A stretch of DNA of 64,000 nt from Hyphomonadaceae bacterium (lineage in GTDB: Bacteria > Pseudomonadota > Alphaproteobacteria > Caulobacterales > Hyphomonadaceae), in contig CBDDIR010000002.1 of NCBI GenBank assembly GCA_965229115.1, positions 32,410 through 96,409 on the forward strand. The letters are read 5' to 3'. The notes beneath the pieces are model-generated. The model ran no database searches, was not told the origin of the DNA, and worked only from the letters and a program-made list of their open reading frames with translations. Of the stretch, positions 1-64,000 are shown one piece after another (position 1 is the first letter of the stretch; each line of letters begins with the position of its first letter). A program made the position numbers and the translations under genes.

Positions 1-320
1 TCATTCACCGTAGAGCGGGCATAGGGTCGCCCGGTATGAGGGCTGGGTGCCGACAGCATCCGATTGCGGTAGGCGGCGATGGCTTCTTCGTCCGCGAAGC
101 GCCAGTCCAGCCCGCTCTGTTCCAGGCTGTCGAACCAATCATGCAGGTGCTCGCTATACGTCCGCAGCGTCTCAAGCGCGTGAGAACGGCCGGGGATAGT
201 GGCGAGTTCGAGCAAATAACTGAAGGCCGGTTCGACAATCGACATCTGCGCGTCGAGCAAAATCGGAAATCCGGCCGGAATCCCGTCAACACCAGGCACC
301 GCCCGTACAATCGAAACCAT
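1..320 (-). CDS. Tyrosine-type site-specific integrase, N-terminal part only (gene continues past the left edge)
   Basis: Absent from the ORF track because it is open at position 1. Own minus-strand translation from ATG 318-320 (GGAGAG just upstream): MVSIVRAVPGVDGIPAGFPILLDAQMSIVEPAFSYLLELATIPGRSHALETLRTYSEHLHDWFDSLEQSGLDWRFADEEAIAAYRNRML... This resembles the N-terminal SAM-like domain of rhizobial integrases (from memory). The catalytic domain is not visible. Confidence 0.35.
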   Translation of the reverse strand, partial: MVSIVRAVPGVDGIPAGFPILLDAQMSIVEPAFSYLLELATIPGRSHALETLRTYSEHLHDWFDSLEQSGLDWRFADEEAIAAYRNRMLSAPSPHTGRPYARSTVN

Positions 321-1506
321 CCCGCTCTCCGAAAGCAAGGCACCCGGAGGCGCAAAAGGACATCGACGTCGTCCAAGACCATATGCCTTCGACGAAACGG
401 ACAGATGACAACGCTGAAGAAAGAATAAGCGGAGCGCCTACGGCGCGAGTCTTCCTTTGGACACGAGGGGTTCCCCTCGCGCTCTCCCGTTCGCCACGTG
501 GCAGGGGTGCAGGACAATACCTGCACCCCATGGACAAGCTTGAGGTGTCGCCGCCGCCTCAAGCGTTGTCCTCGCTGCGCTGCGGGAACGCTTGACCCGG
601 ACGTCTGCGTGCCAAGACCTGAAACAACGGCGTTAAAGGACACTTCTGGCGACATGACCTAACGAGTTGTTGCCGTTGGTGGTGAATTCGCCGATGACTG
701 CCATTGTCGTGATCCTTTCCGGTTTGTTCGGGCTGCGCCTGTCGCGGCCTCGATGGCGGTGTAAGGACCGGGGGCGATCTACACTGCACCCTCTGGGCCG
801 AAACGAAGTGGAGGGCGGCCGGGAGCAGCTTTCTTGTATCGCGAGGAATGCGACCCTGTTCGCAGGGGAAGAAAGTTGCGGACGGCCGTTGCGGGATGGC
901 GATCGAGACGAAGTCGTCCTTCGGTCACACCAGATCCATCGAGGTCTGCGCGGGTGCGCCCCGCTTCAATCGAGCAAGGAACACCGATCATGGCCCGGAG
1001 TTCATCGGCGATCCCCGACGGCGACCGCGGTGATGGCACCGCTCTCTCACGATGGCTCCCGTCCGCACGGCTCGCCGTGTCCGTCGATCCCTCACCGACG
1101 CCCCATCCGCATCATGTCCATGACGAATGCGCTGGTCGGCGCCGATCTTATGGCGGCTCTTCCATCGCGCGCGTATCCTCGGACAAGCGGGCAACCCGGG
1201 TTTCACGGCACCTCCCTGGAGGCCGTCGAGAGGAAGGGATGGGAGCGCTTCGAGAGGAACAGGCTTGCGGCGCGCCTTTATCAGCCACACCGGATCCGCC
1301 ATCGCGGCGGGGCTTGTCCTTGCGCCCTGCCGGCTGCGTCCGCCCGATCAGAAGGGGCCTACAAGTGCCGTTCGCCGACGCTGCACCGCGCCCGTAGACG
1401 ACGCTCGGCGAAATGTGCTTCGGCCTGTTCGTCGGGGGTGTCGGCCCGGGAATCTTCCAAGGCCTCCTGCACCTTCGCCCGAAACCAGCCATCATGGCCG
1501 GCCGCG

Positions 1507-1923
1507 TCAGGGTACGGTGTCGACGTCTGTCTGTCTGAACTCATCTGCCGTCGCCAGAATGGGTACGTTATAATATTTGGCGCATGCATAATGCAGGCAG
1601 TCACCGAGATTGAGGCCCCGGCGGCCCGCGCGATAGCGATGCGCGGCGGAAAGAGCGATCCGGGTCGTCGCGTCCGCAGGCGGGAGATCGCGGATTTCGA
1701 TTCCGCGCTCATCGAGGAACTCGATGACGATCGGTTCTACCTCCGCCACGGCGAGGCCGAACTTGTCGGAGCGGGCAAGGCCGAGCACCGCTTCAAGCAC
1801 GGCAACCGGGGATGTGAAGGCGACCTTCGCGGACGCGATCGCATTGGAGACACGCTCCGCTTCCGGCTCGTCGGAGAGGAGCGCTATGATGGCGCAGGCA
1901 TCGACGAACATCAGCTTTCCCAC
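1507..1923 (-). CDS. vapC: Type II toxin VapC (PIN-domain ribonuclease)
   Basis: 138-aa ORF. N-terminal MFVDACAIIALL and C-terminal LNLGDCLHYACAKYYNVPILATADEF are typical PIN/VapC (FitB-like) segments. It overlaps the upstream small ORF by 13 nt. Confidence 0.85.
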   Translation of the reverse strand: MGKLMFVDACAIIALLSDEPEAERVSNAIASAKVAFTSPVAVLEAVLGLARSDKFGLAVAEVEPIVIEFLDERGIEIRDLPPADATTRIALSAAHRYRAGRRGLNLGDCLHYACAKYYNVPILATADEFRQTDVDTVP

Positions 1924-2153
1924 AGTTCGTCGTAGGCTTCGCGCGGAAGCGGCTGTCTCGCAGCGGCATCGAGTTTGACGCCATGTTGTTCGCGGAGCCG
2001 GGCAGCGGTTTGCAGCGGCGTCTCCTCGTGACGGCGGCGTTCGATCGCCTCTTTCATGGCAATCACGATCGCATCAGTAATGCTGACGCCAGCCATATGC
2101 GCGAACTTGCGCGTGAGCGCGTCCGCTTCAGGATTGTTGACGTTGATCGGCAT
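1911..2153 (-). CDS. vapB: Type II antitoxin, VapB/FitA-like
   Basis: 80-aa ORF (MPINVNNPEADALTRKFAHMAGVSITDAIVIAMKEAIERRR...) directly upstream of and overlapping the PIN toxin. This is the canonical antitoxin-toxin order. Confidence 0.7.
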   Translation of the reverse strand: MPINVNNPEADALTRKFAHMAGVSITDAIVIAMKEAIERRRHEETPLQTAARLREQHGVKLDAAARQPLPREAYDELWES

Positions 2154-2298
2154 GGGTCACTCCATGTAGATAAATTCAAGAAATAATGTAGATCGGCTCG
2201 CCCATATCTGCAAGGTTTCTCCAACAGATGAATCGAAGCTCGCACGGCCGGATGAGGAAGGCCGGTCGCCCTCCCCGTCGATGTTCGGAGCGTCACCA

Positions 2299-2595
2299 TC
2301 AGGCAGCCTTCCGCTCCGCATTCGGCTGGAGGTCATGAAGATAGGCGACAGCGCGTTGCGCATGTGCGGCCGCCTGGAAGATTGCCCGGCGGTCACCGTC
2401 GAGCAGCTTCAACCACGAGGCCACATAGCTCGCGTGATCGGGCCGCGGCTCCAGCTCGGGCACGATTCCGAGATCGGCGCAGAGGAAACATGCCCCTATG
2501 TCGGCACAAAGCTCTTCGCGCGCGCGATCCGTGCGATCCTTGTGATAGCGGCTCAAATCCCGATTCAGCCGGTGGCTTGCGCCGACCCAGTGAAC
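2299..2595 (-). pseudogene. ardC: ardC antirestriction gene, 3' fragment (severed by insertion)
   Basis: Minus-strand reading ..HWVGASHRLNRDLSRYHKDRTDRAREELCADIGACFLCADLGIVPELEPRPDHASYVASWLKLLDGDRRAIFQAAAHAQRAVAYLHDLQ matches the C-terminal half of ArdC/DUF1738 zincin-like proteins. It has no N-terminus of its own. The matching 5' half lies at 13069-13695. Confidence 0.8.
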
Positions 2596-2651
2596 GTTAT
2601 GCCGATATCGGCATAACACCCATTATGCCGTAAGTCCGATTATGCCGCATG
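2596..2651. repeat. Left terminal repeat region of the RIT element (22-bp perfect palindrome + 35-bp IR)
   Basis: GTTATGCCGATATCGGCATAAC (2596-2617) is a perfect palindrome. CACCCATTATGCCGTAAGTCCGATTATGCCGCATG (2617-2651) is the reverse complement of 13038-13072 except for 2-3 positions. A further inverted 9-mer CGGCATAAT lies at 2698-2706. Confidence 0.75.
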
Positions 2652-2705
2652 GCCGATTTTCAAGGATGAGACTTCTCCTATCGGCCACGCGACGGTTCGG
2701 CATAA

Positions 2706-3698
2706 TCAGAGTGACTCAAGGAATGCGAGCAGTTCGTCGTTGGGTCGATATCGCCCTGGATGAGTTTTCGGGCTGGTGATCTGAGAAAGGGCTTTTTCCT
2801 TCAAGCGCATGTCGGCGTGGATATAAATCTGGGTCGTCTCCACGGATTCATGCCCAAGCCAAAGTGCGATCACAGATTGATCGACCCCGTGATGCAGTAG
2901 CTCCATCGCCGTGCTGTGGCGCAAGGTATGCGGTGTCACTCGTTTGCTTCCGAGGCTCGGACATGCTCGTGAAGCCTTGAGGCAATGTTTACGCACCAAA
3001 TGTTCCAACGCATCACGACTAAGCCGTTCTCCCCGGATTGAGGGGAATACGGGACTGTCACTGTCATGTCGTTTCCCAATCCATGCCTGGATCAGCTTTG
3101 CCGTGTCGCGACGAAGGGGCGTGCTGCGTTCTTTTCGGCCCTTGCCGACACAACGGATGTGGGCGCCAGCGCCGAAGACTATGTCCCTGCAGCGCAAACT
3201 GATGAGTTCGGAAGCGCGCAGCCCGGTCTGAAGCGCAAGTAAGAGCAGGGCATGATCGCGACGCCCCACCCATGTCGTTCGATCTGGTGCCGCCAGAAGC
3301 GCCGCTATCTCCTCTGCGTCGAGGAACGTCACGCTTCGCTTGACGTATCGCTTGCTCGGCATCGAGAGAATACGCTGACAATGGAGAAGCCAGGTCGGAT
3401 CGGCCATTGCGACGTATCGGAAGAATGAGCGGATCGCGGCGAGACGGGTATTGCGCGTTCTTGCCGTGTTACCGCGCGCCGACTCGACGTGGGTCAGGAA
3501 GTCGGCGACAAGATCGGCATCAATATCGTCGATCGTCAGCTTCGTGGGCGGTTTTCCATGCCTTGAGCCAGCGTAACGGACCAGCAGGCGGAAGGTGTCG
3601 CGATAGCCGGCGATGGTGTGTGGGCTTGCCTCCATTTGTGTGCAGAGCCGGTCGGTGAAGAAGTATTGGATGAGCGCGGGGAAGTTTGTCGCTTTCAT
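2706..3698 (-). CDS. Tyrosine recombinase, third gene of the trio
   Basis: The likely start is the internal MKATNFPALIQYFF (ATG 3696-3698), which makes an ATGA overlap with the upstream stop. The catalytic region HTLRHSTAMELLHHGVDQSVIALWLGHESVETTQIYIH shows the R..HxxR..Y signature. Confidence 0.85.
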   Translation of the reverse strand: MKATNFPALIQYFFTDRLCTQMEASPHTIAGYRDTFRLLVRYAGSRHGKPPTKLTIDDIDADLVADFLTHVESARGNTARTRNTRLAAIRSFFRYVAMADPTWLLHCQRILSMPSKRYVKRSVTFLDAEEIAALLAAPDRTTWVGRRDHALLLLALQTGLRASELISLRCRDIVFGAGAHIRCVGKGRKERSTPLRRDTAKLIQAWIGKRHDSDSPVFPSIRGERLSRDALEHLVRKHCLKASRACPSLGSKRVTPHTLRHSTAMELLHHGVDQSVIALWLGHESVETTQIYIHADMRLKEKALSQITSPKTHPGRYRPNDELLAFLESL

Positions 3699-4633
3699 TG
3701 CTCTTTCTCCGCCGAACTCATGATCCGGGCGGAAGCCAATTCCAGCAATTCTGGCACGGCTTCCAGATACCAATAGGTATTGGCGGGGCTTGCGTGACCA
3801 AGCCATGTGGTGAGCTTGATCATTTCGCGCCCGACGTCCTGGCCGGAACGATACCAGTTCAGCATCGTGCGAACCGCAAAGGTATGGCGAAGGTCATGGA
3901 TGCGCGGCCCGCGTCCATGACGCTTTTGGCTTTGTCTCTGCCTCAAACCGATCTGCTGGCAGACCAGCGCGAAGTTATAGCGTGCGCCACAGTCGCCGAG
4001 GCGATGGCCCTCGCACGTGACGAACATCGCTTCTGACCTGCGACCCAACAACCTGTCCCGCTCACGGCCGTAGCGTTCGAGCTGCTGAACGACCGTTCGA
4101 TCCAGCGGCAACAATCGTTCCTTGCCAAGTTTGCCGAAGCGAACACGAAGAACGCCGGTCTCGATATCAAGATCTGCCTGGTCGAGACGCAGGGCCTCGT
4201 TAATCCGAAGCCCTGTCACGGCAATCAGGCCGAAGAGCGTCGAGCAGGTCAACCCGCGCATGCCGTAAACCGAGGGCAACGTTTTGGTACGCTCGACAAT
4301 CGCGAAGATTTCGGCGTCGCTGTAGATGTGTGGATGCACCCGCTGGACATGTGCGGGCACCAAGCCTTGGGGCGGAACCTCGTGTCGCGAATCCATCCCG
4401 TGCAACCAGAGGGCAAATTGACGGGCCACCCGGAAGCGAGCGCCCCGTGTTCCGGCACTGGCGGCGGGAAGGCTCTCCAGCCAGCGCATGATCAATCTGG
4501 TGTCGACATATTCCGCGCCGTCCTTGTCGGCAAAGGTGGTGAAGCGACGCAAGATGCGTTCTTCCGTGCTCAAATCGGCGCCCAGCCGTCGTCTGATGCT
4601 GAGGTAGCGCTGCTGTTCATCGAGAAGGCTCAT
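3695..4633 (-). CDS. Tyrosine recombinase, second gene of the trio
   Basis: The likely start is MSLLDEQQRYL (ATG 4631-4633), overlapping the upstream stop as ATGA. Catalytic motifs are HDLRHTFAVRTML and LTTWLGHASPANTYWYLE. Confidence 0.85.
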   Translation of the reverse strand: MSLLDEQQRYLSIRRRLGADLSTEERILRRFTTFADKDGAEYVDTRLIMRWLESLPAASAGTRGARFRVARQFALWLHGMDSRHEVPPQGLVPAHVQRVHPHIYSDAEIFAIVERTKTLPSVYGMRGLTCSTLFGLIAVTGLRINEALRLDQADLDIETGVLRVRFGKLGKERLLPLDRTVVQQLERYGRERDRLLGRRSEAMFVTCEGHRLGDCGARYNFALVCQQIGLRQRQSQKRHGRGPRIHDLRHTFAVRTMLNWYRSGQDVGREMIKLTTWLGHASPANTYWYLEAVPELLELASARIMSSAEKEQ

Positions 4634-5880
4634 CGTGCAGCCTCCGCAATCGGCCACGGCTGTGCAATGGAGCGCAAACCGTCCGTGTCGAGCTTTGCAT
4701 AAATCATGGTCGTCGCGCGTGATCTGTGCCGCAACAGATCGCCGATCTCATCCAACGATGCCCCGGAGCGAACCAGGTTTGTCGCAAGACTATGACGCAG
4801 GACGTGCGTTCCTACATAGGGCGTCGGTGGCTTCACTCCGGTCGCCGCAAAAGCTTCCCGCAGGATCGAGTTGATGATCTGGCTGTCCTTAAACGGACGG
4901 TTGGGCGCTCGGTGACTGACGAACAGAGTCCGCGTTGTCGTTGAAGTCCGTTCCTCGCGCAAATACGTGCTGATCGCCTCTCCCACGTCTGGCGGGATTG
5001 GCAGCCGATCATGGCGTTGTCCTTTCCCGCGAACCAGAATCTGCCCGGTTCGCCAGTCGATGTCATCAAGCTGAACTGCCATAACCTCGGGTGCTCGCAT
5101 GCCCAGCCTCGCCATCAAGAGCAACATTGCATGGTCGCGGGCGCCCCGCCGCGGATTGGTCGCGACCGATGCCAGAACGGCCTCCACTTCATCGGGCGAC
5201 AGATAGCGCGGAAGTCTCGAGCCCCACGGCTTGTGTACCCTCGGTACGCAGAGTGCGAGGTTTGAGGTGGTGAGTCCTTGGGCGAACAAATACTGGAAGA
5301 AGCAACGCAGATGCGTGGATAGCGTCTTGTCGCGGTAAGGTGTCTTGCGCGCGATAACATGCTCCATGAACGCAACGACGTCGCGGGAGACCAGTGCGCC
5401 GAGATCGAGATCACCATCTCCGAAGCGATGAGCCAAGAAGCGCGTTGCGAACCCCAAAACATGTTTCACGGATCGTGGGCTGAGCCCGCGTTGTCGCAAT
5501 AGATAGATCTCGAGGTTGCCGAGAAGCTCGTGGCGTTCGGCCTCTGCCGCAGTGAGCGGTGGTCGCTCCGCCACGCCGATTTCGATCAGGTACTGGAAGA
5601 ATCGCCTCGCAAGATTGGGAAGCTTGATCTGGGCTTTCGGCGCCATTGGCAATCGCAGTCCCAATTCGAAAGCAAGTTCCGCGGTCAGATCCGACGGTGC
5701 GATGCCCTCGATCTCCATCAACCTGCCAAGACGCCTCAGGTTGTGGCGATAATTTTCCAGTGTTGCCGGCTTGTAGTTCTTGGCGGAGAGACTTTCTTCG
5801 AATGAGCCAATATAGCAATCGAGGCAATTGATCGTTTTGTTTAATGGTTCCATTTGGCGCTCCTCTTGTTGGAGCCACAA
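4630..5880 (-). CDS. Tyrosine recombinase, first and largest gene of the trio
   Basis: 416-aa ORF with an N-terminal SAM-like/core-binding region. The C-terminal HVLRHSLATNLVRSGASLDEIGDLLRHRSRATTMIYAK carries the integrase catalytic signature. Confidence 0.85.
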   Translation of the reverse strand: MWLQQEERQMEPLNKTINCLDCYIGSFEESLSAKNYKPATLENYRHNLRRLGRLMEIEGIAPSDLTAELAFELGLRLPMAPKAQIKLPNLARRFFQYLIEIGVAERPPLTAAEAERHELLGNLEIYLLRQRGLSPRSVKHVLGFATRFLAHRFGDGDLDLGALVSRDVVAFMEHVIARKTPYRDKTLSTHLRCFFQYLFAQGLTTSNLALCVPRVHKPWGSRLPRYLSPDEVEAVLASVATNPRRGARDHAMLLLMARLGMRAPEVMAVQLDDIDWRTGQILVRGKGQRHDRLPIPPDVGEAISTYLREERTSTTTRTLFVSHRAPNRPFKDSQIINSILREAFAATGVKPPTPYVGTHVLRHSLATNLVRSGASLDEIGDLLRHRSRATTMIYAKLDTDGLRSIAQPWPIAEAAR

Positions 5881-5947
5881 ATTTCACCTCAAAACTGCTG
5901 TAATGTAATAGGCCCGCGATAGCGATCCGATAGCCGCGGTCGCGGTA

Positions 5948-5981
5948 TTGACAACCATATTATATCCATTACTCTGGATAT
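5948..5981 (+). promoter_or_regulatory. Candidate arsR promoter with ArsR-type operator dyad
   Basis: TTGACA lies at 5948-5953. The dyad ATATCCA-ttactc-TGGATAT at 5962-5981 abuts the arsR ATG (5982). The short distance suggests a very short or absent leader (inference). Confidence 0.35.
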
Positions 5982-6335
5982 ATGGAAAGCAGCAGCGCGA
6001 TATCGGCCCTCGCGGCCTTGGCACAGAACACCCGACTTGAGACGTTTCGGCTGCTCGTACGGCACGAACCGGATGGCGTTCCTGCAGGGGAACTCGCGCG
6101 ACTAATCGACGTGCCGCAAAATACGATGTCAGCGCACCTGGCTACATTGTTACGCGCCGGGCTTGTGAAGAGTGAGCGACAGAGCCGCTCGATAATCTAC
6201 CGGGCTGACCTTGATGGCCTGCGCGATCTTACCTTGTTTCTGCTTAAGGACTGCTGTGGCGGCTCGACGGAACTCTGCGCCCCGCTCATCGCTCAGCTGA
6301 CTCCCTGTTGCGCTCCGGAGGCGAAGCCGTGCTGA
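5982..6335 (+). CDS. arsR: ArsR/SmtB-family arsenic-responsive repressor (C-terminal Cys type)
   Basis: 117 aa with the wHTH segment LAQNTRLETFRLLV...GELARLIDVPQNTMSAHLATLLRAGLV. It has no ELCVCDL motif. Cys pairs lie in the C-terminal tail (LLKDCCGG...PCCAP), as in AfArsR-type sensors. Confidence 0.85.
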   Translation: MESSSAISALAALAQNTRLETFRLLVRHEPDGVPAGELARLIDVPQNTMSAHLATLLRAGLVKSERQSRSIIYRADLDGLRDLTLFLLKDCCGGSTELCAPLIAQLTPCCAPEAKPC

Positions 6336-6772
6336 GCGGGATCCAACTGAGCGAGATAGCTGGCAGCGATCTGGATCTCCGCGCTACCCTCGTCGAAGCG
6401 GCGTTGCCAACAGACGATATCGAGGATGAAGGACGCACCTTCTTCAGGGCCAGTTCCAATGAAGGCGAGATTTACGGTTTTTCCGGAATTGAGCGCTGTG
6501 CCAGTGACGCTCTTCTGAGGTCGATAGTTGTGCTCCCCTCACATCGCGGCCGAGGCATCGGTCTCGATATCGTTGTGGCGACACTAGGCCGTGCCGGTCT
6601 TGGCAGCGACGTCTATCTCGCGACGACGACTGCGACCGCATTCTTTTCACGCATCGGGTTTGTTGAAGTCGCTCGCGACAGCGTGCCGTCAGCCGTGCTG
6701 GCCACCCGACAGCTTTCCTCAATCTGCCCATCCTCTGCGACGATCATGAAGCTGATCAAGCCGCCGAGCTAA
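6329..6772 (+). CDS. arsN: GNAT N-acetyltransferase, ArsN2-like
   Basis: The segment ALLRSIVVLPSHRGRGIGLDIVVATL...YLATTTATAFFSRIGFVEV is a GNAT acetyl-CoA motif in an ars operon context. The start is uncertain: GTG 6329 is chosen, and the ORF track gives TTG 6308. Confidence 0.7.
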   Translation: MLSGIQLSEIAGSDLDLRATLVEAALPTDDIEDEGRTFFRASSNEGEIYGFSGIERCASDALLRSIVVLPSHRGRGIGLDIVVATLGRAGLGSDVYLATTTATAFFSRIGFVEVARDSVPSAVLATRQLSSICPSSATIMKLIKPPS

Positions 6773-6787
6773 CCACGGACCAGAACC

Positions 6788-7315
6788 ATGACTGACAAGA
6801 CCTACAACGTGCTGTTCCTCTGCACGGGCAATTCCGCTCGCTCTATTCTCGCAGAATCCATCCTTAACAAAGAGGGCGACGGCCGCTTCAGGGCATACTC
6901 CGCTGGTAGCCAGCCAAAGGGTGAGGTCAACCCCCTTGCACTGAAGGAACTAGAGACGCTTGGCTATCCATCGACCGGTCTTTCATCGAAGAGCTGGGAC
7001 GTGTTTGCCGCACCTGGTGCACCGGAGATGGATTTCATCTTTACGGTTTGCGACAGCGCGGCCGGCGAGGCCTGCCCCGTGTGGATCGGCCATCCGATGA
7101 CCGCCCACTGGGGCGTCGAAGATCCAGCCGTGGTCTCCGGCCTCGACATCGACAAGCAACGTGCCTTCGCGCAGGCAGCCCGCTTTCTCAAAAACCGGAT
7201 CCTCGCATTTGTAAACCTGCCGCTCGTCTCCATCGATCGACTGGCGCTGGAGACCAAACTCCGCCAGATCGGCGCGATGGAAGGTTCGACCTCGCCGCAG
7301 GGGAAGTCCGCCTGA
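6788..7315 (+). CDS. arsC: Arsenate reductase, LMW-PTPase (thioredoxin-coupled) type
   Basis: 175 aa with the P-loop LFLCTGNSARSILAE, plus SAGSQP and TVCDSAAGEACP, typical of the LMWP ArsC class. Confidence 0.85.
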   Translation: MTDKTYNVLFLCTGNSARSILAESILNKEGDGRFRAYSAGSQPKGEVNPLALKELETLGYPSTGLSSKSWDVFAAPGAPEMDFIFTVCDSAAGEACPVWIGHPMTAHWGVEDPAVVSGLDIDKQRAFAQAARFLKNRILAFVNLPLVSIDRLALETKLRQIGAMEGSTSPQGKSA

Positions 7316-8373
7316 TGTCAACATTTGAACGATACCTGACTGTCTGGGTCTTCTTTTGCATCGCCGTTGGCGTTGCTCTCGGCCACCTGATGCCCGGCGT
7401 CTTCCAGGTCATCGGTAGCGCCGAGATCGCCAAGGTCAACATCCCCGTTGCGATCCTGATTTGGTTGATGATCATTCCGATGCTGCTGAAGATTGATTTC
7501 CGATCGCTGGCACAGGTCGGGTCGTACTGGCGCGGGATCGGTGTCACCCTGATCATTAACTGGGCGATCAAACCGTTTTCGATGGCTCTCCTGGGATGGC
7601 TGTTCGTTGGCTGGCTATTTAGGCCCTATCTGCCGGCAGACCAGATCGACGCTTATATCGCGGGCCTGATCATCCTTGCCGCGGCGCCCTGCACGGCCAT
7701 GGTCTTCGTCTGGTCGAACCTGACACGTGGCGAGCCGCTGTTCACCCTCTCGCAGGTTGCCTTGAACGACGCGATTATGGTCGTGGCGTTCGCCCCGATC
7801 GTCGGCTTGCTGCTCGGCCTGTCAGCCATCACTGTGCCTTGGGCGACGCTTGCCTTGTCGGTTGCACTCTATATCGTCGTGCCTGTCATCATCGCCCAGG
7901 TGCTGCGAAGCCGCCTGACCGCTGATGGAACCACCCGCGCGCTCGATAGCTTGCTCGCCAGGCTTCAGCCGATGTCGCTTGGCGCATTGCTCGCCACGCT
8001 CGTGCTTCTCTTCGCCTTCCAGGGCGAGCAGATCATCGCCCAACCGGCCGTCATCGCATTGCTGGCCGTGCCGATCCTGATCCAAGTCTATCTGAACTCC
8101 GGTCTTGCCTACCTTCTGAACCGCATGGCAGGCGAGCGCCATTGCGTCGCGGGGCCATCGGCCCTCATCGGCGCCAGCAACTTCTTTGAGCTCGCGGTTG
8201 CCGCCGCCATCAGCCTTTTCGGATTTCAGTCGGGCGCGGCGCTCGCCACCGTCGTCGGCGTCCTGATCGAGGTGCCCGTCATGCTGTCGGTCGTCTGGAT
8301 CGTGAACCGCTCGAAGGGTTGGTACGAGGCATCGCCCGCCGTCGCCCACAACGCTATCACCGAAAGACCCTGA
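7315..8373 (+). CDS. acr3: ACR3-family arsenite efflux permease
   Basis: The true start is MSTFERYLTVWVFFCIAVGVALG (ATG 7315, overlapping the arsC stop as TGATG). It is a multi-span hydrophobic protein typical of Acr3. The 441-aa track ORF carries a spurious Arg-rich N-terminal extension. Confidence 0.9.
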   Translation: MSTFERYLTVWVFFCIAVGVALGHLMPGVFQVIGSAEIAKVNIPVAILIWLMIIPMLLKIDFRSLAQVGSYWRGIGVTLIINWAIKPFSMALLGWLFVGWLFRPYLPADQIDAYIAGLIILAAAPCTAMVFVWSNLTRGEPLFTLSQVALNDAIMVVAFAPIVGLLLGLSAITVPWATLALSVALYIVVPVIIAQVLRSRLTADGTTRALDSLLARLQPMSLGALLATLVLLFAFQGEQIIAQPAVIALLAVPILIQVYLNSGLAYLLNRMAGERHCVAGPSALIGASNFFELAVAAAISLFGFQSGAALATVVGVLIEVPVMLSVVWIVNRSKGWYEASPAVAHNAITERP

Positions 8374-8375
8374 CT

Positions 8376-8801
8376 ATGGACGCTACCATCTACCACAATC
8401 CGGCCTGCGGCACGTCTCGCAACACTCTGGCCCTGATCCGTGCGGCCGGGATCGAACCCACCATCATCGAATACGTGCAGAACCCGCCATCGCGCGAGCA
8501 ACTCTCTACGATAATCGCAGATGCCGGTCTGACGGTCCGCGAAGCGATCCGTGAGAAGGGCACGCCCTATGCGGAACTCGGCCTCGACAATCCGGAGCTG
8601 ACCGATGACCAGTTGCTGGACGCGATGATAGCCACCCCGATCCTGATCAACCGACCACTCGTCGTTACGCCGCTCGGCACCAGGCTGGCCCGCCCTTCGG
8701 AGGTCGTGCTCGACATCCTGCCAGCAGACGCCTTCAAAGGACCGTTCACCAAGGAAGACGGCGAGCAGGTCCTCGACCAGGAAGGAAAGCGCATTGTCTG
8801 A
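8376..8801 (+). CDS. arsC: Arsenate reductase, glutaredoxin-coupled (ArsC/Spx fold) type
   Basis: The start is [22 protein letters not shown] (catalytic Cys in HNPxCGTSRN). The protein is 141 aa. Confidence 0.85.
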
Positions 8802-9504
8802 GACATTTCCCGCACTGCACGACGACCATCTTCAGCCGATTGCGCCAGAATCCCTTCGCCCGGCGTTCTCCACCCACAAGCCACGGATCCTGATCCTCTA
8901 TGGATCGCTCCGGGAAGTGTCGTATAGCCGTCTGCTTGCCTTCGAAGTCCGTCGGCTGCTCGAACGCCTCGGATGCGAGGTGCGGATATTCGATCCTGCG
9001 GGATTGCCGCTCCCGGACGAGGCACCCGTCAGCCATCCCAAGGTGCAGGAACTCCGCGACCTGTCGCAATGGTCGGAGGGCCAGGTCTGGATCAGCCCGG
9101 AGCGCCACGGCGCGATGACAGGAATCATGAAGGCTCAGATCGACTGGATCCCGCTGTCGCTCGGCTCCGTCCGCCCCACCCAGGGCAAGACGCTGGCGGT
9201 GATGGAAGTCTCCGGCGGCAGTCAGTCCTTCAACGCTGTGAACCAGTTGCGCATCCTCGGCCGCTGGATGAGGATGATCACCATCCCCAACCAGAGCAGC
9301 GTCGCGAAGGCGTTTCAGGAATTCGACACCGATGGCCGGATGAAGCCGTCATCCTACTATGACCGCGTCGTCGATGTCTGCGAGGAACTGGTGAAGTTCA
9401 CCATCATGACCCGCGATGCTTCTTCCTACCTCACCGACCGATATAGCGAGCGGAAGGAGGAGGCGGCCGAGCTGGAGAAACGGGTCTCGCTGAAGTCGAT
9501 CTGA
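8794..9504 (+). CDS. arsH: ArsH, NADPH-dependent FMN reductase
   Basis: 236 aa. [18 protein letters not shown] and [21 protein letters not shown] are characteristic ArsH segments. TTG start. Confidence 0.9.
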
Positions 9505-9508
9505 CGGA

Positions 9509-10720
9509 TCAGGCCGTTGCGGTGGCAGGCTGCCGGCAGGAGGCGGCCACCGCGACGAATGCCGCGATGCTGATCGCTCCGAGGCATGCGTTTGCGACGA
9601 GGGCGAAGCTCAGCCCGATATTCTCCATGGCCGCCGCGAACACGAAGGGCGCCCCGGCGCCAACCGCCAGACGGGCGGCCGCCATCTTGCCGGTGATCGC
9701 GCCATATCCGTCCGATCCGAACAGGTAAAGGGGCAGGCTCCCTTGCGCGATGCTGTTGATGCCGGAACCAAGCCCGAGGCAAATGGCGAAGGCGACCGCA
9801 CCCGGCAGCCAGTTGCCCGTCATCAGAAGGATCAGGACGCCGAAGACGATCAGCACAGCCGAGAGCACGGCCAGACCCGGCGGCGACAGGTTCTTCCCAA
9901 AAACCATGTTGATCAGACGGCTCAGAACCTGCGCCGGGCCGAAGAGCGAGCCGATCACGACGGCGGCCGTGCCCAGCCCGATCGATCCCAGCATCGGCAC
10001 CATATGGGCAAGGATCGCGGCGAGCGTGAAGCCAGAGAGCGCGAAGGCAAAGGAGACGATCACCATCGCGCGGCGCCGGGCGTGTGGCGGGATTGCGCCG
10101 ATGACCGTCTCGCGCGGTCGGACCGCCGCGTCGCCTGCCTTCTTTCCGAGGCTTCGGATCCAGAAGTGCAGCGGCATGCAGATGAATAGGTTCAGCGCCG
10201 CAAAGACGAGATAGATCTCCCGCCAGGACAGATAGCCGGTGAGCGTCGCCGAGATCGGCCAGAAGATCGTCGAGGCAAATCCGCCGATCAGCGTCAGATA
10301 GGTGATGCTGCGAGAGGCTGTGCGGGGATCGCTCTCGACCAGCGCCGCGAATGCCGCCTGATACTGGACCATGCCGGACGAGACTTCGAGCAGGATGATG
10401 GCAATGGCGAAGATCGCGATCGAGGGTGACCAGGCGCAAAGGGCGAGCGTAAGTGCGGCAAGGGCAGAGCCGATCGTCATGATCGTGGCTGCGCCGATCC
10501 GGTCCATCTGCTTGCCGATATAGGTCGCCGACAGGCCACCGATGAACAGCGACACGGAGAACACACCAAACACTTCCGCCAGCGACAAGCCGAGATCCGA
10601 CGCCATGCCGGGCGCCAGGATGCTGAAGCTGTAATATAGCGTGCCGTAGCCGATGATCTGCGTCAGGCCGAGAGCCGAGACGAGCCCAGCCGAGATTTTC
10701 GAGCTACGCAACGACGTCAC
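9509..10720 (-). CDS. MFS transporter co-transcribed with arsR (ArsK-like candidate)
   Basis: 403-aa ORF with about 12 hydrophobic spans and a GTG start that overlaps the stop of the upstream arsR by 17 nt. The specific ArsK assignment is inference from context. Confidence 0.75.
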   Translation of the reverse strand: MTSLRSSKISAGLVSALGLTQIIGYGTLYYSFSILAPGMASDLGLSLAEVFGVFSVSLFIGGLSATYIGKQMDRIGAATIMTIGSALAALTLALCAWSPSIAIFAIAIILLEVSSGMVQYQAAFAALVESDPRTASRSITYLTLIGGFASTIFWPISATLTGYLSWREIYLVFAALNLFICMPLHFWIRSLGKKAGDAAVRPRETVIGAIPPHARRRAMVIVSFAFALSGFTLAAILAHMVPMLGSIGLGTAAVVIGSLFGPAQVLSRLINMVFGKNLSPPGLAVLSAVLIVFGVLILLMTGNWLPGAVAFAICLGLGSGINSIAQGSLPLYLFGSDGYGAITGKMAAARLAVGAGAPFVFAAAMENIGLSFALVANACLGAISIAAFVAVAASCRQPATATA

Positions 10721-11063
10721 TCTTGTCGGCCGGGATGCAGCAGTCGTCGGCGCGCTCGCCGTTCTCCCTGATCGTCGGATGACCAGCGCAGCAATCCTCC
10801 ATCAGGAATTTGACGAGATCGGCGAGCGTGTCGTAACCGGCGGTGTAGATGATCGAGCGGGATTCCCTTCGCTGCGAGATCAATCCTGACCGCTCCAGTT
10901 CCTTCAAATGGAACGAGGCATTCGTGGCGGACACGCCCATGCGCTCGGCGATCACGCCTGCGGCCAGTCCTTCAGGCCCGGCCACGACCAACGCTCGGAC
11001 GATGGCAAGGCGCGTCTCCTGAGACAGCGCCGCGAACGATGAAAGGGCTTGACGTTCATCCAT
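10704..11063 (-). CDS. arsR: Second ArsR/SmtB-family repressor (C-terminal Cys type)
   Basis: 119 aa with LSQETRLAIVRALV...IAERMGVSATNASFHLKELERSGLI and C-terminal LMEDCCAG...DDCCIP Cys pairs. Confidence 0.8.
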   Translation of the reverse strand: MDERQALSSFAALSQETRLAIVRALVVAGPEGLAAGVIAERMGVSATNASFHLKELERSGLISQRRESRSIIYTAGYDTLADLVKFLMEDCCAGHPTIRENGERADDCCIPADKSDVVA

Positions 11064-11105
11064 ACTTCAACAATCCTTGAACTATTGGATAGAGGGATAA
11101 CCCAC

Positions 11106-11623
11106 ATGAACGCGATCGACAAGTCAGTTTCGACCGACATCAGTCTCGGCCATCTCCTCGATGTGCTTGCGGTGGCGCCGGATGCCCCGCTCATCTTCAG
11201 TTATGAGGGCCGTCCGGTTCGGGCTGGCTATCACGTCACCGAGGTGAAGGCTGGGCAGTTTTTGGCACTCGACTGCGGTGCGAATCCGGAAGCATGGTCG
11301 GAGATCTTCGTCCAACTGTGGGATATCGATGAAGATAGTCGGACACACATGCCGGCCGGCAAGTTCTCAGCGATTATCCGTAAGGTCGCCGACCATGTGC
11401 GGTTAGAGCCGACGGCAAAACTCACGTTCGAATTCAGCAACGAGAGCGGCCAATGGCCCTCTACTGCGCAGCCGCGCCTCGTTTGATCTCGGGGACATTC
11501 GAGGTCGAGCTTGCCGCTCGGCCCGCGAGTTGCAAACCGCTAAACCGATGGCTGGCTGAGGACAGGGCGGCAGAGACCATAGTCTGCTGCAGTCCTCTGC
11601 AAACATCATGCCGGGTGTCGTAA
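11106..11623 (+). pseudogene. ars-associated DUF6428-like gene, apparently frameshifted
   Basis: MNAIDKSVSTDISLGHLLDVLAVAPDAPLIFSYEGRPVRAGYHVTEVKAG... reads to 11486. From about 11444 another frame continues protein-like (ERPMALYCAAAPRLISGTFEVELAARPASCKPLNRWLAEDRAAETIVCCSP, stop 11621-11623). The shift lies at the GAGAG run 11442-11446. Confidence 0.45.
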
Positions 11624-12802
11624 CGAACGCCGACCGCTGATTGCCAACATCGCTGCACCTAATCCACCAGAGACGATCGAACCGAGCAAAATCCCGATCT
11701 TTACGTGGTCCTGGACGTTCGGATCGTCGAAGGCAAGCAGTCCGATGAACAGCGACATGGTAAAGCCTATGCCGCACAACATTGCCGTCCCCGCCATCTG
11801 GCCCCAGCCTGCCTGCGCCGGAAGCTGTGCTAGACCGAGTTTGACGAGTATCAGCACTATACCGAAGATGCCGACAACCTTGCCGAGGAACAAGCCGACC
11901 GCCACGCCCATCGTCAGTGGTTCGGCAAAGACATCTAGCGTCAATCCCGATAATGACACACCTGCATTCGCGAAGCCGAAAATCGGCACAACGATGAAAG
12001 CGACCGGCTTGTGCAAAGCATGCTCCAGCCGGTGCAGCGGAGACTCTGCAGGTGCCGCTTCCGGCGTTCCGGGTGTAACCTTCAGCGGAATGGTCAATGC
12101 CAGCATCACACCTGCAAGCGTCGCGTGAACGCCTGACGCGAAGACCAGTACCCAGAGCACCGCGCCCAAAACTAGATACGGCCAGAGTGCCGTTACTTTC
12201 ATGCGATTGAAGATGACCAGGTTGCCCAGCACGATACCTGCACCCGCGAGCGCCATCAGGTTGAGGTCGGCAGTGTAGAAGACGGCGATGACAACGACGG
12301 CGCCTAGGTCGTCGATAATTGCCAGTGCCGCCAGAAAGATTTTGAGGGACGCCGGTACGCGGGAACCCAAAAGCGAAATGACTCCGAGCGCGAAGGCGAT
12401 GTCAGTCGCCGTCGGGATAGCCCAGCCACGCAATGCCGTCGGATCGTTCCGGTTGAAGAAGACGTAAATGAGGGCGGGCACGAGCATACCGGCAGCAGCA
12501 CCGGCGCCTGGCAGAATGCGACGGCTCCAGCTGGAAAGCTGTCCATCCAGCATCTCGCGCTTGATCTCCAGGCCGACCAGCAGGAAGAACACCGCCATCA
12601 ACGCGTCGTTGACCCAGTGCTGCAAGCTAAGAGGGCCAATATAGACATGCAGTAAGTGGAAATAGGTTTCGGCCAACGGCGAATTTGCGACGACAATCGC
12701 GATAAACGCTACGGCCATGAGCACCAGGCCACCGGATGCCTCGTTGTCGAGGAACTTGCGCAGAGTTGAGTTTGTGCGGCCCTTTGGAACTGTCGAAGAC
12801 AT
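11606..12802 (-). CDS. nhaA: Na+/H+ antiporter NhaA
   Basis: 398 aa. WVNDALMAVFFLLVGLEIKRE, WAIPTATDIAFALGV and ALAIIDDLGAVVVIA are hallmark NhaA segments. Confidence 0.9.
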   Translation of the reverse strand: MSSTVPKGRTNSTLRKFLDNEASGGLVLMAVAFIAIVVANSPLAETYFHLLHVYIGPLSLQHWVNDALMAVFFLLVGLEIKREMLDGQLSSWSRRILPGAGAAAGMLVPALIYVFFNRNDPTALRGWAIPTATDIAFALGVISLLGSRVPASLKIFLAALAIIDDLGAVVVIAVFYTADLNLMALAGAGIVLGNLVIFNRMKVTALWPYLVLGAVLWVLVFASGVHATLAGVMLALTIPLKVTPGTPEAAPAESPLHRLEHALHKPVAFIVVPIFGFANAGVSLSGLTLDVFAEPLTMGVAVGLFLGKVVGIFGIVLILVKLGLAQLPAQAGWGQMAGTAMLCGIGFTMSLFIGLLAFDDPNVQDHVKIGILLGSIVSGGLGAAMLAISGRRSLRHPA

Positions 12803-13037
12803 GGGTTCACGCTCCCTGTTTGGAAGTTGATCGAAGTCTCCGTCGATTTCGGGGGAACCCGCAGCGCACGCAGCACACGCCTGTCCAGTTTATAACCGTG
12901 CTGGCGGCACGGTTCCAGTAAAACCGGCCAATTCCGTACCGATTTCTCGCCGCTGCGAACGATTTTGGTGATGCTGATGACCAATATTATGCCGATCGGA
13001 CTCAATAACGGCCCCCAGGCAAGCGCCCTTTCCAAGT

Positions 13038-13072
13038 CATGCGGCATAATCCGGCTTACGGCATAATGGGTG
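13038..13072. repeat. Right terminal inverted repeat of the RIT element
   Basis: CATGCGGCATAATCCGGCTTACGGCATAATGGGTG is the reverse complement of 2617-2651 with 2-3 mismatches. An additional ATTATGCCG lies at 12986-12994. Confidence 0.75.
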
Positions 13073-13695
13073 ACCTCATGTCCGAGGACGGCGTAATAAC
13101 TCTCGGCATCCCGGAACGTCTCGAAACCCGGCATCTGAATGCTATCGCTGGATGGCTGATAGAAGGCCTGTGACCCACCATGCCGGATCACCGCGCCCGT
13201 ATTGGCGAAGAAGCGGTCCGCGTACTCGATGCGCCCGAGCGGCTCTGCGCCCGGTTCCGGGCGGTGATAGTAGTGATCCGGAAGCCCCTCGATTTGATCA
13301 CAATTGAACACCGTGTACGCCTTGAGGAACGGTATGTCGCGCTCGACTTCACCGCCGCCGGCATCCTTCTCGGTCTTCGTGAAGCGGCTGGCGTAGACGA
13401 CGGTCGCGCCGCTCTCGCCCTTGCGAACATGGGCGCCGAGTTCGTTCGCCTGGCGCAGCGTCATCCAAGTCGCCGACATGAACCCGCTGGCGATACTCTC
13501 GGACCAGAGCAGGAGGACATTCAGCCCCGTATATGGCTGGCCGTTATGGCGCAGCGGCCGGGTGATCCGGCCGGACATGTTGCCGGCACTCCAGGGCTGC
13601 ACCCACGGGCGCACGCCCTTCTCCAGATCGGCGACAATGCGCTCCGTGATCCGCGCATAGATGTCAATCCTCGCGCTTGCTGATTTCCTGCTCAT
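13069..13695 (-). pseudogene. ardC: ardC antirestriction gene, 5' fragment
   Basis: From ATG 13693-13695: MSRKSASARIDIYARITERIVADLEKGVRPWVQPW...LLWSESIASGF...WMTLRQANELGAHVRKGE...AVLGHEVTH. This is the ssDNA-binding N-domain plus the start of the HExxH motif. After HEVTH the reading frame runs into the element IR and becomes nonsense. Confidence 0.8.
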
Positions 13696-13938
13696 CCTTC
13701 TGACCTCCGTGTGAGGCCGCGCCCATCGCGGCCCCGTCGCGGAGGGTCGATGGCAGGAGCGGTCGGGCGGCATGCGCACCGGAACGGCCGGAACGAAGAG
13801 AAGGACGGCGTAGCCGTTGCGCCTGCCGTCGGCTCCTGCAGGACCGACAGAAGGGACGGGCCGCGATGGCGCCTGTCTCTCGCCCGATTTCTTTCTCTCT
13901 CACCTCTCCTGATGCGACTTCGCCGCGACGTCGAAACA

Positions 13939-13970
13939 TGAAAAGCCGCCCCCGTGAGGAGACGGCTTCT
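13939..13970 (-). terminator. Candidate rho-independent terminator downstream of 14016-14603
   Basis: Read on the minus strand, AAGCCG (13963-13968) and CGGCTT (13943-13948) form a 6-bp stem with a 14-nt loop, followed by TTTCATGTTT. Confidence 0.3.
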
Positions 13971-14015
13971 TCGTGGATACGATGAAGGCGGAGCCGAAGC
14001 CCCGCCAGGTCGGCC

Positions 14016-14603
14016 TCAATCGAAGGCCGACATCTGCGCAGCGGCCGCCTTGCGGTCGAGGGACTGGCCCGGATTATCAACCGGCCGGTCGAAAGGCTTC
14101 CATGCCTCGCCAACGATCTGCTCGTAGGCGGCGACGGCACCTTCGGCGGCCATCCGCAGCGCATGCGCCTGAACGCCCATGTCGGCCGCGAACTCGCGCT
14201 TGCGCTGGGCGGCGCTGTCGTAGCCGACGGGACCGTCAAGATCCTCGTCGCGCGCTTCGGCGGCACCCTTGGCGGTGGCGTCACGCGCCTCGGTGACGGC
14301 GCGGGAGTAGAACTGGCCGGCGCCATGAGCGGATCCGACATAGGCACCAACGATGCGCTGCAGATGGATCTGCATCGCCCGTTCACTTAAGCCCTCCGAG
14401 AGTCCTGTGGCGGTCTCCACGATCAGGCGCTCGTGCATGTCGCGGATGCCGTCGCTGTCGAGAATGGCGGTCCCGAAGCTCTCGGCGATCCGGAGCGCCT
14501 GCGCTTCATCGGGGCATGTGAGGCGGACCATTTCGATGGTGGCGCCCTTGCGGAGCTGGAGAACGCGGGCGGATTGGCGGGACTGGGTTGCGGGCTTTAC
14601 CAT
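14016..14603 (-). CDS. Conserved plasmid/ICE hypothetical protein
   Basis: The ORF has a plausible start at MVKPATQSRQSARVLQLRKG (ATG about 14603). Composition is non-repetitive, Ala/Glu-rich and helical. No motif was recognised. Confidence 0.5.
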   Translation of the reverse strand: MVKPATQSRQSARVLQLRKGATIEMVRLTCPDEAQALRIAESFGTAILDSDGIRDMHERLIVETATGLSEGLSERAMQIHLQRIVGAYVGSAHGAGQFYSRAVTEARDATAKGAAEARDEDLDGPVGYDSAAQRKREFAADMGVQAHALRMAAEGAVAAYEQIVGEAWKPFDRPVDNPGQSLDRKAAAAQMSAFD

Positions 14604-15130
14604 GATGGTTTCCTTTTCGGTTTCCCCGAAGCGGTTCGGCCCCTTGGCCGGTCTGCCCTTCGGTGCGGTCGAAGGGAACCGGCGCAAGCCGGGCGTTTCA
14701 GGGTCCGGTCAGGCCAGATCGAGCGGAGCCGGTGCGCGGGCAAGCGGGTCTTTGAGACCTGCGAGGCCCGCGTTCCTGCTCTGCGACAAGCGGCATGACC
14801 GGCCGCCCCGCGGCGCGACAGCGGCCTTGAAACGACCGGCAGCCGGTTCAGACCGCAACGAAACCGAAGGGCAGATCGGCAAAGGGATCGACATCGGATG
14901 CCAGAGCCGAAGAGGAAACCAGGCAAGGCGCTCGCCACACCAATTCCTATCTGCCGAAAGAGCTTCGCTCACCAGAGCCGGAATGCTCTAACGTCCACCT
15001 GATGTCCGCTGGTCTGCGAGGCGCTCTCGATGGGAAACCGGCGGCGGTTTGCTCTCGGCGGCTTTCCGCGATAGATGCGCTCCTGACATGCGGGGCCATT
15101 GCGAGGTCTCCCACGGAAGGGGCACAACAG

Positions 15131-15438
15131 ATGAGCGACCAGAGCAACGACGATTACGTCTATGACGAAGCAAGCGGGGAATGGCGGCCGGCCTCCGAAC
15201 TAGCTGCGGAGAAGGCGAAGGCAGCCGAAGTCCGGGATGCCTCCGGCAATATTCTCGCCGACGGCGACTCCGTAGTGCTGATCAAGGATCTGAAGGTCAA
15301 AGGGGCGCCGGCCAGACACTGAAGCAGGGCACCGTCATCAGGTCGATCCGGCTCACCGATAATCCGGAAGAGATCGATTGCCGCCACGACGCGATCAAGG
15401 GGCTGGTCCTGCGCACGGAATTCGTGCGCAAGCGCTGA
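15131..15438 (+). pseudogene. PhnA-like small protein, frameshifted
   Basis: MSDQSNDDYVYDEASGEWRPASELAAEKAKAAEVRDASGNILADGDSVVLIKDLKVKG stops after a shift. The next frame continues AGQTLKQGTVIRSIRLTDNPEEIDCRHDAIKGLVLRTEFVRKR, the PhnA C-terminal domain. The junction is at the GGGG run 15302-15305. Confidence 0.6.
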
Positions 15439-15447
15439 CGGGATGCG

Positions 15448-15663
15448 CTACCGTTTGGGCAAGCGGTAACGATCAAGCCAGGTGGGGCCGTGCGTGTTGC
15501 GAAGTCGGCGTAATATCCCGACATCGTCATGGGGCGCTTCGCCCATCCAGGCGTTGTTCAGGATGCGCTTCCACGAGCGGCCGTGTCTGGCGGCATAATC
15601 CTGAAGGGCATTCACCTCTTCCTCGGTCAGAGGTGGAAGCGGCTCGGCGTCGAAGCGCCTCAT
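15448..15663 (-). CDS. Hypothetical small protein (71 aa)
   Basis: The ORF MRRFDAEPLPPLTEEEVNALQDYAARHGRSWKRILNNAWMGE... overlaps the upstream ORF stop by 4 nt (translational coupling). Confidence 0.45.
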   Translation of the reverse strand: MRRFDAEPLPPLTEEEVNALQDYAARHGRSWKRILNNAWMGEAPHDDVGILRRLRNTHGPTWLDRYRLPKR

Positions 15664-16034
15664 GGCGCGCTCCTCTCACGACGGTGATGACGACATTCTC
15701 CTTCCGGGCCCCGAGCGGAAGCATTAAATTCCGGTCGCGCCTGGAAAGCGGCGATGGCCGCCTCCTGGCGCGCGAGCTTGCGGGCAAGAGCATCGATCTC
15801 CGGCTGCCGTTCCGCGGTGATCGCCGCCAGACTGGAGCGATAGCGGGCGAGGAAGGCTTCCGGCGCGGGCGGTTTACCCCGCCGGTATCCGCTTCGGCGC
15901 CGCCCGAGCGACGGGATGAGAGCCGTCATCTTGGCGGTAATCTGCCGGTCGATCATGTCGAGCTGGCGTTGAGTCTGGCGGCGGGCCTCTTCCATCCGGA
16001 AAAGCAACGCCTGACGTTCCGGGGACCGGGTCAT
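15660..16034 (-). CDS. Hypothetical protein (124 aa, coiled-coil-like)
   Basis: The ORF has a 4-nt overlap with both neighbours. It is Arg/Ala/Gln-rich. No domain was recognised. Confidence 0.4.
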   Translation of the reverse strand: MTRSPERQALLFRMEEARRQTQRQLDMIDRQITAKMTALIPSLGRRRSGYRRGKPPAPEAFLARYRSSLAAITAERQPEIDALARKLARQEAAIAAFQARPEFNASARGPEGECRHHRRERSAP

Positions 16035-16918
16035 GACGTCCCCCTCCCCTGCCAGACGACAAAGCTCGACGGCCCGTCATAGGACCGATGACGATCGACA
16101 TCGATGACGAAACCGAAGCGGCCCGGCTCGTATTCAACAGACGGCACGAGAAAACGCCGTTCCTCGGCATTGTGCTCCCGCTTTCCGCCGAGCGTGGCGA
16201 TCACTTCGGTCATGCCGGGATGATGATCAGAGCGAAGGGCGGAGATGACGATCCAGTCACCGGCATGGGCCGCCTCGAAAGCGCGACGGTCCTTCACATG
16301 AGATTCACCGGGCGCCAGGGTCGTGCCGAAGATGGTTTCCCAGGCGTCGGGCCACCAATCCTTGATCGACCGTTCCGCGCAGCGGCGTTCGAACGCGGTG
16401 AACAGGAAGGGGAAGGTGATCGCGACGATCGCCCAAGCGGAGTCCTCCTCATAGAAGCCGTCTTTCGACCGCAGCAGCGGGTGAACCTTTCGGTTGCGCT
16501 CAGCCGAGAGCTTGAAGCCGCTGTGCCCGGCGGTGGAATGGCACTCGACGCCCTCCGCATAGACGATCGTGCGCTGCGACATTCCCCAGGGCGTATGGAC
16601 ACGGGTGAAGATCTCGCAGCGGCCAAGTGCCTGCCGTTCGCGTTGATGTTCGGCGTTCTCGATCACGCGTGCACGAAACGCCGCCTCGTCGGCGAGTTCG
16701 CCGGAATGACCGTAGAAGTCGGATCGCCGCCACTCGGCGAACGGCCGGGCGATCTTCCAGCCAGTGGCAAGATAGTGCCGGCCTTCACGGCTAGGCAACA
16801 TCGCGAAGGCCGTGTCGCCAACGCGGGCGGCCGGAAATCCGTCGGCGGATCGACCAAAAGAGACCCCCAGGTATCCGGAAGTATCATTGGCTTCGGTCAT
16901 GACAGGGCTGGTGTTCAT
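16031..16918 (-). CDS. Conserved plasmid/ICE hypothetical protein (295 aa)
   Basis: Long ORF with balanced composition (..HTPWGMSQRTIVYAEGVECHSTAGHSGFKL..WAIVAITFPFLF..). It is coupled by 4-nt overlaps to its neighbours. The family was not recognised with confidence. Confidence 0.55.
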   Translation of the reverse strand: MNTSPVMTEANDTSGYLGVSFGRSADGFPAARVGDTAFAMLPSREGRHYLATGWKIARPFAEWRRSDFYGHSGELADEAAFRARVIENAEHQRERQALGRCEIFTRVHTPWGMSQRTIVYAEGVECHSTAGHSGFKLSAERNRKVHPLLRSKDGFYEEDSAWAIVAITFPFLFTAFERRCAERSIKDWWPDAWETIFGTTLAPGESHVKDRRAFEAAHAGDWIVISALRSDHHPGMTEVIATLGGKREHNAEERRFLVPSVEYEPGRFGFVIDVDRHRSYDGPSSFVVWQGRGTS

Positions 16919-17388
16919 GCTGCCGCCCTCCCCTCCACGACGTCGGCTGCGACCTCATCCGCAGTGACGACCTCCAGCACGGCATGAGGATAGCCGTGTC
17001 GGGACAGCCATTCCTCCGCGGCCTGGCCGTTATCGGCGAGGTGGACCAGTTCGGCATGTTCCCCGGGCCGGTCGAACACGCGGCAACTGCCGATGGCGGG
17101 GCGTTCTTCAATCGTGAACGTCAGACGGGTCTCCAGCGAGAAGGTCCGGTGAACGCGGATTGTGATGACGCCACCCGCGCCATGGTCGGCCTCATGAAGT
17201 GTAAAATTCGCCGGCAGGATGATCCCGCCGGGGCCAAGTTCGCCCTGTTTGCGGATCAGGCGGCCGCTGCTGTTATTGCTCTGCCATGCAGACAGCTTCC
17301 TGCGATGGCGTTCGGGTGGCTGCGGCGCGCCATCCGACCAGGCGATGATCGAGCCGATGGGTGCCATAAATGCGATATGCGCTGACAT
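16915..17388 (-). CDS. Hypothetical protein (157 aa)
   Basis: The start was chosen at MSAHIAFMAPIGSII (ATG 17386-17388, GGGAGAA RBS upstream). The longer 279-aa track ORF overlaps the upstream gene and looks spurious. Confidence 0.5.
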   Translation of the reverse strand: MSAHIAFMAPIGSIIAWSDGAPQPPERHRRKLSAWQSNNSSGRLIRKQGELGPGGIILPANFTLHEADHGAGGVITIRVHRTFSLETRLTFTIEERPAIGSCRVFDRPGEHAELVHLADNGQAAEEWLSRHGYPHAVLEVVTADEVAADVVEGRAAA

Positions 17389-17488
17389 GCAAGTTCTCCC
17401 TAAGTTTCGAGGGGTTGCGAAAACGAAACCGCCGCCGATGGAGATCACCGGCGGCGGAACATCATTCGAAAGGAAAGTGCGGGGGCGG

Positions 17489-19339
17489 CTATTCCGCCGC
17501 GACGCGATAGGCCTCCTGCGCCTCGTCAGGCTCGGCCGCTTCGGGAGCATCGTCGGAGGTCTCGGGCAGATCGGCTTCACCCTCAAACGGATCGAGAGCT
17601 TCACCTTCGTCGACAACGCTCCCACCAACCGGAGCGCCTTCGCCTTTATCTCCGTCCGTCTCCGTATCGAGGGCCGCCCCTTCAATGGTCCTGCCGTCGA
17701 GACCATCGTCTGCGGCATCAACCTGGGCTTCCTCGTCGTCGAGAGTTTCCACATGCTTGATCAGATCGGCGAGGTCGTTCGGATCGGGGGCGAAGAGCGC
17801 CGACGCATGGACGAAATGACCGTCCTTGAAGTGGTCGACCAGAGCCGCACGGGTTTCGCGCACCTTTGGACGCGGCAGGACATTGACCTCCTTCGCTGCC
17901 GCTTCGAGCGCCTGCCGCGACAGGCACAACAGGAAATCTTCCGAGCCCATGTTCGGCAGGTACCCGTCCGCGCCGATGGCATCACCGGCGATGCGGGACA
18001 CGACACCGCTGTTCGACATGCCGCGGCGGCAAGAAAGCACATCGATCAACATCGAGCGGGCGGCAACGCGCACCGTCTCCATGTCGAAGGCGAGCTTGCC
18101 GTCCTCAGAGAACAGACGCGCGGCATGGCGCTTGAACCGCTTCGGCCCAAACACGGTGTCGTTGGCGCCGGAGTCGACGCGGACGTTCTGGCCAGCAAGT
18201 GAGAGAACCAGCAACGCCATCAGCATGTCGTCCTCGATCGGCGCGCGGCCGAGCGCTTCATGCAGGGCGTCGGTGCGGAAATCGCCGATCATGTCATGGC
18301 CCTTCTGGGTGACGTCAGGGCGCGGCTTCGGCGTATCGATGATCCTGCCGTCATGGAGGACATCGCCCTGCCCGCCTGTCGCGGAGACGCCGCCTTTGCC
18401 TTTCGCTTTGCTGTCCTCCGGCATGCGGAAGGCAACCGACTGCACCTTGCCGTCGCGATCGAGATACATGGCCACATGGTCGGACTTCGACGGCTTGCCG
18501 TAGACGCGTTCCGCCTTCTTCGGCAGTTCCGGCTGACCCCAGCTGTTGACCTCGACGATCGCGCCCTTCTTCGGAAGGTTATTGATCATCCATTCCTGCT
18601 GGGCGCCGAGGAAGGCTTCGACATTGGTGGTATAGCGCGTGTCTTCGTCAGCCGGCGAAAACAGGTCCTCGACCCACTCGATGCCATACGCTGCGGCAAG
18701 ATCGTCACCGAAGCTCGCATCCTTCGCATACATCCGCGTCTTCGTGAGCGCCCGGGAGATGTTGTACCAGTCGGCCCGCTCGTTCTTCTTTGGCTTGTGC
18801 GCCTTCCACACCTCTTTCTGTTCGTCGAGAGAGGCCGCGGCGACAGTGCGGAGCTGCTGCTCGTTCGGCATGTCACCGAGCGCCATATGATCGAGCATGA
18901 CCGGCAGCACGTTGGCGAGCAGCCTGAGTTTCCTGATCTGGCGAACCGGCAGGGCGAGCGCAACGCCGATCCCTTCCTCCGTCCAGCCCAGCGCAACGAG
19001 CCGTTCTATGCCGCGCCACTGGTCCACCCCGTTGAGAGGTTCTCTCGCGATGTTCTCGACCATCGAGCGCATGGCGCCGTTGTCGTTGGCCGCCTCGCGG
19101 ACGATCACCTCGATTTCCTCGAGGCCGGCGGCGATCGCCTGTCGGACACGGCGATGGCCGGCCTGGATGATATAGCCGTTCCCGCCATCCGTCTGCGGCG
19201 ACACGATGGGCGGCTGGATGATGCCGACCGCCTTCACCGTCGCCAGAAGCAGTGCGTCGGCCTGCGGCGACGATTTGGAACGGCGCGCGTCGTCGGGATT
19301 GTCCTTCAGCGCGCGGGGATCGAGTTTGAGGATCTGCAT
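17489..19339 (-). CDS. ParB/Srx-like nuclease-domain protein (large, plasmid leading-region type)
   Basis: 616 aa. The N-terminal ParB box is IIQAGHRRVRQAIAAGLEEIEVIV. The protein has a long acidic C-terminal tail. Confidence 0.8.
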   Translation of the reverse strand: MQILKLDPRALKDNPDDARRSKSSPQADALLLATVKAVGIIQPPIVSPQTDGGNGYIIQAGHRRVRQAIAAGLEEIEVIVREAANDNGAMRSMVENIAREPLNGVDQWRGIERLVALGWTEEGIGVALALPVRQIRKLRLLANVLPVMLDHMALGDMPNEQQLRTVAAASLDEQKEVWKAHKPKKNERADWYNISRALTKTRMYAKDASFGDDLAAAYGIEWVEDLFSPADEDTRYTTNVEAFLGAQQEWMINNLPKKGAIVEVNSWGQPELPKKAERVYGKPSKSDHVAMYLDRDGKVQSVAFRMPEDSKAKGKGGVSATGGQGDVLHDGRIIDTPKPRPDVTQKGHDMIGDFRTDALHEALGRAPIEDDMLMALLVLSLAGQNVRVDSGANDTVFGPKRFKRHAARLFSEDGKLAFDMETVRVAARSMLIDVLSCRRGMSNSGVVSRIAGDAIGADGYLPNMGSEDFLLCLSRQALEAAAKEVNVLPRPKVRETRAALVDHFKDGHFVHASALFAPDPNDLADLIKHVETLDDEEAQVDAADDGLDGRTIEGAALDTETDGDKGEGAPVGGSVVDEGEALDPFEGEADLPETSDDAPEAAEPDEAQEAYRVAAE

Positions 19340-19736
19340 GGGATTTGCTCCTTCCGGGGTTTCGGAACCGGCACATCACCGGTTCTGGTCCGCCTTCAGT
19401 TCTTTCCGAAGACATCTCCCGGACCGCAGGGCGGGCAGGCCGGCGCAACTGCGCCCGAGCGGCCCTGCCGGTCAGGGCGAGCGGGGCGAAGCCTTGCGAG
19501 AACGACCGGCAGGGGTGCGGAGGGGGCGGTTGAGCGCCAGCGGCGACGGGTCGACCGGTCTGCGAAAGGGGTTTCGTCCTTTCTTTCCTCCTCTTACTTT
19601 TTCAGAGGGGTGAGGGAAACGCGAGGCAGCACGGACAATCGAAGGAGCCTGCAGGTTCTGCCTGGCTCATGGCGGAGGGATTTATTCCCTCTCGGATTCG
19701 TCGTTGATATCCGTCTCCATGCCGGGGCGGGGTGGC

Positions 19737-19894
19737 CGATAAAGCGCGGACATCCTTGGTTGTGACCGTGCCGCCCTTTGGCTCCACCACATACTGAAGG
19801 CGCAAAGTCGGGCTGAATTACCGGGCAAGCGGGATCGGCTATATTGCTCAGGTGCAGGAAGACGTCGGAACCACTTGACCTTGCCTGTCTGCAC
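19737..19894 (-). pseudogene. Cold-shock protein (CSD) gene remnant
   Basis: Three minus-strand frames give MQTGKVKWF / DVFLHLSNIA / LQYVVEPKGGTVTTKDVRAL. These are the start, middle and end of a Csp. The KGFGFI core is missing and the frames are broken. Confidence 0.3.
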
Positions 19895-19907
19895 ATCCGT
19901 ATCACTG

Positions 19908-20345
19908 CTAGTGGGGTTTTATCAGCGATTGTTTCGCAGCCCATGTTTCATATTCCCGGAGGAGGTCCTCGACTACCGACCATTGCGGATATTTGCTCCG
20001 CAAGAGTTCATCGTGCTGGTCCAAGCACGATGACTCTCGCATAGCACTTTGCCGGAATGGCTCGAGGGCGCTGTGACGCATCAGGGCCAGGCATTCAGGC
20101 GACGACAGATCGCGCGGCAGGTGTTCCAGCAAGCCGCTGACGATGATCACCCAATTGCTGACGACAAACGGACGACCAGCCTCTTCCACCTGGGCTGTGA
20201 TCTCGTCCAGCATCGACAGCAGCGCGACAAACCGCACGGGCCAGGTTTCGGCAAGGAATTGCGGCGCCATCATCTCGATCGTCCCGCGAATTTCCTCGGG
20301 CAGGGCGTCGCAGAAGCCGAGTTTCGAATATTCTATCCGTGCCAT
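19908..20345 (-). CDS. Hypothetical protein (145 aa)
   Basis: The ORF starts at MARIEYSKLGFCDALPEE (ATG 20343-20345), downstream of the methylase-helicase gene. No domain was recognised. Confidence 0.4.
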   Translation of the reverse strand: MARIEYSKLGFCDALPEEIRGTIEMMAPQFLAETWPVRFVALLSMLDEITAQVEEAGRPFVVSNWVIIVSGLLEHLPRDLSSPECLALMRHSALEPFRQSAMRESSCLDQHDELLRSKYPQWSVVEDLLREYETWAAKQSLIKPH

Positions 20346-20467
20346 TGACTGATCCTGGCATCCTTGACAGCAGATTTCCGCTCCCCGTTGAGGCGCTCCT
20401 GCGTTGCCCATCTTTATCCTTCGAGAGCGAGACAGGGGCAAGGCCAGAAGCCACGTCAGCAACAGGG

Positions 20468-23400
20468 CTAAGCAGCAATTTCCTCGGCCTCGGCATCACC
20501 GCGCGCAGACTTCGCCAGCGCCTCCTCGACCTCACGCAACTTCTGGCGCTTCTCAGCCAGTTCGTCGGCAAAGGCGAAGGTGCCCCCCTGCCGCGACTGG
20601 TAGGAGGAAAGCCGCCGCTGGTACTCCGCCAACCTCTGGCGATAACGTTCCCGCTCCTCTTCGAACCCGTCAAGCGCGTGCTCGAGGCGGGAGATCGCAC
20701 CGAGCGGCGTGACAGTGACGGCGAGATCGATCTCGTAATCCGCGCCAGTGCGCTGAAGCAGGGTCTGGTAGTGGTAATTGTCACCACGGCCAAAACGTTC
20801 GCCCTCATAGATGAGATCGAAGCCGCCGATCGATGCGATGTGGACTTCACCTTGGCTCTGGAGCTGGACGAGGGTGAGGATTTCCTTCATCAACGCCCGG
20901 CCGGCATCCTTGCGCTCCGTGTACAGCTTGCCCATCACGGTGATTGCGAAGGCATCGCCTGATGTCGGAACCAGGCGTTCGATGTCCTGTCCGATCTCGC
21001 CGATCCGGCGGTTCGCCGTCTCGATCTCGCGCTCGGCATCGCGAAGCTGCCGGCGGACTGCAAAGAGATCGTCGTCATGGGCGGCGCGCAGACGCTCCAG
21101 GCGAGCAATGTCGGCCTCCAGCCCGGCCTTCTGCATCAGCCTCTCGTCGCCGGACGCAATGGCCTTGGCCATGGCGAACTGATTGGCCTGACCTTCGTTC
21201 AGATCTTCCAGCCGGCGGATCGAAGTGTCCCCCGACAGTGCGGCGGCAATAAACCTCGCCTTTCGTTCGTTGTTCTGCCACATCGTGGCATCAAGGCTGC
21301 CTTGCGTGGCGTAGGCGAAGATGTCGACCTCATCGTGCTGGTTGCCCTGGCGGACGATGCGGCCCTCCCGCTGCTCGATCTGCGAGGGAAGCCACGGCAC
21401 GTCGAGATGGTGCAGTGCCTTCAGCCTGAGCTGAGCGTTGACGCCTGTGCCCATGGTTTCCGATGAGCCGATCAGGAAGCGGACCCTGCCGGCGCGCACG
21501 TCGCCGAACAGGCGCTGCTTTGCCTCGGTCTTCTTGTAGTCCTGCATGAAGGCGATTTCCGACGGCGGCACGCTCATGCGGACCAGTTCGTCGCGGATCC
21601 AGCGATAAGCAGAGAAGCCCCTTGTCTTCTCGACATTGATCGTGCCGAGATCGGAGAAGATCATCTGCGCCGCGCCCGAAAGTTCGTAGGCCTTGCCGTC
21701 CGGGCGGAGATAGCTGTTCTCCGCGGTCTGCTTCCAGATGCGGTGGGCATTGCGAACGAGCAGATTGAGCTTATTCTCCGGCTCGTTGTCCATTTCCGGC
21801 ATGACCAGGCGGAGATCGATCGCCGCATGGCGGCCGTCGGTAATGACGGAGAGCAGAATGTCGTCACCAGGCTGCGCCGGCCCCTCGCGCTCCTCGATCG
21901 CCTTGATGCGGGTTTCGAGGATTTGCTGGTAGGCCTTGAAGGCGGGCGTTGGTGCCGCGGTCAGAATCTGCCGCTTGCCGGTGGCGATCTCCGGCACCTT
22001 GACATGCGCTTTAAGATCCTCCGGCATCACCACATCGGCGAAGGCCCGGAACATGGCGATCAGCTCCGGCACATTGACGAACGAGGCAAAGCGCGACACA
22101 GGCTTGTATTTGCCGGAGGGCTGAAGTTCGAGCTCGGTCTTCTCGTCACCGAAGTTCGAGGCCCAGGCGTCGAACTCATGCAATCCGCGCTCGCGCAACG
22201 CTTCGTAGCCAAGCAGCCGCTGGATCGAGAACATTTCTCCGAGCGTGTTGGTGATCGGGGTGCCGGAGGCAAGCACGAGCGCCCGGCCCGGATTCTTCGT
22301 CTCGATGTAACGGGATTTCACATAGAGGTCCCAGGCCTTCTGCGAACCGTTTGGATCGATGCCCTTCAGCGTCGACATGTTGGTGGCAAAGGACAGCTTG
22401 CGGAACTCCTGCGCCTCGTCGACGACGATCTGGTCGACGCCGATTTCGGAGATGGTCAGAAGATCGTCCTTGCGGGTGGAGAGAGATTCCAGCCGCTCCT
22501 GCAAGCCCTCCTTCAGCCGCTCGAGCCGCTTGCGGGAGACCCGGTCCTCGTCATCAACTTTGGTCAGCAGGTCCTCGTAGAGCTGCAGCTCGTCGTGGAT
22601 CATCTGTTGTTCGAAGGCGGATGGCACGCCGATGAACCTGAACGCGGAGTGCGTGATGATGATCGCATCCCAGACAGCCGTCGCAGCCCGCGACAGGAAA
22701 CGCTGACGCTTGTCTTTGGTGAAGTTGGTCTCATCGGCGACGAGAATGTTGGCTGAGGGATAGAGCGCCAGAAACTCGCGCGCCGCCTGTGCGAGGCAGT
22801 GGCCGGGAACGACCAGCATCGCCTTGGCGATCAGGCCCAACCTCCGCTGCTCCATGATGGCGGCTGCCATCGTCATCGTCTTGCCGGCGCCAACAGCATG
22901 GGCAAGATAGGTGGAGCCGGAGGAGATGATCCTCCATATGCCGCGTTTCTGGTGCCCATAAAGAACGAAGGCGCCAGAGGCGCCGGGTAAATTCAGATGG
23001 GAGCCGTCGAATTTGCGCGGCGCGATGTTGTTGAAGCGGTCATTATAGACCCGCGCCAACCGGTCGGTGCGATCCGGGTCTGACCAGACCCAATTCTGGA
23101 ACGCCTCCTTCATCCGCTGAAGTTTGTCACGGGCGGCTTCCGTGTCGACGACATTCAGCACCCGCCGCTCACCATCGGCGTCCTTCAAGGTGTCGAATAT
23201 CTGCGGCACGCGGCTGTTCAGCGCGTCGGCCAGCAATTCCCCGGCATGGCGGCGGCTGGTGCCCCATTCCGATGTGCCGGCGGCGCTGTAGCCGAGTTGG
23301 CGAGCCTCGACCGTCCAGCTCCCGAGCTCCGGCATATGGTGGATGCGGATTTCGGCGCCCATGGTTTCCTTGACGAAGGTCACAACGTCGGAGGCCTGAA

Positions 23401-25597
23401 TCCACGGAGCGCCCAGACGAGCGGTAATATCGGACGGACGCAGATCGGCGGGCTGAACCTCCTGAAGTGCCGCGACATTGCGCTGGAAGGTAGGGTCGAG
23501 CTCGGCTGCAGCTTCCGCGGCCGCAAGCTTGGTGCGAACCGGACCGGAGAGATAGGCGTCGGAGGTCTGCCACGAACCGTCGGTCGGATCGCGGAAGATG
23601 GCATCACCGAGTTCGGCAATCACCGCCTCGGAGTCGCGGTGCAGGAGTTCGGCGATATGGTCGATATCGACGCGGCCGCACTCGTTGAGCACCACGGCGA
23701 GCGCATCCGCCGCGGACGTGATCACCGGGGCCGCGGGAGGTGAGATCACCCTTTCGGAGAAGATCGGACCGGGACGGGCGGTATCGGTTTCGAGATCATA
23801 ATCCTCGATGGAGGCGACCAACCAGCAATCGGGATCGTCACGGAAGGGCTGAAGGTTCGGCTGCCGATGGGTCTCCCGCACCTCACCGGTCTCGGCGTCC
23901 TCCGAGATCGAAACCGTCGTGTGGTTGATCGGGCCGAAGTCGCGAACGAATGATGACCAGGCAATGCGGAGCCGTACCTGCAGATCCTTCCACGGGCGAT
24001 CCTGCTCCTGAGCCTTCAGCACCTCGCGCACCGCATCCCGGACCGGGATCAGCTTGCCGATGATGTGGACATACTTCTCTGGAATGCCATCGGCGGAACG
24101 GCCCTTGCGCACCTTGATCTGGAACGGGGAGCCGTCAACCATCTGCATGAGACCATGCCTAGTGTCGATGAAAAAGCTGCCTTCGCGGATCTTCCCGTTT
24201 GCGGGCCGAAGATCGACAATCTCCCCGAGTTCGTCCTCCAGGTCGATGTCGATCTCTGTCGGCTCGCCGTCGTAGCGATCTTCCGGGAGGAGAGAAATGG
24301 CGGCATTCAGCGCCGCTTCGAGATCGACGCCGGCGCGACCACGGCACGTATAGGTCTCGCCGAAGGGGCCTGAAGTCAGCGCGTGGATACCCAGCACGAA
24401 ATCCGGGTGCTTCGCAAACCAGCGGTTCACGCGGATCGCGCCCTCGTCTTGCGTTGCGGCACTCACCTCTTCCAGGTCAAGCCACGATAAGTCACCTTCC
24501 GGTTCGGCGACCTTGCGCTTGCGGAAGAACAGGATGTCGACCACGACGTCCGTGCCGGCATCACGGCGGAAGCTGCCTTCGGGCAGACGGATGGCCGCGA
24601 CCAGATCGGCCGATCTGGCGACATGCTCGCGGGCCGTTGCGTCGGCCTTGTCCATCGTGCCGGAACTGGTCACAAATGCCGCAAAGGCGCCAGGCTTCAA
24701 GAGATCGATGGATCGAGCGATGAAATAATCATGCAGACGCAGGCCGAGCGAGCGGTATTGCCGGTCCGAACGCACCGTGCGATCGGAGAAGGGTGGATTG
24801 CCGATGGCGAGATCGTAGATCGGCGAGAGATCGGTGCGCGCGAAATCCCCTTCGATAATCCGGGCTTTCGGCTGCAGGAGCTTCACAATCCGCGCTGTCA
24901 CCGGATCGAGCTCAACGCCGGTCACATAGCTCTTGTCGCGATACGCCCTCGGCATCAGCGCCGGAAACAGGCCCGTGCCGATGCCCGGCTCCAGTACGCG
25001 GCCGCCGCGCCAGCCCATGCGCTGCAAACCCGCCCAGATCGCCCGGATGATGAACTCCGGCGTGAAATGCGCATACTGCGTGCAACGGGACAGGCTGGAA
25101 TAGTCGCTCTCCGAGACGGCACTTTCGAGCGACGAGCCGAGTTCATCCCAGCCATCCCGGAAACTCACTGCGCCCGGGCGGCGAAACATGCCGTTCGCCA
25201 GCTCGGAGGCGCCGAAGCCGGTGAAACGGATCAGCCGCTGCTGATGCTCGCGCGTGACGGGGACATTGTTCCGCTCGATCTCGTTGGCGATCAGGATAGC
25301 CGCCACGCTCAATCTCGCGCGCTCTTTCCACGACGCAGCAAGGCCGCGATCCTCGCCATCATCGAGGTAGAAGTTCGCACGATCGCCCTGCCGGCGTGGT
25401 GCTGACTGCCGGGACGCCGCGATCGGTATTGCCGGTGCGGGAGCCGGCGGCGTCGGATCGGGATCGTCGTCGTTGGCGGCCCCGGACGCGAAACCACCGA
25501 AGGCCGTCACGCCAAGGCCGAGCCCTGACGACAGGGCTGTATTCCCGAACATGTCGAGGGTGCCAGACGGATCAAGCGAAAAGGGATCATTGGACAT
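20468..25597 (-). CDS. N6-adenine DNA methyltransferase fused to SNF2/DEAD-type helicase (1709 aa)
   Basis: MTase motifs are VLEPGIGTGLF (SAM) and AIGNPPFSD (NPPF). Helicase motifs are AHAVGAGKTMT (Walker A), VVDEAQEFRK (DEAQ), ASGTPITN and REGRIVRQGN. There is a C-terminal coiled coil. Confidence 0.85.
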   Translation of the reverse strand: MSNDPFSLDPSGTLDMFGNTALSSGLGLGVTAFGGFASGAANDDDPDPTPPAPAPAIPIAASRQSAPRRQGDRANFYLDDGEDRGLAASWKERARLSVAAILIANEIERNNVPVTREHQQRLIRFTGFGASELANGMFRRPGAVSFRDGWDELGSSLESAVSESDYSSLSRCTQYAHFTPEFIIRAIWAGLQRMGWRGGRVLEPGIGTGLFPALMPRAYRDKSYVTGVELDPVTARIVKLLQPKARIIEGDFARTDLSPIYDLAIGNPPFSDRTVRSDRQYRSLGLRLHDYFIARSIDLLKPGAFAAFVTSSGTMDKADATAREHVARSADLVAAIRLPEGSFRRDAGTDVVVDILFFRKRKVAEPEGDLSWLDLEEVSAATQDEGAIRVNRWFAKHPDFVLGIHALTSGPFGETYTCRGRAGVDLEAALNAAISLLPEDRYDGEPTEIDIDLEDELGEIVDLRPANGKIREGSFFIDTRHGLMQMVDGSPFQIKVRKGRSADGIPEKYVHIIGKLIPVRDAVREVLKAQEQDRPWKDLQVRLRIAWSSFVRDFGPINHTTVSISEDAETGEVRETHRQPNLQPFRDDPDCWLVASIEDYDLETDTARPGPIFSERVISPPAAPVITSAADALAVVLNECGRVDIDHIAELLHRDSEAVIAELGDAIFRDPTDGSWQTSDAYLSGPVRTKLAAAEAAAELDPTFQRNVAALQEVQPADLRPSDITARLGAPWIQASDVVTFVKETMGAEIRIHHMPELGSWTVEARQLGYSAAGTSEWGTSRRHAGELLADALNSRVPQIFDTLKDADGERRVLNVVDTEAARDKLQRMKEAFQNWVWSDPDRTDRLARVYNDRFNNIAPRKFDGSHLNLPGASGAFVLYGHQKRGIWRIISSGSTYLAHAVGAGKTMTMAAAIMEQRRLGLIAKAMLVVPGHCLAQAAREFLALYPSANILVADETNFTKDKRQRFLSRAATAVWDAIIITHSAFRFIGVPSAFEQQMIHDELQLYEDLLTKVDDEDRVSRKRLERLKEGLQERLESLSTRKDDLLTISEIGVDQIVVDEAQEFRKLSFATNMSTLKGIDPNGSQKAWDLYVKSRYIETKNPGRALVLASGTPITNTLGEMFSIQRLLGYEALRERGLHEFDAWASNFGDEKTELELQPSGKYKPVSRFASFVNVPELIAMFRAFADVVMPEDLKAHVKVPEIATGKRQILTAAPTPAFKAYQQILETRIKAIEEREGPAQPGDDILLSVITDGRHAAIDLRLVMPEMDNEPENKLNLLVRNAHRIWKQTAENSYLRPDGKAYELSGAAQMIFSDLGTINVEKTRGFSAYRWIRDELVRMSVPPSEIAFMQDYKKTEAKQRLFGDVRAGRVRFLIGSSETMGTGVNAQLRLKALHHLDVPWLPSQIEQREGRIVRQGNQHDEVDIFAYATQGSLDATMWQNNERKARFIAAALSGDTSIRRLEDLNEGQANQFAMAKAIASGDERLMQKAGLEADIARLERLRAAHDDDLFAVRRQLRDAEREIETANRRIGEIGQDIERLVPTSGDAFAITVMGKLYTERKDAGRALMKEILTLVQLQSQGEVHIASIGGFDLIYEGERFGRGDNYHYQTLLQRTGADYEIDLAVTVTPLGAISRLEHALDGFEEERERYRQRLAEYQRRLSSYQSRQGGTFAFADELAEKRQKLREVEEALAKSARGDAEAEEIAA

Positions 25598-25704
25598 GAA
25601 AATGCTCTCCTTGGAAGAGGAGCGAGCGCCATCGTTCCGCTGGAGGTGAGCCTCAGGGCGTGGCGGTCGCGGAGATGTTGGAAGGGTGGTTGCAATCGCC
25701 GCTG

Positions 25705-26103
25705 TCAGCGGCGGATCACGCTGATGGATATGGACGTGTCGTCCATCACGATCTGAAGGTGCGTCGCGTCTTGCTGAGCCGCGATGAGCTGTTCGAGTTC
25801 TACGGCGTCGATGAATTCGACCCCGTCATCGCCCCCGAAATACCGCCGTTTGTAATGCCAGTAATCCGGATTGGTCTTCGGATCGCACTCCTCGGCATAG
25901 ATGACGAGCGGACGCTGTCCCTCGGCGAGTTGTCCGTTCGAGAGAACGTATACGCCCTCGTCACCGACCAGCCACAGGCCGGCTCTGGCCTCGGCTTCAG
26001 GGAATATTCCCTGATACGGAAGGCGAAATCCGCCGTTTGCGGCCGCGTTGGCCCGACCGCGGGCGAGCACAGCGCCGATGTCGGTGAGGGAGAAGGTGAA
26101 CAT
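25705..26103 (-). CDS. Conserved plasmid protein (DUF3085-like)
   Basis: Start MFTFSLTDIG (ATG 26101-26103, GGGAGAG RBS). The family name is from memory only. Confidence 0.5.
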   Translation of the reverse strand: MFTFSLTDIGAVLARGRANAAANGGFRLPYQGIFPEAEARAGLWLVGDEGVYVLSNGQLAEGQRPLVIYAEECDPKTNPDYWHYKRRYFGGDDGVEFIDAVELEQLIAAQQDATHLQIVMDDTSISISVIRR

Positions 26104-26114
26104 GCCGCTCTCCC

Positions 26115-26717
26115 TCACGCCGCGATCGCGTCGGGCAGGTAACGCAGATGGACCGGCAGCTTCGCTGCGACCTCCGCGTCGGTCAGATCTTCCAGCAGCT
26201 TGAGCGTGGTGCCGCCTGGTCTGGCGAAGAACATCACCGTGCGCTTGCCACGATCATCCTCTGGCCAACGCTCGCCGGCATAGCCGCGATAGTCGTCAGC
26301 CGTGCTGCTCCAGATGTGCTCCAGACGCTCCTCGCGCGTCATCGCCCGGACAGGACGGGATTCACGCTCGATGATCGCCGTGCGCATGCGCTGGGGCGAG
26401 CCCTTGTCGGCGAGGTCGCAATAACCGTGGAAGTGCCGGATTCGCCCGTCGATCGACAGCGTGAAAAAGATGCTGGTGATCGAACCGGTCAGGAATTCGC
26501 GCATGGCGAACATCTCAGCCTTCATCCAGAGCGGCGGCAGGATCTCGAACATGTAATCGTGGGATGCCTCACCAATCTCGAACCATTCGCCTTGATAGAG
26601 CGCGCTGTCGTCGCCCTCCCACCGGTTCGGGCGCTGCGCATGACGGTCGAACATGCGGAACATCTGGTGCCGGTCTGCGACACCCTGGAATACCTTGCGG
26701 ATAGGAGAGAGGTTCAT
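26115..26717 (-). CDS. Conserved plasmid protein (DUF1419-like)
   Basis: 200-aa ORF MNLSPIRKVFQGVADRHQMFRMFDRHAQRPNRWEGDD... The family name is from memory only. Confidence 0.5.
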   Translation of the reverse strand: MNLSPIRKVFQGVADRHQMFRMFDRHAQRPNRWEGDDSALYQGEWFEIGEASHDYMFEILPPLWMKAEMFAMREFLTGSITSIFFTLSIDGRIRHFHGYCDLADKGSPQRMRTAIIERESRPVRAMTREERLEHIWSSTADDYRGYAGERWPEDDRGKRTVMFFARPGGTTLKLLEDLTDAEVAAKLPVHLRYLPDAIAA

Positions 26718-26860
26718 GATGGGCTCCTTCTGGCCTTCGTCGGGCCGGAGCGCGGCTCATCTTTGCGATGGCGCCATCTTCTCTTCAGCCCTTCCTGACC
26801 CCTCCCCGTGGCCGCCTCTCCGACGGCCCGAGTCAAGGGCCGGCAAAGCCGGGCGAAGCT

Positions 26861-27823
26861 TCACCCTTGACGCGGACGGCGGGCATGCGGCAGGCCTCTT
26901 CTCCCCTCCTTCTCCCGTTCCTTCTTTTCTTTTTCTCGCGCGCGTAGCGCGTCATTCCAGTCCTCGGCCGGCGGCGTCAGGCGAAACCAGTTGCAGCCGG
27001 CATCTTCGGCGATGTCGCGGAGGCGGCCGGCAAAGGCTTCGCCCTGACTGTTGGCATCCGTGGCAGCGACCAGCTGCGTGCCGGGGCGTGCGGCGAGCAG
27101 GCGAACCGCAGCTTCTGTCGTCGGCGACCATCCCCCGCCTGTGCTGAGATAGAGGCTTCCCTCTCGCATTCCTTCGAATGCGGCCAGGCTCATGGCGTCG
27201 ATCGCCGCCTCGGTAACGCACAGACGCGGAGCATCGAGGGAGCCGAGCCGGAACAACACCTTCGCCCCTCCGGTCGAGAAGCCACGCCAGTCGGGGCCGC
27301 GCTCTTCCCAGCCGGTGACGCCGCCATCGGCATCGACATGGGCCGCCCACATGCTGCCGTAGGGACCTTCCCGCAGCACATCGCTCCGGAGGGCGGCACG
27401 GATGATGGTCTCCGGCAGGCAGCGTTCAGCACGCAGATAGCGCCACGTCATCGACCCTCGCCAAGGCTTGCGGCGTTTTGCCCACCGCTCGGGGATGGCC
27501 TCGGCCGGAACGGGATCTCGAGCGTTTTGGGTCCACACCGGCTCTTTCGCAACAAAACCGACCAATGCGGCGACCTGGTCGAGCGCTTCGACGAAGGACA
27601 CCCCTTCGAGATGCGTGGCGAGACTGAAGACGTCGCCCTTTGCGTCAGACAGAGGATCGAACCATCCCCTACCCTCATGGATGACGATGATGATTTCCGC
27701 ACCGCGTCGATATTTGACCGCCTTGCGGGTGCTCTCCTTCACGTCGACCGCAAAGCCGGACTGCTCCAACACGACGCCGCAGAGAACACGATCCCGCAAT
27801 TCCTCCAGTTCATTCTTCTTCAT
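26861..27823 (-). CDS. Toprim-domain protein (DUF3991/primase-like)
   Basis: 320 aa. The Toprim signature is CVTEAAIDAMSLAA (Glu) and LVAATDANSQGEAF (DxD). It has a basic, Lys/Glu-rich C-terminus. Confidence 0.7.
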   Translation of the reverse strand: MKKNELEELRDRVLCGVVLEQSGFAVDVKESTRKAVKYRRGAEIIIVIHEGRGWFDPLSDAKGDVFSLATHLEGVSFVEALDQVAALVGFVAKEPVWTQNARDPVPAEAIPERWAKRRKPWRGSMTWRYLRAERCLPETIIRAALRSDVLREGPYGSMWAAHVDADGGVTGWEERGPDWRGFSTGGAKVLFRLGSLDAPRLCVTEAAIDAMSLAAFEGMREGSLYLSTGGGWSPTTEAAVRLLAARPGTQLVAATDANSQGEAFAGRLRDIAEDAGCNWFRLTPPAEDWNDALRAREKEKKEREKEGRRGLPHARRPRQG

Positions 27824-28038
27824 TTTTTGCCGGCGCTCTCGCGTCCGCCTTTCCTTCCGAATTCAGTTGTCCGCAATTTGCGGGGCCGTTTCCGGATGCC
27901 GCGAAGAGCAAAGGAGGCAAGGGCGCGGCTGGCAACCTGCAGATCTGCACCTCGGCACCTGCGGCCGTGCCAGACGCGGCGAAGCTTCCCTTGCCGCCTA
28001 CCGCTCGCAAGCGGCACCTGGAAATGAGGAAAGCCGGC

Positions 28039-28221
28039 TCAATGAGCCGGCCCGTATTCGAAGGGATCGAATTCGGCGATGGTCTCGACCTCGCCGTCAT
28101 CGAGTTCGTCGCTCGGCAGGACGCCGAACTCGTTGCCGGACCTGAAGAGCGTGACCGGAACCATCAGGGTGCGGGCGAGTGCGAAAGCGTGGCGTTGAGC
28201 GAGTGCAAGATCCTGTGCCAT
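28039..28221 (-). CDS. Hypothetical small protein (60 aa)
   Basis: Short ORF MAQDLALAQRHAFALARTLMVPVTLFRSGNEFGVLPSDELDDGEVETIAEFDPFEYGPAH. Support is ORF-only. Confidence 0.35.
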   Translation of the reverse strand: MAQDLALAQRHAFALARTLMVPVTLFRSGNEFGVLPSDELDDGEVETIAEFDPFEYGPAH

Positions 28222-28507
28222 GTGAGAAACCTCCGTCCGGAGCGGGCCGATCCCGCTCGATGGCTCCTCGAAGGACCGGGGACGGTCGCGATCACCGCTT
28301 GAGGCGAATGCCCAAGCGGCGGCAGCTTGCTAGCCGACCCCGACAGAGGGTTGATCGACGGAGATCCGGACCTGGTCCAGGACGCCATCCATAAAGAGCG
28401 GGATTGGTTTGCTTCGGAGGGCCAGGTGGTGTTCGGCACGGGTCTTTGCTTGCGCCACAGCTACAGCGCCAACTCGACATTATTTTCGCCACGCACCGTG
28501 CAGGTGT

Positions 28508-28780
28508 TTAGCGGCGACCGGCACTTTCCTGATCGGCAATCGCCTTGACGACCTCGAAGTCCATCTCGGCACGCGGTTCGATGCGGGCGACTTCGCTGGC
28601 AACCTTGGCCCAATGCCAGTATTCATCGGCATTACCTTGCGCCCGGCTGCGCGCGGCCCTTCGCTGCGCCTCGTAATAGGCGTTGACCGGGTCAACTGCA
28701 GCAAGCCGCCTGGCATCATCCTGCCAACGGCGACGGATCGCCCGACGGTGTTCGATCCATTGCCGCAGGAGTTCGATCAT
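28508..28780 (-). CDS. Hypothetical small basic protein (90 aa)
   Basis: Start MIELLRQWIEHRRAIRRRWQDD (ATG 28778-28780), overlapping the upstream stop as ATGA. The 335-aa track ORF is an out-of-context extension. Confidence 0.45.
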   Translation of the reverse strand: MIELLRQWIEHRRAIRRRWQDDARRLAAVDPVNAYYEAQRRAARSRAQGNADEYWHWAKVASEVARIEPRAEMDFEVVKAIADQESAGRR

Positions 28781-29598
28781 GGCCGGCCCCGCCGCGAGAC
28801 CAGAAGCTCTGATTGGGGGATCCAGATCGCCGAGGTCTCGTCTCCGAACGGCATGGCAGTTCCCTCGAAGGCGCATATCCCGACCCATGCGCAGATGACC
28901 GCGTCGAGCATGTCCTCGAACGCCTTCAATTGCCATGATGGTGCCTCGAACGGAGGAAGCTGCAAAACGCCAGAGGCGTCCAGTAGGTCCTCGTCGAGGC
29001 AGGCGACGATGGTCCGCCAGGTTTCGAAAAGCTTGGTGCGCCGGCTGGCGGGGCTTTCCGTTGGCCAGTAATTGCGGATCTTCCCGTGCTTGTAGGGCAG
29101 CCGCTTTTCGGCGCGCATCAGTTCGACCAGGGCTGGATGCGGGTAGACTTCCAACAGGCCCGGCACGCCAACCTCTTTCGTCAGCAGTCCGTGCCCGCAG
29201 CGTTCGAAACCGCTCCTCAGATCGTCGCTGATCTTGCCTGGCCTGATCGCGCTCGGCGTGTGTGTGCTGCAATGGCGGGCGCCGTAGGCCGCCGAAACCA
29301 GATTGTCCGAAACTCGCCGCGCGGTGATCGGCTCGAGAGAAAGGGGCATATCCACAGCAACAAGGTCGACAGGAACTCCTGCGATTCTCCCGGCCGCGGC
29401 TAGGAGAGCCGCGGCCTCTGCCACCGAACCGGATGGTCGGGACGTGGAGATCAGCCCCTCTTCGGCGTGGGCCAGCAGGTGACGATAGGACGATCCCGCG
29501 AAGATCAGACGCCAATTGCCGGCAGTGGAGGAAACCAACGCGACGCCGCTCGGCTGCGTCGCGGTCCAGGCTGCGTCAATACCCAGAATGGTCGTCAT
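28777..29598 (-). CDS. DUF429-like predicted RNase H-fold nuclease
   Basis: 273 aa. The N-terminal ILGIDAAWTATQPSGVALV is an RNase H-like first-strand Asp. The family name is from memory. Confidence 0.5.
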   Translation of the reverse strand: MTTILGIDAAWTATQPSGVALVSSTAGNWRLIFAGSSYRHLLAHAEEGLISTSRPSGSVAEAAALLAAAGRIAGVPVDLVAVDMPLSLEPITARRVSDNLVSAAYGARHCSTHTPSAIRPGKISDDLRSGFERCGHGLLTKEVGVPGLLEVYPHPALVELMRAEKRLPYKHGKIRNYWPTESPASRRTKLFETWRTIVACLDEDLLDASGVLQLPPFEAPSWQLKAFEDMLDAVICAWVGICAFEGTAMPFGDETSAIWIPQSELLVSRRGRP

Positions 29599-29614
29599 CG
29601 CCCCTCCCGACCAT

Positions 29615-30595
29615 TCAAACCGCCCGGAAGCGATCGAATGCCGTCAAATATCTGACCGGTGGATCGGCATCCCAGCGATAGATCTCTGTCCGCAGGAAAT
29701 GCAGCTCCTCATCGAGCTTCTCTTCCGGCAGTTCAACCCACCAGGATTTGGGGCGGCCGTCGGAACCGTCGGACCAGCGATAGCCACGCGCCTTGAGATG
29801 GTCCTTCATGTCAAAGGGGGAATTTTCAGCGTAGATGCGAACCCGCGACAGCTGGCTGGCCCGATAGAGTTCCGCAAATGGCGTCGAGGTCGAATCGAGC
29901 CGTGTCTGCCCGAGTACCTCCAACAGTGCGAAACAATCGTCCACTGCGCGGTGCCCATCGTGAAAATATCCCGACTGGCCGATCAAGTACCCGAGCTTGC
30001 TTCCCTCGAAACCGCGCGCCGACCAGTCGATCTCGGACACGGAGCAGGCCCATGCCTTATGGACGAAGATCGGCGAGAATGCCTCGCAGAAGGGCCGGTC
30101 GAAGCCAGCATTGTGAGCAATGACTAGGTCTGCCGGCTCGATAAGGAGCTTCAGACGGGCCAAGTCGATGACTTGGCCGGCGACCATGTCGTCGGTGATG
30201 CCGGTCAAGCGTGTGATTTCGGCCGAGATCGGATTCGTCGTTTGTTGAAGCCCACCATAGATGCCCGTGATGTCGCCAATCACACCCGCTTCGTTGAAGG
30301 TGAAGGCGATTACGCCGATTTCGATGATTTCGTCGGAGCGATGGTTGAGGCCGGTGGTTTCGGTGTCGAGGATCACGCCGCGGCGCCGGAATTCCTGCCG
30401 TGGGTGTTCGACGATCGGCCGCGGTAGAAGCTTTCGCAGGATACGGTAATTGCCGGTCGCTTCAAGTTGACGGGCCATCGCCTCGTCATCCAATCCGATG
30501 CCGTCCTGAACACCTTTTGCGACAACCTGTGGCCTAGCAACTCGCTCGGTAGCCGGCATAACAGGAGCTGCAAAGAAGTCGAGTTGCCGGGTCAT
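29615..30595 (-). CDS. DEDDh 3'-5' exonuclease (DnaQ/epsilon-like) with C-terminal extension
   Basis: ExoI motif VILDTETTGL, ExoII LVIAHNAGFDRPF, ExoIII HRAVDDCFALLEVL. The C-terminal KARGYRWSDG..KSWWVELP module follows. The start was chosen at MTRQLDFF (about 30595). Confidence 0.75.
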   Translation of the reverse strand: MTRQLDFFAAPVMPATERVARPQVVAKGVQDGIGLDDEAMARQLEATGNYRILRKLLPRPIVEHPRQEFRRRGVILDTETTGLNHRSDEIIEIGVIAFTFNEAGVIGDITGIYGGLQQTTNPISAEITRLTGITDDMVAGQVIDLARLKLLIEPADLVIAHNAGFDRPFCEAFSPIFVHKAWACSVSEIDWSARGFEGSKLGYLIGQSGYFHDGHRAVDDCFALLEVLGQTRLDSTSTPFAELYRASQLSRVRIYAENSPFDMKDHLKARGYRWSDGSDGRPKSWWVELPEEKLDEELHFLRTEIYRWDADPPVRYLTAFDRFRAV

Positions 30596-30696
30596 TGAAT
30601 TCCGATCCAATTGGCTTACGGAGCGCACAATACGCATCGACGTCGGAGCAAGCAACGACTGTGCCCAGCCAGGTTTCTTTCGCCGGCAGCGTGTGG

Positions 30697-31635
30697 TTAT
30701 GCCTCCGGCGCGTCGGATTGAGGGCCGATCAAATCTATCTCTGCGATCTTTTGAAACTCTCCCAGGTATTCCTGACGATGATGCGAAAGCCAGCGGCTGA
30801 CGCGTCCGTTCGCAAGTAGCTTGGCGACATATCCGCGCGCCACAGTGAGGTGCAGATTGTCGATGCCATAGGTTTCCTCGACGCTTTTCACTTGCGTCTG
30901 CAGGGCGGCCAGTTCCCGTTCCATTCGAGCAATCTGCTGACCTGATGGGGTGCCTGCAGCTGCACCTGTCACTTTTTTGGCAGTTACCAACTGGCTGTCA
31001 GGCGTAGCGGCGCGGATCGCTCGGGCGAACATGACGGTAAAATTGTGCTGACCAATCATCAAATCCGCCGCTTCGATCTGCCGAACGGCGGACATTTGCC
31101 GCAAGACATCGAACACCTTCATCGAGCATGGCGTATCCTTCAGCATCTCGGCCGCTTCGGGACTAATACCTTCCAGCAGCCGAAAGCGGCGAATGACGGA
31201 CTCCACCTGAAGGCCCAACGCGTCGGCTATGTCAGCAGAGGAAACGCCGCGCTCGATGGCGCGCGCTATCATCCTGTGCTCCTGGATCGGCGCCAGCCGG
31301 TTGACCCGCTTGTTATAGGTATAGGTGTCGTCGTCGGTGGCGATCAGGCACTCGACCTCCGCAATGCCGAGTTGCTTGAGTGCTTCCAGCCGCAGATGTC
31401 CATCGAGCAGGAACCAGGTCCCAGTATTCTGGGTGTTGGCGATGACGACCGGCGCCTCGACCAAGCCGATCGCCTTGATCGAGCTTAGAACCTGCGCGAA
31501 CTTTCTGCTTTCGCGAGCGCCGTCCGGGAGCGACTTAAGGGAAACGATCGCGGAAATCGGAAGCGTTCTTATGTCTCGGTCGAAGGCGAGTCGGATCCGC
31601 CCATCCCCATCGTTGTTGTCCGGCCCATCATTCAT
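30697..31635 (-). CDS. ParB-like N-terminal domain protein with RepB-C-like tail
   Basis: 312 aa with FLLDGHLRLEALKQLGIAEVECLI (ParB/Srx box). It overlaps the upstream ORF by 8 nt. Confidence 0.7.
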   Translation of the reverse strand: MNDGPDNNDGDGRIRLAFDRDIRTLPISAIVSLKSLPDGARESRKFAQVLSSIKAIGLVEAPVVIANTQNTGTWFLLDGHLRLEALKQLGIAEVECLIATDDDTYTYNKRVNRLAPIQEHRMIARAIERGVSSADIADALGLQVESVIRRFRLLEGISPEAAEMLKDTPCSMKVFDVLRQMSAVRQIEAADLMIGQHNFTVMFARAIRAATPDSQLVTAKKVTGAAAGTPSGQQIARMERELAALQTQVKSVEETYGIDNLHLTVARGYVAKLLANGRVSRWLSHHRQEYLGEFQKIAEIDLIGPQSDAPEA

Positions 31636-32530
31636 TGCGGCCTCCGGAAATCCGTGCGGTTAGCGCCCTTGGCATGGTCGCCAGTCCCTCGGCCCGCAGC
31701 AAATTGACGAATCCTTCGTCAGCGAGCAGATCTTTCAATGCCTCAACGATGAACAGAAGCCGTGTCTGTGTGAAATCCGACTTCTTGACCAGCAGACGCT
31801 GCTTTTCTGCCTCACGCTGATAGACCTGCATCAAGTCATGTGCCGTCATCCGGCGTCCGCCGCCCTTTCTACCAAGACGCCCTGCCGGCAAACCCTTGCC
31901 CTGCGCGCGCATGCGTATGTCGAGCATTCGCCTGACAGCGGCGAGTTTCTTTCCCCGCAGCTGACCGGCCTCGTATGCGTCGAGGAGCAGGTTCTGTGCC
32001 TCCTCCGTTTCCGCCCGAGAGATTTCCATCGCCAGCGTGATCGGGATGAGGCCTGTCTCCACAGCGGCGACGAGCCGTTCCTCTCCTTTTTCGAGAAGGG
32101 AGGCGATCATGTTGACCCATGACGAGCCGACGCCAATCTTCTCGGCAATGGCCGCGTCGGCGTATCCACGCGCTCTCAAGGCACCGATCTCGCGCATCAG
32201 GTCGATCGGCCGCGGCGTGCGTCGCGCTATATTTTCAACGAGACTCATCACAAGGCATTTGTCCTCGGCGGCCTCGATAACAACCGCCGGAATTTCGTTC
32301 TGACCGAGCATCTGGAATGCTTCCAAACGCCCTTCGCCGCACACCAGATCATATCGCGGACCACCGGGGCCATCGTGCCGGCTCACCGTGATGGGACGTT
32401 TGAGGCCTATGGCTTCGATATTGTTCACGATGTCGCGGTGCTGGCGCTTGTTACGGGCTCGTGGGTTGAGGACCGTGATGCGAGAAATCGGAATCATCTC
32501 GATCCGGTTCGGACGAAGGGCAGACATCAT
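31628..32530 (-). CDS. ParB N-terminal domain protein
   Basis: 300 aa with YDLVCGEGRLEAFQMLGQNEIPAVV and LVENIAR motifs. It makes an ATGA overlap with the recombinase stop. Confidence 0.75.
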   Translation of the reverse strand: MMSALRPNRIEMIPISRITVLNPRARNKRQHRDIVNNIEAIGLKRPITVSRHDGPGGPRYDLVCGEGRLEAFQMLGQNEIPAVVIEAAEDKCLVMSLVENIARRTPRPIDLMREIGALRARGYADAAIAEKIGVGSSWVNMIASLLEKGEERLVAAVETGLIPITLAMEISRAETEEAQNLLLDAYEAGQLRGKKLAAVRRMLDIRMRAQGKGLPAGRLGRKGGGRRMTAHDLMQVYQREAEKQRLLVKKSDFTQTRLLFIVEALKDLLADEGFVNLLRAEGLATMPRALTARISGGRNE

Positions 32531-34101
32531 GCGGCCTCTGGCAAGGGAACGGGTGTTGCGATTTGATAGAGAAGCTCAAGGTCGTCGAAACGATAAGCAT
32601 CGAGATGAAGAGCGTTGTCCTCCGACAGCCGCAACTTCTCGGAAAAAACGTCGATCCGCGGGAACAGATAATAGTCGAAGGGCGCCCGGTTAGCCGCATC
32701 CATGCGCACCACAACCGTGATGTCGGGACCGAGAGACGTATCAAAACGGAGTTTCCAGCGCAAAAGTCCTGTCGATGTCTGAAGGCAACGAGCAATGACC
32801 ACCGACAGCGTGAATTCCTGATTGACGATCACCCGATCGGTTTGCAGATCCTGCAAGGCGTCGCTGCCGGTGGCCCGCAATCTTTCCAGAACTTCACCGA
32901 CCACATCGGGATGGAGTTTGCGGAGCTCGCGGTTGGTTTCGACATAGCGGTAGTCCCGATCGGGGGTGAAGCCGACGAGACGATAGGCTCGAAGCAGGCT
33001 CCCGAAGCGCGCACTATAGGCGCTGCTGGACGGCATGCCGTCACATTCATCAATGACGATGCCGGAGAGCAACCCCTTTTGCCGGAAGAGGTCTCGCAAT
33101 GACTGCAACATCTCTTCATCGCTCAGGCGGAACGAGCGCGCGTTGATGATTGTTCTTGCCGCCTCGAAAAGCTCGCGCGCGACGACAGGCTCAAAAGCTC
33201 CCTCCGCCCTGATCCACATGTCGGGATCGTTCCGGACACGCTTTTTCTTCAGCTTGAACGAGCGGCGGTTCCAGACATTGTCGCCGGCATATTTCTCGTT
33301 GATCAGGACCTGGTGGACAGTTCCTCTCGTCCATGGACGGCCAAGGTCGGTCAGGATACCTCGGGCATTGAGATCGGCTGCAATCTGGCTCTCAGTTTTT
33401 CCATGGTGGACAAAGGCCCGGTAGACCTCGCGGACCAGGTTTACCTCCTCGACCGGCCCAGGTGTCAGAATGACGCGATCAGTCTGAATGCTCTTGTGCT
33501 CGCCGCGCTGCAGGACCGCTTTGACAGCGCCGTGTTCATCGATGAGGGTACGTCGCAGACCGAAGCCAGCAGGCCCGCCTTGGCGAAAACCCTTTTCGAT
33601 CAACCTGCCCTGTCCGGCGAAGACCTTCGTCGATAGCTCGCGGCTGTATTCGCCGGCCATCGCCCGTTTCACACCCTTGACGATCGTCGACACCGGGCTG
33701 CCGTCGTTTTCGAACTGCTCGGCGCAATATTGGACCGCGATACCGGCGCGCCGGCAAATATATTCGTAATAGGCGCTTTCGTCAGCATCCTGAAACCGTC
33801 CCCATCGGCTGACGTCGTAGACAAGAACGATGGTGAAGTCGGTGCCGCCGGCCTGCACATCCTCGATCAGTTGGCGGAGCGCGTCACGCCCCTCTATCTT
33901 GAGGCCACTCTTTCCTGCATCGGCGTAGGTTCTAACGATCTCGATTCCACGAGCTTCCGCATACTGGCGGATCGCGTCGGCTTGGTTTTCTGTCGAATAT
34001 TTTTGATGATCGGTCGACATGCGGACGTATTCGGCAGCGCGAACAGGACGCGCCGGCTGCGCTGACGATAGTTCTCTGTCGTAGGTTCCCCGGTTCGCCA
34101 C
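32527..34101 (-). CDS. Large serine recombinase
   Basis: The resolvase catalytic N-domain is AAEYVRMSTDHQKYSTENQ...VLVYDVSRWGRF, followed by the recombinase domain. The start was chosen at GTG 34099-34101 (AGGAAAGGG RBS). The track ORF extends to 34194. Confidence 0.85.
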   Translation of the reverse strand: MANRGTYDRELSSAQPARPVRAAEYVRMSTDHQKYSTENQADAIRQYAEARGIEIVRTYADAGKSGLKIEGRDALRQLIEDVQAGGTDFTIVLVYDVSRWGRFQDADESAYYEYICRRAGIAVQYCAEQFENDGSPVSTIVKGVKRAMAGEYSRELSTKVFAGQGRLIEKGFRQGGPAGFGLRRTLIDEHGAVKAVLQRGEHKSIQTDRVILTPGPVEEVNLVREVYRAFVHHGKTESQIAADLNARGILTDLGRPWTRGTVHQVLINEKYAGDNVWNRRSFKLKKKRVRNDPDMWIRAEGAFEPVVARELFEAARTIINARSFRLSDEEMLQSLRDLFRQKGLLSGIVIDECDGMPSSSAYSARFGSLLRAYRLVGFTPDRDYRYVETNRELRKLHPDVVGEVLERLRATGSDALQDLQTDRVIVNQEFTLSVVIARCLQTSTGLLRWKLRFDTSLGPDITVVVRMDAANRAPFDYYLFPRIDVFSEKLRLSEDNALHLDAYRFDDLELLYQIATPVPLPEAA

Positions 34102-34218
34102 GCTTCGCCCTTTCCTCGTTCCTGCCGGATCGGTCCGGGCAACTGACCGCCCCAGCGCACGACAACATCCCTGCCGCCTCCCGCGATATTGCAAGCTTAG
34201 CGGACGAAGGAGCGGAAG

Positions 34219-34848
34219 ATGTTGCCGAAAACGGGCAGGAAGCTGCCGGTGTGGAAGGGGGTTCTAGGCGGGCGTGACTTGTTGGCCCAGACCATCGCCG
34301 ATCTGTTGCGCAAGGAGCATGGCGACACCCATCGGGCGATCAAACAACTGATGAACCAGACAAACGCGAGCGAGCGGACGGTCAAGCACTGGCTGTCGGC
34401 ACAACATGCTCCGGACACATTGTTTTTCTTACGCCTTATGGTCTCCTCCCCCGTCATCCGCGCCTTTGTTCTGGGGCTGATCGAGGGCCCGGCTTCCAAT
34501 CCATTGTCGTCGGCACGCGATCGTCCTGTCCGTGCCGCTGCGCGGGAAGCCTATGCTGCCGGAGAAGCGGCCTTCAGCGCGCTAACAAAGGATGTACGGG
34601 AAAGTGGCCCTGAAAATGACCCTGATCGTGACCCTAAACATGACCCTGAACCCGTGGAGCTCAATGAACGTCAGCACTGGTTTCTTGAGCGTATCGTTGA
34701 CGGCGACCGCTACGGCGCCAAGGAGATAATGGCCATCTGGGAGGTCAGCCTGAAAACCGCGCGACGGGATATACGCGGCCTCCAACTCGCCGGATTACTG
34801 GCATATGTCGGTTCACGTCGAAGAGGTAGATATCGCTCTGTCCGTTGA
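34219..34848 (+). CDS. Putative HTH regulator, divergent from the serine recombinase operon
   Basis: GAAGGAG RBS. An N-terminal HTH-like segment (LMNQTNASERTVKHWLS) and a C-terminal wHTH-like segment (IMAIWEVSLKTARRDIRGLQLAGLL) are separated by an acidic/Pro linker. Confidence 0.5.
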   Translation: MLPKTGRKLPVWKGVLGGRDLLAQTIADLLRKEHGDTHRAIKQLMNQTNASERTVKHWLSAQHAPDTLFFLRLMVSSPVIRAFVLGLIEGPASNPLSSARDRPVRAAAREAYAAGEAAFSALTKDVRESGPENDPDRDPKHDPEPVELNERQHWFLERIVDGDRYGAKEIMAIWEVSLKTARRDIRGLQLAGLLAYVGSRRRGRYRSVR

Positions 34849-35015
34849 GGCTTCGCGATCGATGCTGAGCGCATTGGAAGGTCTTTAATGAATTCAAACC
34901 TGGGATAAGCCTGCTGCCAACTGATAGCTGTTGATAAATCGGCAATGTTCTACTTTTGTTCAGGCATAACGGTATCTCACGACCCTCGAACCGCCTAGGT
35001 TGGCACGATTCAGTC

Positions 35016-36746
35016 ATGGAGGCTTATTCGTTGCGGCTATTGAAAAGCTACGCTCCCCAATTTCCCGGCTTCGACCCTCTCGAAGCTGCGGTGGCCCAGT
35101 TGGCAAACGCGGGCATCGAGGAGCGCGGCGCCATCTTCACCCGCCGTGAGGTCGTTGACTTCATTCTTGACCTGTCCGGTTACACGATCGACCGGCCGCT
35201 GCACACTTTCCGTGTGTTGGAACCATCGTTTGGCGACGGCGATTTCCTGTTACCAATTATTGACCGCTTGCTGACATCTTTCCGCGAACACGCCGCTGAA
35301 CAGGATGTCGTCGTGGGCCTGAGAGCAGCGTTGCGTGGCGTGGAACTGCATCGTGTCACATTTGAGATGACCAAGGACCGCGTCATCGATTTGCTGTCCC
35401 AACGAGGAGTGCCTGAGCTGGCAGCACGAAGTCTCGCTGAGGCATGGCTCTCACAGGGTGATTTCCTTCTAGAGGATTTTGATGCGGCCTTTACGCATGT
35501 CCTTGGCAATCCGCCCTACGTGCGGCAGGAACTGATTCCCGACGAGCTCATGGCGGAATATCGTCGTCGCTACGCCACGATCTACGATCGAGCCGATATC
35601 TACGTACCCTTCATCGAGCATTCCCTGAAGCTCCTGGCACCCGGTGGTGCCCTTGGGTTCATCTGCGCCGATCGTTGGATGAAAAACCGCTACGGCACTC
35701 CGTTGCGCAAGATGATCGCCGATCACTACCACCTCAGGGTGTACGTGGATATGATGGATACGCCAGCATTTCATACGGAGGTAAGTGCCTACCCGGCGAT
35801 TTTCATCATCGGTAATGAGCATGGAAAAGCGACGCGTCTGTATCACCGACCCGAAATTTCGCGACCATTTCTAACGTCATTGGCAACTGCCCTTACAACT
35901 CCCGAGACTCCTGTTTTTTCTGGAGTTAGGGAAATACAGGCGTTGGCGCGAGGCGCCGAGCCGTGGGTGTTGGAATCCTTTGACCAACTGGCCGTTGTGC
36001 GCCGACTTGAGGCGTTGTTTCCGACATTGGAAGAAGCCGGTTGCAAGGTCGGTATCGGCGTCGCGACCGGCGCAGACAAGGTTTTCACCGGCGCGTTCGA
36101 TAAGCTTGACGTGGAAGACGACCGCAAGCTGCCGATGGCCATGGCGAAGGACATCCATTCAGGCCGGGTTGAATGGCACGGCAACGGCGTCATCAATCCC
36201 TTTGATGACAATGGCGGGCTTGTGCCACTTGAACGATATCCCCGCCTTGCCCGCTATTTTGAAAAGCATGGCGCGGAGATCAAGAGTCGCCATGTGTCGA
36301 AGAAGAATCCGATTAGCTGGTACCGAACGATCGACCGGATTTATCCGGATCTGACTCACAAGCCAAAGCTGCTGATCCCGGACATCAAGAGCGAAGCGAA
36401 TATTGTTTATGAGCGTGGGAAGCTCTATCCGCATCACAACCTTTACTATATTACATCCGACGACTGGGACATCCAGGCGCTACAGGCTGTTTTGCTGTCA
36501 GGAATTGCCCGTTTGTTCGTCGCCATTTACTCGACGAAGATGCGGGGTGGTTATTTGCGATTCCAGGCACAGTACCTGCGCCGGATCCGCGTGCCGCACT
36601 GGAGGGATGTTCCACTGGAGGTTCGGGAGGAGCTGATCAGTGCTGCGGAGGCGCTGGACATTCAGCGGTGCAATGAAGCGGTCTGTCACCTCTACCAGCT
36701 GAGTGCAGGAGAGCGGCAGGCCATGGGGGGAAATGGGACTTTTTGA
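35016..36746 (+). CDS. Type II N6-adenine DNA methyltransferase (Eco57I/TaqI-like gamma class)
   Basis: Motif I is [12 protein letters not shown] and motif IV is [11 protein letters not shown]. The start was chosen at [10 protein letters not shown] (ATG 35016). The stop overlaps the start region of the downstream endonuclease gene. Confidence 0.8.
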
Positions 36747-36748
36747 GA

Positions 36749-37486
36749 ATGGCGCTTGATTTAGTTGATTACGAAAAGAAGGCCCTTGAGGCTACGATGG
36801 CATTCTGGGGCAATCGGGAGAAGGCACGGCAAAAGCAGATCGAGGCCGGACGCGCTGACCAGGGCGAGCGCGCGGGAGTTACCGCTGGCAAAAACATGGA
36901 TGGCTTCCTCGCCTTGCTCATCGATATCGTGGAGGCGAACGGGCTGACGAACGCCACCATTCATCAACAGCGCGCCGTTCTGACGTTGCCTGGCTACTTC
37001 CGGCCGACCAAGTTGTGGGACGTTCTGGTGGTGCAGGACAAACGACTTGTCGCGGCGATCGAGCTCAAGAGCCAGGTGGGGCCATCTTTTGGCAACAACT
37101 TCAATAACCGCACGGAAGAGGCGATTGGCACGGCGCACGACCTTTGGACGGCCTATCGCGAAGGCGCGTTCGGCAAACATCCACGACCGTTTGTCGGATG
37201 GATGATGATGGTGGAAGACGCGCCGGAATCACGCCGCCCGGTAACCGATCGCTCGCCGCACTTCCCTGTCTTCAAGGAATTTCAAGGTGCGTCTTATCTC
37301 AAGCGCTACGATGTTCTCTGCCAGCGCCTTGTTCAGGAACAGCTCTACGGCGCAGCTGCTCTGTTGACGTCGCCACGGACAGCTGCGGCGACGGGCGAGT
37401 TCCATGAAATGTCCGAGCTTACGAGCCTCAAGACGTTCGTGACGACTCTCGCTGGACACGTGGCGGCAGTCGCCGCTCAAGGCTAA
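36749..37486 (+). CDS. Type II restriction endonuclease, PaeR7I/XhoI-family-like
   Basis: About 245 aa. The segment [16 protein letters not shown]...[32 protein letters not shown] is recognised from memory as the PaeR7I family core. It is coupled to the upstream methylase. Confidence 0.6.
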
Positions 37487-37690
37487 GTTCGGAATGTAGT
37501 TGATGGCTGAAGTTTCAGAGGATAGTCTCAATCGATATTAAAGAGATTGCCGACGTCTCCCCTTGTCCGTCGCCTCGAAAGGAACCGAACGCGCAGCTCG
37601 TTAATACATTAGTCACACCGCACCGAACCTTATCTAATAAAATGAAGGCCTTAAGTCGGTCCAGTTCGATGCGGTCCCCTCTGCGACCGA

Positions 37691-38713
37691 TCAGGCCTTC
37701 TTGACGTCTACGGACACTTTCACAACATTATAAAGGGATACGTTTCCACCCGCAGCCTTGCCCGGATCAAACAATGCTAAGTTAAACCCCTCACTGACCG
37801 AGCTACGGTAAATGACGCCGTCGAATCCGCTCCTTTTTATGAATTCGCAAAGGTATTGGCTGGGTATGTAATCGATTGCCGCGCCCTGAGGAAGAACTGG
37901 CCGCGTTAGCTCCTCGCCGAGACGCTCCAGGAAAGGAAGATCAGCTCTAAGCTGGCCGATCTCGCTTGCATCGGAAAGGATAAAAGGAGACACCAGCTTG
38001 CGAGGGTGTCGCAAGTCAACTGCTCGTATGTTCGGAACAAAAAATTCTGCGACGCACGCTACCTCGCCTGTATGAGGACGCACTTCCGAAGCTGCCGTAT
38101 CTGGCAGTGATCCGAGATAGAGATACGGAATGCCAGCAGGGTTCGCTCTGCCATGCGAGGTCCTTCTCTTGGGAGGCGGTCCCATTTTGTCTATCGTGAA
38201 AGTCTCGTCATCTGTCCGGATGCGTGCTCTAAACCATTGCTCCGGCAATTCGGGAGCCAGCAATAAATCGAGCAGTTGACGAAGCCGGGCCTCATCAATG
38301 GTGACGTCTAGAAACCAACGATTCCTATACATCATCTCATCGCGCAACGTCTCCCACTTAGCCAGGCCCTCGCTCACATAGCTCGAAGACGGAACAAAAC
38401 GGTGGCGCACGACATCGCCGTTGTCGAGGATCTCGCCAAGCAGCTCTTTCGCATGGGCTAAGTCCATGGTGTGATGGGTAAAAAGCTCCCAGTCTTCCTT
38501 CATCCACTCGACAAGCGACTTTCCATTTTCTCGCGGCTCGTAGACGTTTACTAAGAGTTCGAACCAGGGCGAAAGCTGATTTGGCTCGACCAACAGAACG
38601 TCATCAGTTCCGCAGAAACTGCACTTTCCCTTGGCTGGGTTCAACGTAGGAAAAATGTCATCGCGAAGACCACGATCGTCAAAGCACTCCGGGCAGCAGT
38701 ATCTCTTCTCCAT
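37691..38713 (-). CDS. RES-domain protein with N-terminal CxxC..CxxC zinc-ribbon module
   Basis: The N-terminus is YCCPECFDD...GKCSFCGTD. The RES triad context is HGRANPAGIPYLYLG (R), AASEVRPH (E) and GVIYRSSVSEGFNLALF (S). The gene starts 8 nt after the upstream stop. Confidence 0.75.
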   Translation of the reverse strand: MEKRYCCPECFDDRGLRDDIFPTLNPAKGKCSFCGTDDVLLVEPNQLSPWFELLVNVYEPRENGKSLVEWMKEDWELFTHHTMDLAHAKELLGEILDNGDVVRHRFVPSSSYVSEGLAKWETLRDEMMYRNRWFLDVTIDEARLRQLLDLLLAPELPEQWFRARIRTDDETFTIDKMGPPPKRRTSHGRANPAGIPYLYLGSLPDTAASEVRPHTGEVACVAEFFVPNIRAVDLRHPRKLVSPFILSDASEIGQLRADLPFLERLGEELTRPVLPQGAAIDYIPSQYLCEFIKRSGFDGVIYRSSVSEGFNLALFDPGKAAGGNVSLYNVVKVSVDVKKA

Positions 38714-38721
38714 GGTCAGGC

Positions 38722-39657
38722 TCAGCCGAGAAACGCCGCCAGAGTTTCGATGTGGTGCTTCATACTCAGCTTTTTGACATAACCAAGTCCCGGGAAGTGC
38801 CCTTTCGCGTATAGGTCTCGGAATTCCGTGATCGCGCTGGTTTCGAGGAGCTTCGAATCCCCGCCTTCGAGTTTTTTGATTAGTTTTGCCAGAGCTTGTC
38901 CGAACTTGCCCGCCGGGTCCGTCGGAGTGCTATTCGTGTCCGAAACGAAATGGTAGATATACATGACATTGTCTTTGTCGGGGTCGATAAACGTAAGGTG
39001 GATTGCCACAGCGTAAGCGGGCCCGCCGCCTTCACTGTAGGCATCGCCGACCGTAAGAAAATCGCCGAACCCAGCCATGCCAAGCTCGCCATATGTGACA
39101 TGAAGGTCTGAGAACTCTTCGACAGGCGGATAGTCTGCATTCTTTTGGCGGTTAAAGCCGTCCCTGATAAGAACACGCTCGCCCGCACTAAAATGCTTCC
39201 AGTAGAGCAGCTTAGAGTGGCTATCGACGAACACGTTGGACATGCCGGGCAGTTCGGCACCGAATGCGGTAGCCAGCGCTTTCGGCTCAGTAAAGCCTGC
39301 GTGGACAAATACCGGATAATGATCAGCATGAGCGTGATAGCACGCAATTGCATCATCGACCGTCATGCTACTGCGCAACAAGATACCCGCAGCAACGGCG
39401 TCGTTACCGATGTATCCCTCTCTGAGCAGTTTCGTGATGTTAGCCCCATCCTCTTGGTGGTCACCATGATAAGGATTGATGATGACGACCGCCTGGCTTC
39501 CAGCATCACTTAGCGCTTTCAGGGCCTTCTCGAGGCCCCCAAGCGCCTCACGCACCGGCTCGATGATCGGAATAAAACCGCTTGATGCCAACAACGGCGC
39601 GGTTTCCCGCAACGTTATGAGTTCAAACTGCTTCCCACGAAAATACGGACGATACAC
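38722..39657 (-). CDS. sce7725 / T4 Beta-protein-like family protein
   Basis: GTG start 2 nt after the upstream stop. The N-terminal (M)YRPYFRGKQFELITLRE is recognised from memory as the sce7725/Beta_protein family signature. 311 aa. Confidence 0.5.
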   Translation of the reverse strand: MYRPYFRGKQFELITLRETAPLLASSGFIPIIEPVREALGGLEKALKALSDAGSQAVVIINPYHGDHQEDGANITKLLREGYIGNDAVAAGILLRSSMTVDDAIACYHAHADHYPVFVHAGFTEPKALATAFGAELPGMSNVFVDSHSKLLYWKHFSAGERVLIRDGFNRQKNADYPPVEEFSDLHVTYGELGMAGFGDFLTVGDAYSEGGGPAYAVAIHLTFIDPDKDNVMYIYHFVSDTNSTPTDPAGKFGQALAKLIKKLEGGDSKLLETSAITEFRDLYAKGHFPGLGYVKKLSMKHHIETLAAFLG

Positions 39658-39659
39658 TC

Positions 39660-40550
39660 TCAGCTCCAGGCCATCGCGATAGAAAGCGGCGTCTCGACGG
39701 CTTCGACCAACTTGATGTGTTCGGAGCGCTTGACGGGAATCGATATTGCCGCAGCCTGCAATGACTCGGGAAGTTGGTCAACAAGTTCAACCAGAGGAGT
39801 TAGGTTTCGAGTCCGCTTTAGTGTTCTAACCATCTCATTGTGAAGTATGCTGGGATCGAGATCGGCGAAAATCGTCCGAAGCGCGCCGTGAAGTTGGGTA
39901 TTCGGCACTTGTGGTATCTCCCGACCTAGCGCCTTAAGAATCGCTGCGGCTTCTGCAGACCGGAGAGATTCAAAAACAGTCTGCGGGCAAACCCTATCCG
40001 GACGATTGACGCCTTCGCGTTCCGTGGAAATTTGGTACCGCTTGGATAGGCATAAGACGCCTGTGTCTTCTGGCACTGCCGCGAGCACCCCCTCCACGTG
40101 ATCTTCGCTCGCAATCACGTTGACCTTCGCGAACACCTTTTTATAGTTCGCGACTTGGTTCGACAGCCTGGCCAACGAGTCCCGCTCAGACTTTATTTCG
40201 TAGACCGTCGCCGTCCCGTTAAGGATAACAAGATCTGCTTTGCAGGTCCCTGCACGGAATTCAGTTAGCATAGAGGCGGTGCGGAGCGAATGCGTGCCCA
40301 TCAAAATCTTATGGCTGATGGCGCTGCGGTAAATGTACTCATTGCGCTGCCCTGATACCCGCAGCACGGCGAATGCACGATCGAATGCGTCACCGACGCT
40401 CGCGCCGGCATCGCACAAACCCGCTAGCCCGACCTCGTCGGCCAATCGCCGGAATAGTCCCGAGCGCCCTTTCTTCGCCATTTCCCGAAAAACGGCTGAT
40501 GAGAATAGGCGCGACAAGACCACTAGCTCTGTTTTGTTGTTTCGTGCCAA
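39660..40550 (-). CDS. PD-(D/E)xK nuclease-fold protein, sce7726-like
   Basis: The core is MLTEFRAGTCKADLVILNGTATVYEIKSERDSLARL (E..D..ExK). The start is uncertain: TTG 40548-40550 with an AGGAAA RBS was chosen, with alternatives GTG 40628 and ATG 40481. Confidence 0.55.
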   Translation of the reverse strand: MARNNKTELVVLSRLFSSAVFREMAKKGRSGLFRRLADEVGLAGLCDAGASVGDAFDRAFAVLRVSGQRNEYIYRSAISHKILMGTHSLRTASMLTEFRAGTCKADLVILNGTATVYEIKSERDSLARLSNQVANYKKVFAKVNVIASEDHVEGVLAAVPEDTGVLCLSKRYQISTEREGVNRPDRVCPQTVFESLRSAEAAAILKALGREIPQVPNTQLHGALRTIFADLDPSILHNEMVRTLKRTRNLTPLVELVDQLPESLQAAAISIPVKRSEHIKLVEAVETPLSIAMAWS

Positions 40551-40967
40551 TTCCGATTTCCTAGAGCGGCGCAATGGGTGACATTGTACAAGCCGCGCCC
40601 CTTCGGCGATATCGCCAAAATAGCGCACCTGAGATTTAATATGCCGCAGTTGGGATCAACCCGATGGCCAATCAAGACAGGCAACCGTGATCTCGGAATT
40701 GGCAACACGAAGCGCAGGCTTTGGGTAACTATGGCGAACAAAATCGGGGCCCCGAGGCCTTAACCTCGCCGGTAGGCCAAACGGGTTGCTTACTTTCGTT
40801 GATAAAGTAGTCGAACCTTCGGTTGAGATCTTGTCCATCGCCGAGAACACTCTAACGTGGCGGGATGAACTGTGGCCGTGTCGGCAGAACGACGCCGCGG
40901 CGCTGGTTGATTGATTTATATGACTTCGGCCTGGCAGGTATTGGCCCAGGATGTAAGCAGGATCGAG

Positions 40968-42047
40968 ATGACGTTTTTTCAGCAGAAGATCGAAAAGTGG
41001 CTGTTCAGAGAGGTCCCTGAGCGCGCGGTATCGCAGCCCTACGATCTTCCTGCGGTGGTGTTGACGACGGATGTCGGATTACAGCGGACCGAAAACCAGG
41101 ATCGCGTGGCCGCGTTTTCAATAGACGGCCCGAATGGAGATCGGCTTAAAGTCGTCGCGGTAGTCGATGGTATGGGAGGTATGCGTGATGGAGCAAAATG
41201 CGCCACGCTCGCTCTGACCAGCTTCTTTACTGGGCTCGCATCGTCTCGCGGTCACATCCAACAAAGAGCATATCGGGCGATATCGCTCGCCAACGACACC
41301 GTCTTCAAGTTCGCCGGCGGAAAGGGGGGCGCAACGCTTTCCGCTATTGTTATGGATAGCCGGGGGACGGCATACATCGTCCATCTCGGCGACAGTAGAG
41401 TGTACAGCTTCGGACACAACTCACGCGTCGAACGTCTTACGAAAGATGACTCGCTGGCCGAGGCCGTTGGCGGACATGGCCGAGAGCTCCTTCAGTTCGT
41501 CGGAATGGGTCCGGAAATGCAGCCCTTCCTGAGCGAGGTCCCAAAAGAAACGAGGAATCTAGCTATCACAAGTGATGGCATTCATTTCATTGAGGCGCCG
41601 ACACTGCAGAGTGTGCTTCTCAACTCGTCAACTATCCGAAGCGCCGCCGAGCGACTCGCCGCCTTAGCGCGCTGGTGCGGCGGGCCCGACAACGCTTCTG
41701 GCGCATTCATAGACCTGCCGTTGCTTGCCCAGGAAATACATTCACCATCGTTAGTTAGCGCTCAGATTTGGGACCCATTCGGTAGTCTCAGTTTTAATAT
41801 GGAACCGGACGATCCCGGTGAATTGAGCAATTTCCACCAAAAGCCACTGCAAAATTTCGAGGGCGAAAACGAAGCAAAAAGTCCGCACCTTGACGACAAA
41901 AAATCGCCCCGCGATCCCCAGGTTCAGCGCGGCACGAAAAAGAATACTAAGCGGAAGAAAAAAGAAAGTGTCCCCAAACAGGACATACAGCTCGAAATAA
42001 AAATTGAGGGGAACTCGGGGGAAGAGAACGGTGATAATCGCCAATAG
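40968..42047 (+). CDS. PP2C-family Ser/Thr phosphatase
   Basis: Motifs are RTENQDR, VVDGMGGM, HLGDSRVY, ITSDGI and GGPDNAS, followed by a Lys-rich C-terminal tail. The start was chosen at ATG 40968 (AGGA RBS). The track ORF starts at 40911. Confidence 0.8.
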   Translation: MTFFQQKIEKWLFREVPERAVSQPYDLPAVVLTTDVGLQRTENQDRVAAFSIDGPNGDRLKVVAVVDGMGGMRDGAKCATLALTSFFTGLASSRGHIQQRAYRAISLANDTVFKFAGGKGGATLSAIVMDSRGTAYIVHLGDSRVYSFGHNSRVERLTKDDSLAEAVGGHGRELLQFVGMGPEMQPFLSEVPKETRNLAITSDGIHFIEAPTLQSVLLNSSTIRSAAERLAALARWCGGPDNASGAFIDLPLLAQEIHSPSLVSAQIWDPFGSLSFNMEPDDPGELSNFHQKPLQNFEGENEAKSPHLDDKKSPRDPQVQRGTKKNTKRKKKESVPKQDIQLEIKIEGNSGEENGDNRQ

Positions 42048-43080
42048 GTACCAGCCGACAGGAAATACCGACGCGGGGGGCATGGGAGAAATCTTGGAAT
42101 GCGTCGACCTTCACCTGAAACGGCGGGTGATCGTGAAACGATTACAGCTGGGCATTGACGAAAGACGCTTGCTCGATGAGCAAAAAGCGCTGGCTAAAGT
42201 GCGGTCCAAGCATGTTGTGCAACTCCACGACATTGTAGAGCTCGGTTCGGGCAAAAAATCAGAAAAAGCGATCGTGCTTGAGTACATCGACGGCAATAAT
42301 CTCGCCATCGGTGCGTTCGCACCCGATCGCACCTACCTCGGTGTAATTTGGCAGATCGCTTGCGGATTGCGAGATATCCATGACGCGGGAGTCATTCACC
42401 GCGATATCAAACCTAACAATATCCGTCTCGATAAAGAAGGCGTGGTCAAGATCATTGATTTTGGACTCGCCCGCTCACGAGACGAGGCGAAGACACGAGG
42501 GGTGGTTGGCACCCCAGTTTTTATGGCGCCAGAGCTTTGGGGCAGCGACACGGTGAGCTTCAACAATTCAATAGACGTCTACGCATTCGGTGTGACCGCC
42601 CTCGCCCTACTGAACCAGAGGGTTCCGACAGAACTCGGAAGCATGCCGCCCAAACCAGTGTCTGTCCCCGCGCTGATCAGCGCCTTTCCGAAAATACCCA
42701 ATGAGATCATGGCCGTCCTCGTTTCTTGCCTTGACCATGCACCATCTCGCCGTCCGACGATGGCGACAGTTCAGAAAATAATCGAACGCCGGCTGCTCGA
42801 GAACGAGCATCGCGCACTTGTAGTGATGGATGGGAACATACACCATCTTGATAGTAAAAGACGCAAAATAACACTTAATGCCGGCTCCGTTGGATCGATA
42901 GCTATCGAATACAATGGCTACGAATTTGTTATTGTAACCGTAAGCGGCAGTGTCTTCATTAATAACACCGTAGCAAAGACAGGAACTTCGATGCCAGGTT
43001 GCTGTGTGATTACATTCGGAACCGGATCGAACAGACGGTTCGTCACTTTTGACGTCTCACATCCAGAGGTTATGCCATGA
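42031..43080 (+). CDS. Ser/Thr protein kinase with FHA-like C-terminal domain
   Basis: GTG 42031 overlaps the phosphatase stop. The Gly loop is TDAGGMGEI, with VIHRDIKPNNI, IIDFGLA and FMAPE. The C-terminal SGSVFINNTVAKTGTSMPGCCVITFG..RFVTFDV resembles a degenerate FHA beta-sandwich (weak). Confidence 0.8.
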   Translation: MIIANRYQPTGNTDAGGMGEILECVDLHLKRRVIVKRLQLGIDERRLLDEQKALAKVRSKHVVQLHDIVELGSGKKSEKAIVLEYIDGNNLAIGAFAPDRTYLGVIWQIACGLRDIHDAGVIHRDIKPNNIRLDKEGVVKIIDFGLARSRDEAKTRGVVGTPVFMAPELWGSDTVSFNNSIDVYAFGVTALALLNQRVPTELGSMPPKPVSVPALISAFPKIPNEIMAVLVSCLDHAPSRRPTMATVQKIIERRLLENEHRALVVMDGNIHHLDSKRRKITLNAGSVGSIAIEYNGYEFVIVTVSGSVFINNTVAKTGTSMPGCCVITFGTGSNRRFVTFDVSHPEVMP

Positions 43081-44147
43081 ACGTGGGGGACGAGATTTCA
43101 AACCGATATCGGGTTACAGACACGATTGGTAGCGGCGGCATGCAGGACGTTTACCTAGCCGAGGACCAACTACTTGGCGTTGACGTCGCGCTTAAGACGC
43201 CTCAGCCTGGACAACAGAACAAGCGCTTCTCCCAAAGTGCAATCATAGCTGCCAAAGTTAACCACCATAATGTTGCAAAGACGCTTGATTACGTCGAGGA
43301 AAATGGGCGGCTTTATCTTATTGAAGAGTATGTGCCCGGCGAAACGTTGGACCATAAACTGAACCGTTTTGGCGCGGTGGATCCCCATCTGGCAGCAAGA
43401 GTTTTTCATCACCTCTCTAAAGGCGTGGCGGCATCCCATCACGCCGGCGTTGTGCATCGTGATCTCAAACCGAGCAACGTGATTGCTGAACCTGGCGTCA
43501 ATCTGCACCATTTAAAAATCACTGATTTCGGAATTGCCACGCTGACCGCTGAGGTCTTTGCTGACGCTGCGAAAGATGGCGACCTAACCCGATCGACGTC
43601 GGGAACCATCAGGGGCGCGCTACCCTTCATGGCGCCTGAAATGATGTTTCGTGCCCCCGGCGACCATCCCGGCCCAGAAGCGGACATTTGGTCCCTCGGG
43701 GCGATGATGTTCAAAGTTATGACCGGTATCTATCCGTTTGGTGTCTACCTCCAAGCCGCGGTAAATGTGCAAACCCGCAATCGTGCTCCATGGCCAAGCT
43801 TTATGACAATCAACGCCCAATACAAGCCTCTCGCCATAGAATTGCAGTCGATCGTTGAGGCGTGCCTTTCATATGACCCTGAAGACCGACCAACAGCCGA
43901 CGATCTCGTTCGTCAAATTTCCGGAGTTTGCTACATCAATGTTCATCGAAGTGAAGGGGTGATCAATAATCTTATTCAGAACGGATACAGTGGCTTTATA
44001 GATGAAGGTGCTGATCCCGTCTTTTTTAGCATGGAGAGCGTGTACGGAGAACGGCGTCCGGCGGTCCGAAGCAACAATCGCGTATGCTATTCGAAGTTTC
44101 CCGGCTCTCCAAGACACCGGGGTCATCCTATTGTAGTTATCGACTAA
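43077..44147 (+). CDS. Ser/Thr protein kinase with cold-shock/OB-like C-terminal domain
   Basis: It makes an ATGA overlap with the upstream kinase. Motifs are IGSGGMQDVY, VALK, VVHRDLKPSNV, ITDFGIA and FMAPE. The C-terminal EGVINNLIQNGYSGFIDEGADPVFFSMESV resembles a CSD (GxVKxFxxxKGFGFIxxxxxDVFxH). Confidence 0.85.
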   Translation: MNVGDEISNRYRVTDTIGSGGMQDVYLAEDQLLGVDVALKTPQPGQQNKRFSQSAIIAAKVNHHNVAKTLDYVEENGRLYLIEEYVPGETLDHKLNRFGAVDPHLAARVFHHLSKGVAASHHAGVVHRDLKPSNVIAEPGVNLHHLKITDFGIATLTAEVFADAAKDGDLTRSTSGTIRGALPFMAPEMMFRAPGDHPGPEADIWSLGAMMFKVMTGIYPFGVYLQAAVNVQTRNRAPWPSFMTINAQYKPLAIELQSIVEACLSYDPEDRPTADDLVRQISGVCYINVHRSEGVINNLIQNGYSGFIDEGADPVFFSMESVYGERRPAVRSNNRVCYSKFPGSPRHRGHPIVVID

Positions 44148-44218
44148 TATGGCGCGGCTAGGCAGCCGCCGATATGTTGGTCAGGACATAGAAGCCGGCA
44201 AGCAAAAGTTGTTGCCGG

Positions 44219-45172
44219 CTATGCTACGTCCCTTCGCCCAGCTGTTTCACTTTTAGGCTGCCAGAATTTAACCCAAACTAAGAGGCGACTCATCCAATAG
44301 GTTGAACGACGGCGTGGCAATTCAGTCTCTACCTTCGGAAATTCATCTTTGACGAGATCGACAAGTTGCCGAACATCGAACTTAGGGTCACCTACGGCGG
44401 TGGACGGATAATGAGGGCATGGCTTATCTGCTCTCCTGCGAAAACGCTCGGATGCCACCATTGTACCTTCGTTCGCGTCATAGGCAAAATATGCTGACCG
44501 CGCCGGCTTTCCGTGCCATGGCGTAAACAATTGAACAAGCAAACCGACGGCCGCAGAGGCTAGGACTCCGTTGGGCCACACGACCTGGGGTTTGCTGCCT
44601 GCCTCTCCGTATCGACCTGCCTCGTCAGCTAGAGCATTGTCAGTCACGATCCCAAGGCAGCGTAGGCAGGGAGCGCCGGGGGAAGACAGCACAACTTGTC
44701 CTGCAACCAGAAACTCATCACGCTCACCGAGACGATGCACGTCCATTCCCATGTCAATGTAAGGGATCAGGAAACGCCGGCAGAATGCTTCGAGTTCGCT
44801 CTTGGCAATGATGCGGTCAACACCGCCAACGACGATGTCACAAATCCGGAGCTTGTCTGCAACCTCTTGCCATTTAGCCTTGTGGCAGGATACGCGGGCA
44901 TTTGGATTGACGCTCATGATCACGCGTTTGGATATTTCTGTTTTAGCACGTCCTTCGGCGACATCTGCCCACGTTCCGCCAACCAGCCGATTGAGGTTGC
45001 TATCGGAGATCACGTCGTCATCGATGAGGACAAACCCGCCAATACCCAGATGTGCCAACTGCTGAACGACATGCGAATTGCCGCCGCCAAGGCCAACAAG
45101 ACCCACAGTTAGATCGTTGAGATTTTGAGTGCTATCTTCTCCCAGGAAGCTCTGCCGATCCTGCCAAGTCAT
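44219..45172 (-). CDS. bilD: ThiF/E1-like adenylyltransferase (Bil-like system E1)
   Basis: The Rossmann/E1 signature is VGLVGLGGGNSHVVQQLAHLGIGGFVLIDDDVISDSNLNRL, plus a CLRC motif. It is the last gene of a four-gene ATGA-coupled operon. Confidence 0.7.
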   Translation of the reverse strand: MTWQDRQSFLGEDSTQNLNDLTVGLVGLGGGNSHVVQQLAHLGIGGFVLIDDDVISDSNLNRLVGGTWADVAEGRAKTEISKRVIMSVNPNARVSCHKAKWQEVADKLRICDIVVGGVDRIIAKSELEAFCRRFLIPYIDMGMDVHRLGERDEFLVAGQVVLSSPGAPCLRCLGIVTDNALADEAGRYGEAGSKPQVVWPNGVLASAAVGLLVQLFTPWHGKPARSAYFAYDANEGTMVASERFRRRADKPCPHYPSTAVGDPKFDVRQLVDLVKDEFPKVETELPRRRSTYWMSRLLVWVKFWQPKSETAGRRDVA

Positions 45173-45678
45173 GAGGCGCTCCAGTCTGCCCGAATAGGAG
45201 CAGAAATTCTCTTGAAGGAAGTGATCGGCATCGCCGGACGATCTCCTGCCGTCCAGAGCAATCCGTGAACGGAATCGTCGCTCAGCACGAGAAGGCCATG
45301 GGGCATCCGTGGCGCAGTCTCGAAAAACCCTGGCACAAACGTCACAGCGCTATCCAAGTCAATGCGGCTAAAGCCAGGGCGACCGTGGCCGCCGTGGGTG
45401 TGGACATGAAGAAGGGAGCTCGGCGGCCGATAGCTGGCTTGTGCAGCCTTTCTCATTGCATTCGAGCCGATCTGAGCGCCGACCTTCGGATGCCGCTCAT
45501 AATCCTCGTCTTCCACGGCCTGATATCCGCGGACTAGCAACATGATCCCACCTTGCCCGTCGGAAGCTGCTGCAGCGATTAGAAATCCAACCCGCTCATG
45601 AGCGAATGGATGGGGGCGATGGAGATCCGCTCGAACTTTATCGAGAAGATCTCCATTGATTTTCAGACAGACATTCAT
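45169..45678 (-). CDS. bilC: JAB/MPN metalloprotease (Bil-like system deubiquitinase-type)
   Basis: The JAMM motif is LLHVHTHGGHGRPGFSRIDL (HxH...SxxD), with an upstream Glu in FAHERVGFL. Confidence 0.7.
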   Translation of the reverse strand: MNVCLKINGDLLDKVRADLHRPHPFAHERVGFLIAAAASDGQGGIMLLVRGYQAVEDEDYERHPKVGAQIGSNAMRKAAQASYRPPSSLLHVHTHGGHGRPGFSRIDLDSAVTFVPGFFETAPRMPHGLLVLSDDSVHGLLWTAGDRPAMPITSFKRISAPIRADWSAS

Positions 45679-46007
45679 TGCAGAGGCCCCAGATGCGCGG
45701 CGAGAATTTCATCCCATCCCAACGACGCCGCGACACCGTTCCATGACATGGCGTGCCAAGTGGTTCCCGCGACGGTATGCGTCGTCCAGTTTTGCCCGCG
45801 ATTGAGGAAGGGTTTGTCGAGAAACAAGCGTGTGGAATATCCGCTATGATAGCCCAGCATAAGAAGAGCATCGACGGCAACGCGGCCACCCGCATGCTTG
45901 ATCTTGAGCCCTGGCAGGAAGACAGCCGGCTGGCCGCCCTCCTGCCAAAGTTCGGCTTTGGGGCAGATTTTGCGGAGCTTCTGTAGTTCGATCGTAGGGC
46001 TACTCAT
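45675..46007 (-). CDS. bilB: Prokaryotic E2/UBC-like protein (divergent)
   Basis: 110 aa, positioned between the multi-Ubl and JAB genes. LPGLKI..LLMLGYHSGYSTRLFLDKP...WHAMSWNG loosely resembles the Prok-E2 family that accompanies multi-ubiquitin genes. It has only one Cys, at residue 15. Confidence 0.45.
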   Translation of the reverse strand: MSSPTIELQKLRKICPKAELWQEGGQPAVFLPGLKIKHAGGRVAVDALLMLGYHSGYSTRLFLDKPFLNRGQNWTTHTVAGTTWHAMSWNGVAASLGWDEILAAHLGPLQ

Positions 46008-46708
46008 GACGACTGCCCTACCGGAGGATGCGAGGAGAATTCCATGCCTTCCCGAACTTTGATCACTTCGCCAGGCTTCAGTTCATTGAATTCACCGTCG
46101 GCGCCGATCAGATCGAGCTTGTAGCCGGCGGGAACCGAAAAGGCCGCCAACAATTCCTCGGTCGTCCACTTGCGGCGTTCGAGCTCGAAGGCGTTTTCCT
46201 TATAATAGACCGTGACGGTCTTTTTCGCCTTGCGAAGCTTAAAGCGCTCGACGGTGCGGGGCGACAAATCGACGATATCCTCATCATCGAACTCGATATC
46301 GCCGTCGTCCGTGTCCAGGAAAAGGGTCAGGTCCTGCCCCGCGTTCGCCAAGAACTTAATGTGCTTGGCGGCAAGCAAATCCTGTGGCCACTCCATTGAG
46401 CGACCTTCCACGGTGAAGCGGTTATTGCTCGGCCCCTTCACGACAAAGAAGCGTTCGACACCGGGATCGGTCAAATCCACCGCCTCGGTCGGTCGGATCG
46501 ATTCGAGTTCGCCGCTCTTCAAATGACAAAGAATGGCGAAGTCCTCAAGCGGATACGCGTTGGCGATTTCGCCGACCTGCGCACCGACGATTTTGGCGTC
46601 CGCGATGTGCTCCGTCCGGAAATCGAACGTTTCGTCGCTCCACTCAAACGCGAACTGCTTTTCCTTGCTCGTGGCTGCTGCCTCGACTTCTATTTCAGAG
46701 ATCCGCAT
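46004..46708 (-). CDS. bilA: Multi-ubiquitin (tandem beta-grasp) protein
   Basis: Start MRISEIEVE (ATG 46706-46708, AAGGA RBS). Three ~70-aa internal repeats each end in a ..VDL....VERF.. type pattern (AVDLTDPGVERFFV / IVDLSPRTVERFKL / third repeat ..KPGEVIKVREGMEF). The C-terminus is PPVGQSS. Confidence 0.6.
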   Translation of the reverse strand: MRISEIEVEAAATSKEKQFAFEWSDETFDFRTEHIADAKIVGAQVGEIANAYPLEDFAILCHLKSGELESIRPTEAVDLTDPGVERFFVVKGPSNNRFTVEGRSMEWPQDLLAAKHIKFLANAGQDLTLFLDTDDGDIEFDDEDIVDLSPRTVERFKLRKAKKTVTVYYKENAFELERRKWTTEELLAAFSVPAGYKLDLIGADGEFNELKPGEVIKVREGMEFSSHPPVGQSS

Positions 46709-46784
46709 CTCTTTGGTCCTTTCACTGATCGAGCTCTCTGCCCGCATCAATATGGAACAGTAGAATCGCATTCTCGTCAATACC

Positions 46785-46810
46785 ACAAACATTTATTTCT
46801 GATTGTTTGT
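46785..46810. promoter_or_regulatory. Inverted repeat in the divergent Bil / XRE promoter region (candidate operator)
   Basis: ACAAACA (46785-46791) - 12 nt - TGTTTGT (46804-46810). TTGACA lies at 46837-46842 upstream of the XRE gene. Confidence 0.3.
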
Positions 46811-46872
46811 ATTAAGCACATTCAATGTCAGCCCTATTGACAATCTTCGCGAACAGTTGTTGCTTTGTTCAC

Positions 46873-47199
46873 ATGTCCGATATGGAAATTTACCGAATTC
46901 TCGGATTGGCTGTTGCCAAGCGCCGAAACGAACTGGGACTCACCCAAGCCGACGTGGCTGGGCGGATTGATCTGACGCGAGCATCGTTGGCGAATATTGA
47001 GACGGGCCGGCAGAAAGTTCTTCTCCACCAGCTCTACAGGCTGGCAAACGCCCTCGAAATTAAGTCGATAACCGATCTCGTTCCAGGATCGTTTCAGTTC
47101 GCCGAGAACTCGGAACCGGTTCAATTTGAGGGGAGCGATGTCAATGACCGCGAGCGCGCGCAGCTGGAGCACTTTGTCCGAACACTCGGGTCCCGTTAG
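46873..47199 (+). CDS. XRE-family HTH regulator (CapH-like)
   Basis: The segment LGLAVAKRRNELGLTQADVAGRIDLTRASLANIETGRQ is a classic Cro/C1 HTH. The start was chosen at ATG 46873 (or 46882). Confidence 0.8.
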   Translation: MSDMEIYRILGLAVAKRRNELGLTQADVAGRIDLTRASLANIETGRQKVLLHQLYRLANALEIKSITDLVPGSFQFAENSEPVQFEGSDVNDRERAQLEHFVRTLGSR

Positions 47200-47201
47200 T
47201 C

Positions 47202-47711
47202 ATGGCCAATAAGCAGACAGCTCGGGAGCGCGCCATAGAGATACTGGCGCGGTTCAACGTGCGGAGCGCGCCAGTTCCTGTGGAACGGATCGTCCGAAGC
47301 ATGGGGATTACCGTCCAATATGCCCCGTTCGATGGCGACTTGTCCGGCATGGCGTTCATCAAAGATGGCAAAAAGATTATCGGAGTGAACTCGTTGCATA
47401 GCGCAACACGCCAACGCTTCACGATTGCCCATGAACTCGCCCATTTCGTGCTTCACGAAGAGCGACTGGAATCGAAGGTTCACGTCGACAAAGGCGTTCT
47501 TAGGCGCGATACCCTAGCTTCCGAGGGTACGGACGCTGTGGAAATTGAAGCAAACAATTTCGCTGCCGAGCTTCTTATGCCGAAGGCAGTTTTGACCGAG
47601 ACGCTCGGCGGAAAGAACTTTGATTTGGAGGACGAAGAAGCCATCACCTCTGTTGCCAAGAAATTCAAGGTTAGCCCTGTAGCGCTCCAATATCGCTTAC
47701 AGCAGCTATAA
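47202..47711 (+). CDS. ImmA/IrrE-family zinc metallopeptidase (CapP-like)
   Basis: 169 aa with the HEXXH motif FTIAHELAHFVLH and a downstream EANNFAAELLMP. It starts 2 nt after the XRE stop. Confidence 0.8.
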   Translation: MANKQTARERAIEILARFNVRSAPVPVERIVRSMGITVQYAPFDGDLSGMAFIKDGKKIIGVNSLHSATRQRFTIAHELAHFVLHEERLESKVHVDKGVLRRDTLASEGTDAVEIEANNFAAELLMPKAVLTETLGGKNFDLEDEEAITSVAKKFKVSPVALQYRLQQL

Positions 47712-47724
47712 TGGCAGGCGCGGC

Positions 47725-49107
47725 GTGGGGTTCGTTGTCTACGATTTGGAAACGAGCGGACTCCACAAGCGTTTTGATCAAATTCTGCAGTTCGCGGCCA
47801 TACATACCGACGACGAGCTGGAGCCGATAGATACCCCTCTGCACATTCGAGCCCGACTTCTTCCGAGCATTCTGCCGTCCCCGAAGGCGTTGCTCATTAC
47901 GGGTCTTACTATCGAGGAGATCATAGACCCCACCGTACCGTCACTTTACAACGCGGTTTGCGAAATTCATGAGGCTTTTCTCCGGTGGAGCCCCTCCATG
48001 TATCTGGGATTCAACTCCATACGTTTCGACGAGGAGTTCCTTCGCCAGGCGTTCTATCAAAACTTACGGCACCCGATTTACGTCACGAGTATCAATAACA
48101 ATCGTGGTGACGTCTTAAGGCTTGCTCGCGCCGTCGCGCTCCTCAACCCCGGCGCTCTCACAATACCTCTAACCCCCGAGGGCCGGCGATCTTTTCGGCT
48201 ATCAGATATCGGCCAAGCAAACGCCATTCATTTCGACCGGAGCCACGATGCCCTCTCTGACGCGCAGACGACCCTAGCGCTGTGCCGACTTATCCGAGAT
48301 CGCGCTCCCGACGCGTGGTCGAGCTTCTCCAGGTTCGCAAACCGCCGGAATGTAGTGGAGTTTGTTCAAGAGGAGGAAGCTTTCGCACTCTTGGACGATC
48401 GGGCCGACAGTGACTTCGTCTGCGTCACGCTCGTTAGCAAACATCCGACCGACCGGAACTTACACTATTGCCTCGATTTGGCGACGGATATGGATTCGCT
48501 GGGTCGGCTTTCGAACGAAGAGCTTTGTGCCGAGGTAAGTCGCCGTGACGGACCAATCCGAAAGTTGCGGGCGAATGCATCTCCCATCATGGCCCAACTC
48601 TGGGAACTGGAAGACCAAAGTCTGCTGCCCGCGCCTTCCCAAGACATTGAGCGCGTGGCTCAGAGAGTTCGTTCTGACGAGGAGTTTTTGCAAAGGTTGT
48701 CGACCGCAATCCAGGCAAGCCAACCGGTCTGGCCGACCTCTGAGCACGTCGAAGAGCAAATCTACGAAGACTTCATCGGTGATGCAGACGGAGCACTATG
48801 TCAGCAATTTCATCTCGCACAGTGGCCGGAGCGCCCGAACTTCATCGGTAGGTTCGGAGATCGGCGACTGCAACGGCTCGCACAACGGCTGCTTCTGCAC
48901 GAGCGGCCCGACCTACTAGATCAGCACCGCCAATCAGCACTCCTTGTCGAGGTCCAACGAAGGCTGGATGGATCGATCACCGACGCGCCATGGACCACAC
49001 TGCCAAAAGTGGAAGCCGAGATCCAAGCTCTGTCAGCCGAATGTTCCGAACGCGATCGACGCATACTGGACGGTTTCAGCAAGTATTTAGCCAACCGGTT
49101 TCCTTAG
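47725..49107 (+). CDS. Exodeoxyribonuclease I (SbcB)-family 3'-5' ssDNA exonuclease
   Basis: 460 aa. VVYDLETSGL, LGFNSIRFDEEFLRQAFYQN and HDALSDAQTT are the DEDDh motifs. Collinear similarity to E. coli ExoI includes QIYEDFIGDADGA (ExoI: QLYNGFFSDADRA). It starts 13 nt after the immA-like stop. Confidence 0.8.
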   Translation: MGFVVYDLETSGLHKRFDQILQFAAIHTDDELEPIDTPLHIRARLLPSILPSPKALLITGLTIEEIIDPTVPSLYNAVCEIHEAFLRWSPSMYLGFNSIRFDEEFLRQAFYQNLRHPIYVTSINNNRGDVLRLARAVALLNPGALTIPLTPEGRRSFRLSDIGQANAIHFDRSHDALSDAQTTLALCRLIRDRAPDAWSSFSRFANRRNVVEFVQEEEAFALLDDRADSDFVCVTLVSKHPTDRNLHYCLDLATDMDSLGRLSNEELCAEVSRRDGPIRKLRANASPIMAQLWELEDQSLLPAPSQDIERVAQRVRSDEEFLQRLSTAIQASQPVWPTSEHVEEQIYEDFIGDADGALCQQFHLAQWPERPNFIGRFGDRRLQRLAQRLLLHERPDLLDQHRQSALLVEVQRRLDGSITDAPWTTLPKVEAEIQALSAECSERDRRILDGFSKYLANRFP

Positions 49108-49151
49108 CCAATTCTGCCTATAGCCTTCAGAGGCCGCCCGCGCCATTTGCG

Positions 49152-50216
49152 TCAGAGCACCCCCCACGCCCGAAACCTCCCCCTCCCCGTCATCTCGCGC
49201 AAGCCGAGCTCTCCGATGATCCGGAGCGCCGCTTGCGGCGTCATCTCCAGGGTATTGGCCACCATGCCGGCCGACACCAGCGGCCGGCCCATGACCAGCT
49301 CGACGAGCTCCGGCAGCTTCGACGATGTCCGTCGCCCTGCGAGCTTCCGCTCCATCATTGTTCGAGCGAGCGCCAGCCGGTCATGCTCCTTCAGTCCAAT
49401 CTCGGCCGCCGCGATCAGTCCGCCAGCAATGGCCGCCAGCCTCGTCTGCCTCTCGCGATGGCAGCGCCGATCGACGGGAATGGTTTTCAGGCCGAGATTG
49501 ACGGCGGCGAGATGCGCCGAGGTCGTGACGCCGGCCTGCCGCAGGATCGAGGCTGCGAGCAATCGGCCGAGCCAGGACGCATGCTGCAGCACTGACAGTT
49601 CGTTCCAGGCATCGAGGGCGACGATCGCCTGCAGAACTGCCGGCAAGTCCTGCGCATCCATGAGCACGCCCTTCCACTCTTCCAGCCGCGCGTCCTCGTC
49701 CCAGTCGAGATCGTAGACAATTGGATCCTTCTCGCGACCAGCGGCACGGACAGGACGCTTTGCCTCCTCGATCGCCGCCTCTGAGCGTGCCAGCACCGCA
49801 TCGATGGCGGCGAACTCGGCGTCGAGCGCATTGGCATCGTCAACGTCCTCCGTCCCCTCCCGTTTCCCGTCTACCTCTTCGTTGAACTCGCTGCTGGTCG
49901 CCGCGTCGTTCTCGGGGGCGGTAATCGCACGGCCGGCGATCCCGGCACCTCGCACGCTGCGGAGGCCGTCGGTCGACAGTGCCCAGCCTGGGGGATACGC
50001 TGCAATCCGCCGCCTTGTACGCAATACATCGCGGGCGATCGTCAGCTCGTGGGTCGGCGCGCGAATATCTTTCGTGGCGTCGTGGAGAACGAGGTCTTCG
50101 AGATGGACAAGTTCGCCGTCGATCCAAAGTGAAGCGCAGGCATCGGCGAAATGCATGCGTTCGATCCAGCCTTCTCCGACCGGAGAGCGGGCGATGCGCT
50201 CGTCGAGACGGGTCAT
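49152..50216 (-). CDS. RHE_PE00001-family-like plasmid protein (DUF1612 + C-terminal HTH)
   Basis: 354-aa [49 protein letters not shown]... It is recognised from memory as the family found next to repABC regions in Rhizobium plasmids. Confidence 0.5.
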
Positions 50217-50329
50217 GGCGATGGCTGTGGCTTTTACTTCCAGATTTCAATCCGGGGAATGTCATACGCCAGTTTGGTTCTGGCGCTAAACTGGAGACGA
50301 TTTTCAGCTAATGATTTCAGCGAGGCCCT

Positions 50330-51982
50330 TTGCCAAAGCGATTTCACGATCGAAGCTCGCCGGCGGCGCGCCCGGTCTTGGACGAGCACTGGTCGATGGC
50401 GCGTCGAATGGCCCGCGAGCTGGACAAAATCCTGGATGGCGGCAATCCGAAACATGCTGCCATCAAACGCGCGGCGGCTGAACTGCGGCTCACCACCCGG
50501 CAAATCTATAATCTCCTGGCCCGTTACCGAGCCGATCGCACTGTGACCAGCTTGCTTCCTCGCACCGCTGTCAGTCGGCGCAAGCGGCTGCCGGAACAGG
50601 TGGAGGCGATCATCGCGGCCACACTTCGCGAGAAGTGGCTGACGCTTGAGCCGACCCCACTTGCTCCCGTGGTCGACGAGATCCGCGCGCGGTGCGAGGA
50701 AGCCGGTCTTGCCGTTCCCTCATATGTGACGGTCGCTCGGCGCATCCCGATGTTGTTTTCGCCGGAAGAGATCGCGAAGAAGCGATCGGCCAATCCAAAG
50801 CACTTGCTGCGGCTGAAGCCGCGTCCCGGCTATATCCATGCGCCACACCCGCTCGCCGTCTGCCAAATCGACCATACGCCGACTGATATCCATTTCGTGG
50901 AGGTGGTCGATGGCGCCGGTGTGTTCGTCGGCCGGCCCTATTTGACTGTCATCACCGACGTGGCGACGCGATCCATCGTCGGCTTCTGCCTCACCTTGGA
51001 AAAGCCGTCGGTTCTGTCCGTTGCGCTTTGTCTCGCCCAAGCCATGTGCCCGAAAGACACATGGCTTGCAGCGCGCAATCTCAATCACGCCTGGCCGATG
51101 TTCGGTCGACCGCAGCTGCTCGTCACGGACTCGGCAATGGAGTTCAAGGGACACGCCTTCCAGCGAGGATGTGACGATTATGGGATCCGGGTCCGCTACC
51201 GCGATCGAGGCCGTGTCCATCAAGGCGGGGTCGTTGAGCGGCTGCTGGGAAAGCTCAATGCGGTCCTCGCCACCTACCCGGGCTCTTCGGGCCGTTCGGT
51301 GGCCCACCGCGACGAATATCCATCCGAGCGGCGCGCCTGCCTGAGCTTCGCCGATCTGGAGCGCTGCGTGGCGCTGGCCGTGATCGATCACAACCTGCAG
51401 GAAAATTCCAAGACCCTGAAGGTCCCTATGACGGAATGGCAGCACAACGCAACTGCCCTGCCTCGTTTCGACGATGACCCGCAGCGCGTGCTGTTGTCGT
51501 TCTCGCCGGGGACGGAAAGACAATTGTCACCGCAAGGAATCAGCATGTTCGCCATGCACTATTATTCGCCGTGGCTGAGCGCCGTCGTTCCCGAGCGTGA
51601 CCGGCTCGGAAAGCTCGAGGTGCGATACGATCCTCGCGATATCAGTCATGTCTATATCCGCGACCCGGAAACGCGACTATTCCGACCGGTCGAGAGACGC
51701 GACGGCCAACTGACGTCGGTGACGCTGTGGGAACACGAGGCAGAGCGCGCGCGTCGGCGCACAATTAATCATCGGCCAAATGTTGAGAAGGTGGCGCTTC
51801 GCCGTGAGATCGCAGCCATCGTTGAGGCTGCCAAGCCTTCCAAGCGCCAGTTGCGCGATGCTGTCCGCAGCGTACATGCCGCTGCGGCGGAAAAGCCTTA
51901 TGCCATTATGCAGCAGCCGGCGCCTCCCCCGGCAGAGCATCCTCCGCGTCAAAAGAGTCGGTTGCCGGTGGAGGATTGGTAG
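50330..51982 (+). CDS. tniA: TniA/TnsB-like DDE transposase (Mu-type)
   Basis: An N-terminal HTH (LRLTTRQIYNLLARYR) is followed by the DDE core CQIDHTPTD...LLVTDSAMEF...GGVVERL and a Mu-transposase-like C-terminus. The start is uncertain (TTG 50330 up to ATG 50396). Confidence 0.8.
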   Translation: MPKRFHDRSSPAARPVLDEHWSMARRMARELDKILDGGNPKHAAIKRAAAELRLTTRQIYNLLARYRADRTVTSLLPRTAVSRRKRLPEQVEAIIAATLREKWLTLEPTPLAPVVDEIRARCEEAGLAVPSYVTVARRIPMLFSPEEIAKKRSANPKHLLRLKPRPGYIHAPHPLAVCQIDHTPTDIHFVEVVDGAGVFVGRPYLTVITDVATRSIVGFCLTLEKPSVLSVALCLAQAMCPKDTWLAARNLNHAWPMFGRPQLLVTDSAMEFKGHAFQRGCDDYGIRVRYRDRGRVHQGGVVERLLGKLNAVLATYPGSSGRSVAHRDEYPSERRACLSFADLERCVALAVIDHNLQENSKTLKVPMTEWQHNATALPRFDDDPQRVLLSFSPGTERQLSPQGISMFAMHYYSPWLSAVVPERDRLGKLEVRYDPRDISHVYIRDPETRLFRPVERRDGQLTSVTLWEHEAERARRRTINHRPNVEKVALRREIAAIVEAAKPSKRQLRDAVRSVHAAAAEKPYAIMQQPAPPPAEHPPRQKSRLPVEDW

Positions 51983-52863
51983 CAATAGTGGATCATTTGA
52001 TCGAGCATGTCCGGCCGTATCTTGATCGCGATCAGGAGGAAAGGATCGCCTATATCCGCGCGCCACGGTGGATCGGGCATCATGTCGCCCAGGATAGCCA
52101 TCGGCGACTTGCCGAGCTTCTGTTACGGCCTCCGTCTTTGCGAACCCAGGGGCTGATGTTGGTCGGCCCCTACGCCAACGGTAAGACGATGATTGCCGAG
52201 CGGTTCGCCGTCGAGCACCTGAGAACCTCGCCCAAGCAAAGGGTATGGATAGCCCAGACACGCGAAGGCGCCGGCCTTGGCCATTTCTATGCCAGCATTC
52301 TCCAGGCGCTGCGGGCGCCCGGCGCCGATATGTGGAACCTCGGCCGCAAGGCCGAGCAACTCGATCACTTGTTGGCCAGCGTCAGGCCGAGGGTGCTGAT
52401 TTTCGACGAATTTCACAATGCGTTGCGGGGCCGTGCGCGCGACGTCGAAGCCGTATTTGCTTTCCTGCGGCGGATTGGCCGCCAGTATGACATCTCGCCG
52501 GTGCTGATTGGCGAGGTGGCCGTCTGCGATTTTATCAACGCCACCAGCGAGATGGCGAGCCGCTTCGACCTGGTCGCAGTTCCACGCTGGCAATATGACG
52601 AGAACTATCTCATGCTGCTCGACAGTCTCGAAGCCGCTTTGCCGCTCGCAAAAGGCTCGGATTTGTCGAACGAACCGTTGGCGCGGCAAATATTCAGCCT
52701 CTCGGAAGGCCTGATCGGCGAAATCGTCACCATCGTCACAAAGGCAGCTGTCGCGGCGATCAGATCCGGGAGCGAACGCATCACCAAGGCCGGAATCGAC
52801 GAACTGCGCCATGTGCCGGTCTCGCAGCGGCGCAACAGGACCTTGCGCGAGAGCCTTCTATGA
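51976..52863 (+). CDS. tniB: TniB AAA+ ATPase
   Basis: Walker A is LMLVGPYANGKTM and Walker B is VLIFDEFHN. It overlaps the tniA stop. An alternative GTG start lies at 51988. Confidence 0.8.
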   Translation: MVAIVDHLIEHVRPYLDRDQEERIAYIRAPRWIGHHVAQDSHRRLAELLLRPPSLRTQGLMLVGPYANGKTMIAERFAVEHLRTSPKQRVWIAQTREGAGLGHFYASILQALRAPGADMWNLGRKAEQLDHLLASVRPRVLIFDEFHNALRGRARDVEAVFAFLRRIGRQYDISPVLIGEVAVCDFINATSEMASRFDLVAVPRWQYDENYLMLLDSLEAALPLAKGSDLSNEPLARQIFSLSEGLIGEIVTIVTKAAVAAIRSGSERITKAGIDELRHVPVSQRRNRTLRESLL

Positions 52864-53897
52864 TGACGGCCGACGCGCACGCGCCGGCAATCAGCCTTCT
52901 CGAACGATATGGTGACGTGGTTTCTGACCTGTGGCCGGTCACTGTGATTCCGCAGTCAGACGAATTGCTGTCAAGCTGGTTGCACCGGCTTGCCTTTGCC
53001 AACGGAGTATCCCCGAGAGCATTCGCGCGCGTGCTCGGACTTAATCCGGGAATGTGGTCGGCCGCCCTCGATCTGAGGCTGCCGGCCGACATAGCAAACC
53101 TGCTGTATGCCAAAACGGGCGTCGCGCCCGATCAGCTCGCGGCGATGACATTGTCGCAGGATCTGCCCAAACAACTCTTGCTGCCGCTACGCTACAACGG
53201 GCATCGCGACAGTTCTACGTGGCTGCAGTTCTGCTGCCGCTGTTTAAGCGAGGATGCGCAACCCTATTTCCGGCGTCGATGGCGGCTGGCGACACGGGTT
53301 TCTTGCACAGAGCATGGCTGTCGATTGCGCGATCGCTGTCCGTCCTGCAACAGCTGCATTGCAGTCTTTGACCAGAGCGAACTCGTGCCGCAACATTTTT
53401 GTGCTGCGTGCGGCTACGACTTACGCCGCGCACCAATCCCTTACCTCAGTCCAGTGACGAGAACGTTCGACCGATGCATCGACAATGTATGCAGCCTGGA
53501 AGCGATCGTCCACTCCCCGTCGGGACCCATGCTTATTCGCCGGCTCTTGAGCTTGCCCAGTGCAGGCGGATACTACTCGGCGATGATCCTCACCAGTCTG
53601 TCGACAGCGGCAAGGGCTTACTGCGCCGAACGTCTCAATTGCCCAAGTGAAGGGCCGGTGGATGACGCCGAGGATGAGGAACGCAAAGCACGCCGTCTGA
53701 GACGCCTGATTCCGCCGCCGTGTGATCACCACGCCTGGATCGAGCTTCTGGCGAACGCTCTCAGGCGAAGCAGAGGGCGCCCGAATGTCTCGAAAGGCAA
53801 GGAGCCGGCTATAAAGCTTCCGGACCTGCTCAGCGCCTATGCCAGAATGAACCCAGGTCCCGGCCGTCGCCGAGCGCAGGAGATGATTGGAACCTAA
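52860..53897 (+). CDS. tniQ: TniQ-family protein
   Basis: The N-terminal TniQ signature is PQSDELLSSWLHRLAFANGVSP, with Cys clusters CCRCL...CTEHGC...CPSCNSC...CAACG. It makes an ATGA overlap with tniB. Confidence 0.75.
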   Translation: MMTADAHAPAISLLERYGDVVSDLWPVTVIPQSDELLSSWLHRLAFANGVSPRAFARVLGLNPGMWSAALDLRLPADIANLLYAKTGVAPDQLAAMTLSQDLPKQLLLPLRYNGHRDSSTWLQFCCRCLSEDAQPYFRRRWRLATRVSCTEHGCRLRDRCPSCNSCIAVFDQSELVPQHFCAACGYDLRRAPIPYLSPVTRTFDRCIDNVCSLEAIVHSPSGPMLIRRLLSLPSAGGYYSAMILTSLSTAARAYCAERLNCPSEGPVDDAEDEERKARRLRRLIPPPCDHHAWIELLANALRRSRGRPNVSKGKEPAIKLPDLLSAYARMNPGPGRRRAQEMIGT

Positions 53898-53921
53898 AGA
53901 GGCCGCACAGGACCTAACTCG

Positions 53922-54605
53922 TCACTCCTCCAGTACGTCGCTCTCAGCCAGCCCAAGCGCGGTTTCCTTGAGCGCCTGCCGGCTGAGCAGCCCGGCGTCC
54001 TCGAGCCCCTCCAGATCAGGCAGGTCACGCAGTGTCTCAAGGCCGAACGCCGACAGGAAATGCTTCGTCGTCACATAGGTGTAGGGCGCGCCGTGTGTCG
54101 GGCTGCGCGGGCCGGAGCTGAGAAACCCGGCATCGCGAAGGCCGGCAATCATGTCGCGGCTTATCTCCTTGCCGAACATGTTGGACAACTCGCCGCGGGT
54201 CACCGGCTGCAAGTATGCGATCGCCGCCAGCACCACAGCCTCGTTTTCCGACAGCGACGCGGCGACGCTACGCGTTGGCGCCTGCGAGGCACGGATCGCA
54301 GACGCGTAAGCCGAACGGCTTCGATGCTGCCATCCCCCGGCGACCGCAACGATGTCATAGGGACGTGACCGCAGATCCTCGCGCAAATCATCGATGATGA
54401 GATCGATGCTGCAGCCGCAACCGACCACGCGCGCCAAAATCTCACGGCTGACCGGCTCGGCGGCGGCAAAGATCACTGCTTCTACCCGCAGCATCCATTC
54501 GCGCCAGCGCAGCTCCGGCGGCAGATCTTCGAGCTCGCGATCAAGCAACACTTCGTCCTGCGGCCGTGACTTCCGTCGTGTTGCGCTTGATCCAGCCATC
54601 GTCAC
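53922..54605 (-). CDS. scpB: ScpB-like segregation and condensation protein
   Basis: 227 aa. EAVIFAAAEPVS, LSENEAVVLAAIAYLQPVTRGEL and YVTTKHFLSAFGLETLRDLP are typical ScpB wHTH segments. It makes a GTGA overlap with the upstream gene. Confidence 0.7.
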   Translation of the reverse strand: MTMAGSSATRRKSRPQDEVLLDRELEDLPPELRWREWMLRVEAVIFAAAEPVSREILARVVGCGCSIDLIIDDLREDLRSRPYDIVAVAGGWQHRSRSAYASAIRASQAPTRSVAASLSENEAVVLAAIAYLQPVTRGELSNMFGKEISRDMIAGLRDAGFLSSGPRSPTHGAPYTYVTTKHFLSAFGLETLRDLPDLEGLEDAGLLSRQALKETALGLAESDVLEE

Positions 54606-55600
54606 AACCCAAAAATCCGGAACGAAGTTCGGCCGGACAGTTCACGCACCGCGCCAAAACTTTCCAGCCGCTCGAACAATCGCGTCGCCGCCCAGCGGGA
54701 GAGATGGCTGCCGGGCACGGAGGCGGGCATGGCATCCTCGTTGAGCAGCTTTTCGATGACGACGCCGGCGCCTTTGGTTCGCAACTTCGGCGCGATCGCC
54801 AACAATGTCTCGGCACGCCGGCCAATGTCATTGGCCTGCCGCAAGGCCTCGACCGTGGCGGACACGAGCGCCAGGCACACCGCCCGCGGGAAAGCGGGCT
54901 CCCCGGGCCGCACCCGCCCGCGGCCACCTATGGTCTTGAACGCTGCGCCAAACCGCTCGCCCATCGTGAGCGGCACGCCATACGCCCAGGCGAGTTTTTC
55001 CGCGAGCAGGCGGTCGGCCAGCCACCAGGCCAAAATTTCGGCATCTGGCCGGGCGGCGCAGATGTTGGTGACCAGATCGGCGACGACGAAGGGCACAGCA
55101 CGACCGGACTGAAGCGCGCCGTCAAATAAATCGGCAATTTCGCTCAGGCCCTCGCGACGCATCCCCATCAGCGCCGCCAGTTCTTCCAGACCTTTGCTGC
55201 TGATCGGCCGCTTCTTTGCCGCCAGTTTCTGGAATGCCAAATATATCGTTCCGGCCGGTCCGGGATCGTTGCCAGGCGCGGTGAGCAGCACCACATCGCG
55301 CAGGCCCGCCTCGCCTTCGTTTCGGCCAATCATCTGCACGGCCGAATGCGAGGCCCTAAGCGCAAGGCGCTGGCGCCAGCAGCCCGCCCACGACAGGTCG
55401 GCGCGAACCAGATCGTCGAGCGATTTCAGAGCGATGCCGGCGGCGAAGGCGGCGTCTGTATCGCTCGGATCTTTGCCGCGCAAAGTCACCCAGCCCGGCA
55501 TAGGTGGCGCGGTCGATGGCGGTACCGGGGCGGCGGAAGGTGAGCGGAGGCGCGAATTCATGCTGTCGAGCATAATCGATGCGCGCTCTTTTAGCCACAT
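54602..55600 (-). CDS. DUF1403-like plasmid protein
   Basis: 332-aa ORF upstream of and coupled to scpB. The family name is from memory. The start is possibly downstream (MLDSMNS). Confidence 0.5.
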   Translation of the reverse strand: MWLKERASIMLDSMNSRLRSPSAAPVPPSTAPPMPGWVTLRGKDPSDTDAAFAAGIALKSLDDLVRADLSWAGCWRQRLALRASHSAVQMIGRNEGEAGLRDVVLLTAPGNDPGPAGTIYLAFQKLAAKKRPISSKGLEELAALMGMRREGLSEIADLFDGALQSGRAVPFVVADLVTNICAARPDAEILAWWLADRLLAEKLAWAYGVPLTMGERFGAAFKTIGGRGRVRPGEPAFPRAVCLALVSATVEALRQANDIGRRAETLLAIAPKLRTKGAGVVIEKLLNEDAMPASVPGSHLSRWAATRLFERLESFGAVRELSGRTSFRIFGL

Positions 55601-56206
55601 TTTTCGGTTAAAACCGCACAGCCTGTCCGCACATAATTATGTCCGATAATCTTGCCTTATCGGACGTTTTTCTCATAATAGAGAAATGGCCCATGTCGGC
55701 TTTCCTGGATCGGTGGATTCACCGGCATTCCCGGGTTTTTCGCCCGTTTCTGCCCTGGTTCGGTGGACTTTTCTGCCTGATTGACCGGACTGGCCCACGA
55801 TCGAGCCGCCCTTTTCGGGCCGCCTTCGACCGCTTGTCGGCACCAATTCGCCGTTCACGGCGGCTTTGCGAGCTCAATATCCTCCCAAAGCGCCAGACTT
55901 CCGGGGTTTAGGCCACAGAAGGCCGCTGACGCGATTTCTCACCCCTCTACGGTATCGGCTCATTGAAGGGCGGATTTCGCGCTGTACGGCTTTCCATTTT
56001 GGTCATAAAACACGCTTGCAAAGGATCCTTTGTCCCCATCCGCAACGATTGGAAATCGCCTCGTCAGCATCGGCATGGTCTCCGACAAAATTGGCGGAGC
56101 CAGCTTCTTACTCGCCCCTTTCAGCTCTACTCTGGAAGCCCTCCCCGTTCCGAAAGAGTGGGCCCTCAACGCAGATAACTCACTGTGATCACAATGAAAA
56201 TCAGCA

Positions 56207-56225
56207 AAAAAAACGGCTGACAAGT
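56207..56225 (+). repeat. 19-bp direct repeat copy 1 (AAAAAAACGGCTGACAAGT), just past the repC stop
   Basis: Identical to 58738-58756. A further GCTGACAA lies nearby at about 56238-56245. Confidence 0.7.
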
Positions 56226-56278
56226 CACACCCATCCTGCTGACAAACAGCTCGGACAACTAATAAGTATTGCCCACAA

Positions 56279-57523
56279 CTAGGCCGTTCGTTGTGTGCCC
56301 TCGCCATTGACCCTCAAAAGCGCCATCAACATCGGACCCAGCGAAAACTCCCCACGTTCCGAGCGCCTGGTGAGATCCCGAAGATAGCCACCGGCAGATG
56401 TTATAAAGTTCGACCGTTCAAGAATGCAGGCCATAGCCACCGCGGCATTTTCCGGCCCCATCGCGCTGCACGCCTCCTCGTAGGCTGACGGACTGACGCC
56501 GAGCATGGAGCGCACCACGACGGCGGCCTTCATGAGCTCGCGCCAGTTTTCTAAACGTCCGCCGGGACCATAGTCGGCAATCTGCGGGCAGGCCCGAAGT
56601 ACCATCCCGAGTGGGAAGGCCTTTATTGGCTCTGGCTTGGCCTTCGCTCCCCCGTTCGCCTCGCTCTTGGCCTGACGTTCATCCTCCGGGTTTCCGCCCT
56701 GCTCTTTTCCAGAGCTAGGTTCAAGTTCATAGATAGATTCGGTATTTGAATTCTGTATGTGCCGGTCATCCTGGAGGGCATTGCCATGCATATTCTCAGT
56801 TTTCAGCTGCATTTCCAGAATGTTGAGGATTTCTACCCGAAGCATCTGCATTTCATAGAGTGCGAGCTCGAGCTGGCCCCTCTCCGGATAGCGTGGAAGG
56901 CGCGCAAGAATGTCGACATAGACCGCTTCTACCTGCCCCCAGTTACCGGGGGCGCCCTCCTCCACCGCAGCGGAGATGAGCTTGCGCACGTCTCGCCGGC
57001 AAATCGTAAGAGCTTCTTTTGTCCGACGGAACCGTGTTCTCTCCGAAACGACATCCTGTGCGATTTGCGCGAGTTCATGGGCGCGAGCCAGAAGAGGGGT
57101 CAGATCGAAGCCGTAGGCCTGCTCTATTTCACCGTCACGACTGCGATGTGCGTACCGCTTCCCGTTGGGGCTATCGCGGCGCAAGATGAGCCCGGCCTCG
57201 ACAAGTGCCGCGAGTTGCCGCCTGAGTGTGCTTTCCGTGATCCCATGAGCGCGAACCGATAGCTGCGCATTGGATGGGAAAACGACAAGCCCGCTGCTCG
57301 AATCGAGCTCCCCGTGGGGGTAAAACGTCAGGAGAGCATCGAGAACGGCCAAGGCCCGATCCTGAACTCCAAGGCGTTCTCGCGCCTCGCAGACATCGCG
57401 AAACACTTTCCACTTTTCAATCCGCGTGTTGTGATCCGGATCCTTGATCGCCATCTGTCTTTTGACCAGGGCAAGCGACATCGACCGCCGCCCAAAGGGC
57501 GTCGTCACATCTCCCGTTTGCAT
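56279..57523 (-). CDS. repC: Replication initiator RepC
   Basis: 414 aa. PFGRRSMSLALVKRQ, RALAVLDALLTFYP, VVFPSNAQLSVRAHG and GKRYAHR are hallmark RepC segments. It is the last gene of the repABC operon. Confidence 0.9.
   Translation of the reverse strand: MQTGDVTTPFGRRSMSLALVKRQMAIKDPDHNTRIEKWKVFRDVCEARERLGVQDRALAVLDALLTFYPHGELDSSSGLVVFPSNAQLSVRAHGITESTLRRQLAALVEAGLILRRDSPNGKRYAHRSRDGEIEQAYGFDLTPLLARAHELAQIAQDVVSERTRFRRTKEALTICRRDVRKLISAAVEEGAPGNWGQVEAVYVDILARLPRYPERGQLELALYEMQMLRVEILNILEMQLKTENMHGNALQDDRHIQNSNTESIYELEPSSGKEQGGNPEDERQAKSEANGGAKAKPEPIKAFPLGMVLRACPQIADYGPGGRLENWRELMKAAVVVRSMLGVSPSAYEEACSAMGPENAAVAMACILERSNFITSAGGYLRDLTRRSERGEFSLGPMLMALLRVNGEGTQRTA
56710..56860. other. Candidate oriV (AT-rich stretch inside repC)
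   Basis: This is a visibly AT-rich segment (..GGTTCAAGTTCATAGATAGATTCGGTATTTGAATTCTGTATGTG.. TTTTCAGCTGCATTTCCAGAATGTTGAGGATTTCTAC..) in otherwise GC-rich repC. In studied repABC plasmids the origin maps inside repC. Confidence 0.35.
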
Positions 57524-57617
57524 TTTTCTCTCACCTTTCTTCAGGCAAAGGAAATCCGCTCACCAAAATGGCGCCAAGACTCTTGACTGTGATTCCGGGA
57601 AATGCGATTCTCGATCC

Positions 57618-57674
57618 TGCTAGAGATGACGAGAGAGGCTTCCACGGTTCGCCGTTTGGGGGCCTTTTTCTTTT
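57618..57674 (+). ncRNA. Candidate counter-transcribed RNA (ctRNA / incAlpha) of the repABC operon
   Basis: It lies in the repB-repC intergenic region, on the strand opposite to repABC. TTGACT (57583-57588) - 17 nt - GATTCT (57606-57611) precedes a composite hairpin AGGC..CCACGG-ttcg-CCGTTTGG..GCCT (57636-57665) and then TTTTTCTTTT. Confidence 0.45.
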
Positions 57675-57679
57675 GCGGT

Positions 57680-58675
57680 TTAGTCTCCGTTGGTTTCGTT
57701 TTGCGACCCCTTGTACTCCTCGTACAAGCGATCCATGCGAGAAGACAGCCATTCGCTGAAAGGCTTGGCTTCTACATTCGTGAGCTCGATGGCAACCTTC
57801 TTCGCTTTGGCGGTCATCGCGAAATTCAGCGAGCGATCAGACGAGATCCAGTCTTTTGCTGCGGTATCGGCTTTGGGCATTTTTGCAGCCGATTTGGCCT
57901 TGTATCGCTTCACGTAGTCATGAAGTTCATCAAACCGCTCGGCTTCAGGAAGCTTTTGAAAGTCGGCCGAAGCTGCGTGCTCAACAGCGACCTTGGAGAG
58001 GGCAGGGGCGAGTAGCAACTGCCGGAGGCTGAGCCACCGGTCGCGCCCAATTTTCTTCGATGCACCCAAGGCCTGAATGACTGGCGCTGGCACCGCCTCG
58101 ACGACAGCAAGCATCTTCGACAGCATCGCCTCATCGATGGCGAGCGACGAACGAACCGTTTCCTTGTTCATTCCAGACGCGATCAGGTTCTGAGCAAAGT
58201 AGGCGCGTTCAATGAAAGACAGGTTTGAACGGGCTGCATTTTCCTGTCCCTGTACGATCGCCGAGGTGATATCGTCGAGCTTCTTTACGATCGCCTTTAC
58301 CGGAACTCCGAGTTCGCGAGCCACCCTGAGACGACGGTGACCGAACACGACCATGTATCGCTTGGCATCCGTGGAACTGGGGCGAACAAGGATAGGTGTC
58401 GCCTGGCCTGATTCCTTGATTGCCTGGAGCAGGTCCTGAAACTCTTCTCCGTCGTCTGAAAGGCGGTCGGCCACGAAGGACACGTCAATCGATCGCGGAT
58501 CGAGATCCACGATCACCTCACCTTCCATGAGCTTCTTGGTGTTCTCGGCCATATCTTCAATAGAACGAACAACCGTCTTGGCGGCCCCTGTCATGCCGTA
58601 ACCGGGTTTTGTCGGCGTCTGGCTCGCCGAGACTGCGTCCATATCCAGATTGGCGAACGGATTTTTACGGGACAT
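57680..58675 (-). CDS. repB: Partitioning protein RepB (ParB family)
   Basis: 331 aa with PILVRPSS...YMVVFGHRRLRVAREL (ParB box) and ENAARSNLSFIERA. It is the middle gene of repABC. Confidence 0.85.
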   Translation of the reverse strand: MSRKNPFANLDMDAVSASQTPTKPGYGMTGAAKTVVRSIEDMAENTKKLMEGEVIVDLDPRSIDVSFVADRLSDDGEEFQDLLQAIKESGQATPILVRPSSTDAKRYMVVFGHRRLRVARELGVPVKAIVKKLDDITSAIVQGQENAARSNLSFIERAYFAQNLIASGMNKETVRSSLAIDEAMLSKMLAVVEAVPAPVIQALGASKKIGRDRWLSLRQLLLAPALSKVAVEHAASADFQKLPEAERFDELHDYVKRYKAKSAAKMPKADTAAKDWISSDRSLNFAMTAKAKKVAIELTNVEAKPFSEWLSSRMDRLYEEYKGSQNETNGD

Positions 58676-58737
58676 GGGCGCACTCCGAATCTTGCGTCAA
58701 CGTCGGTAAGGAGCTGATAAAACTAAAGCAATTGGCG

Positions 58738-58756
58738 AAAAAAACGGCTGACAAGT
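58738..58756 (+). repeat. 19-bp direct repeat copy 2 (AAAAAAACGGCTGACAAGT), just past the repA stop
   Basis: Identical to 56207-56225. It lies in the repA-repB intergenic region. Confidence 0.7.
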
Positions 58757-58759
58757 TGC

Positions 58760-59947
58760 TCATTTTCTCCCCCAAACCCCATGGATGAGCTCCACGATCT
58801 CGGCGTTGGTAGAATTCAAGCTCTCCATGGCCCTGTCATAGGTTGACCGGACAAATTCACCCCGCTCAACCTCGTACAGGGTTTGCTTCTTGATGGACGC
58901 GTCGGAAATCGCAGTGGACTTCAGAACGTGGTTTCTCAGCATTTGCTGTGCGAACATCGACTGCATGAACCCGACCATCTGGGCCTGCGGAATATCCGTG
59001 GGCTCAAAGCGGGTGATAAGATACCGGAACCACTGAACACGCATTTCGGCCCCGGCCTCCGCTACCGGCCCCATGATCCCCCCGAGCATCATGAGAAACT
59101 GGCTCATCGACATGATGTCCAGCATCTGAGGATGAATGGTGATAAGGATCCCGGTAGAAGCCATGAGGGCGGTAATCGTCAAATAGCCCAGTTGAGGAGG
59201 GCAATCGATGACGACTACATCGTACTTGTCATCCACCTGCTTCAGAGCGCTGGCGATACGCATATAGAAGAGTCGGCCATCCTCCCCCTTCTTGGAGGAA
59301 ATCGCCAGTGGCACGTCATATTCGTATTCCTGCAGAACCAGGTTAGCGGGCACGACATCCAGTCCAGGAATGTTGGTCGGCTGGATGACGCCAGCGATTG
59401 ACTTCCGCTCGTCGTCAAATCGAAGAGCCTCATAAAGAGAGGCAGTATCATCAAGCTCCGGCTGGATCCCGAAAAGCGAAGTCAGTGAAGCCTGCGGGTC
59501 AAGGTCGATCGCCAGCACACGATGGCCCGTGAGGGCGAGATATTGCGCAAGGTGCGCGGCAGTGGTCGTCTTGCCGCTTCCGCCCTTGAAGTTGACGACC
59601 GATACAACCTGCATCGGCTCTCCTTCCTTCCGCCTAGGCACATAGTATCTCTTGTCTGACTTCTTGTTGGCCTCGAGATAATCCCGAAGCTCGAGCATCT
59701 GGTCAGCCGTATAATATCGGCGTCCACCGATGGACTCGATTTCCGGTCCTTTCCCGTCAGAATGGAGTTGCCTCAGGTGCGTCTGGGTGACACCCATGAA
59801 GTCCGCAACTTCAGCAAGCTGAAACTTTCGCAATCCCTTGCGAGCATCAGGCGGGTACTGCTGGCTGCGCAACATATGCAGCGCGCTTGAGATCTTCGCC
59901 CCTTGCTCGGCAATCTCAATATCAAATCTGTTGGGCATATTGCTCAT
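58760..59947 (-). CDS. repA: Partitioning ATPase RepA (ParA family)
   Basis: 395 aa. An N-terminal HTH (LAEVADFMGVTQTHLRQL) is followed by the deviant Walker A VVNFKGGSGKTTTAAHLA, then AIDLDPQAS and VVIDCPPQLG. Confidence 0.9.
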   Translation of the reverse strand: MSNMPNRFDIEIAEQGAKISSALHMLRSQQYPPDARKGLRKFQLAEVADFMGVTQTHLRQLHSDGKGPEIESIGGRRYYTADQMLELRDYLEANKKSDKRYYVPRRKEGEPMQVVSVVNFKGGSGKTTTAAHLAQYLALTGHRVLAIDLDPQASLTSLFGIQPELDDTASLYEALRFDDERKSIAGVIQPTNIPGLDVVPANLVLQEYEYDVPLAISSKKGEDGRLFYMRIASALKQVDDKYDVVVIDCPPQLGYLTITALMASTGILITIHPQMLDIMSMSQFLMMLGGIMGPVAEAGAEMRVQWFRYLITRFEPTDIPQAQMVGFMQSMFAQQMLRNHVLKSTAISDASIKKQTLYEVERGEFVRSTYDRAMESLNSTNAEIVELIHGVWGRK

Positions 59948-60051
59948 TTTGCGAACTATTTCCCGGAGGTCGTCAGTTTCGAAAAAATGGCTCGAACGCC
60001 ATCATTTGCGAAACTATCCTGCGATTCCGACATCGTCGCAAGAGATTTAAA

Positions 60052-60068
60052 GTTAACAAGCAGTTAAC
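60052..60068. promoter_or_regulatory. parS-like palindrome-armed site (GTTAAC-AAGCA-GTTAAC)
   Basis: It matches the repABC parS consensus GTTNNCNGCNGNNAAC (from memory) except for one extra central nucleotide. It lies upstream of repA. Confidence 0.25.
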
Positions 60069-60157
60069 GGAACCGCCGGAGAGGCTGACAGAGTATCGAA
60101 TCATCCAAAGACTTCCGCATGTTAGCCCGGCTTTGTCCGCCAGCGCCCTTCACAGCG

Positions 60158-60175
60158 AAACGCAGATCTGCACCT
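60158..60175. promoter_or_regulatory. tra-box-like TraR binding site candidate
   Basis: AAACGCAGATCTGCACCT has the core GCAGATCTGCAC, identical to the centre of the Ti-plasmid tra box ATGTGCAGATCTGCACAT (from memory). It lies in the divergent repA / traI intergenic region. Confidence 0.4.
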
Positions 60176-60247
60176 CTTATCAACATCCCAGAACCCGGTT
60201 TCCAACCGACGTTTGAGACGTATAGCGCCGATTCGGTAGAATCACCG

Positions 60248-60265
60248 GATGCAAATCTGCACATA
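60248..60265. promoter_or_regulatory. Second, half-site-quality tra-box-like sequence
   Basis: In GATGCAAATCTGCACATA the right half ATCTGCACAT matches the tra box and the left half is degenerate. It lies about 60 bp upstream of the traI ATG. Confidence 0.3.
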
Positions 60266-60322
60266 GCCACACGCAGCACGAGATGATTTTCCTTCGCCTG
60301 ACCAGTTCATGCGGAGATCACA

Positions 60323-60958
60323 ATGCAGATTCTGAGCGTCTCGGCCGACCACCACGCAAGCAACCACAACTACCTGAACCAGATGCATCGTCTTCGGGCC
60401 GCCGTGTTTGGCGACCGCCTGGAATGGGATGTCACGATTACGGACCAGGGAGAGCGGGATCAGTACGATGATCTCCACCCAACCTACATCCTGGCGATCT
60501 CAACCGACCAGAAAGTCGTCGGCTGCGCGCGCCTGCTGCCTGCATCCGGCCCGACGATGCTGGAGCAGACATTCCCGCAACTGCTGGAGCGCGGTTCGCT
60601 CGACCCCCATGCCGCAATGATCGAGAGCTCACGCTTTTGCGTCGACACGTCGCTTCAAGCGGGGAGGGGAGGGGCCCTCCATCAGGCTACGCTCACCATG
60701 TTCGCCGGCATCATCGAATGGTCGATGGCGAACGGTTACAGCGAGATCGTCACCGCGACCGATCTTCGTTTTGAACGCATCCTGAAGCGTGCCGCATGGC
60801 CGATGAAACGTCTCGGCGACCCGGTTGCGATCGGGAACACCATCGCCGTCGCGGGCAGCCTGCCGGCTGACCGCGCCAGCTTCGAACAGGTCTGCCCGCC
60901 AGGATACCGCTCGGCAATCGTGCGCAACGGTTCCGGCCTCTTCAGGAGCGCCGCGTGA
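60323..60958 (+). CDS. traI: Acyl-homoserine-lactone synthase TraI (LuxI family)
   Basis: 211 aa with LRAAVFGDRLEWDV, DQYDD and IESSRFCVD (LuxI signatures). It is the first gene of the traI-trb operon. Confidence 0.85.
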   Translation: MQILSVSADHHASNHNYLNQMHRLRAAVFGDRLEWDVTITDQGERDQYDDLHPTYILAISTDQKVVGCARLLPASGPTMLEQTFPQLLERGSLDPHAAMIESSRFCVDTSLQAGRGGALHQATLTMFAGIIEWSMANGYSEIVTATDLRFERILKRAAWPMKRLGDPVAIGNTIAVAGSLPADRASFEQVCPPGYRSAIVRNGSGLFRSAA

Positions 60959-61926
60959 CCCAACTCCGCTCCCATCCCCGCCTCGTGCGCAAACTCCAGG
61001 ACGCCCTCGGCGACCAACTCTGCGTCGCACTCGACGACGCGACGGTCGTCGAGATCATGCTCAATCCCGACGGAAGGCTATTCATCGAACGGTTGGGGCA
61101 CGGGGTCGCCCCGGCCGGCGCCATGAGCGCTGCCACGGCCGAAATCGTCATCGGCAGCGTCGCCCATGCGCTGCAATCGGAAGCAGACGATGAACGGCCG
61201 ATCATTTCAGGCGAACTACCGATCGGTGGTCACAGGTTCGAGGGGTTGCTGCCGCCCGTGGTATCGGCGCCAGCGTTTACGATCCGGCGGCGAGCATCGC
61301 GGCTCATCCCGCTCGACGACTACGTGACGTCGAAGGTGATGACCGAAGCGCAGGCCTCGGTTTTGCGAAGCGCGATCGCCTCGCGCATGAACATCGTGAT
61401 CTCAGGCGGAACCGGGTCGGGCAAGACGACGCTTGCCAATGCCGTCATCGCCGAGATTGTCGCAACGGCGCCAGACGATCGCATGGTGATCCTGGAAGAC
61501 ACCGCCGAGATCCAGTGCTCGGCCGAAAATGCCGTGTCGCTGCACACGACCGACACGGTCGATATGGCGAGGCTCCTGAAGAGCACGATGCGTCTCAGAC
61601 CCGACCGCATCATCGTTGGCGAGGTCCGCGACGGCGCGGCACTGACACTGCTTAAGGCCTGGAACACCGGTCATCCGGGCGGCGTCACCACGATCCATTC
61701 CAATACGGCAATGTCAGCACTCCGCCGGCTCGAGCAACTGACGGCGGAAGCGAGCCACCAGCCGATGCAGGAGGTGATCGGCGAGGCGGTCGATCTTGTC
61801 GTTTCCATCGAGCGCACGGGCAAGGGCAGGCGTATCCGGGACGTGATCCATGTCGAGGGGTTCGGCAATGCCCGTTACCGGACCGAGCACTACGCCCAGA
61901 TTGATGAGGACAGCCATGCCGCATGA
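60955..61926 (+). CDS. trbB: Conjugal transfer ATPase TrbB (VirB11 family)
   Basis: The GTG start overlaps the traI stop. Walker A is [15 protein letters not shown], with [17 protein letters not shown] and [11 protein letters not shown]. Confidence 0.9.
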
Positions 61927-62320
61927 GACAAGAATAAACCTCACCACCCTGGGCCTCGCCATAATCGCATTGGCCCTTGCAGAACCGGCACTGGCCTCCT
62001 CGGGCGGCGGCGGTCTGCCATGGGAGTCGCCACTGCAGCAGATCCAGCAGTCGATCACCGGGCCCGTCGCCGGCTTTATTGCACTGGCGGCCGTCGCCAT
62101 CGCCGGCGGCATGCTGATCTTTGGCGGAGAACTGAATGATTTCGCGCGGCGGCTTTGCTTCATCGCCCTTGTCGGCGGGATCCTGCTTGGCTCCACACAG
62201 ATCGTCGCCTTGTTTGGCGCGACGGGTGCTTCGATCGGGGCGGCCGACACGCCGTCAGCGACAGGCATCGCCACGCAGAAGTCCGCGCTACGTTGGGAAG
62301 AGGAGGCGACCCATGGCTGA
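61916..62320 (+). CDS. trbC: TrbC pilin-like protein (VirB2 family)
   Basis: Start [27 protein letters not shown] (signal peptide), followed by [31 protein letters not shown]. The track ORF has a spurious 5' extension. Confidence 0.8.
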
Positions 62321-62612
62321 GCCCGGCTCCAGCCTCTCCCGCTCGCCTGTACACCGGGCGCTATCGCGTCCAAACCTTCTGATGAGCGCGGACCGTGAAC
62401 TGGTCCTGCTCACCGCCCTTGCCGCCGTCATCCTGATCTTCGTCGTTTTAACCTGGTACGCAGCGCTCTTCGGCCTCGCGATCTGGATGATTGCCGTCGC
62501 GGCACTGCGCATGATGGCGAAAGCTGATCCTTTGATGCGGCGGGTCTATGTCCGCCATATCTCTTACAAGACGTTCTATCGCGCGACGTCGTCGCCTTGG
62601 CGCAAGTTCTGA
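62313..62612 (+). CDS. trbD: TrbD (VirB3 family)
   Basis: 99 aa from ATG 62313, overlapping the trbC stop. The sequence [31 protein letters not shown] is typical. Confidence 0.8.
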
Positions 62613-62620
62613 GGGTTTTC

Positions 62621-64000
62621 GATGGTTGCCCTCAAATCATTCCGTCATTCCGGTCCGTCCTTTGCTGATCTGGTGCCCTATGCCGGCCTGATCGACAACG
62701 GCGTGATCCTGCTCAAGGACGGCTCTCTCATGGCCGGCTGGTATTTCGCAGGGCCGGACAGCGAGAGCTCGACCGACGCCGAGCGAAACGAAGTCTCGCG
62801 GCAGATCAACGCGATCCTGTCACGGCTCGGCTCCGGCTGGATGATCCAGGTCGAGGCCATCAGGGTTCCGACCGGAGACTATCCGGCCGAGGACAATTGC
62901 CACTTCCCCGATCCGGTCACGCGGGCGATCGACGCCGAACGGCGAGCCCATTTCCAGAAGGAGAGGGGGCATTTCGAGAGCCGGCACGCAATGATCGTGA
63001 CCTGGCGGCCGCCGGAGCCGCGGCGCTCGGGGCTGACGCGCTATGTCTATTCCGATGCGACCAGCCGTTCCGCGACCTATGCCGATAAGGCGCTCGATAG
63101 CTTCCTGGCCTCAATCCGCGAGGTCGAGCAATATCTCGCCAATGTCGTGTCGATCCGCCGGATGATGACACGGGAGACTGTAGAGCGCGGCGGTTTCCGG
63201 GGCGCCCGCTATGACGAGTTGTTCCAGTTCATCCGCTTCTGCATCACCGGCGAGAACCATCCGGTGCGCCTGCCCGAGATCCCGATGTATCTCGACTGGC
63301 TGGTGACGGCCGAGTTGCAGCATGGCCTGACGCCGCTGGTGGAGAATCGTTTTCTCGGTGTCGTGGCGATCGACGGCCTGCCGGCAGAAAGCTGGCCGGG
63401 AATCCTGAATAGTCTTGACCTGATGCCGCTCACCTATCGCTGGTCATCGCGTTTCATCTTCCTCGATGCCGAGGAGGCGAGGGCGAAGCTTGAGCGCACC
63501 CGCAAAAAATGGCAGCAGAAGGTGCGCCCCTTCTTCGACCAGCTCTTCCAGACGCAAAGCCGCTCGGTCGACCAGGACGCCATGCTGATGGTGGCAGAAA
63601 CCGAAGACGCGATCGCCGAAGCCTCATCCCAGCTCGTCGCCTATGGCTATTACACCCCGGTCATCGTCCTCTTCGACGAGGACCAGTCTCGCTGCCAAGA
63701 GAAGTGCGAGGCGGTCCGCCGTCTGATCCAGGCGGAAGGGTTTGGCGCACGGATCGAAACGCTGAATGCGACCGACGCCTTTCTCGGCAGTCTGCCGGGC
63801 GTTGCCTATGCCAATATCCGCGAGCCGCTGATCAATACGCGCAACCTCGCCGATCTCATCCCTCTCAATAGCGTCTGGTCAGGAAGCCCGACGGCGCCTT
63901 GCCCCTTCTATCCGCCTGGCTCACCGCCGCTGATGCAGGTTGCCTCGGGCTCGACACCGTTCCGGCTGAACCTGCATGTCGATGATGTCGGGCACACGCT
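62621..64000 (+). CDS. trbE: TrbE (VirB4 family ATPase), 5' part; runs off the right edge
   Basis: Not in the ORF track because it is open-ended. Own translation from ATG 62621: MVALKSFRHSGPSFADLVPYAGLIDNGVILLKDGSLMAGWYFAGPDSESST... It stays in frame to position 64000. Confidence 0.85.

Follow-up and report, generated by a model that had tools for sequence, protein, structure and literature searches.

The window analysed here, a stretch of 64,000 nucleotides from a Hyphomonadaceae bacterium, contains an ardC gene in two parts on the minus strand. The N part lies at 13073..13692 (Pfam ArdcN, 6.4e-41; MPTase-PolyVal profile positions 2-57), in an ORF (12709-13779) that runs on into the inserted DNA as far as 12709. 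The 3' half, encoding the C-terminal zincin metallopeptidase part, resumes as (H)WVGASHRLNRD at 2299..2590 (MPTase-PolyVal profile positions 52-126) and is colinear with intact Shinella ardC. Two Shinella plasmids carry an uninterrupted ardC with 99.7% identity to the joined flanks and with synteny on both sides. Comparison of the joined flanks with this intact gene defines 2593-13068 as a clean insertion of 10,476 bp, placed to within ±2 bp since only a TG dinucleotide is common to both junctions. A preliminary description of this DNA had put the insertion within the metalloprotease motif of ardC and had proposed comparing the joined flanks with related plasmids; the Shinella gene bears out this position and fixes the junctions, and both ardC halves match that one gene rather than different paralogues. 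The antirestriction gene had also been described as inactivated. It is physically split inside HExxH, but the antirestriction function of R388 ArdC does not need protease activity (PMC7213743) and here the insertion leaves the N-terminal ssDNA-binding ORF intact; loss of ardC function through the insertion is uncertain.

Three ORFs with Phage_integrase (PF00589) domains occupy the left part of the insertion on the minus strand: ritC (2706..3698, 330 aa; 1.8e-38, with a SAM-like N domain), ritB (3695..4633, 312 aa; 2.8e-16), and ritA (4630..5853, 407 aa; 4.4e-29 over residues 226-398). As already described, they overlap by ATGA, at 3695-3698 and 4630-4633, so that ritB has such an overlap on each side. 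A long N-terminal region of 225 residues precedes the catalytic domain of RitA and about 33 residues follow that of RitC; RitA, RitB, and RitC are known as separate subfamilies, RitA with two core-binding domains and RitC with an extra C-terminal helix (PMC8138268). The lengths in the window would be compatible with these subfamilies. NCBIfam profiles gave only Xer-like matches below the cut-off for these proteins. Each retains GxRxxE, HxxRH, and the Tyr residue, and judged by these catalytic motifs all three recombinases look active. A protein identical to RitC of the window was found in 164 blocks of a public collection. Directly 5' of ritA, at the inner edge of the cargo slot, lies a hairpin, GCTCCAACAAGAGGAGC (5859..5875, minus strand), which is kept in relatives with and without cargo; the GGAG inside it is likely a ribosome-binding site.

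The 7.1-kb cargo comprises arsR-arsN2-arsC-acr3-arsC-arsH, arsR-arsK, a DUF6428 gene, and nhaA. Pfam and NCBIfam profiles confirm the genes of the preliminary description and identify the MFS gene as arsK. The operon at 5982..9504 (plus strand) encodes ArsR, ArsN2 (136 bits, cut-off 125), an LMWP-type ArsC, ACR3 (368 bits, cut-off 283), a glutaredoxin-type ArsC, and ArsH; it is 85-89% identical to plasmid ars clusters of Rhizobium and Agrobacterium, the matches stopping short of the rit genes. It is followed by arsK, for an MFS arsenite efflux transporter (9509-10720, minus strand; NCBIfam MFS_ArsK, 595.6 bits, cut-off 400), arsR2 (10704-11063, minus strand; ArsR family profile), and the gene for the DUF6428 protein (11049..11486, plus strand; PF20001, 6.4e-19). 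The Na+/H+ antiporter gene nhaA (11606..12802, minus strand; Pfam 2.1e-143, NCBIfam NhaA) forms a module apart from the ars block, and its best DNA match (85%) lies on plasmid p2 of A. tumefaciens F2, where it is unlinked to ars genes. This ars/nhaA cargo was found in none of the related RIT (recombinase-in-trio) elements at 80 genome loci.

Element ends and the ardC target

Inverted repeat arms of 35 nt, 94% complementary, lie at 2617-2651 and 13038-13072, where the preliminary description had placed 35-bp repeats. Their outer 6 nt do not belong to the element, those of the right arm (13067-13072) being the native ardC hexamer, and the element-borne repeat is 29 bp. Exactly two copies of its 29-nt core, TTATGCCGTAAGNNNGATTATGCCGCATG, exist in the 64 kb, at 2623-2651 on the plus and 13038-13066 on the minus strand (0 in 100 shuffles). 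A third repeat copy, sought throughout the window, was not found, in agreement with the earlier remark that no copy separates the recombinases from the cargo. The octamer TTATGCCG is present in 11 copies in the window (1.54 expected), 8 of them at the two element ends.

The two ends are asymmetric, a feature that the preliminary description had missed, as it had the target specificity. On the C-half side, the junction hexamer (2591..2596; TGAACG on the plus strand, CGTTCA in the ardC sense) is imported, the empty site having CACCCA there and sharing only TG/CA with it. A perfect 20-bp palindrome, TTATGCCGATATCGGCATAA, follows at 2597..2616 and is built from two copies of the end motif in inverted orientation, with ATAT between them. 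Between it and the ritC-side repeat, an internal hexamer spacer (2617..2622, CACCCA on the plus strand) forms with the neighbouring motifs a core-like site, CGGCATAA-N6-TTATGCCG. The ritC-side end module (2623..2705, plus strand) contains the 29-bp repeat with two direct TTATGCCG copies, a dyad region, and a third, inverted motif (2698-2705), an architecture kept in relatives. The ritA-side (cargo-side) end module (12987..13066, minus strand) has an inverted motif at 12987-12994 and the other repeat. It abuts the native target hexamer of the N-half junction (13067..13072; TGGGTG on the plus strand, CACCCA in sense), which is the same in the empty site and corresponds to the last Val base, the Thr codon, and the CA of the second His of HEVTH. 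The three 6-bp TGNNNN/NNNNCA spacers are likely crossover sites. The empty-site comparison reveals no target duplication: the N-side junction has the native CACCCA and the C-side junction the foreign CGTTCA. The rule that the N side stays native while the C side receives an imported hexamer has one verified empty site as its basis; close empty sites were sought for the other insertion contexts of the element, and none was found.

Some 60 related RITs, representing over 40 genera, occupy the same ardC codon position, HExxH-W, and searches with the two ArdC halves of the window (tblastn) placed nearly every related RIT at the same residue. CAYGAR is in register at 49 of the 53 distinct plain-side flanks, which encode 19 different HExx tetrapeptides, and 52 of 53 palindrome-side hexamers end in CA, the next codon being W or A in nearly all cases and F in one. 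In related plasmids, ardC is thus split at this very codon by elements of this kind, a pattern of site specificity and not of unrelated events. All 46 relatives with both ends typed have the palindrome on one end and the other end plain. The palindrome is ritC-side at 23 loci and ritA-side at 23, and wherever its flank is ardC, that flank is the C-half side; an N-half flank with a palindrome was never seen. Because loci were selected by RitC similarity, palindrome-only footprints in ardC could have been missed.

The hexamers of the relatives follow TGNNNN/NNNNCA and resemble ardC codon fragments, with CA as the only common part. Those of locus L091 are exactly the ones predicted for a donor like L093 integrating via the other core. 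GACCCA is frequent because HELTH is a common ArdC motif, so that some hexamer recurrences are coincidental. Bookkeeping of hexamers is in general flexible enough to accommodate many patterns.

Movement as a unit and kinship with known elements

At least four further ardC genes contain, in one orientation or the other, a 10.45-kb element 99.96-100% identical to that of the window. Seven loci (L087-L092 and L094) match window positions 2618-13068 at this level, and they vary at their junctions both in the flanking sequence and in orientation (contexts A, A', B, C, and D). The surrounding ardC backbones are only 76-78% identical to that of the window; homology between copies ends exactly at the element ends, the flanks diverging from the first base beyond the hexamers. 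Since element and cargo recur nearly unchanged in other ardC genes and in both orientations, the recombinases, the 7.1-kb cargo, and the end modules move as a unit. The preliminary description had suggested a composite resistance transposon. Joint movement of the RIT and its cargo holds, but the element is not composite in the IS sense: an IS-flanked composite transposon was rejected given a single rit trio and the absence of any repeat copy or ardC fragment from its interior. The window element is a unit transposon with passenger genes.

Cargo is not exceptional in the ardC RIT clade. About half of the related RITs carry 0.9-3 kb of other genes, including those for chromate, mercury, and sulfate permease, at the internal position that the window cargo occupies. 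The position of the slot is constant over at least 12 cargo classes, with the ritA-side end module and the hairpin of ritA as its borders in the relatives examined; the window element is the largest among those with both ends placed. Copies of a 5,917-bp chromate-resistance RIT from Pelagibacterium, Paracoccus, Ferrovibrio, and Glycocaulis share 99.95-99.98% identity. Distinct ardC genes host three of the four copies, in both orientations, and the fourth (L005) comes as an element-sized contig lacking a typed flank. We conclude that this chromate-resistance RIT spread recently.

The RIT archetype is said to be Rmet_1271-1273 of Cupriavidus metallidurans CH34, reportedly treated by Van Houdt in 2009 and 2012 and by Ricker in 2013. 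The window element resembles RITs in its three adjacent, same-strand, overlapping recombinase genes in the order A-B-C (407/312/330 aa against about 410/315/330 aa, all with the catalytic Arg-His-Arg-Tyr; PMC10214605), in their short overlaps (ATGA here, 4-8 bp in RITs), and in its 29-bp terminal inverted repeat (35 with hexamers, against 28-34 bp); a palindrome that overlaps one end of a RIT was already pointed out in 2012 (PMC3414803). The RITs described so far measure about 3.3-3.5 kb and are cargo-free, whereas the window element measures 10.5 kb with its 7.1-kb cargo. The compact cargo-free size is a descriptive habit of the family and not a defining mechanism. A 2023 comparison lists RIT target specificity as not tested and movement as never reproduced (PMC10214605); the window clade differs in having a defined target, the ardC HExxH codons, and crossover hexamers, and in that the palindrome side is set by the target and not by the element.

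Tn554, from Firmicutes, lacks terminal inverted repeats and inserts at att554 in a single orientation, and we know of no palindromic extra site described for it. It shares with the window element the use of several tyrosine recombinases, site-specific insertion without target duplication, and the carrying of a 6-bp donor junction to one side (PMC10214605), the window likewise having one native and one foreign hexamer. In contrast, its tnpA-tnpB-tnpC encode two recombinases and a non-recombinase, and the window has three recombinases and clear inverted repeats. Membership in the Tn554 family was therefore rejected, the resemblance being in insertion mode only. SE and GInt elements are also multi-recombinase integrative elements and bring along genes for resistance or virulence; a circular form exists for both, and SEs also carry 6-bp donor-flank sequence (PMC10214605; PMC5385486). 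They differ in having four conserved genes, including the non-recombinase Tfp/GinC and Srap/GinD, in occurring in Gamma- and Betaproteobacteria at other targets without inverted-repeat ends, and in that the Rit proteins are separate subfamilies (PMC8138268). The ORF list and the Pfam and NCBIfam scans of the window element, which included no profile for Tfp, GinC, Srap, or GinD, gave only the three rit genes and the named cargo, and on this gene content SE/GInt membership was rejected. Tn916 and CTnDOT integrate by tyrosine recombination over a 6-7 bp overlap that needs no match, leaving non-identical junctions; these large, conjugative elements encode a single integrase plus Xis and have a loose target preference.

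Proposed circular form and integration

We consider it very probable that the insertion is a 10,476-bp cargo-bearing RIT transposon of a clade site-specific for plasmid or ICE ardC HExxH-W DNA, with two-core circle integration as its putative mode, and we infer that integration proceeds via a circular form with two equivalent core sites. The Rit recombinases would bind the TTATGCCG motifs, and excision would join both ends into a circle with the attachment region end, 6 bp, palindrome, 6 bp, end. Such a region would provide two equivalent classical core sites with 8-bp inverted arms and a 6-bp spacer, either of which could recombine with the ardC site over a mismatch-tolerant 6-bp overlap, as in Tn554, SE elements, or Tn916. 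Both orientations would then be equally frequent, the palindrome would lie constantly on one target side, and hexamers would pass from the previous site to the next. Cargo would occupy the sole free slot, from the ritA-side end module to the ribosome-binding hairpin of ritA.

No experiment has demonstrated excision, a circle, or integration for any RIT (PMC10214605). The end-N6-palindrome-N6-end junction is present in six metagenome contigs. One of them (3,527 nt) has a 99-nt terminal overlap giving a 3,428-bp circular path with ritABC, two distinct ends, and no ardC; this contig stems from a distant relative (RitC 60% identical) and could represent a head-to-tail tandem instead of a free circle. 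Another joins two distinct ends beside merR-merT-merP. The remaining four have an identical end on both sides and perfectly palindromic hexamers; fold-backs made by the assembler may explain them, as may recombination of palindrome with palindrome.

It is unlikely, though conceivable, that the mobile unit extends only up to the two 29-bp repeats, the palindrome being created on the C side of the target at integration, for example by hairpin formation and repair at one cleaved end of the target, and the orientations arising by later in-place inversion between the inverted repeats. To our knowledge, hairpins on target DNA are not known for Xer/integrase-type tyrosine recombinases, which counts against this scheme. 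Hairpin intermediates have been proposed for RITs by Nielsen et al. (PMC5737581), and the palindrome arms often span both hexamers, with a perfect 32-nt palindrome at 12 of 46 loci, as expected just after hairpin copying. The two element ends carry core-like sites in inverted repeat, with the same spacer in 12 loci, which would favour inversion, but no two loci share their flanks and differ in orientation. Moreover, in L096 and L098 the ends joined through the palindrome are two different ones and the hexamers are not palindromic, as expected if the palindrome travels with the element.

Still less probable is that the 20-bp palindrome is an independent miniature insertion that some ardC genes had acquired beforehand, and that it is where the RIT really lands, inserting beside it because it is built from Rit-binding motifs. 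Two Rit end motifs do form the palindrome, so the recombinases would be attracted, and a solo copy exists in L023; however, the latter lies between two inverted ardC C-halves, indicating rearrangement and not simple insertion. The 99.7%-identical empty site has no palindrome, nor has any of the seven intact ardC paralogues in the fetched loci, 70 of 71 palindromes adjoin an element end, and its placement at a single codon position across about 50 different ardC genes would still need explaining. We give hardly any credence to the idea that the ars/nhaA cargo entered a resident RIT in place and that the 10.5-kb structure spread with the plasmid or by ardC homologous recombination rather than by Rit transposition. 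Its mosaic make-up, two modules with different nearest relatives, and its absence from the related RITs among the 80 genome loci fit in-place entry, but plasmid-only spread is at odds with copy homology that stops exactly at the element ends, with flanks that differ just beyond the hexamers, and with both orientations on backbones 76-78% identical.

RIT elements received their name in 2009 and occur commonly in bacterial genomes. New for RITs are an exact target with a verified empty site, a probable recombinase-binding motif and 6-bp crossover region recognised from sequence, and a predicted junction that one circular contig matches. Arsenic resistance is a natural selectable marker on a recently moved element; with target, motif, and junction, it makes a transposition assay straightforward to set up. 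We are evenly divided on a broader reading: RITs would be site-specific, cargo-carrying integrative elements rather than random transposons, with a circular form and a long palindromic attachment region in which two equivalent core sites surround the central 20-bp palindrome, each clade specialised on a single conserved gene found on conjugative plasmids or ICEs (the ardC HExxH codons here, another small conserved ORF in a sister clade), tolerating mismatched 6-bp overlaps and passing hexamers from site to site. If true, RITs would be a widespread route for ars, chr, and mer genes onto conjugative plasmids across Alphaproteobacteria. RITs carry arsenic, chromate, and mercury resistance, among other cargo, and place it in ardC, a gene widespread on conjugative plasmids, which bears on the spread of resistance in soil and plant-associated bacteria.

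The ars-carrying RIT and its insertion in ardC

By its gene content and its ends, the window element is a recombinase-in-trio (RIT) element. Three tyrosine recombinase genes on the minus strand (2706-3698, 3695-4633, and 4630-5853) are joined by ATGA overlaps; all three products keep GxRxxE, HxxRH, and the catalytic Tyr, and each Rit protein is consistent with the features published for its subfamily. The cargo comprises arsR, arsN2, an LMWP-type arsC, acr3, a glutaredoxin-type arsC, and arsH, then arsK with a second arsR (opposite strand), a DUF6428 gene, and nhaA. The repeat search gave a single outstanding inverted repeat (2617-2651 / 13038-13072; 35 nt, 94% complementary), whose 29-nt core has exactly two copies in the 64-kb window and none in 100 shuffles; the octamer TTATGCCG has 11 copies (1.5 expected), 8 of them at the two element ends. 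The preliminary description had correctly placed the repeats, the recombinase trio, the cargo, and the split ardC, and had rightly seen no repeat copy between recombinases and cargo, the core being confined to the ends. The 35-bp repeat exists as claimed, but its outer 6 nt are junction hexamers, the right one being native ardC sequence. Inside the window element there is neither an internal third repeat nor an ardC fragment that would mark a fusion of two elements.

An asymmetry of the ends had been overlooked. A perfect 20-bp palindrome, TTATGCCGATATCGGCATAA (2597-2616), composed of two inverted copies of the end motif, separates the left repeat from the flank outside it. In the ardC sense the order is N flank - hexamer - [motif ... 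element ... motif] - hexamer - palindrome - hexamer - C flank, with all hexamers of the form TGNNNN, or NNNNCA on the other strand, and a third, inverted motif is found ~75 nt inward in each end module. In some cargo-bearing relatives (L013, L016, and L017), 110-120 nt of the ritC-side end, taking in the last 25-30 nt of ritC, recur in inverted form as the ritA-side end module, a hint that cargo-side ends can be formed anew when the ritC end is duplicated.

Five nucleotides upstream of the ritA start, a hairpin conserved in all relatives (GCTCCAACAACATGGAGC, 5859-5875, of the form GCTCCAACA(A/C)(G/A)(A/T)GGAGC) sequesters the ritA ribosome-binding site GGAG and may control translation of the recombinase operon. 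Transcription of ritA and arsR is divergent, the two genes being 128 nt apart, and the spacer (5876-5981) holds an AT-rich dyad, CCATATATCC...GGATATAATATGG, resembling an ArsR operator; one might speculate from this resemblance that arsenic influences rit expression.

A single uninterrupted ardC matching the joined flanks at 99.7% identity was found on plasmids of Shinella sp. WSC3-e and WSD5-1. One of these plasmids aligns to the window in two colinear blocks, 715-2592 (96.0%) and 13067-19703 (94.5%), which overlap by the dinucleotide TG only, so the insertion is 10,476 bp long (2593-13068 ± 2 bp), in agreement with the coordinates first proposed. The empty site reads GAGGT-CACCCA-CTGGGTC in the ardC sense; the N-side junction in the window retains the native CACCCA and the C-side hexamer is CGTTCA, indicating that there is no target duplication and that the hexamer at one of the junctions is foreign. 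The ars-RIT (the window element and its near-identical copies) occupies four further contexts, for which the best PLSDB matches were only 85-91% identical, too distant for the native hexamer to be called. Adjoining the ardC 3' end, the window (1507-2153) encodes a VapB-like antitoxin (PSK_trans_fac, 1911-2153) and, after it, an ORF at 1507-1923; a VapBC pair is annotated at the matching place in the Shinella relative, with two group II introns just beyond.

The insertion splits ardC in its zincin motif, leaving ArdcN and MPTase-PolyVal profile positions 2-57 in the N part and positions 52-126 in the C part. Since the cut falls inside HExxH, the protease active site is destroyed, and to this extent ardC is inactivated as had been proposed. 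Loss of antirestriction is not established, given that a protease-dead mutant of R388 ArdC still gives antirestriction, credited by its authors to DNA binding (PMC7213743), and that the window retains an intact ORF for the N-terminal ssDNA-binding part, which continues into the element. The insertion site may be tolerated because the N domain is spared.

Movement of recombinases and cargo as a unit

An exact-sequence look-up of the window RitC returned 164 blocks of public assemblies. Contigs L087-L092 and L094 match window 2618-13068 at 99.96-100%, but their backbone is only 76-78% identical or unrelated, and homology ends at the element ends. Judged by its junctions, the ars-RIT occupies at least five ardC contexts: three (the window, L086/L095, and L093) have the palindrome on the ritC side, and two (L088/L089/L092 and L091) have it on the nhaA side. 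Gain of the cargo in place, with purely vertical or homologous spread thereafter, is ruled out by these near-identical copies in differing ardC contexts, whose homology stops at the ends. The earlier finding is thus real, and its interpretation, that RIT and cargo moved together, is directly supported.

A chromate-resistance RIT of 5,917 bp recurs at 99.95-99.98% identity in four genera from different orders; three of its four copies are inserted in ardC genes distinct from one another, and both orientations are represented. Many contigs are exactly one element long, as expected of a multicopy repeat. In one sample, an IS6/IS26-family transposase gene (DDE_Tnp_IS240; L090 84-836) cuts the ars-RIT at window 6527, and most of the cargo is gone. 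Two copies that are 99% identical (L086 and L095) share a ~30-bp alignment break in ritA, at window 5440-5471, and are possibly decaying; in L086 ritA is missing from the gene calls and the element is followed by another integrase gene.

One target and one cargo slot

BLAST against plasmids returned related RITs (76-83% nucleotide identity) with different small cargos in the ardC of Rhizobium, Agrobacterium vitis, and Bradyrhizobium plasmids; the A. vitis pTi flanks are only 81% identical to pTiS4, which provides no close empty site. A RitC scan with one genome per species gave 80 loci from more than 40 genera (RitC 75-91% identical). When both window ArdC halves were used in tblastn, nearly every element with enough flank proved to be inserted at the same residue, in ArdC flanks only ~35-80% identical to those of the window. 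On the plain side, which lacks the palindrome, CAYGAR is in register in 49 of 53 distinct flanks, covering 19 different HExx tetrapeptides; 52 of 53 palindrome-side hexamers have CA as their last two bases, and the codon that comes next is nearly always one for Trp or Ala. The ritC and ritA sides bear the palindrome equally often, in 23 loci each, and in ardC-flanked elements it is always next to the C half, never the N half.

The sole palindrome-less locus, L002 (pTi_Tun201), was considered as an ancestral simple form and rejected, as its 99.98%-identical sister L008 has the palindrome; L002 has apparently lost 26 nt by deletion between direct CGGCATAATG repeats. A 3.3-kb RIT (L035 595 and 3933) has a different ardC N-half on each side and no palindrome, which points to recombination of two copies or mis-assembly of the MAG contig.

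Repeat-to-repeat length is 3.34 kb in ~25 loci and larger by 0.9-3.1 kb in at least 12 other size classes, the window element being the largest among elements with both ends placed. In all 18 cargo-bearing elements examined, the cargo slot lies between the ritA-side third motif and the GCTCCAACAACATGGAGC hairpin. The cargo of relatives includes ChrA with ChrB, MerR-MerT-MerP, a SulP permease, an alkene reductase with TetR, a DAHP/KDO8P-type synthase, a Trp/Tyr-tRNA synthetase, a hydrolase, a LysR regulator, NlpC/P60, and nested IS transposases. Other ars-carrying RITs were absent from the 80 genome loci, copies surfacing only in the identical-protein look-up. Three loci with no second repeat within 10 kb (L009, L014, and L015) were rejected as giant-cargo elements, being rearranged or truncated copies.

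A possible circular intermediate

We propose that the two ends would be joined through the palindrome, giving end - N6 - palindrome - N6 - end. Such a junction would hold two classical tyrosine-recombinase-type sites (8-bp inverted arms, 6-bp spacer); for the window element, it is predicted to run from the nhaA-side end through the palindrome to the ritC-side end, as CGGCATAA-N6-TTATGCCGATATCGGCATAA-N6-TTATGCCG. Either core could recombine with ardC, which would yield the 1:1 orientations, the fixed palindrome side, and the movement of hexamers between sites without post-integration inversion.

The junction was absent from 95 loci and present in six metagenome contigs. Contig L098 (3,527 nt) has a 99-nt terminal direct repeat, giving a 3,428-bp circular path that carries ritA, ritB, and ritC and lacks ardC; its two ends can be told apart, and its junction reads TGCCTC-palindrome-TCGTCA. 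In L096, two different ends are joined beside a mer cargo. In the other four, a single kind of end stands on either side of the palindrome and the hexamers are palindromic; these contigs are possible fold-back artefacts. They (L097 and L099-L101) may also be the reciprocal product of a recombination of the L023 type: at L023 3658, a palindrome that, alone among all copies, adjoins no element end lies between two ardC C-half flanks in inverted orientation, an arrangement that resembles the outcome of recombination between the palindromes of two insertions. Since the L098 circle could be a tandem, and RIT movement, like target specificity, is listed as untested in PMC10214605, we only infer the two-core circle mechanism, whose details are about equally likely to be right or wrong.

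Both junctions are present in 46 loci: the hexamers of the N and C sides are equal, as in a duplication, in 14, the two palindrome-flanking hexamers are reverse-complementary in 12, the two adjoining the element ends are identical in 12, and none of these relations holds in 18. The hexamers resemble ardC fragments (codon third base, a Thr/Gly/Val/Ser-type codon, then CA), and in the ars-RIT family the same rare hexamers recur at different positions. The palindrome is flanked by TGGGTC and AACGCA in L093, and by TGCGTT and GACCCA in L091, which has the opposite orientation; the latter pair is exactly that expected if an L093-like copy had circularised and re-integrated via the other core. This match is suggestive, not conclusive, because HELTH is a frequent ArdC motif and GACCCA is therefore frequent. 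L088/L089 and L092 share junction-proximal ardC flanks and orientation but differ in palindrome hexamers (TGGGTT/TGTACA vs TGCGTT/GACGCA), reflecting either independent insertions into one allele or hexamer turnover in place.

The window element differs from the published RIT description in its size and cargo, its defined target, and its target-fixed palindrome. It resembles Tn554 and the SE elements in junction behaviour (6-bp carry-over, no duplication) and Tn916-type elements in heterology tolerance, but belongs to none of these families; nor, in the IS sense, is it a composite transposon. The literature searched, which did not extend to the possibly overlapping Ricker et al. 2013 (Plasmid 70:226), held no paper tying RITs to ardC or cargo. 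A sister RIT clade (L070-L072, L079-L083; e.g. L082 7657 and 11076), with RitA ~55% identical, has hexamers bounded by TA and a variant of the palindrome, TTATGCCGAATTCGGCATAA, likewise confined to one side. The L082 element interrupts a small conserved ORF, MADYFTHFSCLLDVG...LWGFQY|ALTCSRPRLDAF..., which Pfam assigns to no family, and other members have similar flanks. Different RIT clades seem dedicated to different conserved genes.

The value of the ars-RIT lies less in its arsenic genes than in the family-wide view that it opens on the mechanism of a transposon class named in 2009, and its selectable marker, exact target, and predicted intermediate make it an unusually good experimental handle.

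Follow-up and report, generated by a model that had tools for sequence, protein, structure and literature searches.

The sce7726, sce7725 and RES genes of a Hyphomonadaceae bacterium form a genuine cassette of three genes, widespread and strictly conserved. The locus lies in a 64,000-nucleotide stretch of DNA (GCA_965229115.1 CBDDIR010000002.1:32410-96409), referred to here as the window. We consider it rather likely that the trio is one operon and serves as an abortive-infection-type anti-phage (anti-mobile-element) system. The cassette is built from known parts and is less novel than an earlier note on this DNA had supposed; its new feature is that an aRES-type effector is obligately coupled, within one operon, to a β/cII-like pair, where it takes the place of the membrane toxin Gop. 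This combination is undescribed.

The cassette ties to two validated systems: cII and probably β link it to gop-β-cII, and the effector links it to aRES. [quoted passage not shown] Gop is toxic without β (PMC9122126), and the toxicity of gop-β-cII is triggered by the phage gene orf184 (10.1101/2023.04.06.535777). aRES is a stand-alone anti-phage NAD+ phosphorylase that converts NAD+ to ADPR-1''-phosphate and protects against phages (Osterman et al., bioRxiv 10.64898/2026.01.28.702374, January 2026); alone it is non-toxic until infection.

Organization of the locus

Three co-directional ORFs on the minus strand follow each other in the order sce7726, sce7725 and RES, namely ORF1 at 39660-40628 (322 aa), ORF2 at 38722-39657 (311 aa) and ORF3 at 37691-38713 (340 aa), with spacers of 2 nt between ORF1 and ORF2 and 8 nt between ORF2 and ORF3. 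The ORF listing reproduces exactly the coordinates and gaps given in the earlier note, and all motifs quoted there were found and match invariant residues in the family alignments. The trio is located between an XhoI-type restriction-modification pair, comprising an Eco57I-type methylase and an XhoI-type endonuclease, and an operon encoding a PP2C phosphatase and two Ser/Thr kinases; an E1-like protein is also encoded in the neighbourhood. The GC content from about 30 to 49 kb is 52-57%, compared to 60-65% in the flanks, and the GC profile and neighbour annotation thus bear out a less GC-rich island with restriction-modification and kinase neighbours, as had been described. The element carrying the trio also has serine recombinase and ParB/RepB genes.

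The presumed operon promoter region (40551..40910, no strand assigned) is the intergenic stretch between the divergently oriented gene 1 and PP2C gene. No sigma-70-like site was found on the minus strand of 40551..40910, and over the whole scan such sites were no more frequent than in shuffled sequence; Rfam gave no match in the same interval. A Gop-like ORF is absent from the window. As the earlier note had remarked, no Xre/MbcA-type antitoxin gene is adjacent, the neighbours being only the sce7725, XhoI-type endonuclease and PP2C genes. From this the note had concluded that the RES protein must be restrained in some other way; an aRES of apparently the same architecture is non-toxic until infection, so that logic alone does not demand a separate antitoxin for the RES protein.

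Co-conservation and distribution of the cassette

Based on a survey of 80 species genomes from Proteobacteria, Actinomycetota, Terriglobia and Planctomycetota, sce7725 is flanked by both sce7726 and RES in every case (80/80), and the same arrangement is present in 13/13 viral contigs. In a divergent metagenomic clade (34-41% identity), the loci with enough flanking sequence carry sce7726 in 54/54 and RES in 54/56 cases. For the sampled sce7725 family as a whole, RES is present at 147 of the 149 informative loci. The pair was found without RES at loci L151/L181, where a Gabija-type pair follows, and at locus L098, which has a convergent layout. Intergenic gaps are at most 10 nt, or the genes overlap, in nearly all of the 80 species genomes, and the three proteins co-diverge (mirror-tree r = 0.89-0.91, Mantel p = 0.001). 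Within the clade of ORF3 (at least 53% identity) RES invariably occupies the third position of the sce7726-sce7725-RES operon, and no member was seen without the pair. Neither a conserved extra gene nor a methylase or other self-protection gene accompanies the trio at the 80 loci, where the flanks vary. Of the checks proposed in the earlier note, the search for the trio elsewhere returned strict operon co-conservation across phyla, and the profile-HMM searches placed the three proteins above the cut-offs of NF033832, NF033831 and PF08808.

The trio is often chromosomal, and it is also carried by plasmids, by an ICE and by a contig of a gut phage. Among 5,426 complete E. coli genomes, 19 contain it; in one of these native hosts, MS 115-1, it resides in an integrase-bounded island adjoining a KwaB-like gene and what is left of a type I restriction system. 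At other loci, the genes nearby include GajA/OLD, AriA, mad3, integrases and T4SS genes. Its carriage on mobile elements and within defence islands agrees with the defence-type setting proposed for the window.

Gene 1 encodes a member of the sce7726/cII family

Gene 1 (39660..40550, minus strand; the longest ORF extends to 40628) encodes an sce7726-family protein, i.e. of the P4 cII family, with a PD-(D/E)xK-type motif. ORF1 matches the NCBIfam profile NF033832 (sce7726_fam) with 182.2 bits (E = 8.7e-54; cut-off 70) and the PADLOC model 'cll' (PDLC02989) with E = 2.8e-18, and is 29% identical to P4 cII in BLASTP (E = 3e-11). P4 cII itself reaches 151.4 bits against NF033832 (cut-off 70) and is thus a member of the sce7726 family. 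Counting residues from the GTG at 40628, E123, D132 and E144-x-K146 are invariant across 50 sequences, four of them P4-type cII proteins. The initial reading of ORF1 as an sce7726-like PD-(D/E)xK protein agrees with this family match and invariant motif. Judged by motif conservation, ORF1 may adopt a restriction-endonuclease-like (PD-(D/E)xK) fold; sequence searches found no relative in the PDB. Translation probably starts at the TTG at 40550, giving a protein of 296 aa; an AGGAA Shine-Dalgarno sequence lies 7 nt before this codon. The GTG at 40628 is the less likely start because, in the 80 loci, homology sets in near residue 30 and the median length in the family is 295 aa.

Gene 2 encodes an sce7725-family protein probably related to P4 β

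Gene 2 (38722..39657, minus strand) encodes an sce7725-family protein. ORF2 matches NCBIfam NF033831 (sce7725_fam) with 345.3 bits (cut-off 60; E = 4.3e-103) over residues 2-310 on profile positions 1-312, and phrog_34524 with E = 2.7e-111. Residues N61, N173, D199, H220, H236, S239, L291, K295 and H302 are invariant in the family. The fold is predicted to be alpha/beta and TIM-barrel-like based on an AlphaFold2 model (pLDDT 84, pTM 0.86), for which Foldseek returns weak, non-specific TIM-barrel matches (E >= 3e-3, TM 0.3-0.4), among them UV-damage and AP endonuclease-type TIM barrels.

ORF2 has no Pfam match at E <= 0.1, Beta_protein (PF14350) included, and no match to the PADLOC 'beta' model, whereas P4 β scores 191 bits against Pfam Beta_protein. 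Pairwise BLAST of sce7725 against P4 β likewise finds nothing. Alignment of the two family profiles with hhalign gives a probability of 79.7% (E = 1.5e-5) over 219 collinear columns; by mode, the probability is 80% for local and 4.7% for global alignment. The invariant motifs of both families, YxPxxRx[KR]xxE and G-D, align with each other. This is further supported by reciprocal HMM scores of 20.5 and 15.1 bits, compared to 6.5 and 3.1 for shuffled controls. Taken at the level of profiles and motifs, sce7725 is probably remotely homologous to P4 β, with moderate support. The earlier note had assigned ORF2 to an 'sce7725 / T4 Beta-protein-type', of which the sce7725 part stands (NF033831); the Beta protein is that of the satellite phage P4 and not of T4, and a direct Pfam match is absent. 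The designation 'T4 beta protein' stands in some UniRef names.

Gene 3 encodes a probable aRES-like effector

Gene 3 (37691..38713, minus strand) encodes an aRES-like effector of 340 aa, in which, based on Pfam and Foldseek, a zinc-ribbon/HEPN-RES-NTD1-like region precedes a predicted RES NAD+ phosphorylase domain. The RES domain comprises residues 175-318 (37760..38191, minus strand), as delimited by the Pfam envelope, and matches Pfam RES (PF08808) with 66.8 bits (cut-off 23.2; E = 3e-18). In the family alignment R189, E210 and S304 are invariant, as are N191, Y199, R212 and N311. The best Foldseek matches are MbcT (6FKG, E = 4.6e-4), NatT (8QNL) and the RES structure 6GW6, and a profile search of the PDB gave the ParT RES toxin (6D0I) as its sole, weak match, aligning the GR-N-G...Y segment. 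The Pfam match, the conserved cysteines and the RES/ART fold found by Foldseek are in good agreement with the CxxC ribbon and RES domain first read from the sequence.

The N-terminal part (approximately residues 1-170; 38204..38713, minus strand) appears to be a divergent HEPN/RES N-terminal domain 1, based on the cysteine alignment and the PF18870 matches of relatives. The CxxC...CxxC ribbon is formed by C7, C10, C31 and C34 and is followed by a helical region; C10, C31 and C34 are invariant, and C6 and C7 are nearly so (at least 90%). Residues 1-110 are confidently modelled by AlphaFold2 (pLDDT 86-95), and a Foldseek search with the N-terminal domain gave no PDB match. Among 46 family members all match RES and 14 match PF18870. 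One relative, from B. cereus, reaches 28.7 bits (above the cut-off of 27.4), and the RES protein of a Moraxella trio matches with E = 1e-4. ORF3 of the window stays below any threshold with hmmscan, the method used here, while the aRES criterion is a PF18870 match at an hhsearch probability above 80%. The relatives suggest that the domain belongs with the PF18870 type and that the window copy is too divergent to match. Full-length stand-alone relatives of ORF3 occur in Bacillus, in Citrobacter/Klebsiella/Enterobacter and on Acetobacter plasmids. Those retrieved are 23-30% identical to ORF3, and in the enterobacterial and Bacillus proteins the full-length homology spans the zinc-ribbon region. 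Even in this comparison R189, E210, S304 and the zinc-ribbon cysteines are invariant.

Discussion

In the mechanism that we propose, the activated RES domain of ORF3 would phosphorolyse NAD+ to nicotinamide and ADP-ribose-1''-phosphate, and the loss of NAD+ would starve the infected cell and arrest its growth. Genes 1 and 2 would act as the control module. By analogy with P4 β, which neutralises Gop, the sce7725 protein may hold the RES effector in check or license it, and the nuclease-like sce7726 protein may sense or process an infection cue, e.g. foreign DNA or a phage protein. The cassette would thereby be of the P4 gop-β-cII kind, with the small membrane protein Gop swapped for a cytoplasmic NAD+-depleting effector. 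We infer the anti-phage role, NAD+ phosphorolysis by ORF3 itself and the separate roles of genes 1 and 2. It is a reasonable inference that a nuclease/sensor pair is wired to an NAD+ effector, as the earlier note put it, although the pair may not be needed for control of RES because aRES proteins work alone.

The earlier note had also considered the system absent from the catalogues and the sce7725/sce7726 pair to be without assigned function. PADLOC-DB v2 profiles contain no model matching ORF2 or ORF3, and our literature search found no paper that names the trio, in line with the former claim; the effector architecture, however, appears to be that of the reported aRES. The latter claim does not hold, as P4 cII belongs to the sce7726 family, sce7725 is a probable homologue of β, and gop-β-cII is a validated system (PMC9122126).

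A more far-reaching and tentative possibility is that β/sce7725 and cII/sce7726, both acting as enzymes, form an unrecognised infection-sensing/licensing module over interchangeable effectors, either Gop (P4-type) or an aRES-type NAD+ phosphorylase. Such a module would gate aRES or shield it from phage aRES inhibitors by means of a catalytic step, which might be DNA-end processing or the turnover of a nucleotide or an ADPR-1P-like metabolite, and not through simple antitoxin binding. The catalytic-looking residues of both families are invariant across more than 1,000 clusters at 50% identity.

It is unlikely that the cassette consists of two independent modules travelling together, i.e. an autonomous aRES sensing via its own N-terminal domain and a distinct nuclease-based system of two genes, transcribed together for the sake of co-transfer or layered immunity (e.g. 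as a back-up against phage aRES inhibitors) and with no mutual regulation. Such independence would be consistent with the self-sufficiency of aRES, which is called 'not operonically associated' (10.64898/2026.01.28.702374), with the stand-alone relatives of ORF3, with the loci where the pair lacks RES and with a β-cII pair that works with an unrelated toxin. Yet RES accompanies nearly all informative sce7725 loci, the short gaps or overlaps suggest that translation is coupled, divergence is correlated among the three proteins (r ~0.9) and the ORF3 clade is confined to loci with the pair. We are more doubtful still of a tripartite toxin-antitoxin addiction module whose main role is to stabilise the carrier plasmid, ICE or island (by post-segregational killing or persistence) and not phage defence. 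RES toxins are classical type II toxin-antitoxin components, with MbcT, NatT, RES-Xre and ParT as the top structural matches, gop/β was first described as toxin-antitoxin-like (PMC9122126), and the cassette resides on plasmids and ICEs and, in the window, beside ParB/RepB and recombinase genes. Against this, a DNA-binding antitoxin is absent at the locus, ORF3 appears to have the two-domain architecture of aRES, unlike the short toxins of ~150-180 aa, the often chromosomal cassette lies beside bona fide defence genes, and anti-phage activity has been demonstrated for related systems made of the same parts.

Highly improbable in our view is a DNA-targeting restriction-like or repair system, in which the active agents would be the PD-(D/E)xK protein and the product of gene 2, a TIM-barrel protein that is possibly an Endo IV/UVDE-like phosphoesterase, and RES would ADP-ribosylate a macromolecule with no NAD+ depletion. 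To our knowledge, the characterised RES enzymes are all NAD+ phosphorylases or NADases; moreover, the Foldseek matches of ORF2 are non-specific, and the variable flanks hold no self-protection gene kept with the trio. What speaks for such a system is the invariant PD-(D/E)xK motif, the weak resemblance of ORF2 to UV-damage and AP endonucleases, and the position of RES within the ART superfamily (PMC9503650).

The NCBI 'sce7725/sce7726 pair' is redefined as a three-gene cassette with a RES effector in almost every sampled case, and β and cII, two unexplained proteins, gain a second comparative handle. This raises the question why the ORF3 clade is never seen without the pair when aRES works alone. 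Answering it would reveal how NAD+-depleting effectors come to be gated or shielded from phage counter-defences (aRad1, NARP1-AP), and the native E. coli hosts (19 complete genomes, MS 115-1 included) make the trio directly testable.

Comparison with known systems

Like gop-β-cII, the trio is a three-gene cassette on mobile elements with a toxin-type effector as one of its genes, here the third. Both cII and ORF1 belong to NCBIfam sce7726, with ORF1 matching PADLOC 'cll', and β and sce7725 are probable remote homologues with invariant motifs in common, although ORF2 lacks a Pfam or PADLOC β match. The effectors are unrelated: Gop has ~110-160 aa with two hydrophobic helices and a coiled coil, whereas ORF3 is a 340-aa cytoplasmic RES enzyme with no similarity to Gop. 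In P4 the order is gop, β and then a convergent cII, in contrast to the co-directional trio of the window, and the Pseudomonas, Methylibium and Acinetobacter loci also differ from the trio in layout. A detection rule that needs gop, beta and cll, as we take 'gop_beta_cll' of PADLOC/DefenseFinder to be, would presumably miss this locus.

With RES-Xre, MbcT-MbcA, NatT-NatR and ParS-ParT the trio shares the RES catalytic domain and fold of an NAD+-consuming toxin. It differs from them in having no adjacent Xre/MbcA (DUF2384/COG5642)-type antitoxin gene, in the extra N-terminal domain of ~170 aa in ORF3, and in its partner genes, which encode a PD-(D/E)xK protein and a TIM-barrel-like protein and precede the RES gene in the operon.

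The effector is closest to aRES, as both appear to combine an HEPN/RES-NTD1 (PF18870)-type N-terminal domain with RES, ORF3 with its 340 aa falls inside the aRES range of 300-600 aa, and both have conserved R/E/S catalytic residues and a defence-island setting. By analogy, the expected chemistry would also be the same, with NAD+ converted to nicotinamide and ADPR-1''-phosphate and growth arrested. Taken together, these likenesses suggest that the trio, gop-β-cII and aRES belong to one superfamily with swapped effectors. While aRES is stand-alone by definition, the RES gene here stands third in an operon that is strictly conserved.

Organization and genomic context of the sce7726-sce7725-RES locus

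The three genes of the trio are encoded on the minus strand as ORF1 (sce7726 family, longest ORF 39660-40628), ORF2 (sce7725 family, 38722-39657 in the ORF listing) and ORF3 (zinc ribbon plus RES domain, 37691-38713 in the same listing), separated by spacers of only 2 nt and 8 nt as described in the earlier note. Across 80 related loci the homology of ORF1 begins near residue 30, counted from the GTG at 40628, the family has a median length of 295 aa, and a TTG at 40550 preceded at the proper distance by AGGAA yields a 296-aa ORF1. Thus, the gene probably spans 39660-40550. A promoter and terminator scan at the locus gave sites no more numerous than in shuffled sequence, and an Rfam search returned no match.

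The locus is placed, again in agreement with the first reading, in a less GC-rich island (~30-49 kb, 52-57% GC versus 60-65% in the flanks), with a restriction-modification pair on one side, kinase genes on the other and defence-type genes around. This region comprises several such genes together with a mobile-element backbone, i.e. an RNase_T-type exonuclease, two ParB/RepB-type proteins, a large serine recombinase and an HTH protein within 29615-37486. The reading frames of an Eco57I-type methylase (34956-36746) and its partner, an XhoI-type endonuclease (36743-37486), share 4 nt. On the plus strand, a PP2C phosphatase gene precedes two Ser/Thr kinase genes that overlap each other (40911-44147), and the kinases match the PADLOC PD-T4-6 and mad6 models (1e-38 to 1e-53). 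As the most similar trio elsewhere (Rhizobium sp. CFBP 8762, locus L006) has the same PP2C neighbour, the trio and the PP2C/kinase operon may travel together. An E1-like protein (44219-45172, minus strand; weak PADLOC E1-E2 matches, best 5e-13) and an SbcB-like exonuclease (47725-49107, plus strand; PADLOC 'RTasSbcB', DRT-associated, 3.5e-97) could also belong to the island's set of defence genes.

The trio is a conserved cassette

ORF2 and ORF3 each have thousands of close homologues, which are found on shared contigs. When one genome was searched for each species, relatives of ORF2 turned up in 336 species, and we analysed the neighbourhoods in the best 80 of these (ORF2 relatives 59-90% identical), which span Alpha-, Beta- and Gammaproteobacteria, Actinomycetota, Terriglobia and Planctomycetota. 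An ORF1 homologue lies directly upstream and an ORF3 homologue directly downstream on the same strand in 80/80 species, demonstrating the co-conservation on which the earlier proposal of a single system depended. Gaps of at most 10 nt or overlaps separate the genes in nearly all 80 loci. The full trio is also present in 13/13 IMG/VR viral contigs, on a Shinella plasmid, a Salmonella ICE and a gut phage contig, and on a Moraxella plasmid where sce7725 is only 34% identical. In a divergent metagenomic clade (34-41% identity) sce7726 accompanies 54/54 and RES 54/56 loci with enough flank. A metagenome search with a single divergent query found nothing. Across 71 loci, the distance matrices of ORF1, ORF2 and ORF3 correlate strongly (pairwise r = 0.89-0.91, Mantel p = 0.001); judged by this sequence divergence, the cassette is inherited as a unit.

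Among sufficiently flanked loci, the sole sce7726-sce7725 pairs without RES are L151 and L181, metagenome contigs that carry one and the same element (5001-10193). Here, an AAA_15 plus OLD-TOPRIM ATPase gene begins 140 nt beyond the pair and a UvrD helicase gene comes next, a Gabija-type pair that could represent an adjoining system or an alternative effector.

The trio occurs in 19/5,426 complete E. coli genomes. The copy of E. coli MS 115-1 (NZ_CP146665.1, 4105196-4108064) resides in an integrase-bounded island that also carries a KwaB-like gene, IS elements, relaxase remnants and what is left of a type I restriction system. Flanking genes are variable and include guaA-adjacent sites, integrases, T4SS genes, transposases, GajA/OLD, AriA, mad3 and AbiEii-like ATPases, in a pooled tally that has no background set and is not an enrichment statistic. 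These varied flanks fit a self-contained mobile cassette.

Some individual loci are recorded here in their own right. In L042 and L043 compared with L009, L014 and L024, RES and sce7726 are near-identical (distance 0.08-0.18) and sce7725 is ~0.30 apart, suggesting occasional recombination that swaps the middle gene of the cassette. In L036, L037, L065 and L070 tblastn covers RES only partly (e.g. residues 1-253, 145-337, 6-131, 1-278) with sequence available, which may point to a frameshift in the effector or to its decay. Firmicute sce7725 genes (31% identity; 4992-5957) on an Enterococcus faecium plasmid (L087) and a Listeria 'phage' contig (L089) are flanked by an unassigned 229-aa protein and a GNAT acetyltransferase, with neither sce7726 nor RES detectable beside them.

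Features of the three proteins

Profile searches upheld the family assignments that had been made by eye: ORF1 matches NCBIfam sce7726_fam (182 bits, cut-off 70), ORF2 sce7725_fam (345 bits, cut-off 60) and ORF3 Pfam RES (3e-18). E123, D132 and E144-x-K146 of ORF1 are invariant among 50 family sequences, a predicted core whose residue pattern is the classical PD-(D/E)xK. Sequence and profile searches of ORF1 against the PDB gave no useful match.

The AlphaFold2 model of ORF2 (pLDDT 84, pTM 0.86) shows alternating beta and alpha elements, for which Foldseek found no near neighbour among solved structures, its matches there being weak, generic TIM barrels. Nine residues (N61, N173, D199, H220, H236, S239, L291, K295, H302) are invariant among 125 representatives from 1,153 clusters at 50% identity, and this pattern suggests that ORF2 may be an enzyme and not a passive binding protein. 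The only strong structural match is BFVD A0A5J6TRS2, a 379-aa protein of Gordonia phage Powerball (E = 4.9e-8, TM 0.63). Membership of this uncharacterised phage protein in the β family of satellite phage P4 could not be established. P4 β is absent among the BFVD matches of the model.

In ORF3, R189, E210 and S304 as well as the ribbon residues C10, C31 and C34 are invariant, stand-alone relatives (23-30% identity) included, and the fourth ribbon cysteine, C7, is nearly invariant (at least 90%). The model resembles the RES toxins MbcT, NatT and P. putida RES, while its confident N-terminal domain has no match in the PDB. The sole useful match in sequence and profile searches of the PDB is a weak one to ParT, and an exact look-up of the ORF3 sequence found no record in the collection. 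The HEPN/RES N-terminal family, listed for profile searches in the earlier note, was recovered in part: relatives of this domain match PF18870 (HEPN/RES N-terminal domain 1), with a B. cereus relative above the gathering threshold and 14/46 family members at E <= 0.05, and the domain of ORF3 itself scores too low to be detected.

Relation to P4 gop-β-cII

PADLOC gives a single match for the trio, the 'cll' model with ORF1. The annotation of the P4 record places cII in the sce7726 family and calls β a beta-family protein. P4 cII scores 151 bits with the sce7726 model and is, like ORF1, a member of this family (29% identity between the two, E = 3e-11). The Beta-protein resemblance noted for ORF2 is less direct: ORF2 does not match Pfam Beta_protein, P4 β does not match the sce7725 model, and pairwise BLAST detects nothing between ORF2 and β or between ORF3 and Gop. 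Alignment of a diverse sce7725 family with the β family using hhalign yields 79.7% probability (E = 1.5e-5) over 219 collinear columns, in which YxPxxRx[KR]xxE and G-D, invariant in both families, align with each other. Reciprocal HMM scores are 20.5 versus 6.5 bits and 15.1 versus 3.1 bits in composition-shuffled controls. With a shallow sce7725 alignment hhalign is not significant, and in global mode it gives only 4.7%. We regard ORF2 and P4 β as probable, not proven, remote homologues.

The β loci of Pseudomonas, Methylibium and Acinetobacter carry small ORFs in the place of gop. Their products and Gop are homologous to one another, consist of two hydrophobic helices and a coiled coil, and have no relation to ORF3. 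A weak 'mobilome CxxC' match had raised Gop as a homologue of the ORF3 zinc ribbon; with at most one cysteine, two hydrophobic helices, a coiled coil and no similarity to ORF3, it was rejected as such. A Logan contig (L098, 298-1605) encodes a divergent sce7725 followed by a convergent sce7726, i.e. the layout of P4 β and cII, with a partial small ORF upstream. The locus may mark an evolutionary step between these two kinds of cassette.

The P4 system protects E. coli from λ and P1, and Gop is toxic in the absence of β (PMC9122126). This toxicity is triggered by the phage accessory gene orf184 (10.1101/2023.04.06.535777).

Relation to antiphage RES proteins

A January 2026 preprint describes aRES, stand-alone proteins of 300-600 aa with PF18870 and a RES domain that occur in ~4% of genomes (10.64898/2026.01.28.702374). 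Representatives from E. coli, Klebsiella and Enterobacter protect from diverse phages. Their phosphorolysis of NAD+ yields nicotinamide and ADPR-1''-phosphate and is accompanied by growth arrest, and they are countered by the phage phosphatase NARP1-AP and the active-site-blocking protein aRad1 (10.64898/2026.01.28.702374). ORF3 has an aRES-like architecture, with full-length homology to stand-alone relatives. This undercuts the earlier argument that the RES protein must be restrained some other way: aRES needs only its N-terminal domain, and by analogy that of ORF3 may suffice.

The Citrobacter freundii IncF plasmid p2084-2 (L004) carries a stand-alone aRES-like gene (457 aa, PF18870 plus RES; 5983-7356) adjoining ParB, umuDC, a DNA methylase and ArdA, and many enterobacterial conjugative plasmids are similar. 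We interpret this site as the plasmid leading region, which would be an unexpected location for an NAD+-depleting defence gene.

Proposed function and alternatives

On balance, we favour the trio as a single abortive-infection-type defence operon. ORF3 would be the effector, an aRES-type enzyme that depletes NAD+, and ORF1 and ORF2 would form a β/cII-like two-protein module whose task is to detect infection, to gate the effector or both. Much as β neutralises Gop, sce7725 might act as a neutraliser or licensing factor, with the nuclease-like sce7726 protein as sensor. The main rival, two autonomous modules that merely travel together, would account for the autonomy of aRES and for the sce7726-sce7725 pair without RES; the near-obligate linkage, suggested translational coupling and co-divergence of the three proteins argue against it, and we regard it as unlikely. 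A pure addiction (stability) role appears less likely still, and a DNA-targeting or ADP-ribosylating role very improbable.

Comparison with known systems

In the literature searched no paper names the trio, and sce7725 and sce7726 appear solely in annotation lists. The sce7725/sce7726 'pair' is actually a trio. As every component has an experimentally characterised relative, it is not a new category. Links run from it to gop-β-cII as well as to aRES. It shares two of three components with gop-β-cII, the β-like one as a probable remote homologue, and differs from it in effector and gene order. Its RES protein is always operonic within its own clade whereas aRES is stand-alone. This provides a clean, testable question, namely why this aRES clade depends on a β/cII-like module.

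What the first reader, a model, noticed from the sequence alone, without database searches (positions are those of the whole stretch)
40911..44147. PP2C phosphatase + two Ser/Thr kinases with different C-terminal sensor-like domains, coupled in one operon inside the defence island
Seen: the phosphatase stop overlaps the kinase-1 GTG (42031-42047), and kinase 1 and kinase 2 share an ATGA overlap (43077-43080). Both kinases keep HRDxKPxN, DFG and APE motifs, so they are probably active. Kinase 1 ends in an FHA-like segment (SGSVFINNTV..CCVITFG..RFVTFDV, lacking the canonical GR/SxxH). Kinase 2 ends in a cold-shock/OB-like segment (GVINNLIQNGYSGFIDEGADPVFFSMESV). The phosphatase has a Lys-rich tail.
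Established: a PP2C + STK pair accompanies TerY (vWA) in the TerY-P triad, which was reported as an anti-phage system.
Inference: here no vWA/TerY gene is present and a second kinase takes its place. The nucleic-acid-binding-type and phosphopeptide-binding-type appendages suggest an infection-sensing phospho-signalling module. It is divergently transcribed from the RES operon across a 340-bp shared region, so the two may act together.
Basis: partly seen in the sequence, partly recalled or inferred. Interest (0 to 1): 0.7.

Follow-up and report, generated by a model that had tools for sequence, protein, structure and literature searches.

The report
Known KKP kinase-kinase-phosphatase defence module
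The three genes are an ordinary member of the published KKP toxin-antitoxin and anti-phage module (a PP2C phosphatase that restrains two jointly toxic Ser/Thr kinases), here carried in a defence island on a rhizobial repABC plasmid.

Summary
Three co-directional, overlapping genes encode a PP2C phosphatase, a Ser/Thr kinase with an FHA-like tail, and a Ser/Thr kinase with a cold-shock-domain tail. AlphaFold2 plus Foldseek confirm both tail folds, which Pfam does not detect.

The system is not new. It is the KKP (kinase-kinase-phosphatase) module of Guo et al., Nat Commun 2024 (PMC11341870). That module has the same gene order (pfpC, pfkB with FHA, pfkA with CSD), the same gene sizes and the same GFI motif. 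The window kinases are 44% and 49% identical over their full length to the characterised PfkB and PfkA of P. aeruginosa MPAO1. In 52 of 54 species-representative genomes with enough flank, the trio travels as a self-contained cassette.

In the literature the two kinases are jointly toxic and the phosphatase is the antitoxin. Phage or prophage replication proteins inhibit or destabilise the phosphatase, and the kinases then arrest the cell.

Neighbours differ in every locus examined except one closely related Rhizobium element. One small correction: the phosphatase probably starts at ATG 40968, not TTG 40911.

Interest is low and the system is already known.

The parts
40629..40967 (.). Intergenic region between the divergent sce7726-sce7725-RES operon and the KKP operon; presumed promoter region
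   Evidence: ORF map and sequence. The sigma-70 consensus scan found no site, which says little for an alphaproteobacterium.
40968..42047 (+). PfpC-like PP2C Ser/Thr phosphatase, the antitoxin; 359 aa from ATG 40968 (the longest ORF begins at TTG 40911)
   Evidence: Pfam PP2C_2 E 9e-8 and NCBIfam Stp1-type PP2C E 5e-24. Metal-binding motifs NQD 43-45, DGMGG 67-71, GDSR 141-144, SDG 202-204 and DNAS 241-244 are present. It is 34-48% identical to the first gene of KKP trios elsewhere, and homologues align from window residue about 20.
41808..42047 (+). Lys-rich, poorly conserved C-terminal tail of the phosphatase, ending in a conserved QL(E/D)IxI motif; overlaps the kinase-1 ribosome-binding site and start
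   Evidence: Alignment of 7 homologues and composition. The C-terminal ~44 aa of PfpC are reported as disordered and dispensable for neutralising the kinases (PMC12328805).
42031..43080 (+). PfkB-like Ser/Thr kinase (349 aa, GTG start) with a C-terminal FHA-like domain
   Evidence: Pkinase E 4e-37. Identical to public protein P0001. 44% identical over the full length to PfkB of MPAO1, E 2e-90. K36, E50, HRD, DFG and APE are present.
42793..43077 (+). FHA-like beta-sandwich tail of kinase 1
   Evidence: AlphaFold2 pLDDT 83.6 with 8 strands. Most Foldseek matches, including the first 15, are FHA domains: Rad53 FHA1, Ki67, CEP170, EmbR (probability ~1.0, TM 0.6-0.66, E 0.03-0.3). No Pfam or PDB sequence hit. 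The canonical GR...SxxH residues are not conserved.
43077..44147 (+). PfkA-like Ser/Thr kinase (356 aa) with a C-terminal cold-shock domain
   Evidence: Pkinase E 2e-42. 49% identical over the full length to PfkA of MPAO1, E 1e-110. 59-71% identical to homologues in alpha-, beta- and gammaproteobacteria. K40, HRD, DFG and APE are present.
43908..44144 (+). Modelled segment of kinase 2 (residues 278-356); its strands (residues about 292-356) form the cold-shock (OB-fold) tail
   Evidence: AlphaFold2 pLDDT 85.8. The 50 best Foldseek matches listed are all cold-shock domains: Bc-Csp, CspB, CspA, YB-1, Unr (E down to 1.3e-4, TM to target 0.7-0.77). Weak PADLOC hit to a cold-shock-like OB model, E 0.004.
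43992..44000 (+). GFI motif (G306 F307 I308) of the cold-shock domain
   Evidence: G306 and F307 are invariant in 25 homologues. Mutating the GFI/GFA motif abolishes toxicity and defence in published KKP modules (PMC11341870).

Best explanation
The locus is a KKP (kinase-kinase-phosphatase) module: pfpC-like PP2C, then a pfkB-like kinase with an FHA tail, then a pfkA-like kinase with a CSD tail, translationally coupled in one operon.

Shown here: membership by gene order, gene size, motifs, predicted folds and full-length homology to the characterised proteins; and behaviour as a self-contained mobile cassette.

Inferred from published experiments on homologues:
- The two kinases associate through their N-terminal domains and through their FHA and CSD tails.
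- Only together do they autophosphorylate and phosphorylate many essential host proteins (replication, translation, division), which arrests growth.
- The PP2C phosphatase reverses this and so acts as an antitoxin of a type VII-like tripartite toxin-antitoxin system.
- During infection a phage replication protein binds and inhibits the phosphatase (T4 Gp59) or triggers its degradation (Pf4 RepG4). Kinase activity is then unopposed, the cell stops growing, and phage yield drops in an abortive-infection-like way.

On this repABC plasmid the same logic would also favour retention of the plasmid.
For: Architecture:
- Order PP2C, Pkinase, Pkinase on one strand, with genes of 1080-1137, 1050 and 1071 bp and overlaps of 17 and 4 nt. 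This meets the paper's operational definition.

Homology:
- Kinase 2 against PfkA_MP: 49% identity over 356 aa, E 1e-110, including the CSD and GFI motif.
- Kinase 1 against PfkB_MP: 44% identity, E 2e-90, including the FHA construct.
- The reference sequences came from the paper's supplement.

Folds: FHA and CSD.

Catalytic motifs are intact in all three proteins.

Cassette behaviour:
- 52 of 54 species-representative loci with enough flank carry the same trio in the same order.
- Contexts vary: an E. coli P4-like satellite between psu and int, a Klebsiella Peduoviridae phage, a P. aeruginosa chromosome, Methylocystis, Pseudomonas and a metagenome, and Agrobacterium plasmids.
- The paper's catalogue already lists Rhizobium leguminosarum and Sinorhizobium meliloti.

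Mechanism: PMC11341870; PMC12328805.
Against: - No experiment exists on this locus or on any rhizobial KKP. Toxicity, neutralisation and defence are extrapolated from homologues that are 44-49% (PfkB_MP, PfkA_MP) identical.
- About 90% of published KKP modules lie in prophages. This one lies in a plasmid defence island with no phage genes nearby, so the prophage-control role described for Pf6 may not apply.
- Pfam CSD and FHA models do not detect the tails. The type proteins behave almost the same way: the PfkB_MP tail gets no FHA hit, and the PfkA_MP CSD scores 19.6 bits, below the cut-off.
- The FHA-like tail lacks the canonical phosphothreonine-binding residues.
- The phage trigger in rhizobia is unknown.
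Confidence: 0.9

Rival explanations
1. The trio serves mainly as a plasmid-addiction (post-segregational killing) module for the repABC plasmid, with phage defence secondary or absent. If the phosphatase is the less stable partner, plasmid loss would leave the kinases unopposed.
For: The window carries repA, repB and repC (56279-59947) and further partition genes. KKP is a bona fide tripartite toxin-antitoxin system, and PfpC is degraded in cell lysates. KKP also occurs on Agrobacterium plasmids.
Against: All five KKP modules tested in the literature protected against lytic phages. The neighbours here are defence genes: an XhoI restriction-modification pair, a RES operon, a ubiquitin-like operon, and CBASS or Abi_2 in the sister element. 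This reading is compatible with the main explanation rather than exclusive of it.
Confidence: 0.15
2. One reading: KKP and the divergently transcribed sce7726-sce7725-RES operon form one combined defence system that shares a regulatory region.
For: The two operons are divergent across about 340 bp. Both lie within one colinear 6.4-kb stretch (window 37693-44147) that is 85% identical in nucleotide sequence in Rhizobium sp. CFBP 8762.
Against: No other locus of the 65 surveyed, nor any of the 7 others examined separately, has RES, sce7725 or sce7726 next to KKP. In the plasmid collection only the KKP part of the 10-kb region finds a match. Published KKP modules work as three cloned genes. The single co-occurrence is in a close relative, so it is not independent evidence.
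Confidence: 0.05
3. The trio is a TerY-P-type or housekeeping Ser/Thr signalling pair, such as T6SS PpkA/PppA/Fha-like or cell-envelope regulation, that happens to sit in an island.
For: PP2C plus Hanks-type kinase plus FHA is the parts list of TerY-P and of T6SS threonine-phosphorylation pathways. The best NCBIfam matches are Stp1-type and PknB-type models. That parts-list resemblance rests on established knowledge, not on a test made here.
Against: No vWA/TerY gene and no T6SS genes are in the window. The kinases have no transmembrane, PASTA or other sensor segment. The NCBIfam scores are far below the family cut-offs (85 against 230; 119-165 against 450). The cassette moves between phages, satellites and plasmids.
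Confidence: 0.03

Closest known systems
KKP module (PfpC-PfkB-PfkA) of Pseudomonas aeruginosa MPAO1 prophage Pf6, with homologues in Shewanella, Vibrio, E. coli and Salmonella prophages (Guo et al., Nat Commun 2024, PMC11341870)
   Same: Same gene order, strand and gene sizes. PP2C catalytic motifs are present. Both kinases have the GGM, HRD and DFG motifs. The middle kinase has an FHA-like tail and the last kinase has a CSD tail with the GFI motif. Identity to PfkB_MP and PfkA_MP is 44% and 49% over the full length. The phosphatase has a disordered C-terminal tail. The module sits on a mobile element beside other defence genes.
   Different: It lies on a repABC plasmid island next to a TniA/TniB/TniQ module rather than in a prophage; the paper places only about 10% of KKP modules outside prophages. 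There is no resident filamentous prophage to regulate. This instance is untested.
TerY-P (TerY vWA protein + PP2C phosphatase + Ser/Thr kinase; reported as anti-phage by Gao et al. 2020; the name and attribution are from my own knowledge, and the term occurs in papers found)
   Same: A PP2C phosphatase and a Hanks-type kinase in one defence-island operon.
   Different: There is no vWA/TerY gene. There are two kinases with FHA and CSD tails. No PADLOC TerY-P model appeared among the matches shown for these proteins.
Single-gene kinase defences: PD-T4-6, Staphylococcus Stk2 and MADS Mad6
   Same: Hanks-type kinase domains. PADLOC PD-T4-6 and mad6 models match the kinase domains at E 1e-38 to 1e-53. 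All act by phosphorylating host proteins on infection.
   Different: Those matches cover only the generic kinase domain. The NCBIfam MAD6 score is 98-102 against a cut-off of 460. Those systems have one kinase, no phosphatase antitoxin and no FHA or CSD tails.

Membership tests
KKP (kinase-kinase-phosphatase) module | Three neighbouring genes in the order PP2C (PF13672), Pkinase (PF00069), Pkinase on one strand | tested here: met
   ORFs and Pfam hits. The definition is in the paper's methods.
KKP (kinase-kinase-phosphatase) module | Each gene between 900 and 1300 bp | tested here: met
   1080 bp (1137 for the longest ORF), 1050 bp and 1071 bp.
KKP (kinase-kinase-phosphatase) module | Last kinase (PfkA type) carries a C-terminal cold-shock domain with a GFI/GFA motif | tested here: met
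   The CSD fold is supported by AlphaFold2 and Foldseek. G306-F307-I308 are present. The tail aligns to the PfkA_MP CSD. Pfam PF00313 itself gives no hit, and it is below threshold even for PfkA_MP.
KKP (kinase-kinase-phosphatase) module | Middle kinase (PfkB type) carries a C-terminal FHA domain | tested here: met
   The fold search returns mostly FHA domains, though with modest E-values of 0.03-0.3. The tail aligns to the His-FHA construct of PfkB_MP. Pfam PF00498 hits neither this tail nor PfkB_MP.
KKP (kinase-kinase-phosphatase) module | Sequence homology to the experimentally characterised PfkA and PfkB | tested here: met
   49% identity (E 1e-110) and 44% identity (E 2e-90) over the full length. 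The phosphatase is 34-48% identical to the first gene of other trios.
KKP (kinase-kinase-phosphatase) module | Catalytic motifs needed for function: GGM, HRD and DFG in both kinases, and PP2C metal-binding aspartates | tested here: met
KKP (kinase-kinase-phosphatase) module | The two kinases are jointly toxic, the phosphatase neutralises them, and the module protects against lytic phage | not testable with these tools
   Known only from experiments on homologues.
Canonical FHA domain (phosphothreonine-binding) | Conserved Gly-Arg, Ser-x-x-His and Asn residues that bind phosphothreonine (established knowledge, e.g. Rad53 FHA1 R70, S85, H88, N107) | tested here: not met
   In 26 homologues no Ser or His is invariant or nearly invariant between tail residues 24 and 52, and there is no Gly-Arg pair. 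Only R24 (nearly invariant) and N57-N58 could correspond to canonical residues. The fold is FHA-like, but canonical phosphopeptide binding is doubtful.
TerY-P | A TerY (vWA-domain) gene adjacent to the PP2C and kinase genes | tested here: not met
   No vWA domain in any neighbouring gene.
PD-T4-6 / Mad6 / PknB-Stk1 equivalogs | Score above the curated family cut-off, and a single-kinase architecture | tested here: not met
   NCBIfam MAD6 scores 98-102 bits against a 460 cut-off, and PknB_PASTA scores 119-165 against 450. The PADLOC hits cover the kinase domain only.

The most novel reading that the evidence does not exclude
This plasmid has no prophage for KKP to control. The module might still do more than defend. 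By analogy with PfkA/PfkB phosphorylating the H-NS-like silencer MvaU, the rhizobial kinases could phosphorylate a host xenogeneic silencer or a plasmid replication or partition protein. That would tune expression or maintenance of the plasmid island. They could also be co-regulated with the divergent sce7726-sce7725-RES operon, which is linked to KKP in the two related Rhizobium elements. Nothing found here tests this. The comparative data argue against an obligate link to the RES operon.
Probability: 0.08. Interest if true: 0.45.

Novelty: already known. Interest (0 to 1): 0.15.

Why it matters
The locus can be annotated with confidence as a KKP toxin-antitoxin and anti-phage module instead of three generic "kinase" and "phosphatase" genes. 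It is an example of the minority of KKP modules that sit outside prophages, here on a rhizobial repABC plasmid in a swappable defence island. It does not open a new question. Its practical use is for annotation: Pfam and PADLOC 2.0 do not recognise the system or its two tail domains.

Tried and rejected
- Pfam at E<=10 on the two kinase tails, the phosphatase tail and the phosphatase N-terminus gave nothing.
- HMMER profiles of the two tails against all PDB sequences gave nothing for the CSD tail and only chance-level ribosomal uS19 hits (E 0.2) for the FHA tail. The fold assignments therefore rest on structure prediction.
- PADLOC gave only generic kinase models, a weak PDC-M21C hit for the phosphatase (E 0.001) and a weak cold-shock-like hit (E 0.004). 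PADLOC 2.0 returned no KKP-named match.
- I tested whether the P. aeruginosa trio in L005 is the MPAO1 module by looking for the published phosphosites. Only one of five residues matched, so it is a different KKP allele. I then recovered the real PfkA_MP and PfkB_MP sequences from the paper's supplement.
- A distant DNA search of E. coli genomes matched only 400 bp of kinase 2, but it led to a P4-satellite KKP.
- The sigma-70 promoter scan of the intergenic region found no site.
- A profile of the CSD tail against 1.84 billion representative proteins found only 52 clusters. These are about 352-368-aa (one of 404 aa) proteins or shorter ones, most with the match at the extreme C-terminus, and four long repetitive proteins with short multi-stretch matches that I did not follow. 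No clear alternative architecture was found.
- I considered the idea that the invariant Ser replacing the alpha-C Glu in PfkA-type kinases is the switch through which PfkB activates PfkA. I judged it unlikely. Published single-kinase HRD or DFG mutants remain toxic, and the reported PfkA phosphosites are T34, S37 and T271.
Full report
**Observation**

The window has three + strand ORFs at 40911-42047, 42004/42031-43080 and 43077-44147. The sequence shows the phosphatase stop (TAG 42045-42047) 17 nt downstream of a GTG at 42031, which is preceded by GGGGGAAGAG. It also shows an ATGA junction at 43077-43080. The GTG start yields a 349-aa protein identical to a gene product called in public assemblies (P0001).

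Pfam assigns PP2C_2 to the first protein and Pkinase to the other two. The Lys, HRD, DFG and APE motifs of both kinases and the five aspartate-containing PP2C motifs are present. In pairwise BLASTP, 4 of the 6 phosphatase homologues start opposite window residue 20-23, where an ATG (40968) follows an AGGA. The phosphatase therefore probably starts 57 nt later than the finding says.

**The two tails**

Neither kinase tail, nor the phosphatase tail, matches any Pfam model even at E<=10. HMMER profiles of the tails find nothing meaningful among PDB sequences.

I built alignments of the tails from homologues (A1 and A2) and predicted their structures.
- The kinase-1 tail folds with pLDDT 83.6 into an eight-strand beta-sandwich. 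Most of its Foldseek matches, including the first 15, are FHA domains (Rad53 FHA1, Ki67, CEP170, EmbR, YscD/PscD), with probability about 1.0 and TM 0.6-0.66 but modest E-values.
- The kinase-2 tail folds with pLDDT 85.8. Its 50 best listed matches are all cold-shock domains, with E down to 1.3e-4 and TM to target 0.7-0.77.

**What it is**

A literature search found Guo et al. 2024 (PMC11341870). That paper describes the KKP module: phosphatase PfpC, followed by kinase PfkB with an FHA tail and kinase PfkA with a cold-shock domain carrying a GFI/GFA motif. The paper's search definition is PP2C, then Pkinase, then Pkinase in that order, each gene 900-1300 bp. The window meets this definition.

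The window kinase 2 has G306-F307-I308, with G and F invariant in the family.

I recovered the PfkA_MP and PfkB_MP protein sequences from the paper's supplementary tables. They are machine-read and contain small errors.
- Window kinase 2 is 49% identical to PfkA_MP over 356 residues (E 1e-110), including the CSD.
- Window kinase 1 is 44% identical to PfkB_MP (E 2e-90), including the FHA construct.

The type proteins are no more visible to Pfam than the window proteins. The PfkB_MP FHA tail gets no FHA hit, and the PfkA_MP CSD scores 19.6 bits against a cut-off of 27. The absence of Pfam hits is therefore not a departure from the family.

**Cassette behaviour and context**

Both kinases have hundreds of full-length homologues across Proteobacteria. 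Kinase 2 is 65-79% identical to homologues in Klebsiella, Xanthomonas, Pseudomonas, Cupriavidus and Burkholderia.

The same trio, in the same order, is found in the following places:
- Methylocystis rosea, next to a RelE/HTH pair and ParB/Toprim genes.
- A Pseudomonas, inside a type II secretion gene cluster.
- A metagenomic contig, next to HTH-M78 genes.
- A P. aeruginosa chromosome.
- A Klebsiella Peduoviridae phage.
- An E. coli P4-like satellite, between psu and the integrase at tRNA-Leu.
- Agrobacterium plasmids.

In a scan of species-representative genomes, 52 of 54 loci with enough upstream sequence carry the complete trio in order. None of the window's other genes (RES, sce7725, sce7726, E1, JAB, multi-ubiquitin, XhoI, methylase, exonuclease) recurs next to KKP, with one exception. 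In Rhizobium sp. CFBP 8762, a colinear stretch covering the RES operon and KKP is 85% identical in nucleotide sequence.

The paper's catalogue already lists Rhizobium leguminosarum bv. viciae TOM and Sinorhizobium meliloti Rm41.

A profile of the CSD tail finds only 52 representative clusters in 1.84 billion proteins. They are about 352-368-aa (one of 404 aa) proteins or shorter ones, most with the match at their C-terminus. This fits the paper's view that the CSD-kinase fusion is specific to KKP.

**Where it sits**

The window is part of a repABC plasmid: RepC at 56279-57523, RepB at 57680-58675 and RepA at 58760-59947, all on the minus strand. The low-GC stretch from about 30-48 kb is a defence island containing:
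- an Eco57I-type methylase plus XhoI endonuclease;
- the sce7726-sce7725-RES operon;
- KKP;
- a multi-ubiquitin/JAMM/E1 operon;
- an XRE plus M78 regulator pair and an exonuclease.

The island is bounded by a large serine recombinase on one side and by RHE_PE00001 plus TniA/TniB/TniQ on the other. In the sister Rhizobium element the ubiquitin-like slot holds a CBASS and the restriction-modification slot holds an Abi_2 gene. In Agrobacterium pAtK224c, KKP plus an ABC-three-component system lie at the same side of the RHE_PE00001-Tni module. This KKP belongs to the roughly 10% that the paper places outside prophages.

**Mechanism**

What follows is inferred from experiments on homologues, not shown here.
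- PfkA and PfkB are toxic only together. Toxicity is lost only when HRD or DFG is mutated in both kinases, or when the CSD, the GFI motif or the FHA tail is removed.
- The kinases co-purify, and they phosphorylate themselves and many essential host proteins.
- PfpC catalytic activity neutralises them.
- Five KKP modules protect against lytic phages.
- T4 Gp59 binds and partly inhibits PfpC, and the Gp59 G32E mutation, found in T4 escape mutants, abolishes triggering and PfpC binding.
- Pf4 RepG4 triggers degradation of PfpC. The disordered C-terminal ~44 residues of PfpC are not needed for neutralisation. That region corresponds to the Lys-rich tail noticed here.

By homology, the window trio is therefore a phosphorylation-based tripartite toxin-antitoxin and abortive-infection module. 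The phosphatase is the guarded component, and the tails serve kinase-kinase cooperation rather than direct sensing of infection.

**Rival explanations**

- A plasmid-addiction role is compatible with the main explanation and plausible.
- A functional unit with the RES operon, a TerY-P variant, and a housekeeping Ser/Thr pathway are each contradicted by the comparative data and by the absence of vWA or T6SS genes.

**Verdict**

However, the system was published in 2022 as a preprint and in 2024 as a paper, with follow-up papers in 2025 and 2026. It is already known, and this copy is an ordinary, untested member in a plasmid context.

Noticed in passing
window 44219-46792 (- strand) and 46825-49107 (+ strand): A convergent neighbour operon encodes a Multi_ubiq protein (PF14452, 46004-46792), a 110-aa protein (possibly E2-like, with no family hit), a 169-aa protein with a JAMM-type HxH...SxxD motif (HVHTHGGHGRPGFSRID) and a ThiF-type E1 (44219-45172). 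It is transcribed divergently from an XRE HTH gene, an M78/ImmA-like metallopeptidase (AHELAH) and an exonuclease. In the sister element L009 the same slot holds a CBASS (SMODS cyclase plus HNH-SAVED) with its own XRE plus M78 pair.
   Followed up: partly
window 37691-40628 (- strand): A three-gene operon encodes an sce7726-family protein, an sce7725-family protein (NCBIfam E 4e-103) and a 340-aa RES-domain protein with a Cys-rich N-terminus. It has no assigned function. sce7726 weakly matches the PADLOC model 'cll' (E 3e-18). It lies within one colinear stretch with KKP that is 85% identical in nucleotide sequence in Rhizobium sp. CFBP 8762 (L009 2633-9071).
   Followed up: partly
window 49152-53897; L008 14050-18209: An RHE_PE00001-family gene (DUF1612 plus HTH_13) followed by TniA (Mu-transposase C/rve), TniB and TniQ flanks the defence island. 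In Agrobacterium pAtK224c the same module flanks a different cargo: KKP plus an ABC-three-component system. This suggests a hot spot for swappable defence cargo next to a Tn5053/Tn402-like transposition module.
   Followed up: partly
window 43224-43238 (kinase 2 residues 50-54, RFSQS): In PfkA-type kinases the alpha-C glutamate, which normally pairs with the catalytic lysine, is replaced by an invariant serine. This is S54 here and RFRRS in PfkA_MP, judged by alignment with S. aureus PknB 4eqm. Kinase 1 keeps the glutamate (E50). Published mutants suggest PfkA is nevertheless active.
   Followed up: partly
window 41766-41783 and 41988-42008: Beyond the PP2C catalytic domain, the phosphatase family conserves an (I/V)WDxxG motif. 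After a non-conserved Lys-rich linker it conserves a terminal QL(E/D)IxI motif just upstream of the kinase-1 start. It is unclear whether the latter reflects a protein function or constraints from the overlapping ribosome-binding site.
   Followed up: no
window 34956-37486: An Eco57I/TaqI-type N6 DNA methylase (596 aa) is followed, with a 4-nt overlap, by an XhoI-family restriction endonuclease (Pfam E 5e-101). This is a type II restriction-modification pair. The sister element L009 has an Abi_2 gene on that side instead.
   Followed up: partly
window 20468-25597 (- strand): A 1709-aa ORF combines an Eco57I-type methylase region with SNF2/ResIII helicase domains. It is next to a DUF3991-Toprim gene (26861-27823).
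   Followed up: no
window 29615-34194 and 56279-59947: Plasmid backbone: repA, repB and repC at 56279-59947, and a second pair of RepB/ParB-like genes (30697-32530) beside a 555-aa large serine recombinase (32527-34194) and an RNase T-type exonuclease (29615-30655). GC content falls from about 0.62 to 0.52-0.58 between about 30 and 48 kb.
   Followed up: no
window 1665-1755: ARAGORN calls a 91-nt tRNA-Arg (TCG). This is unusually long for a tRNA-Arg, and it lies inside a 422-aa mechanical ORF (667-1935). It may be a false call or an intron-containing or degenerate gene.
   Followed up: no
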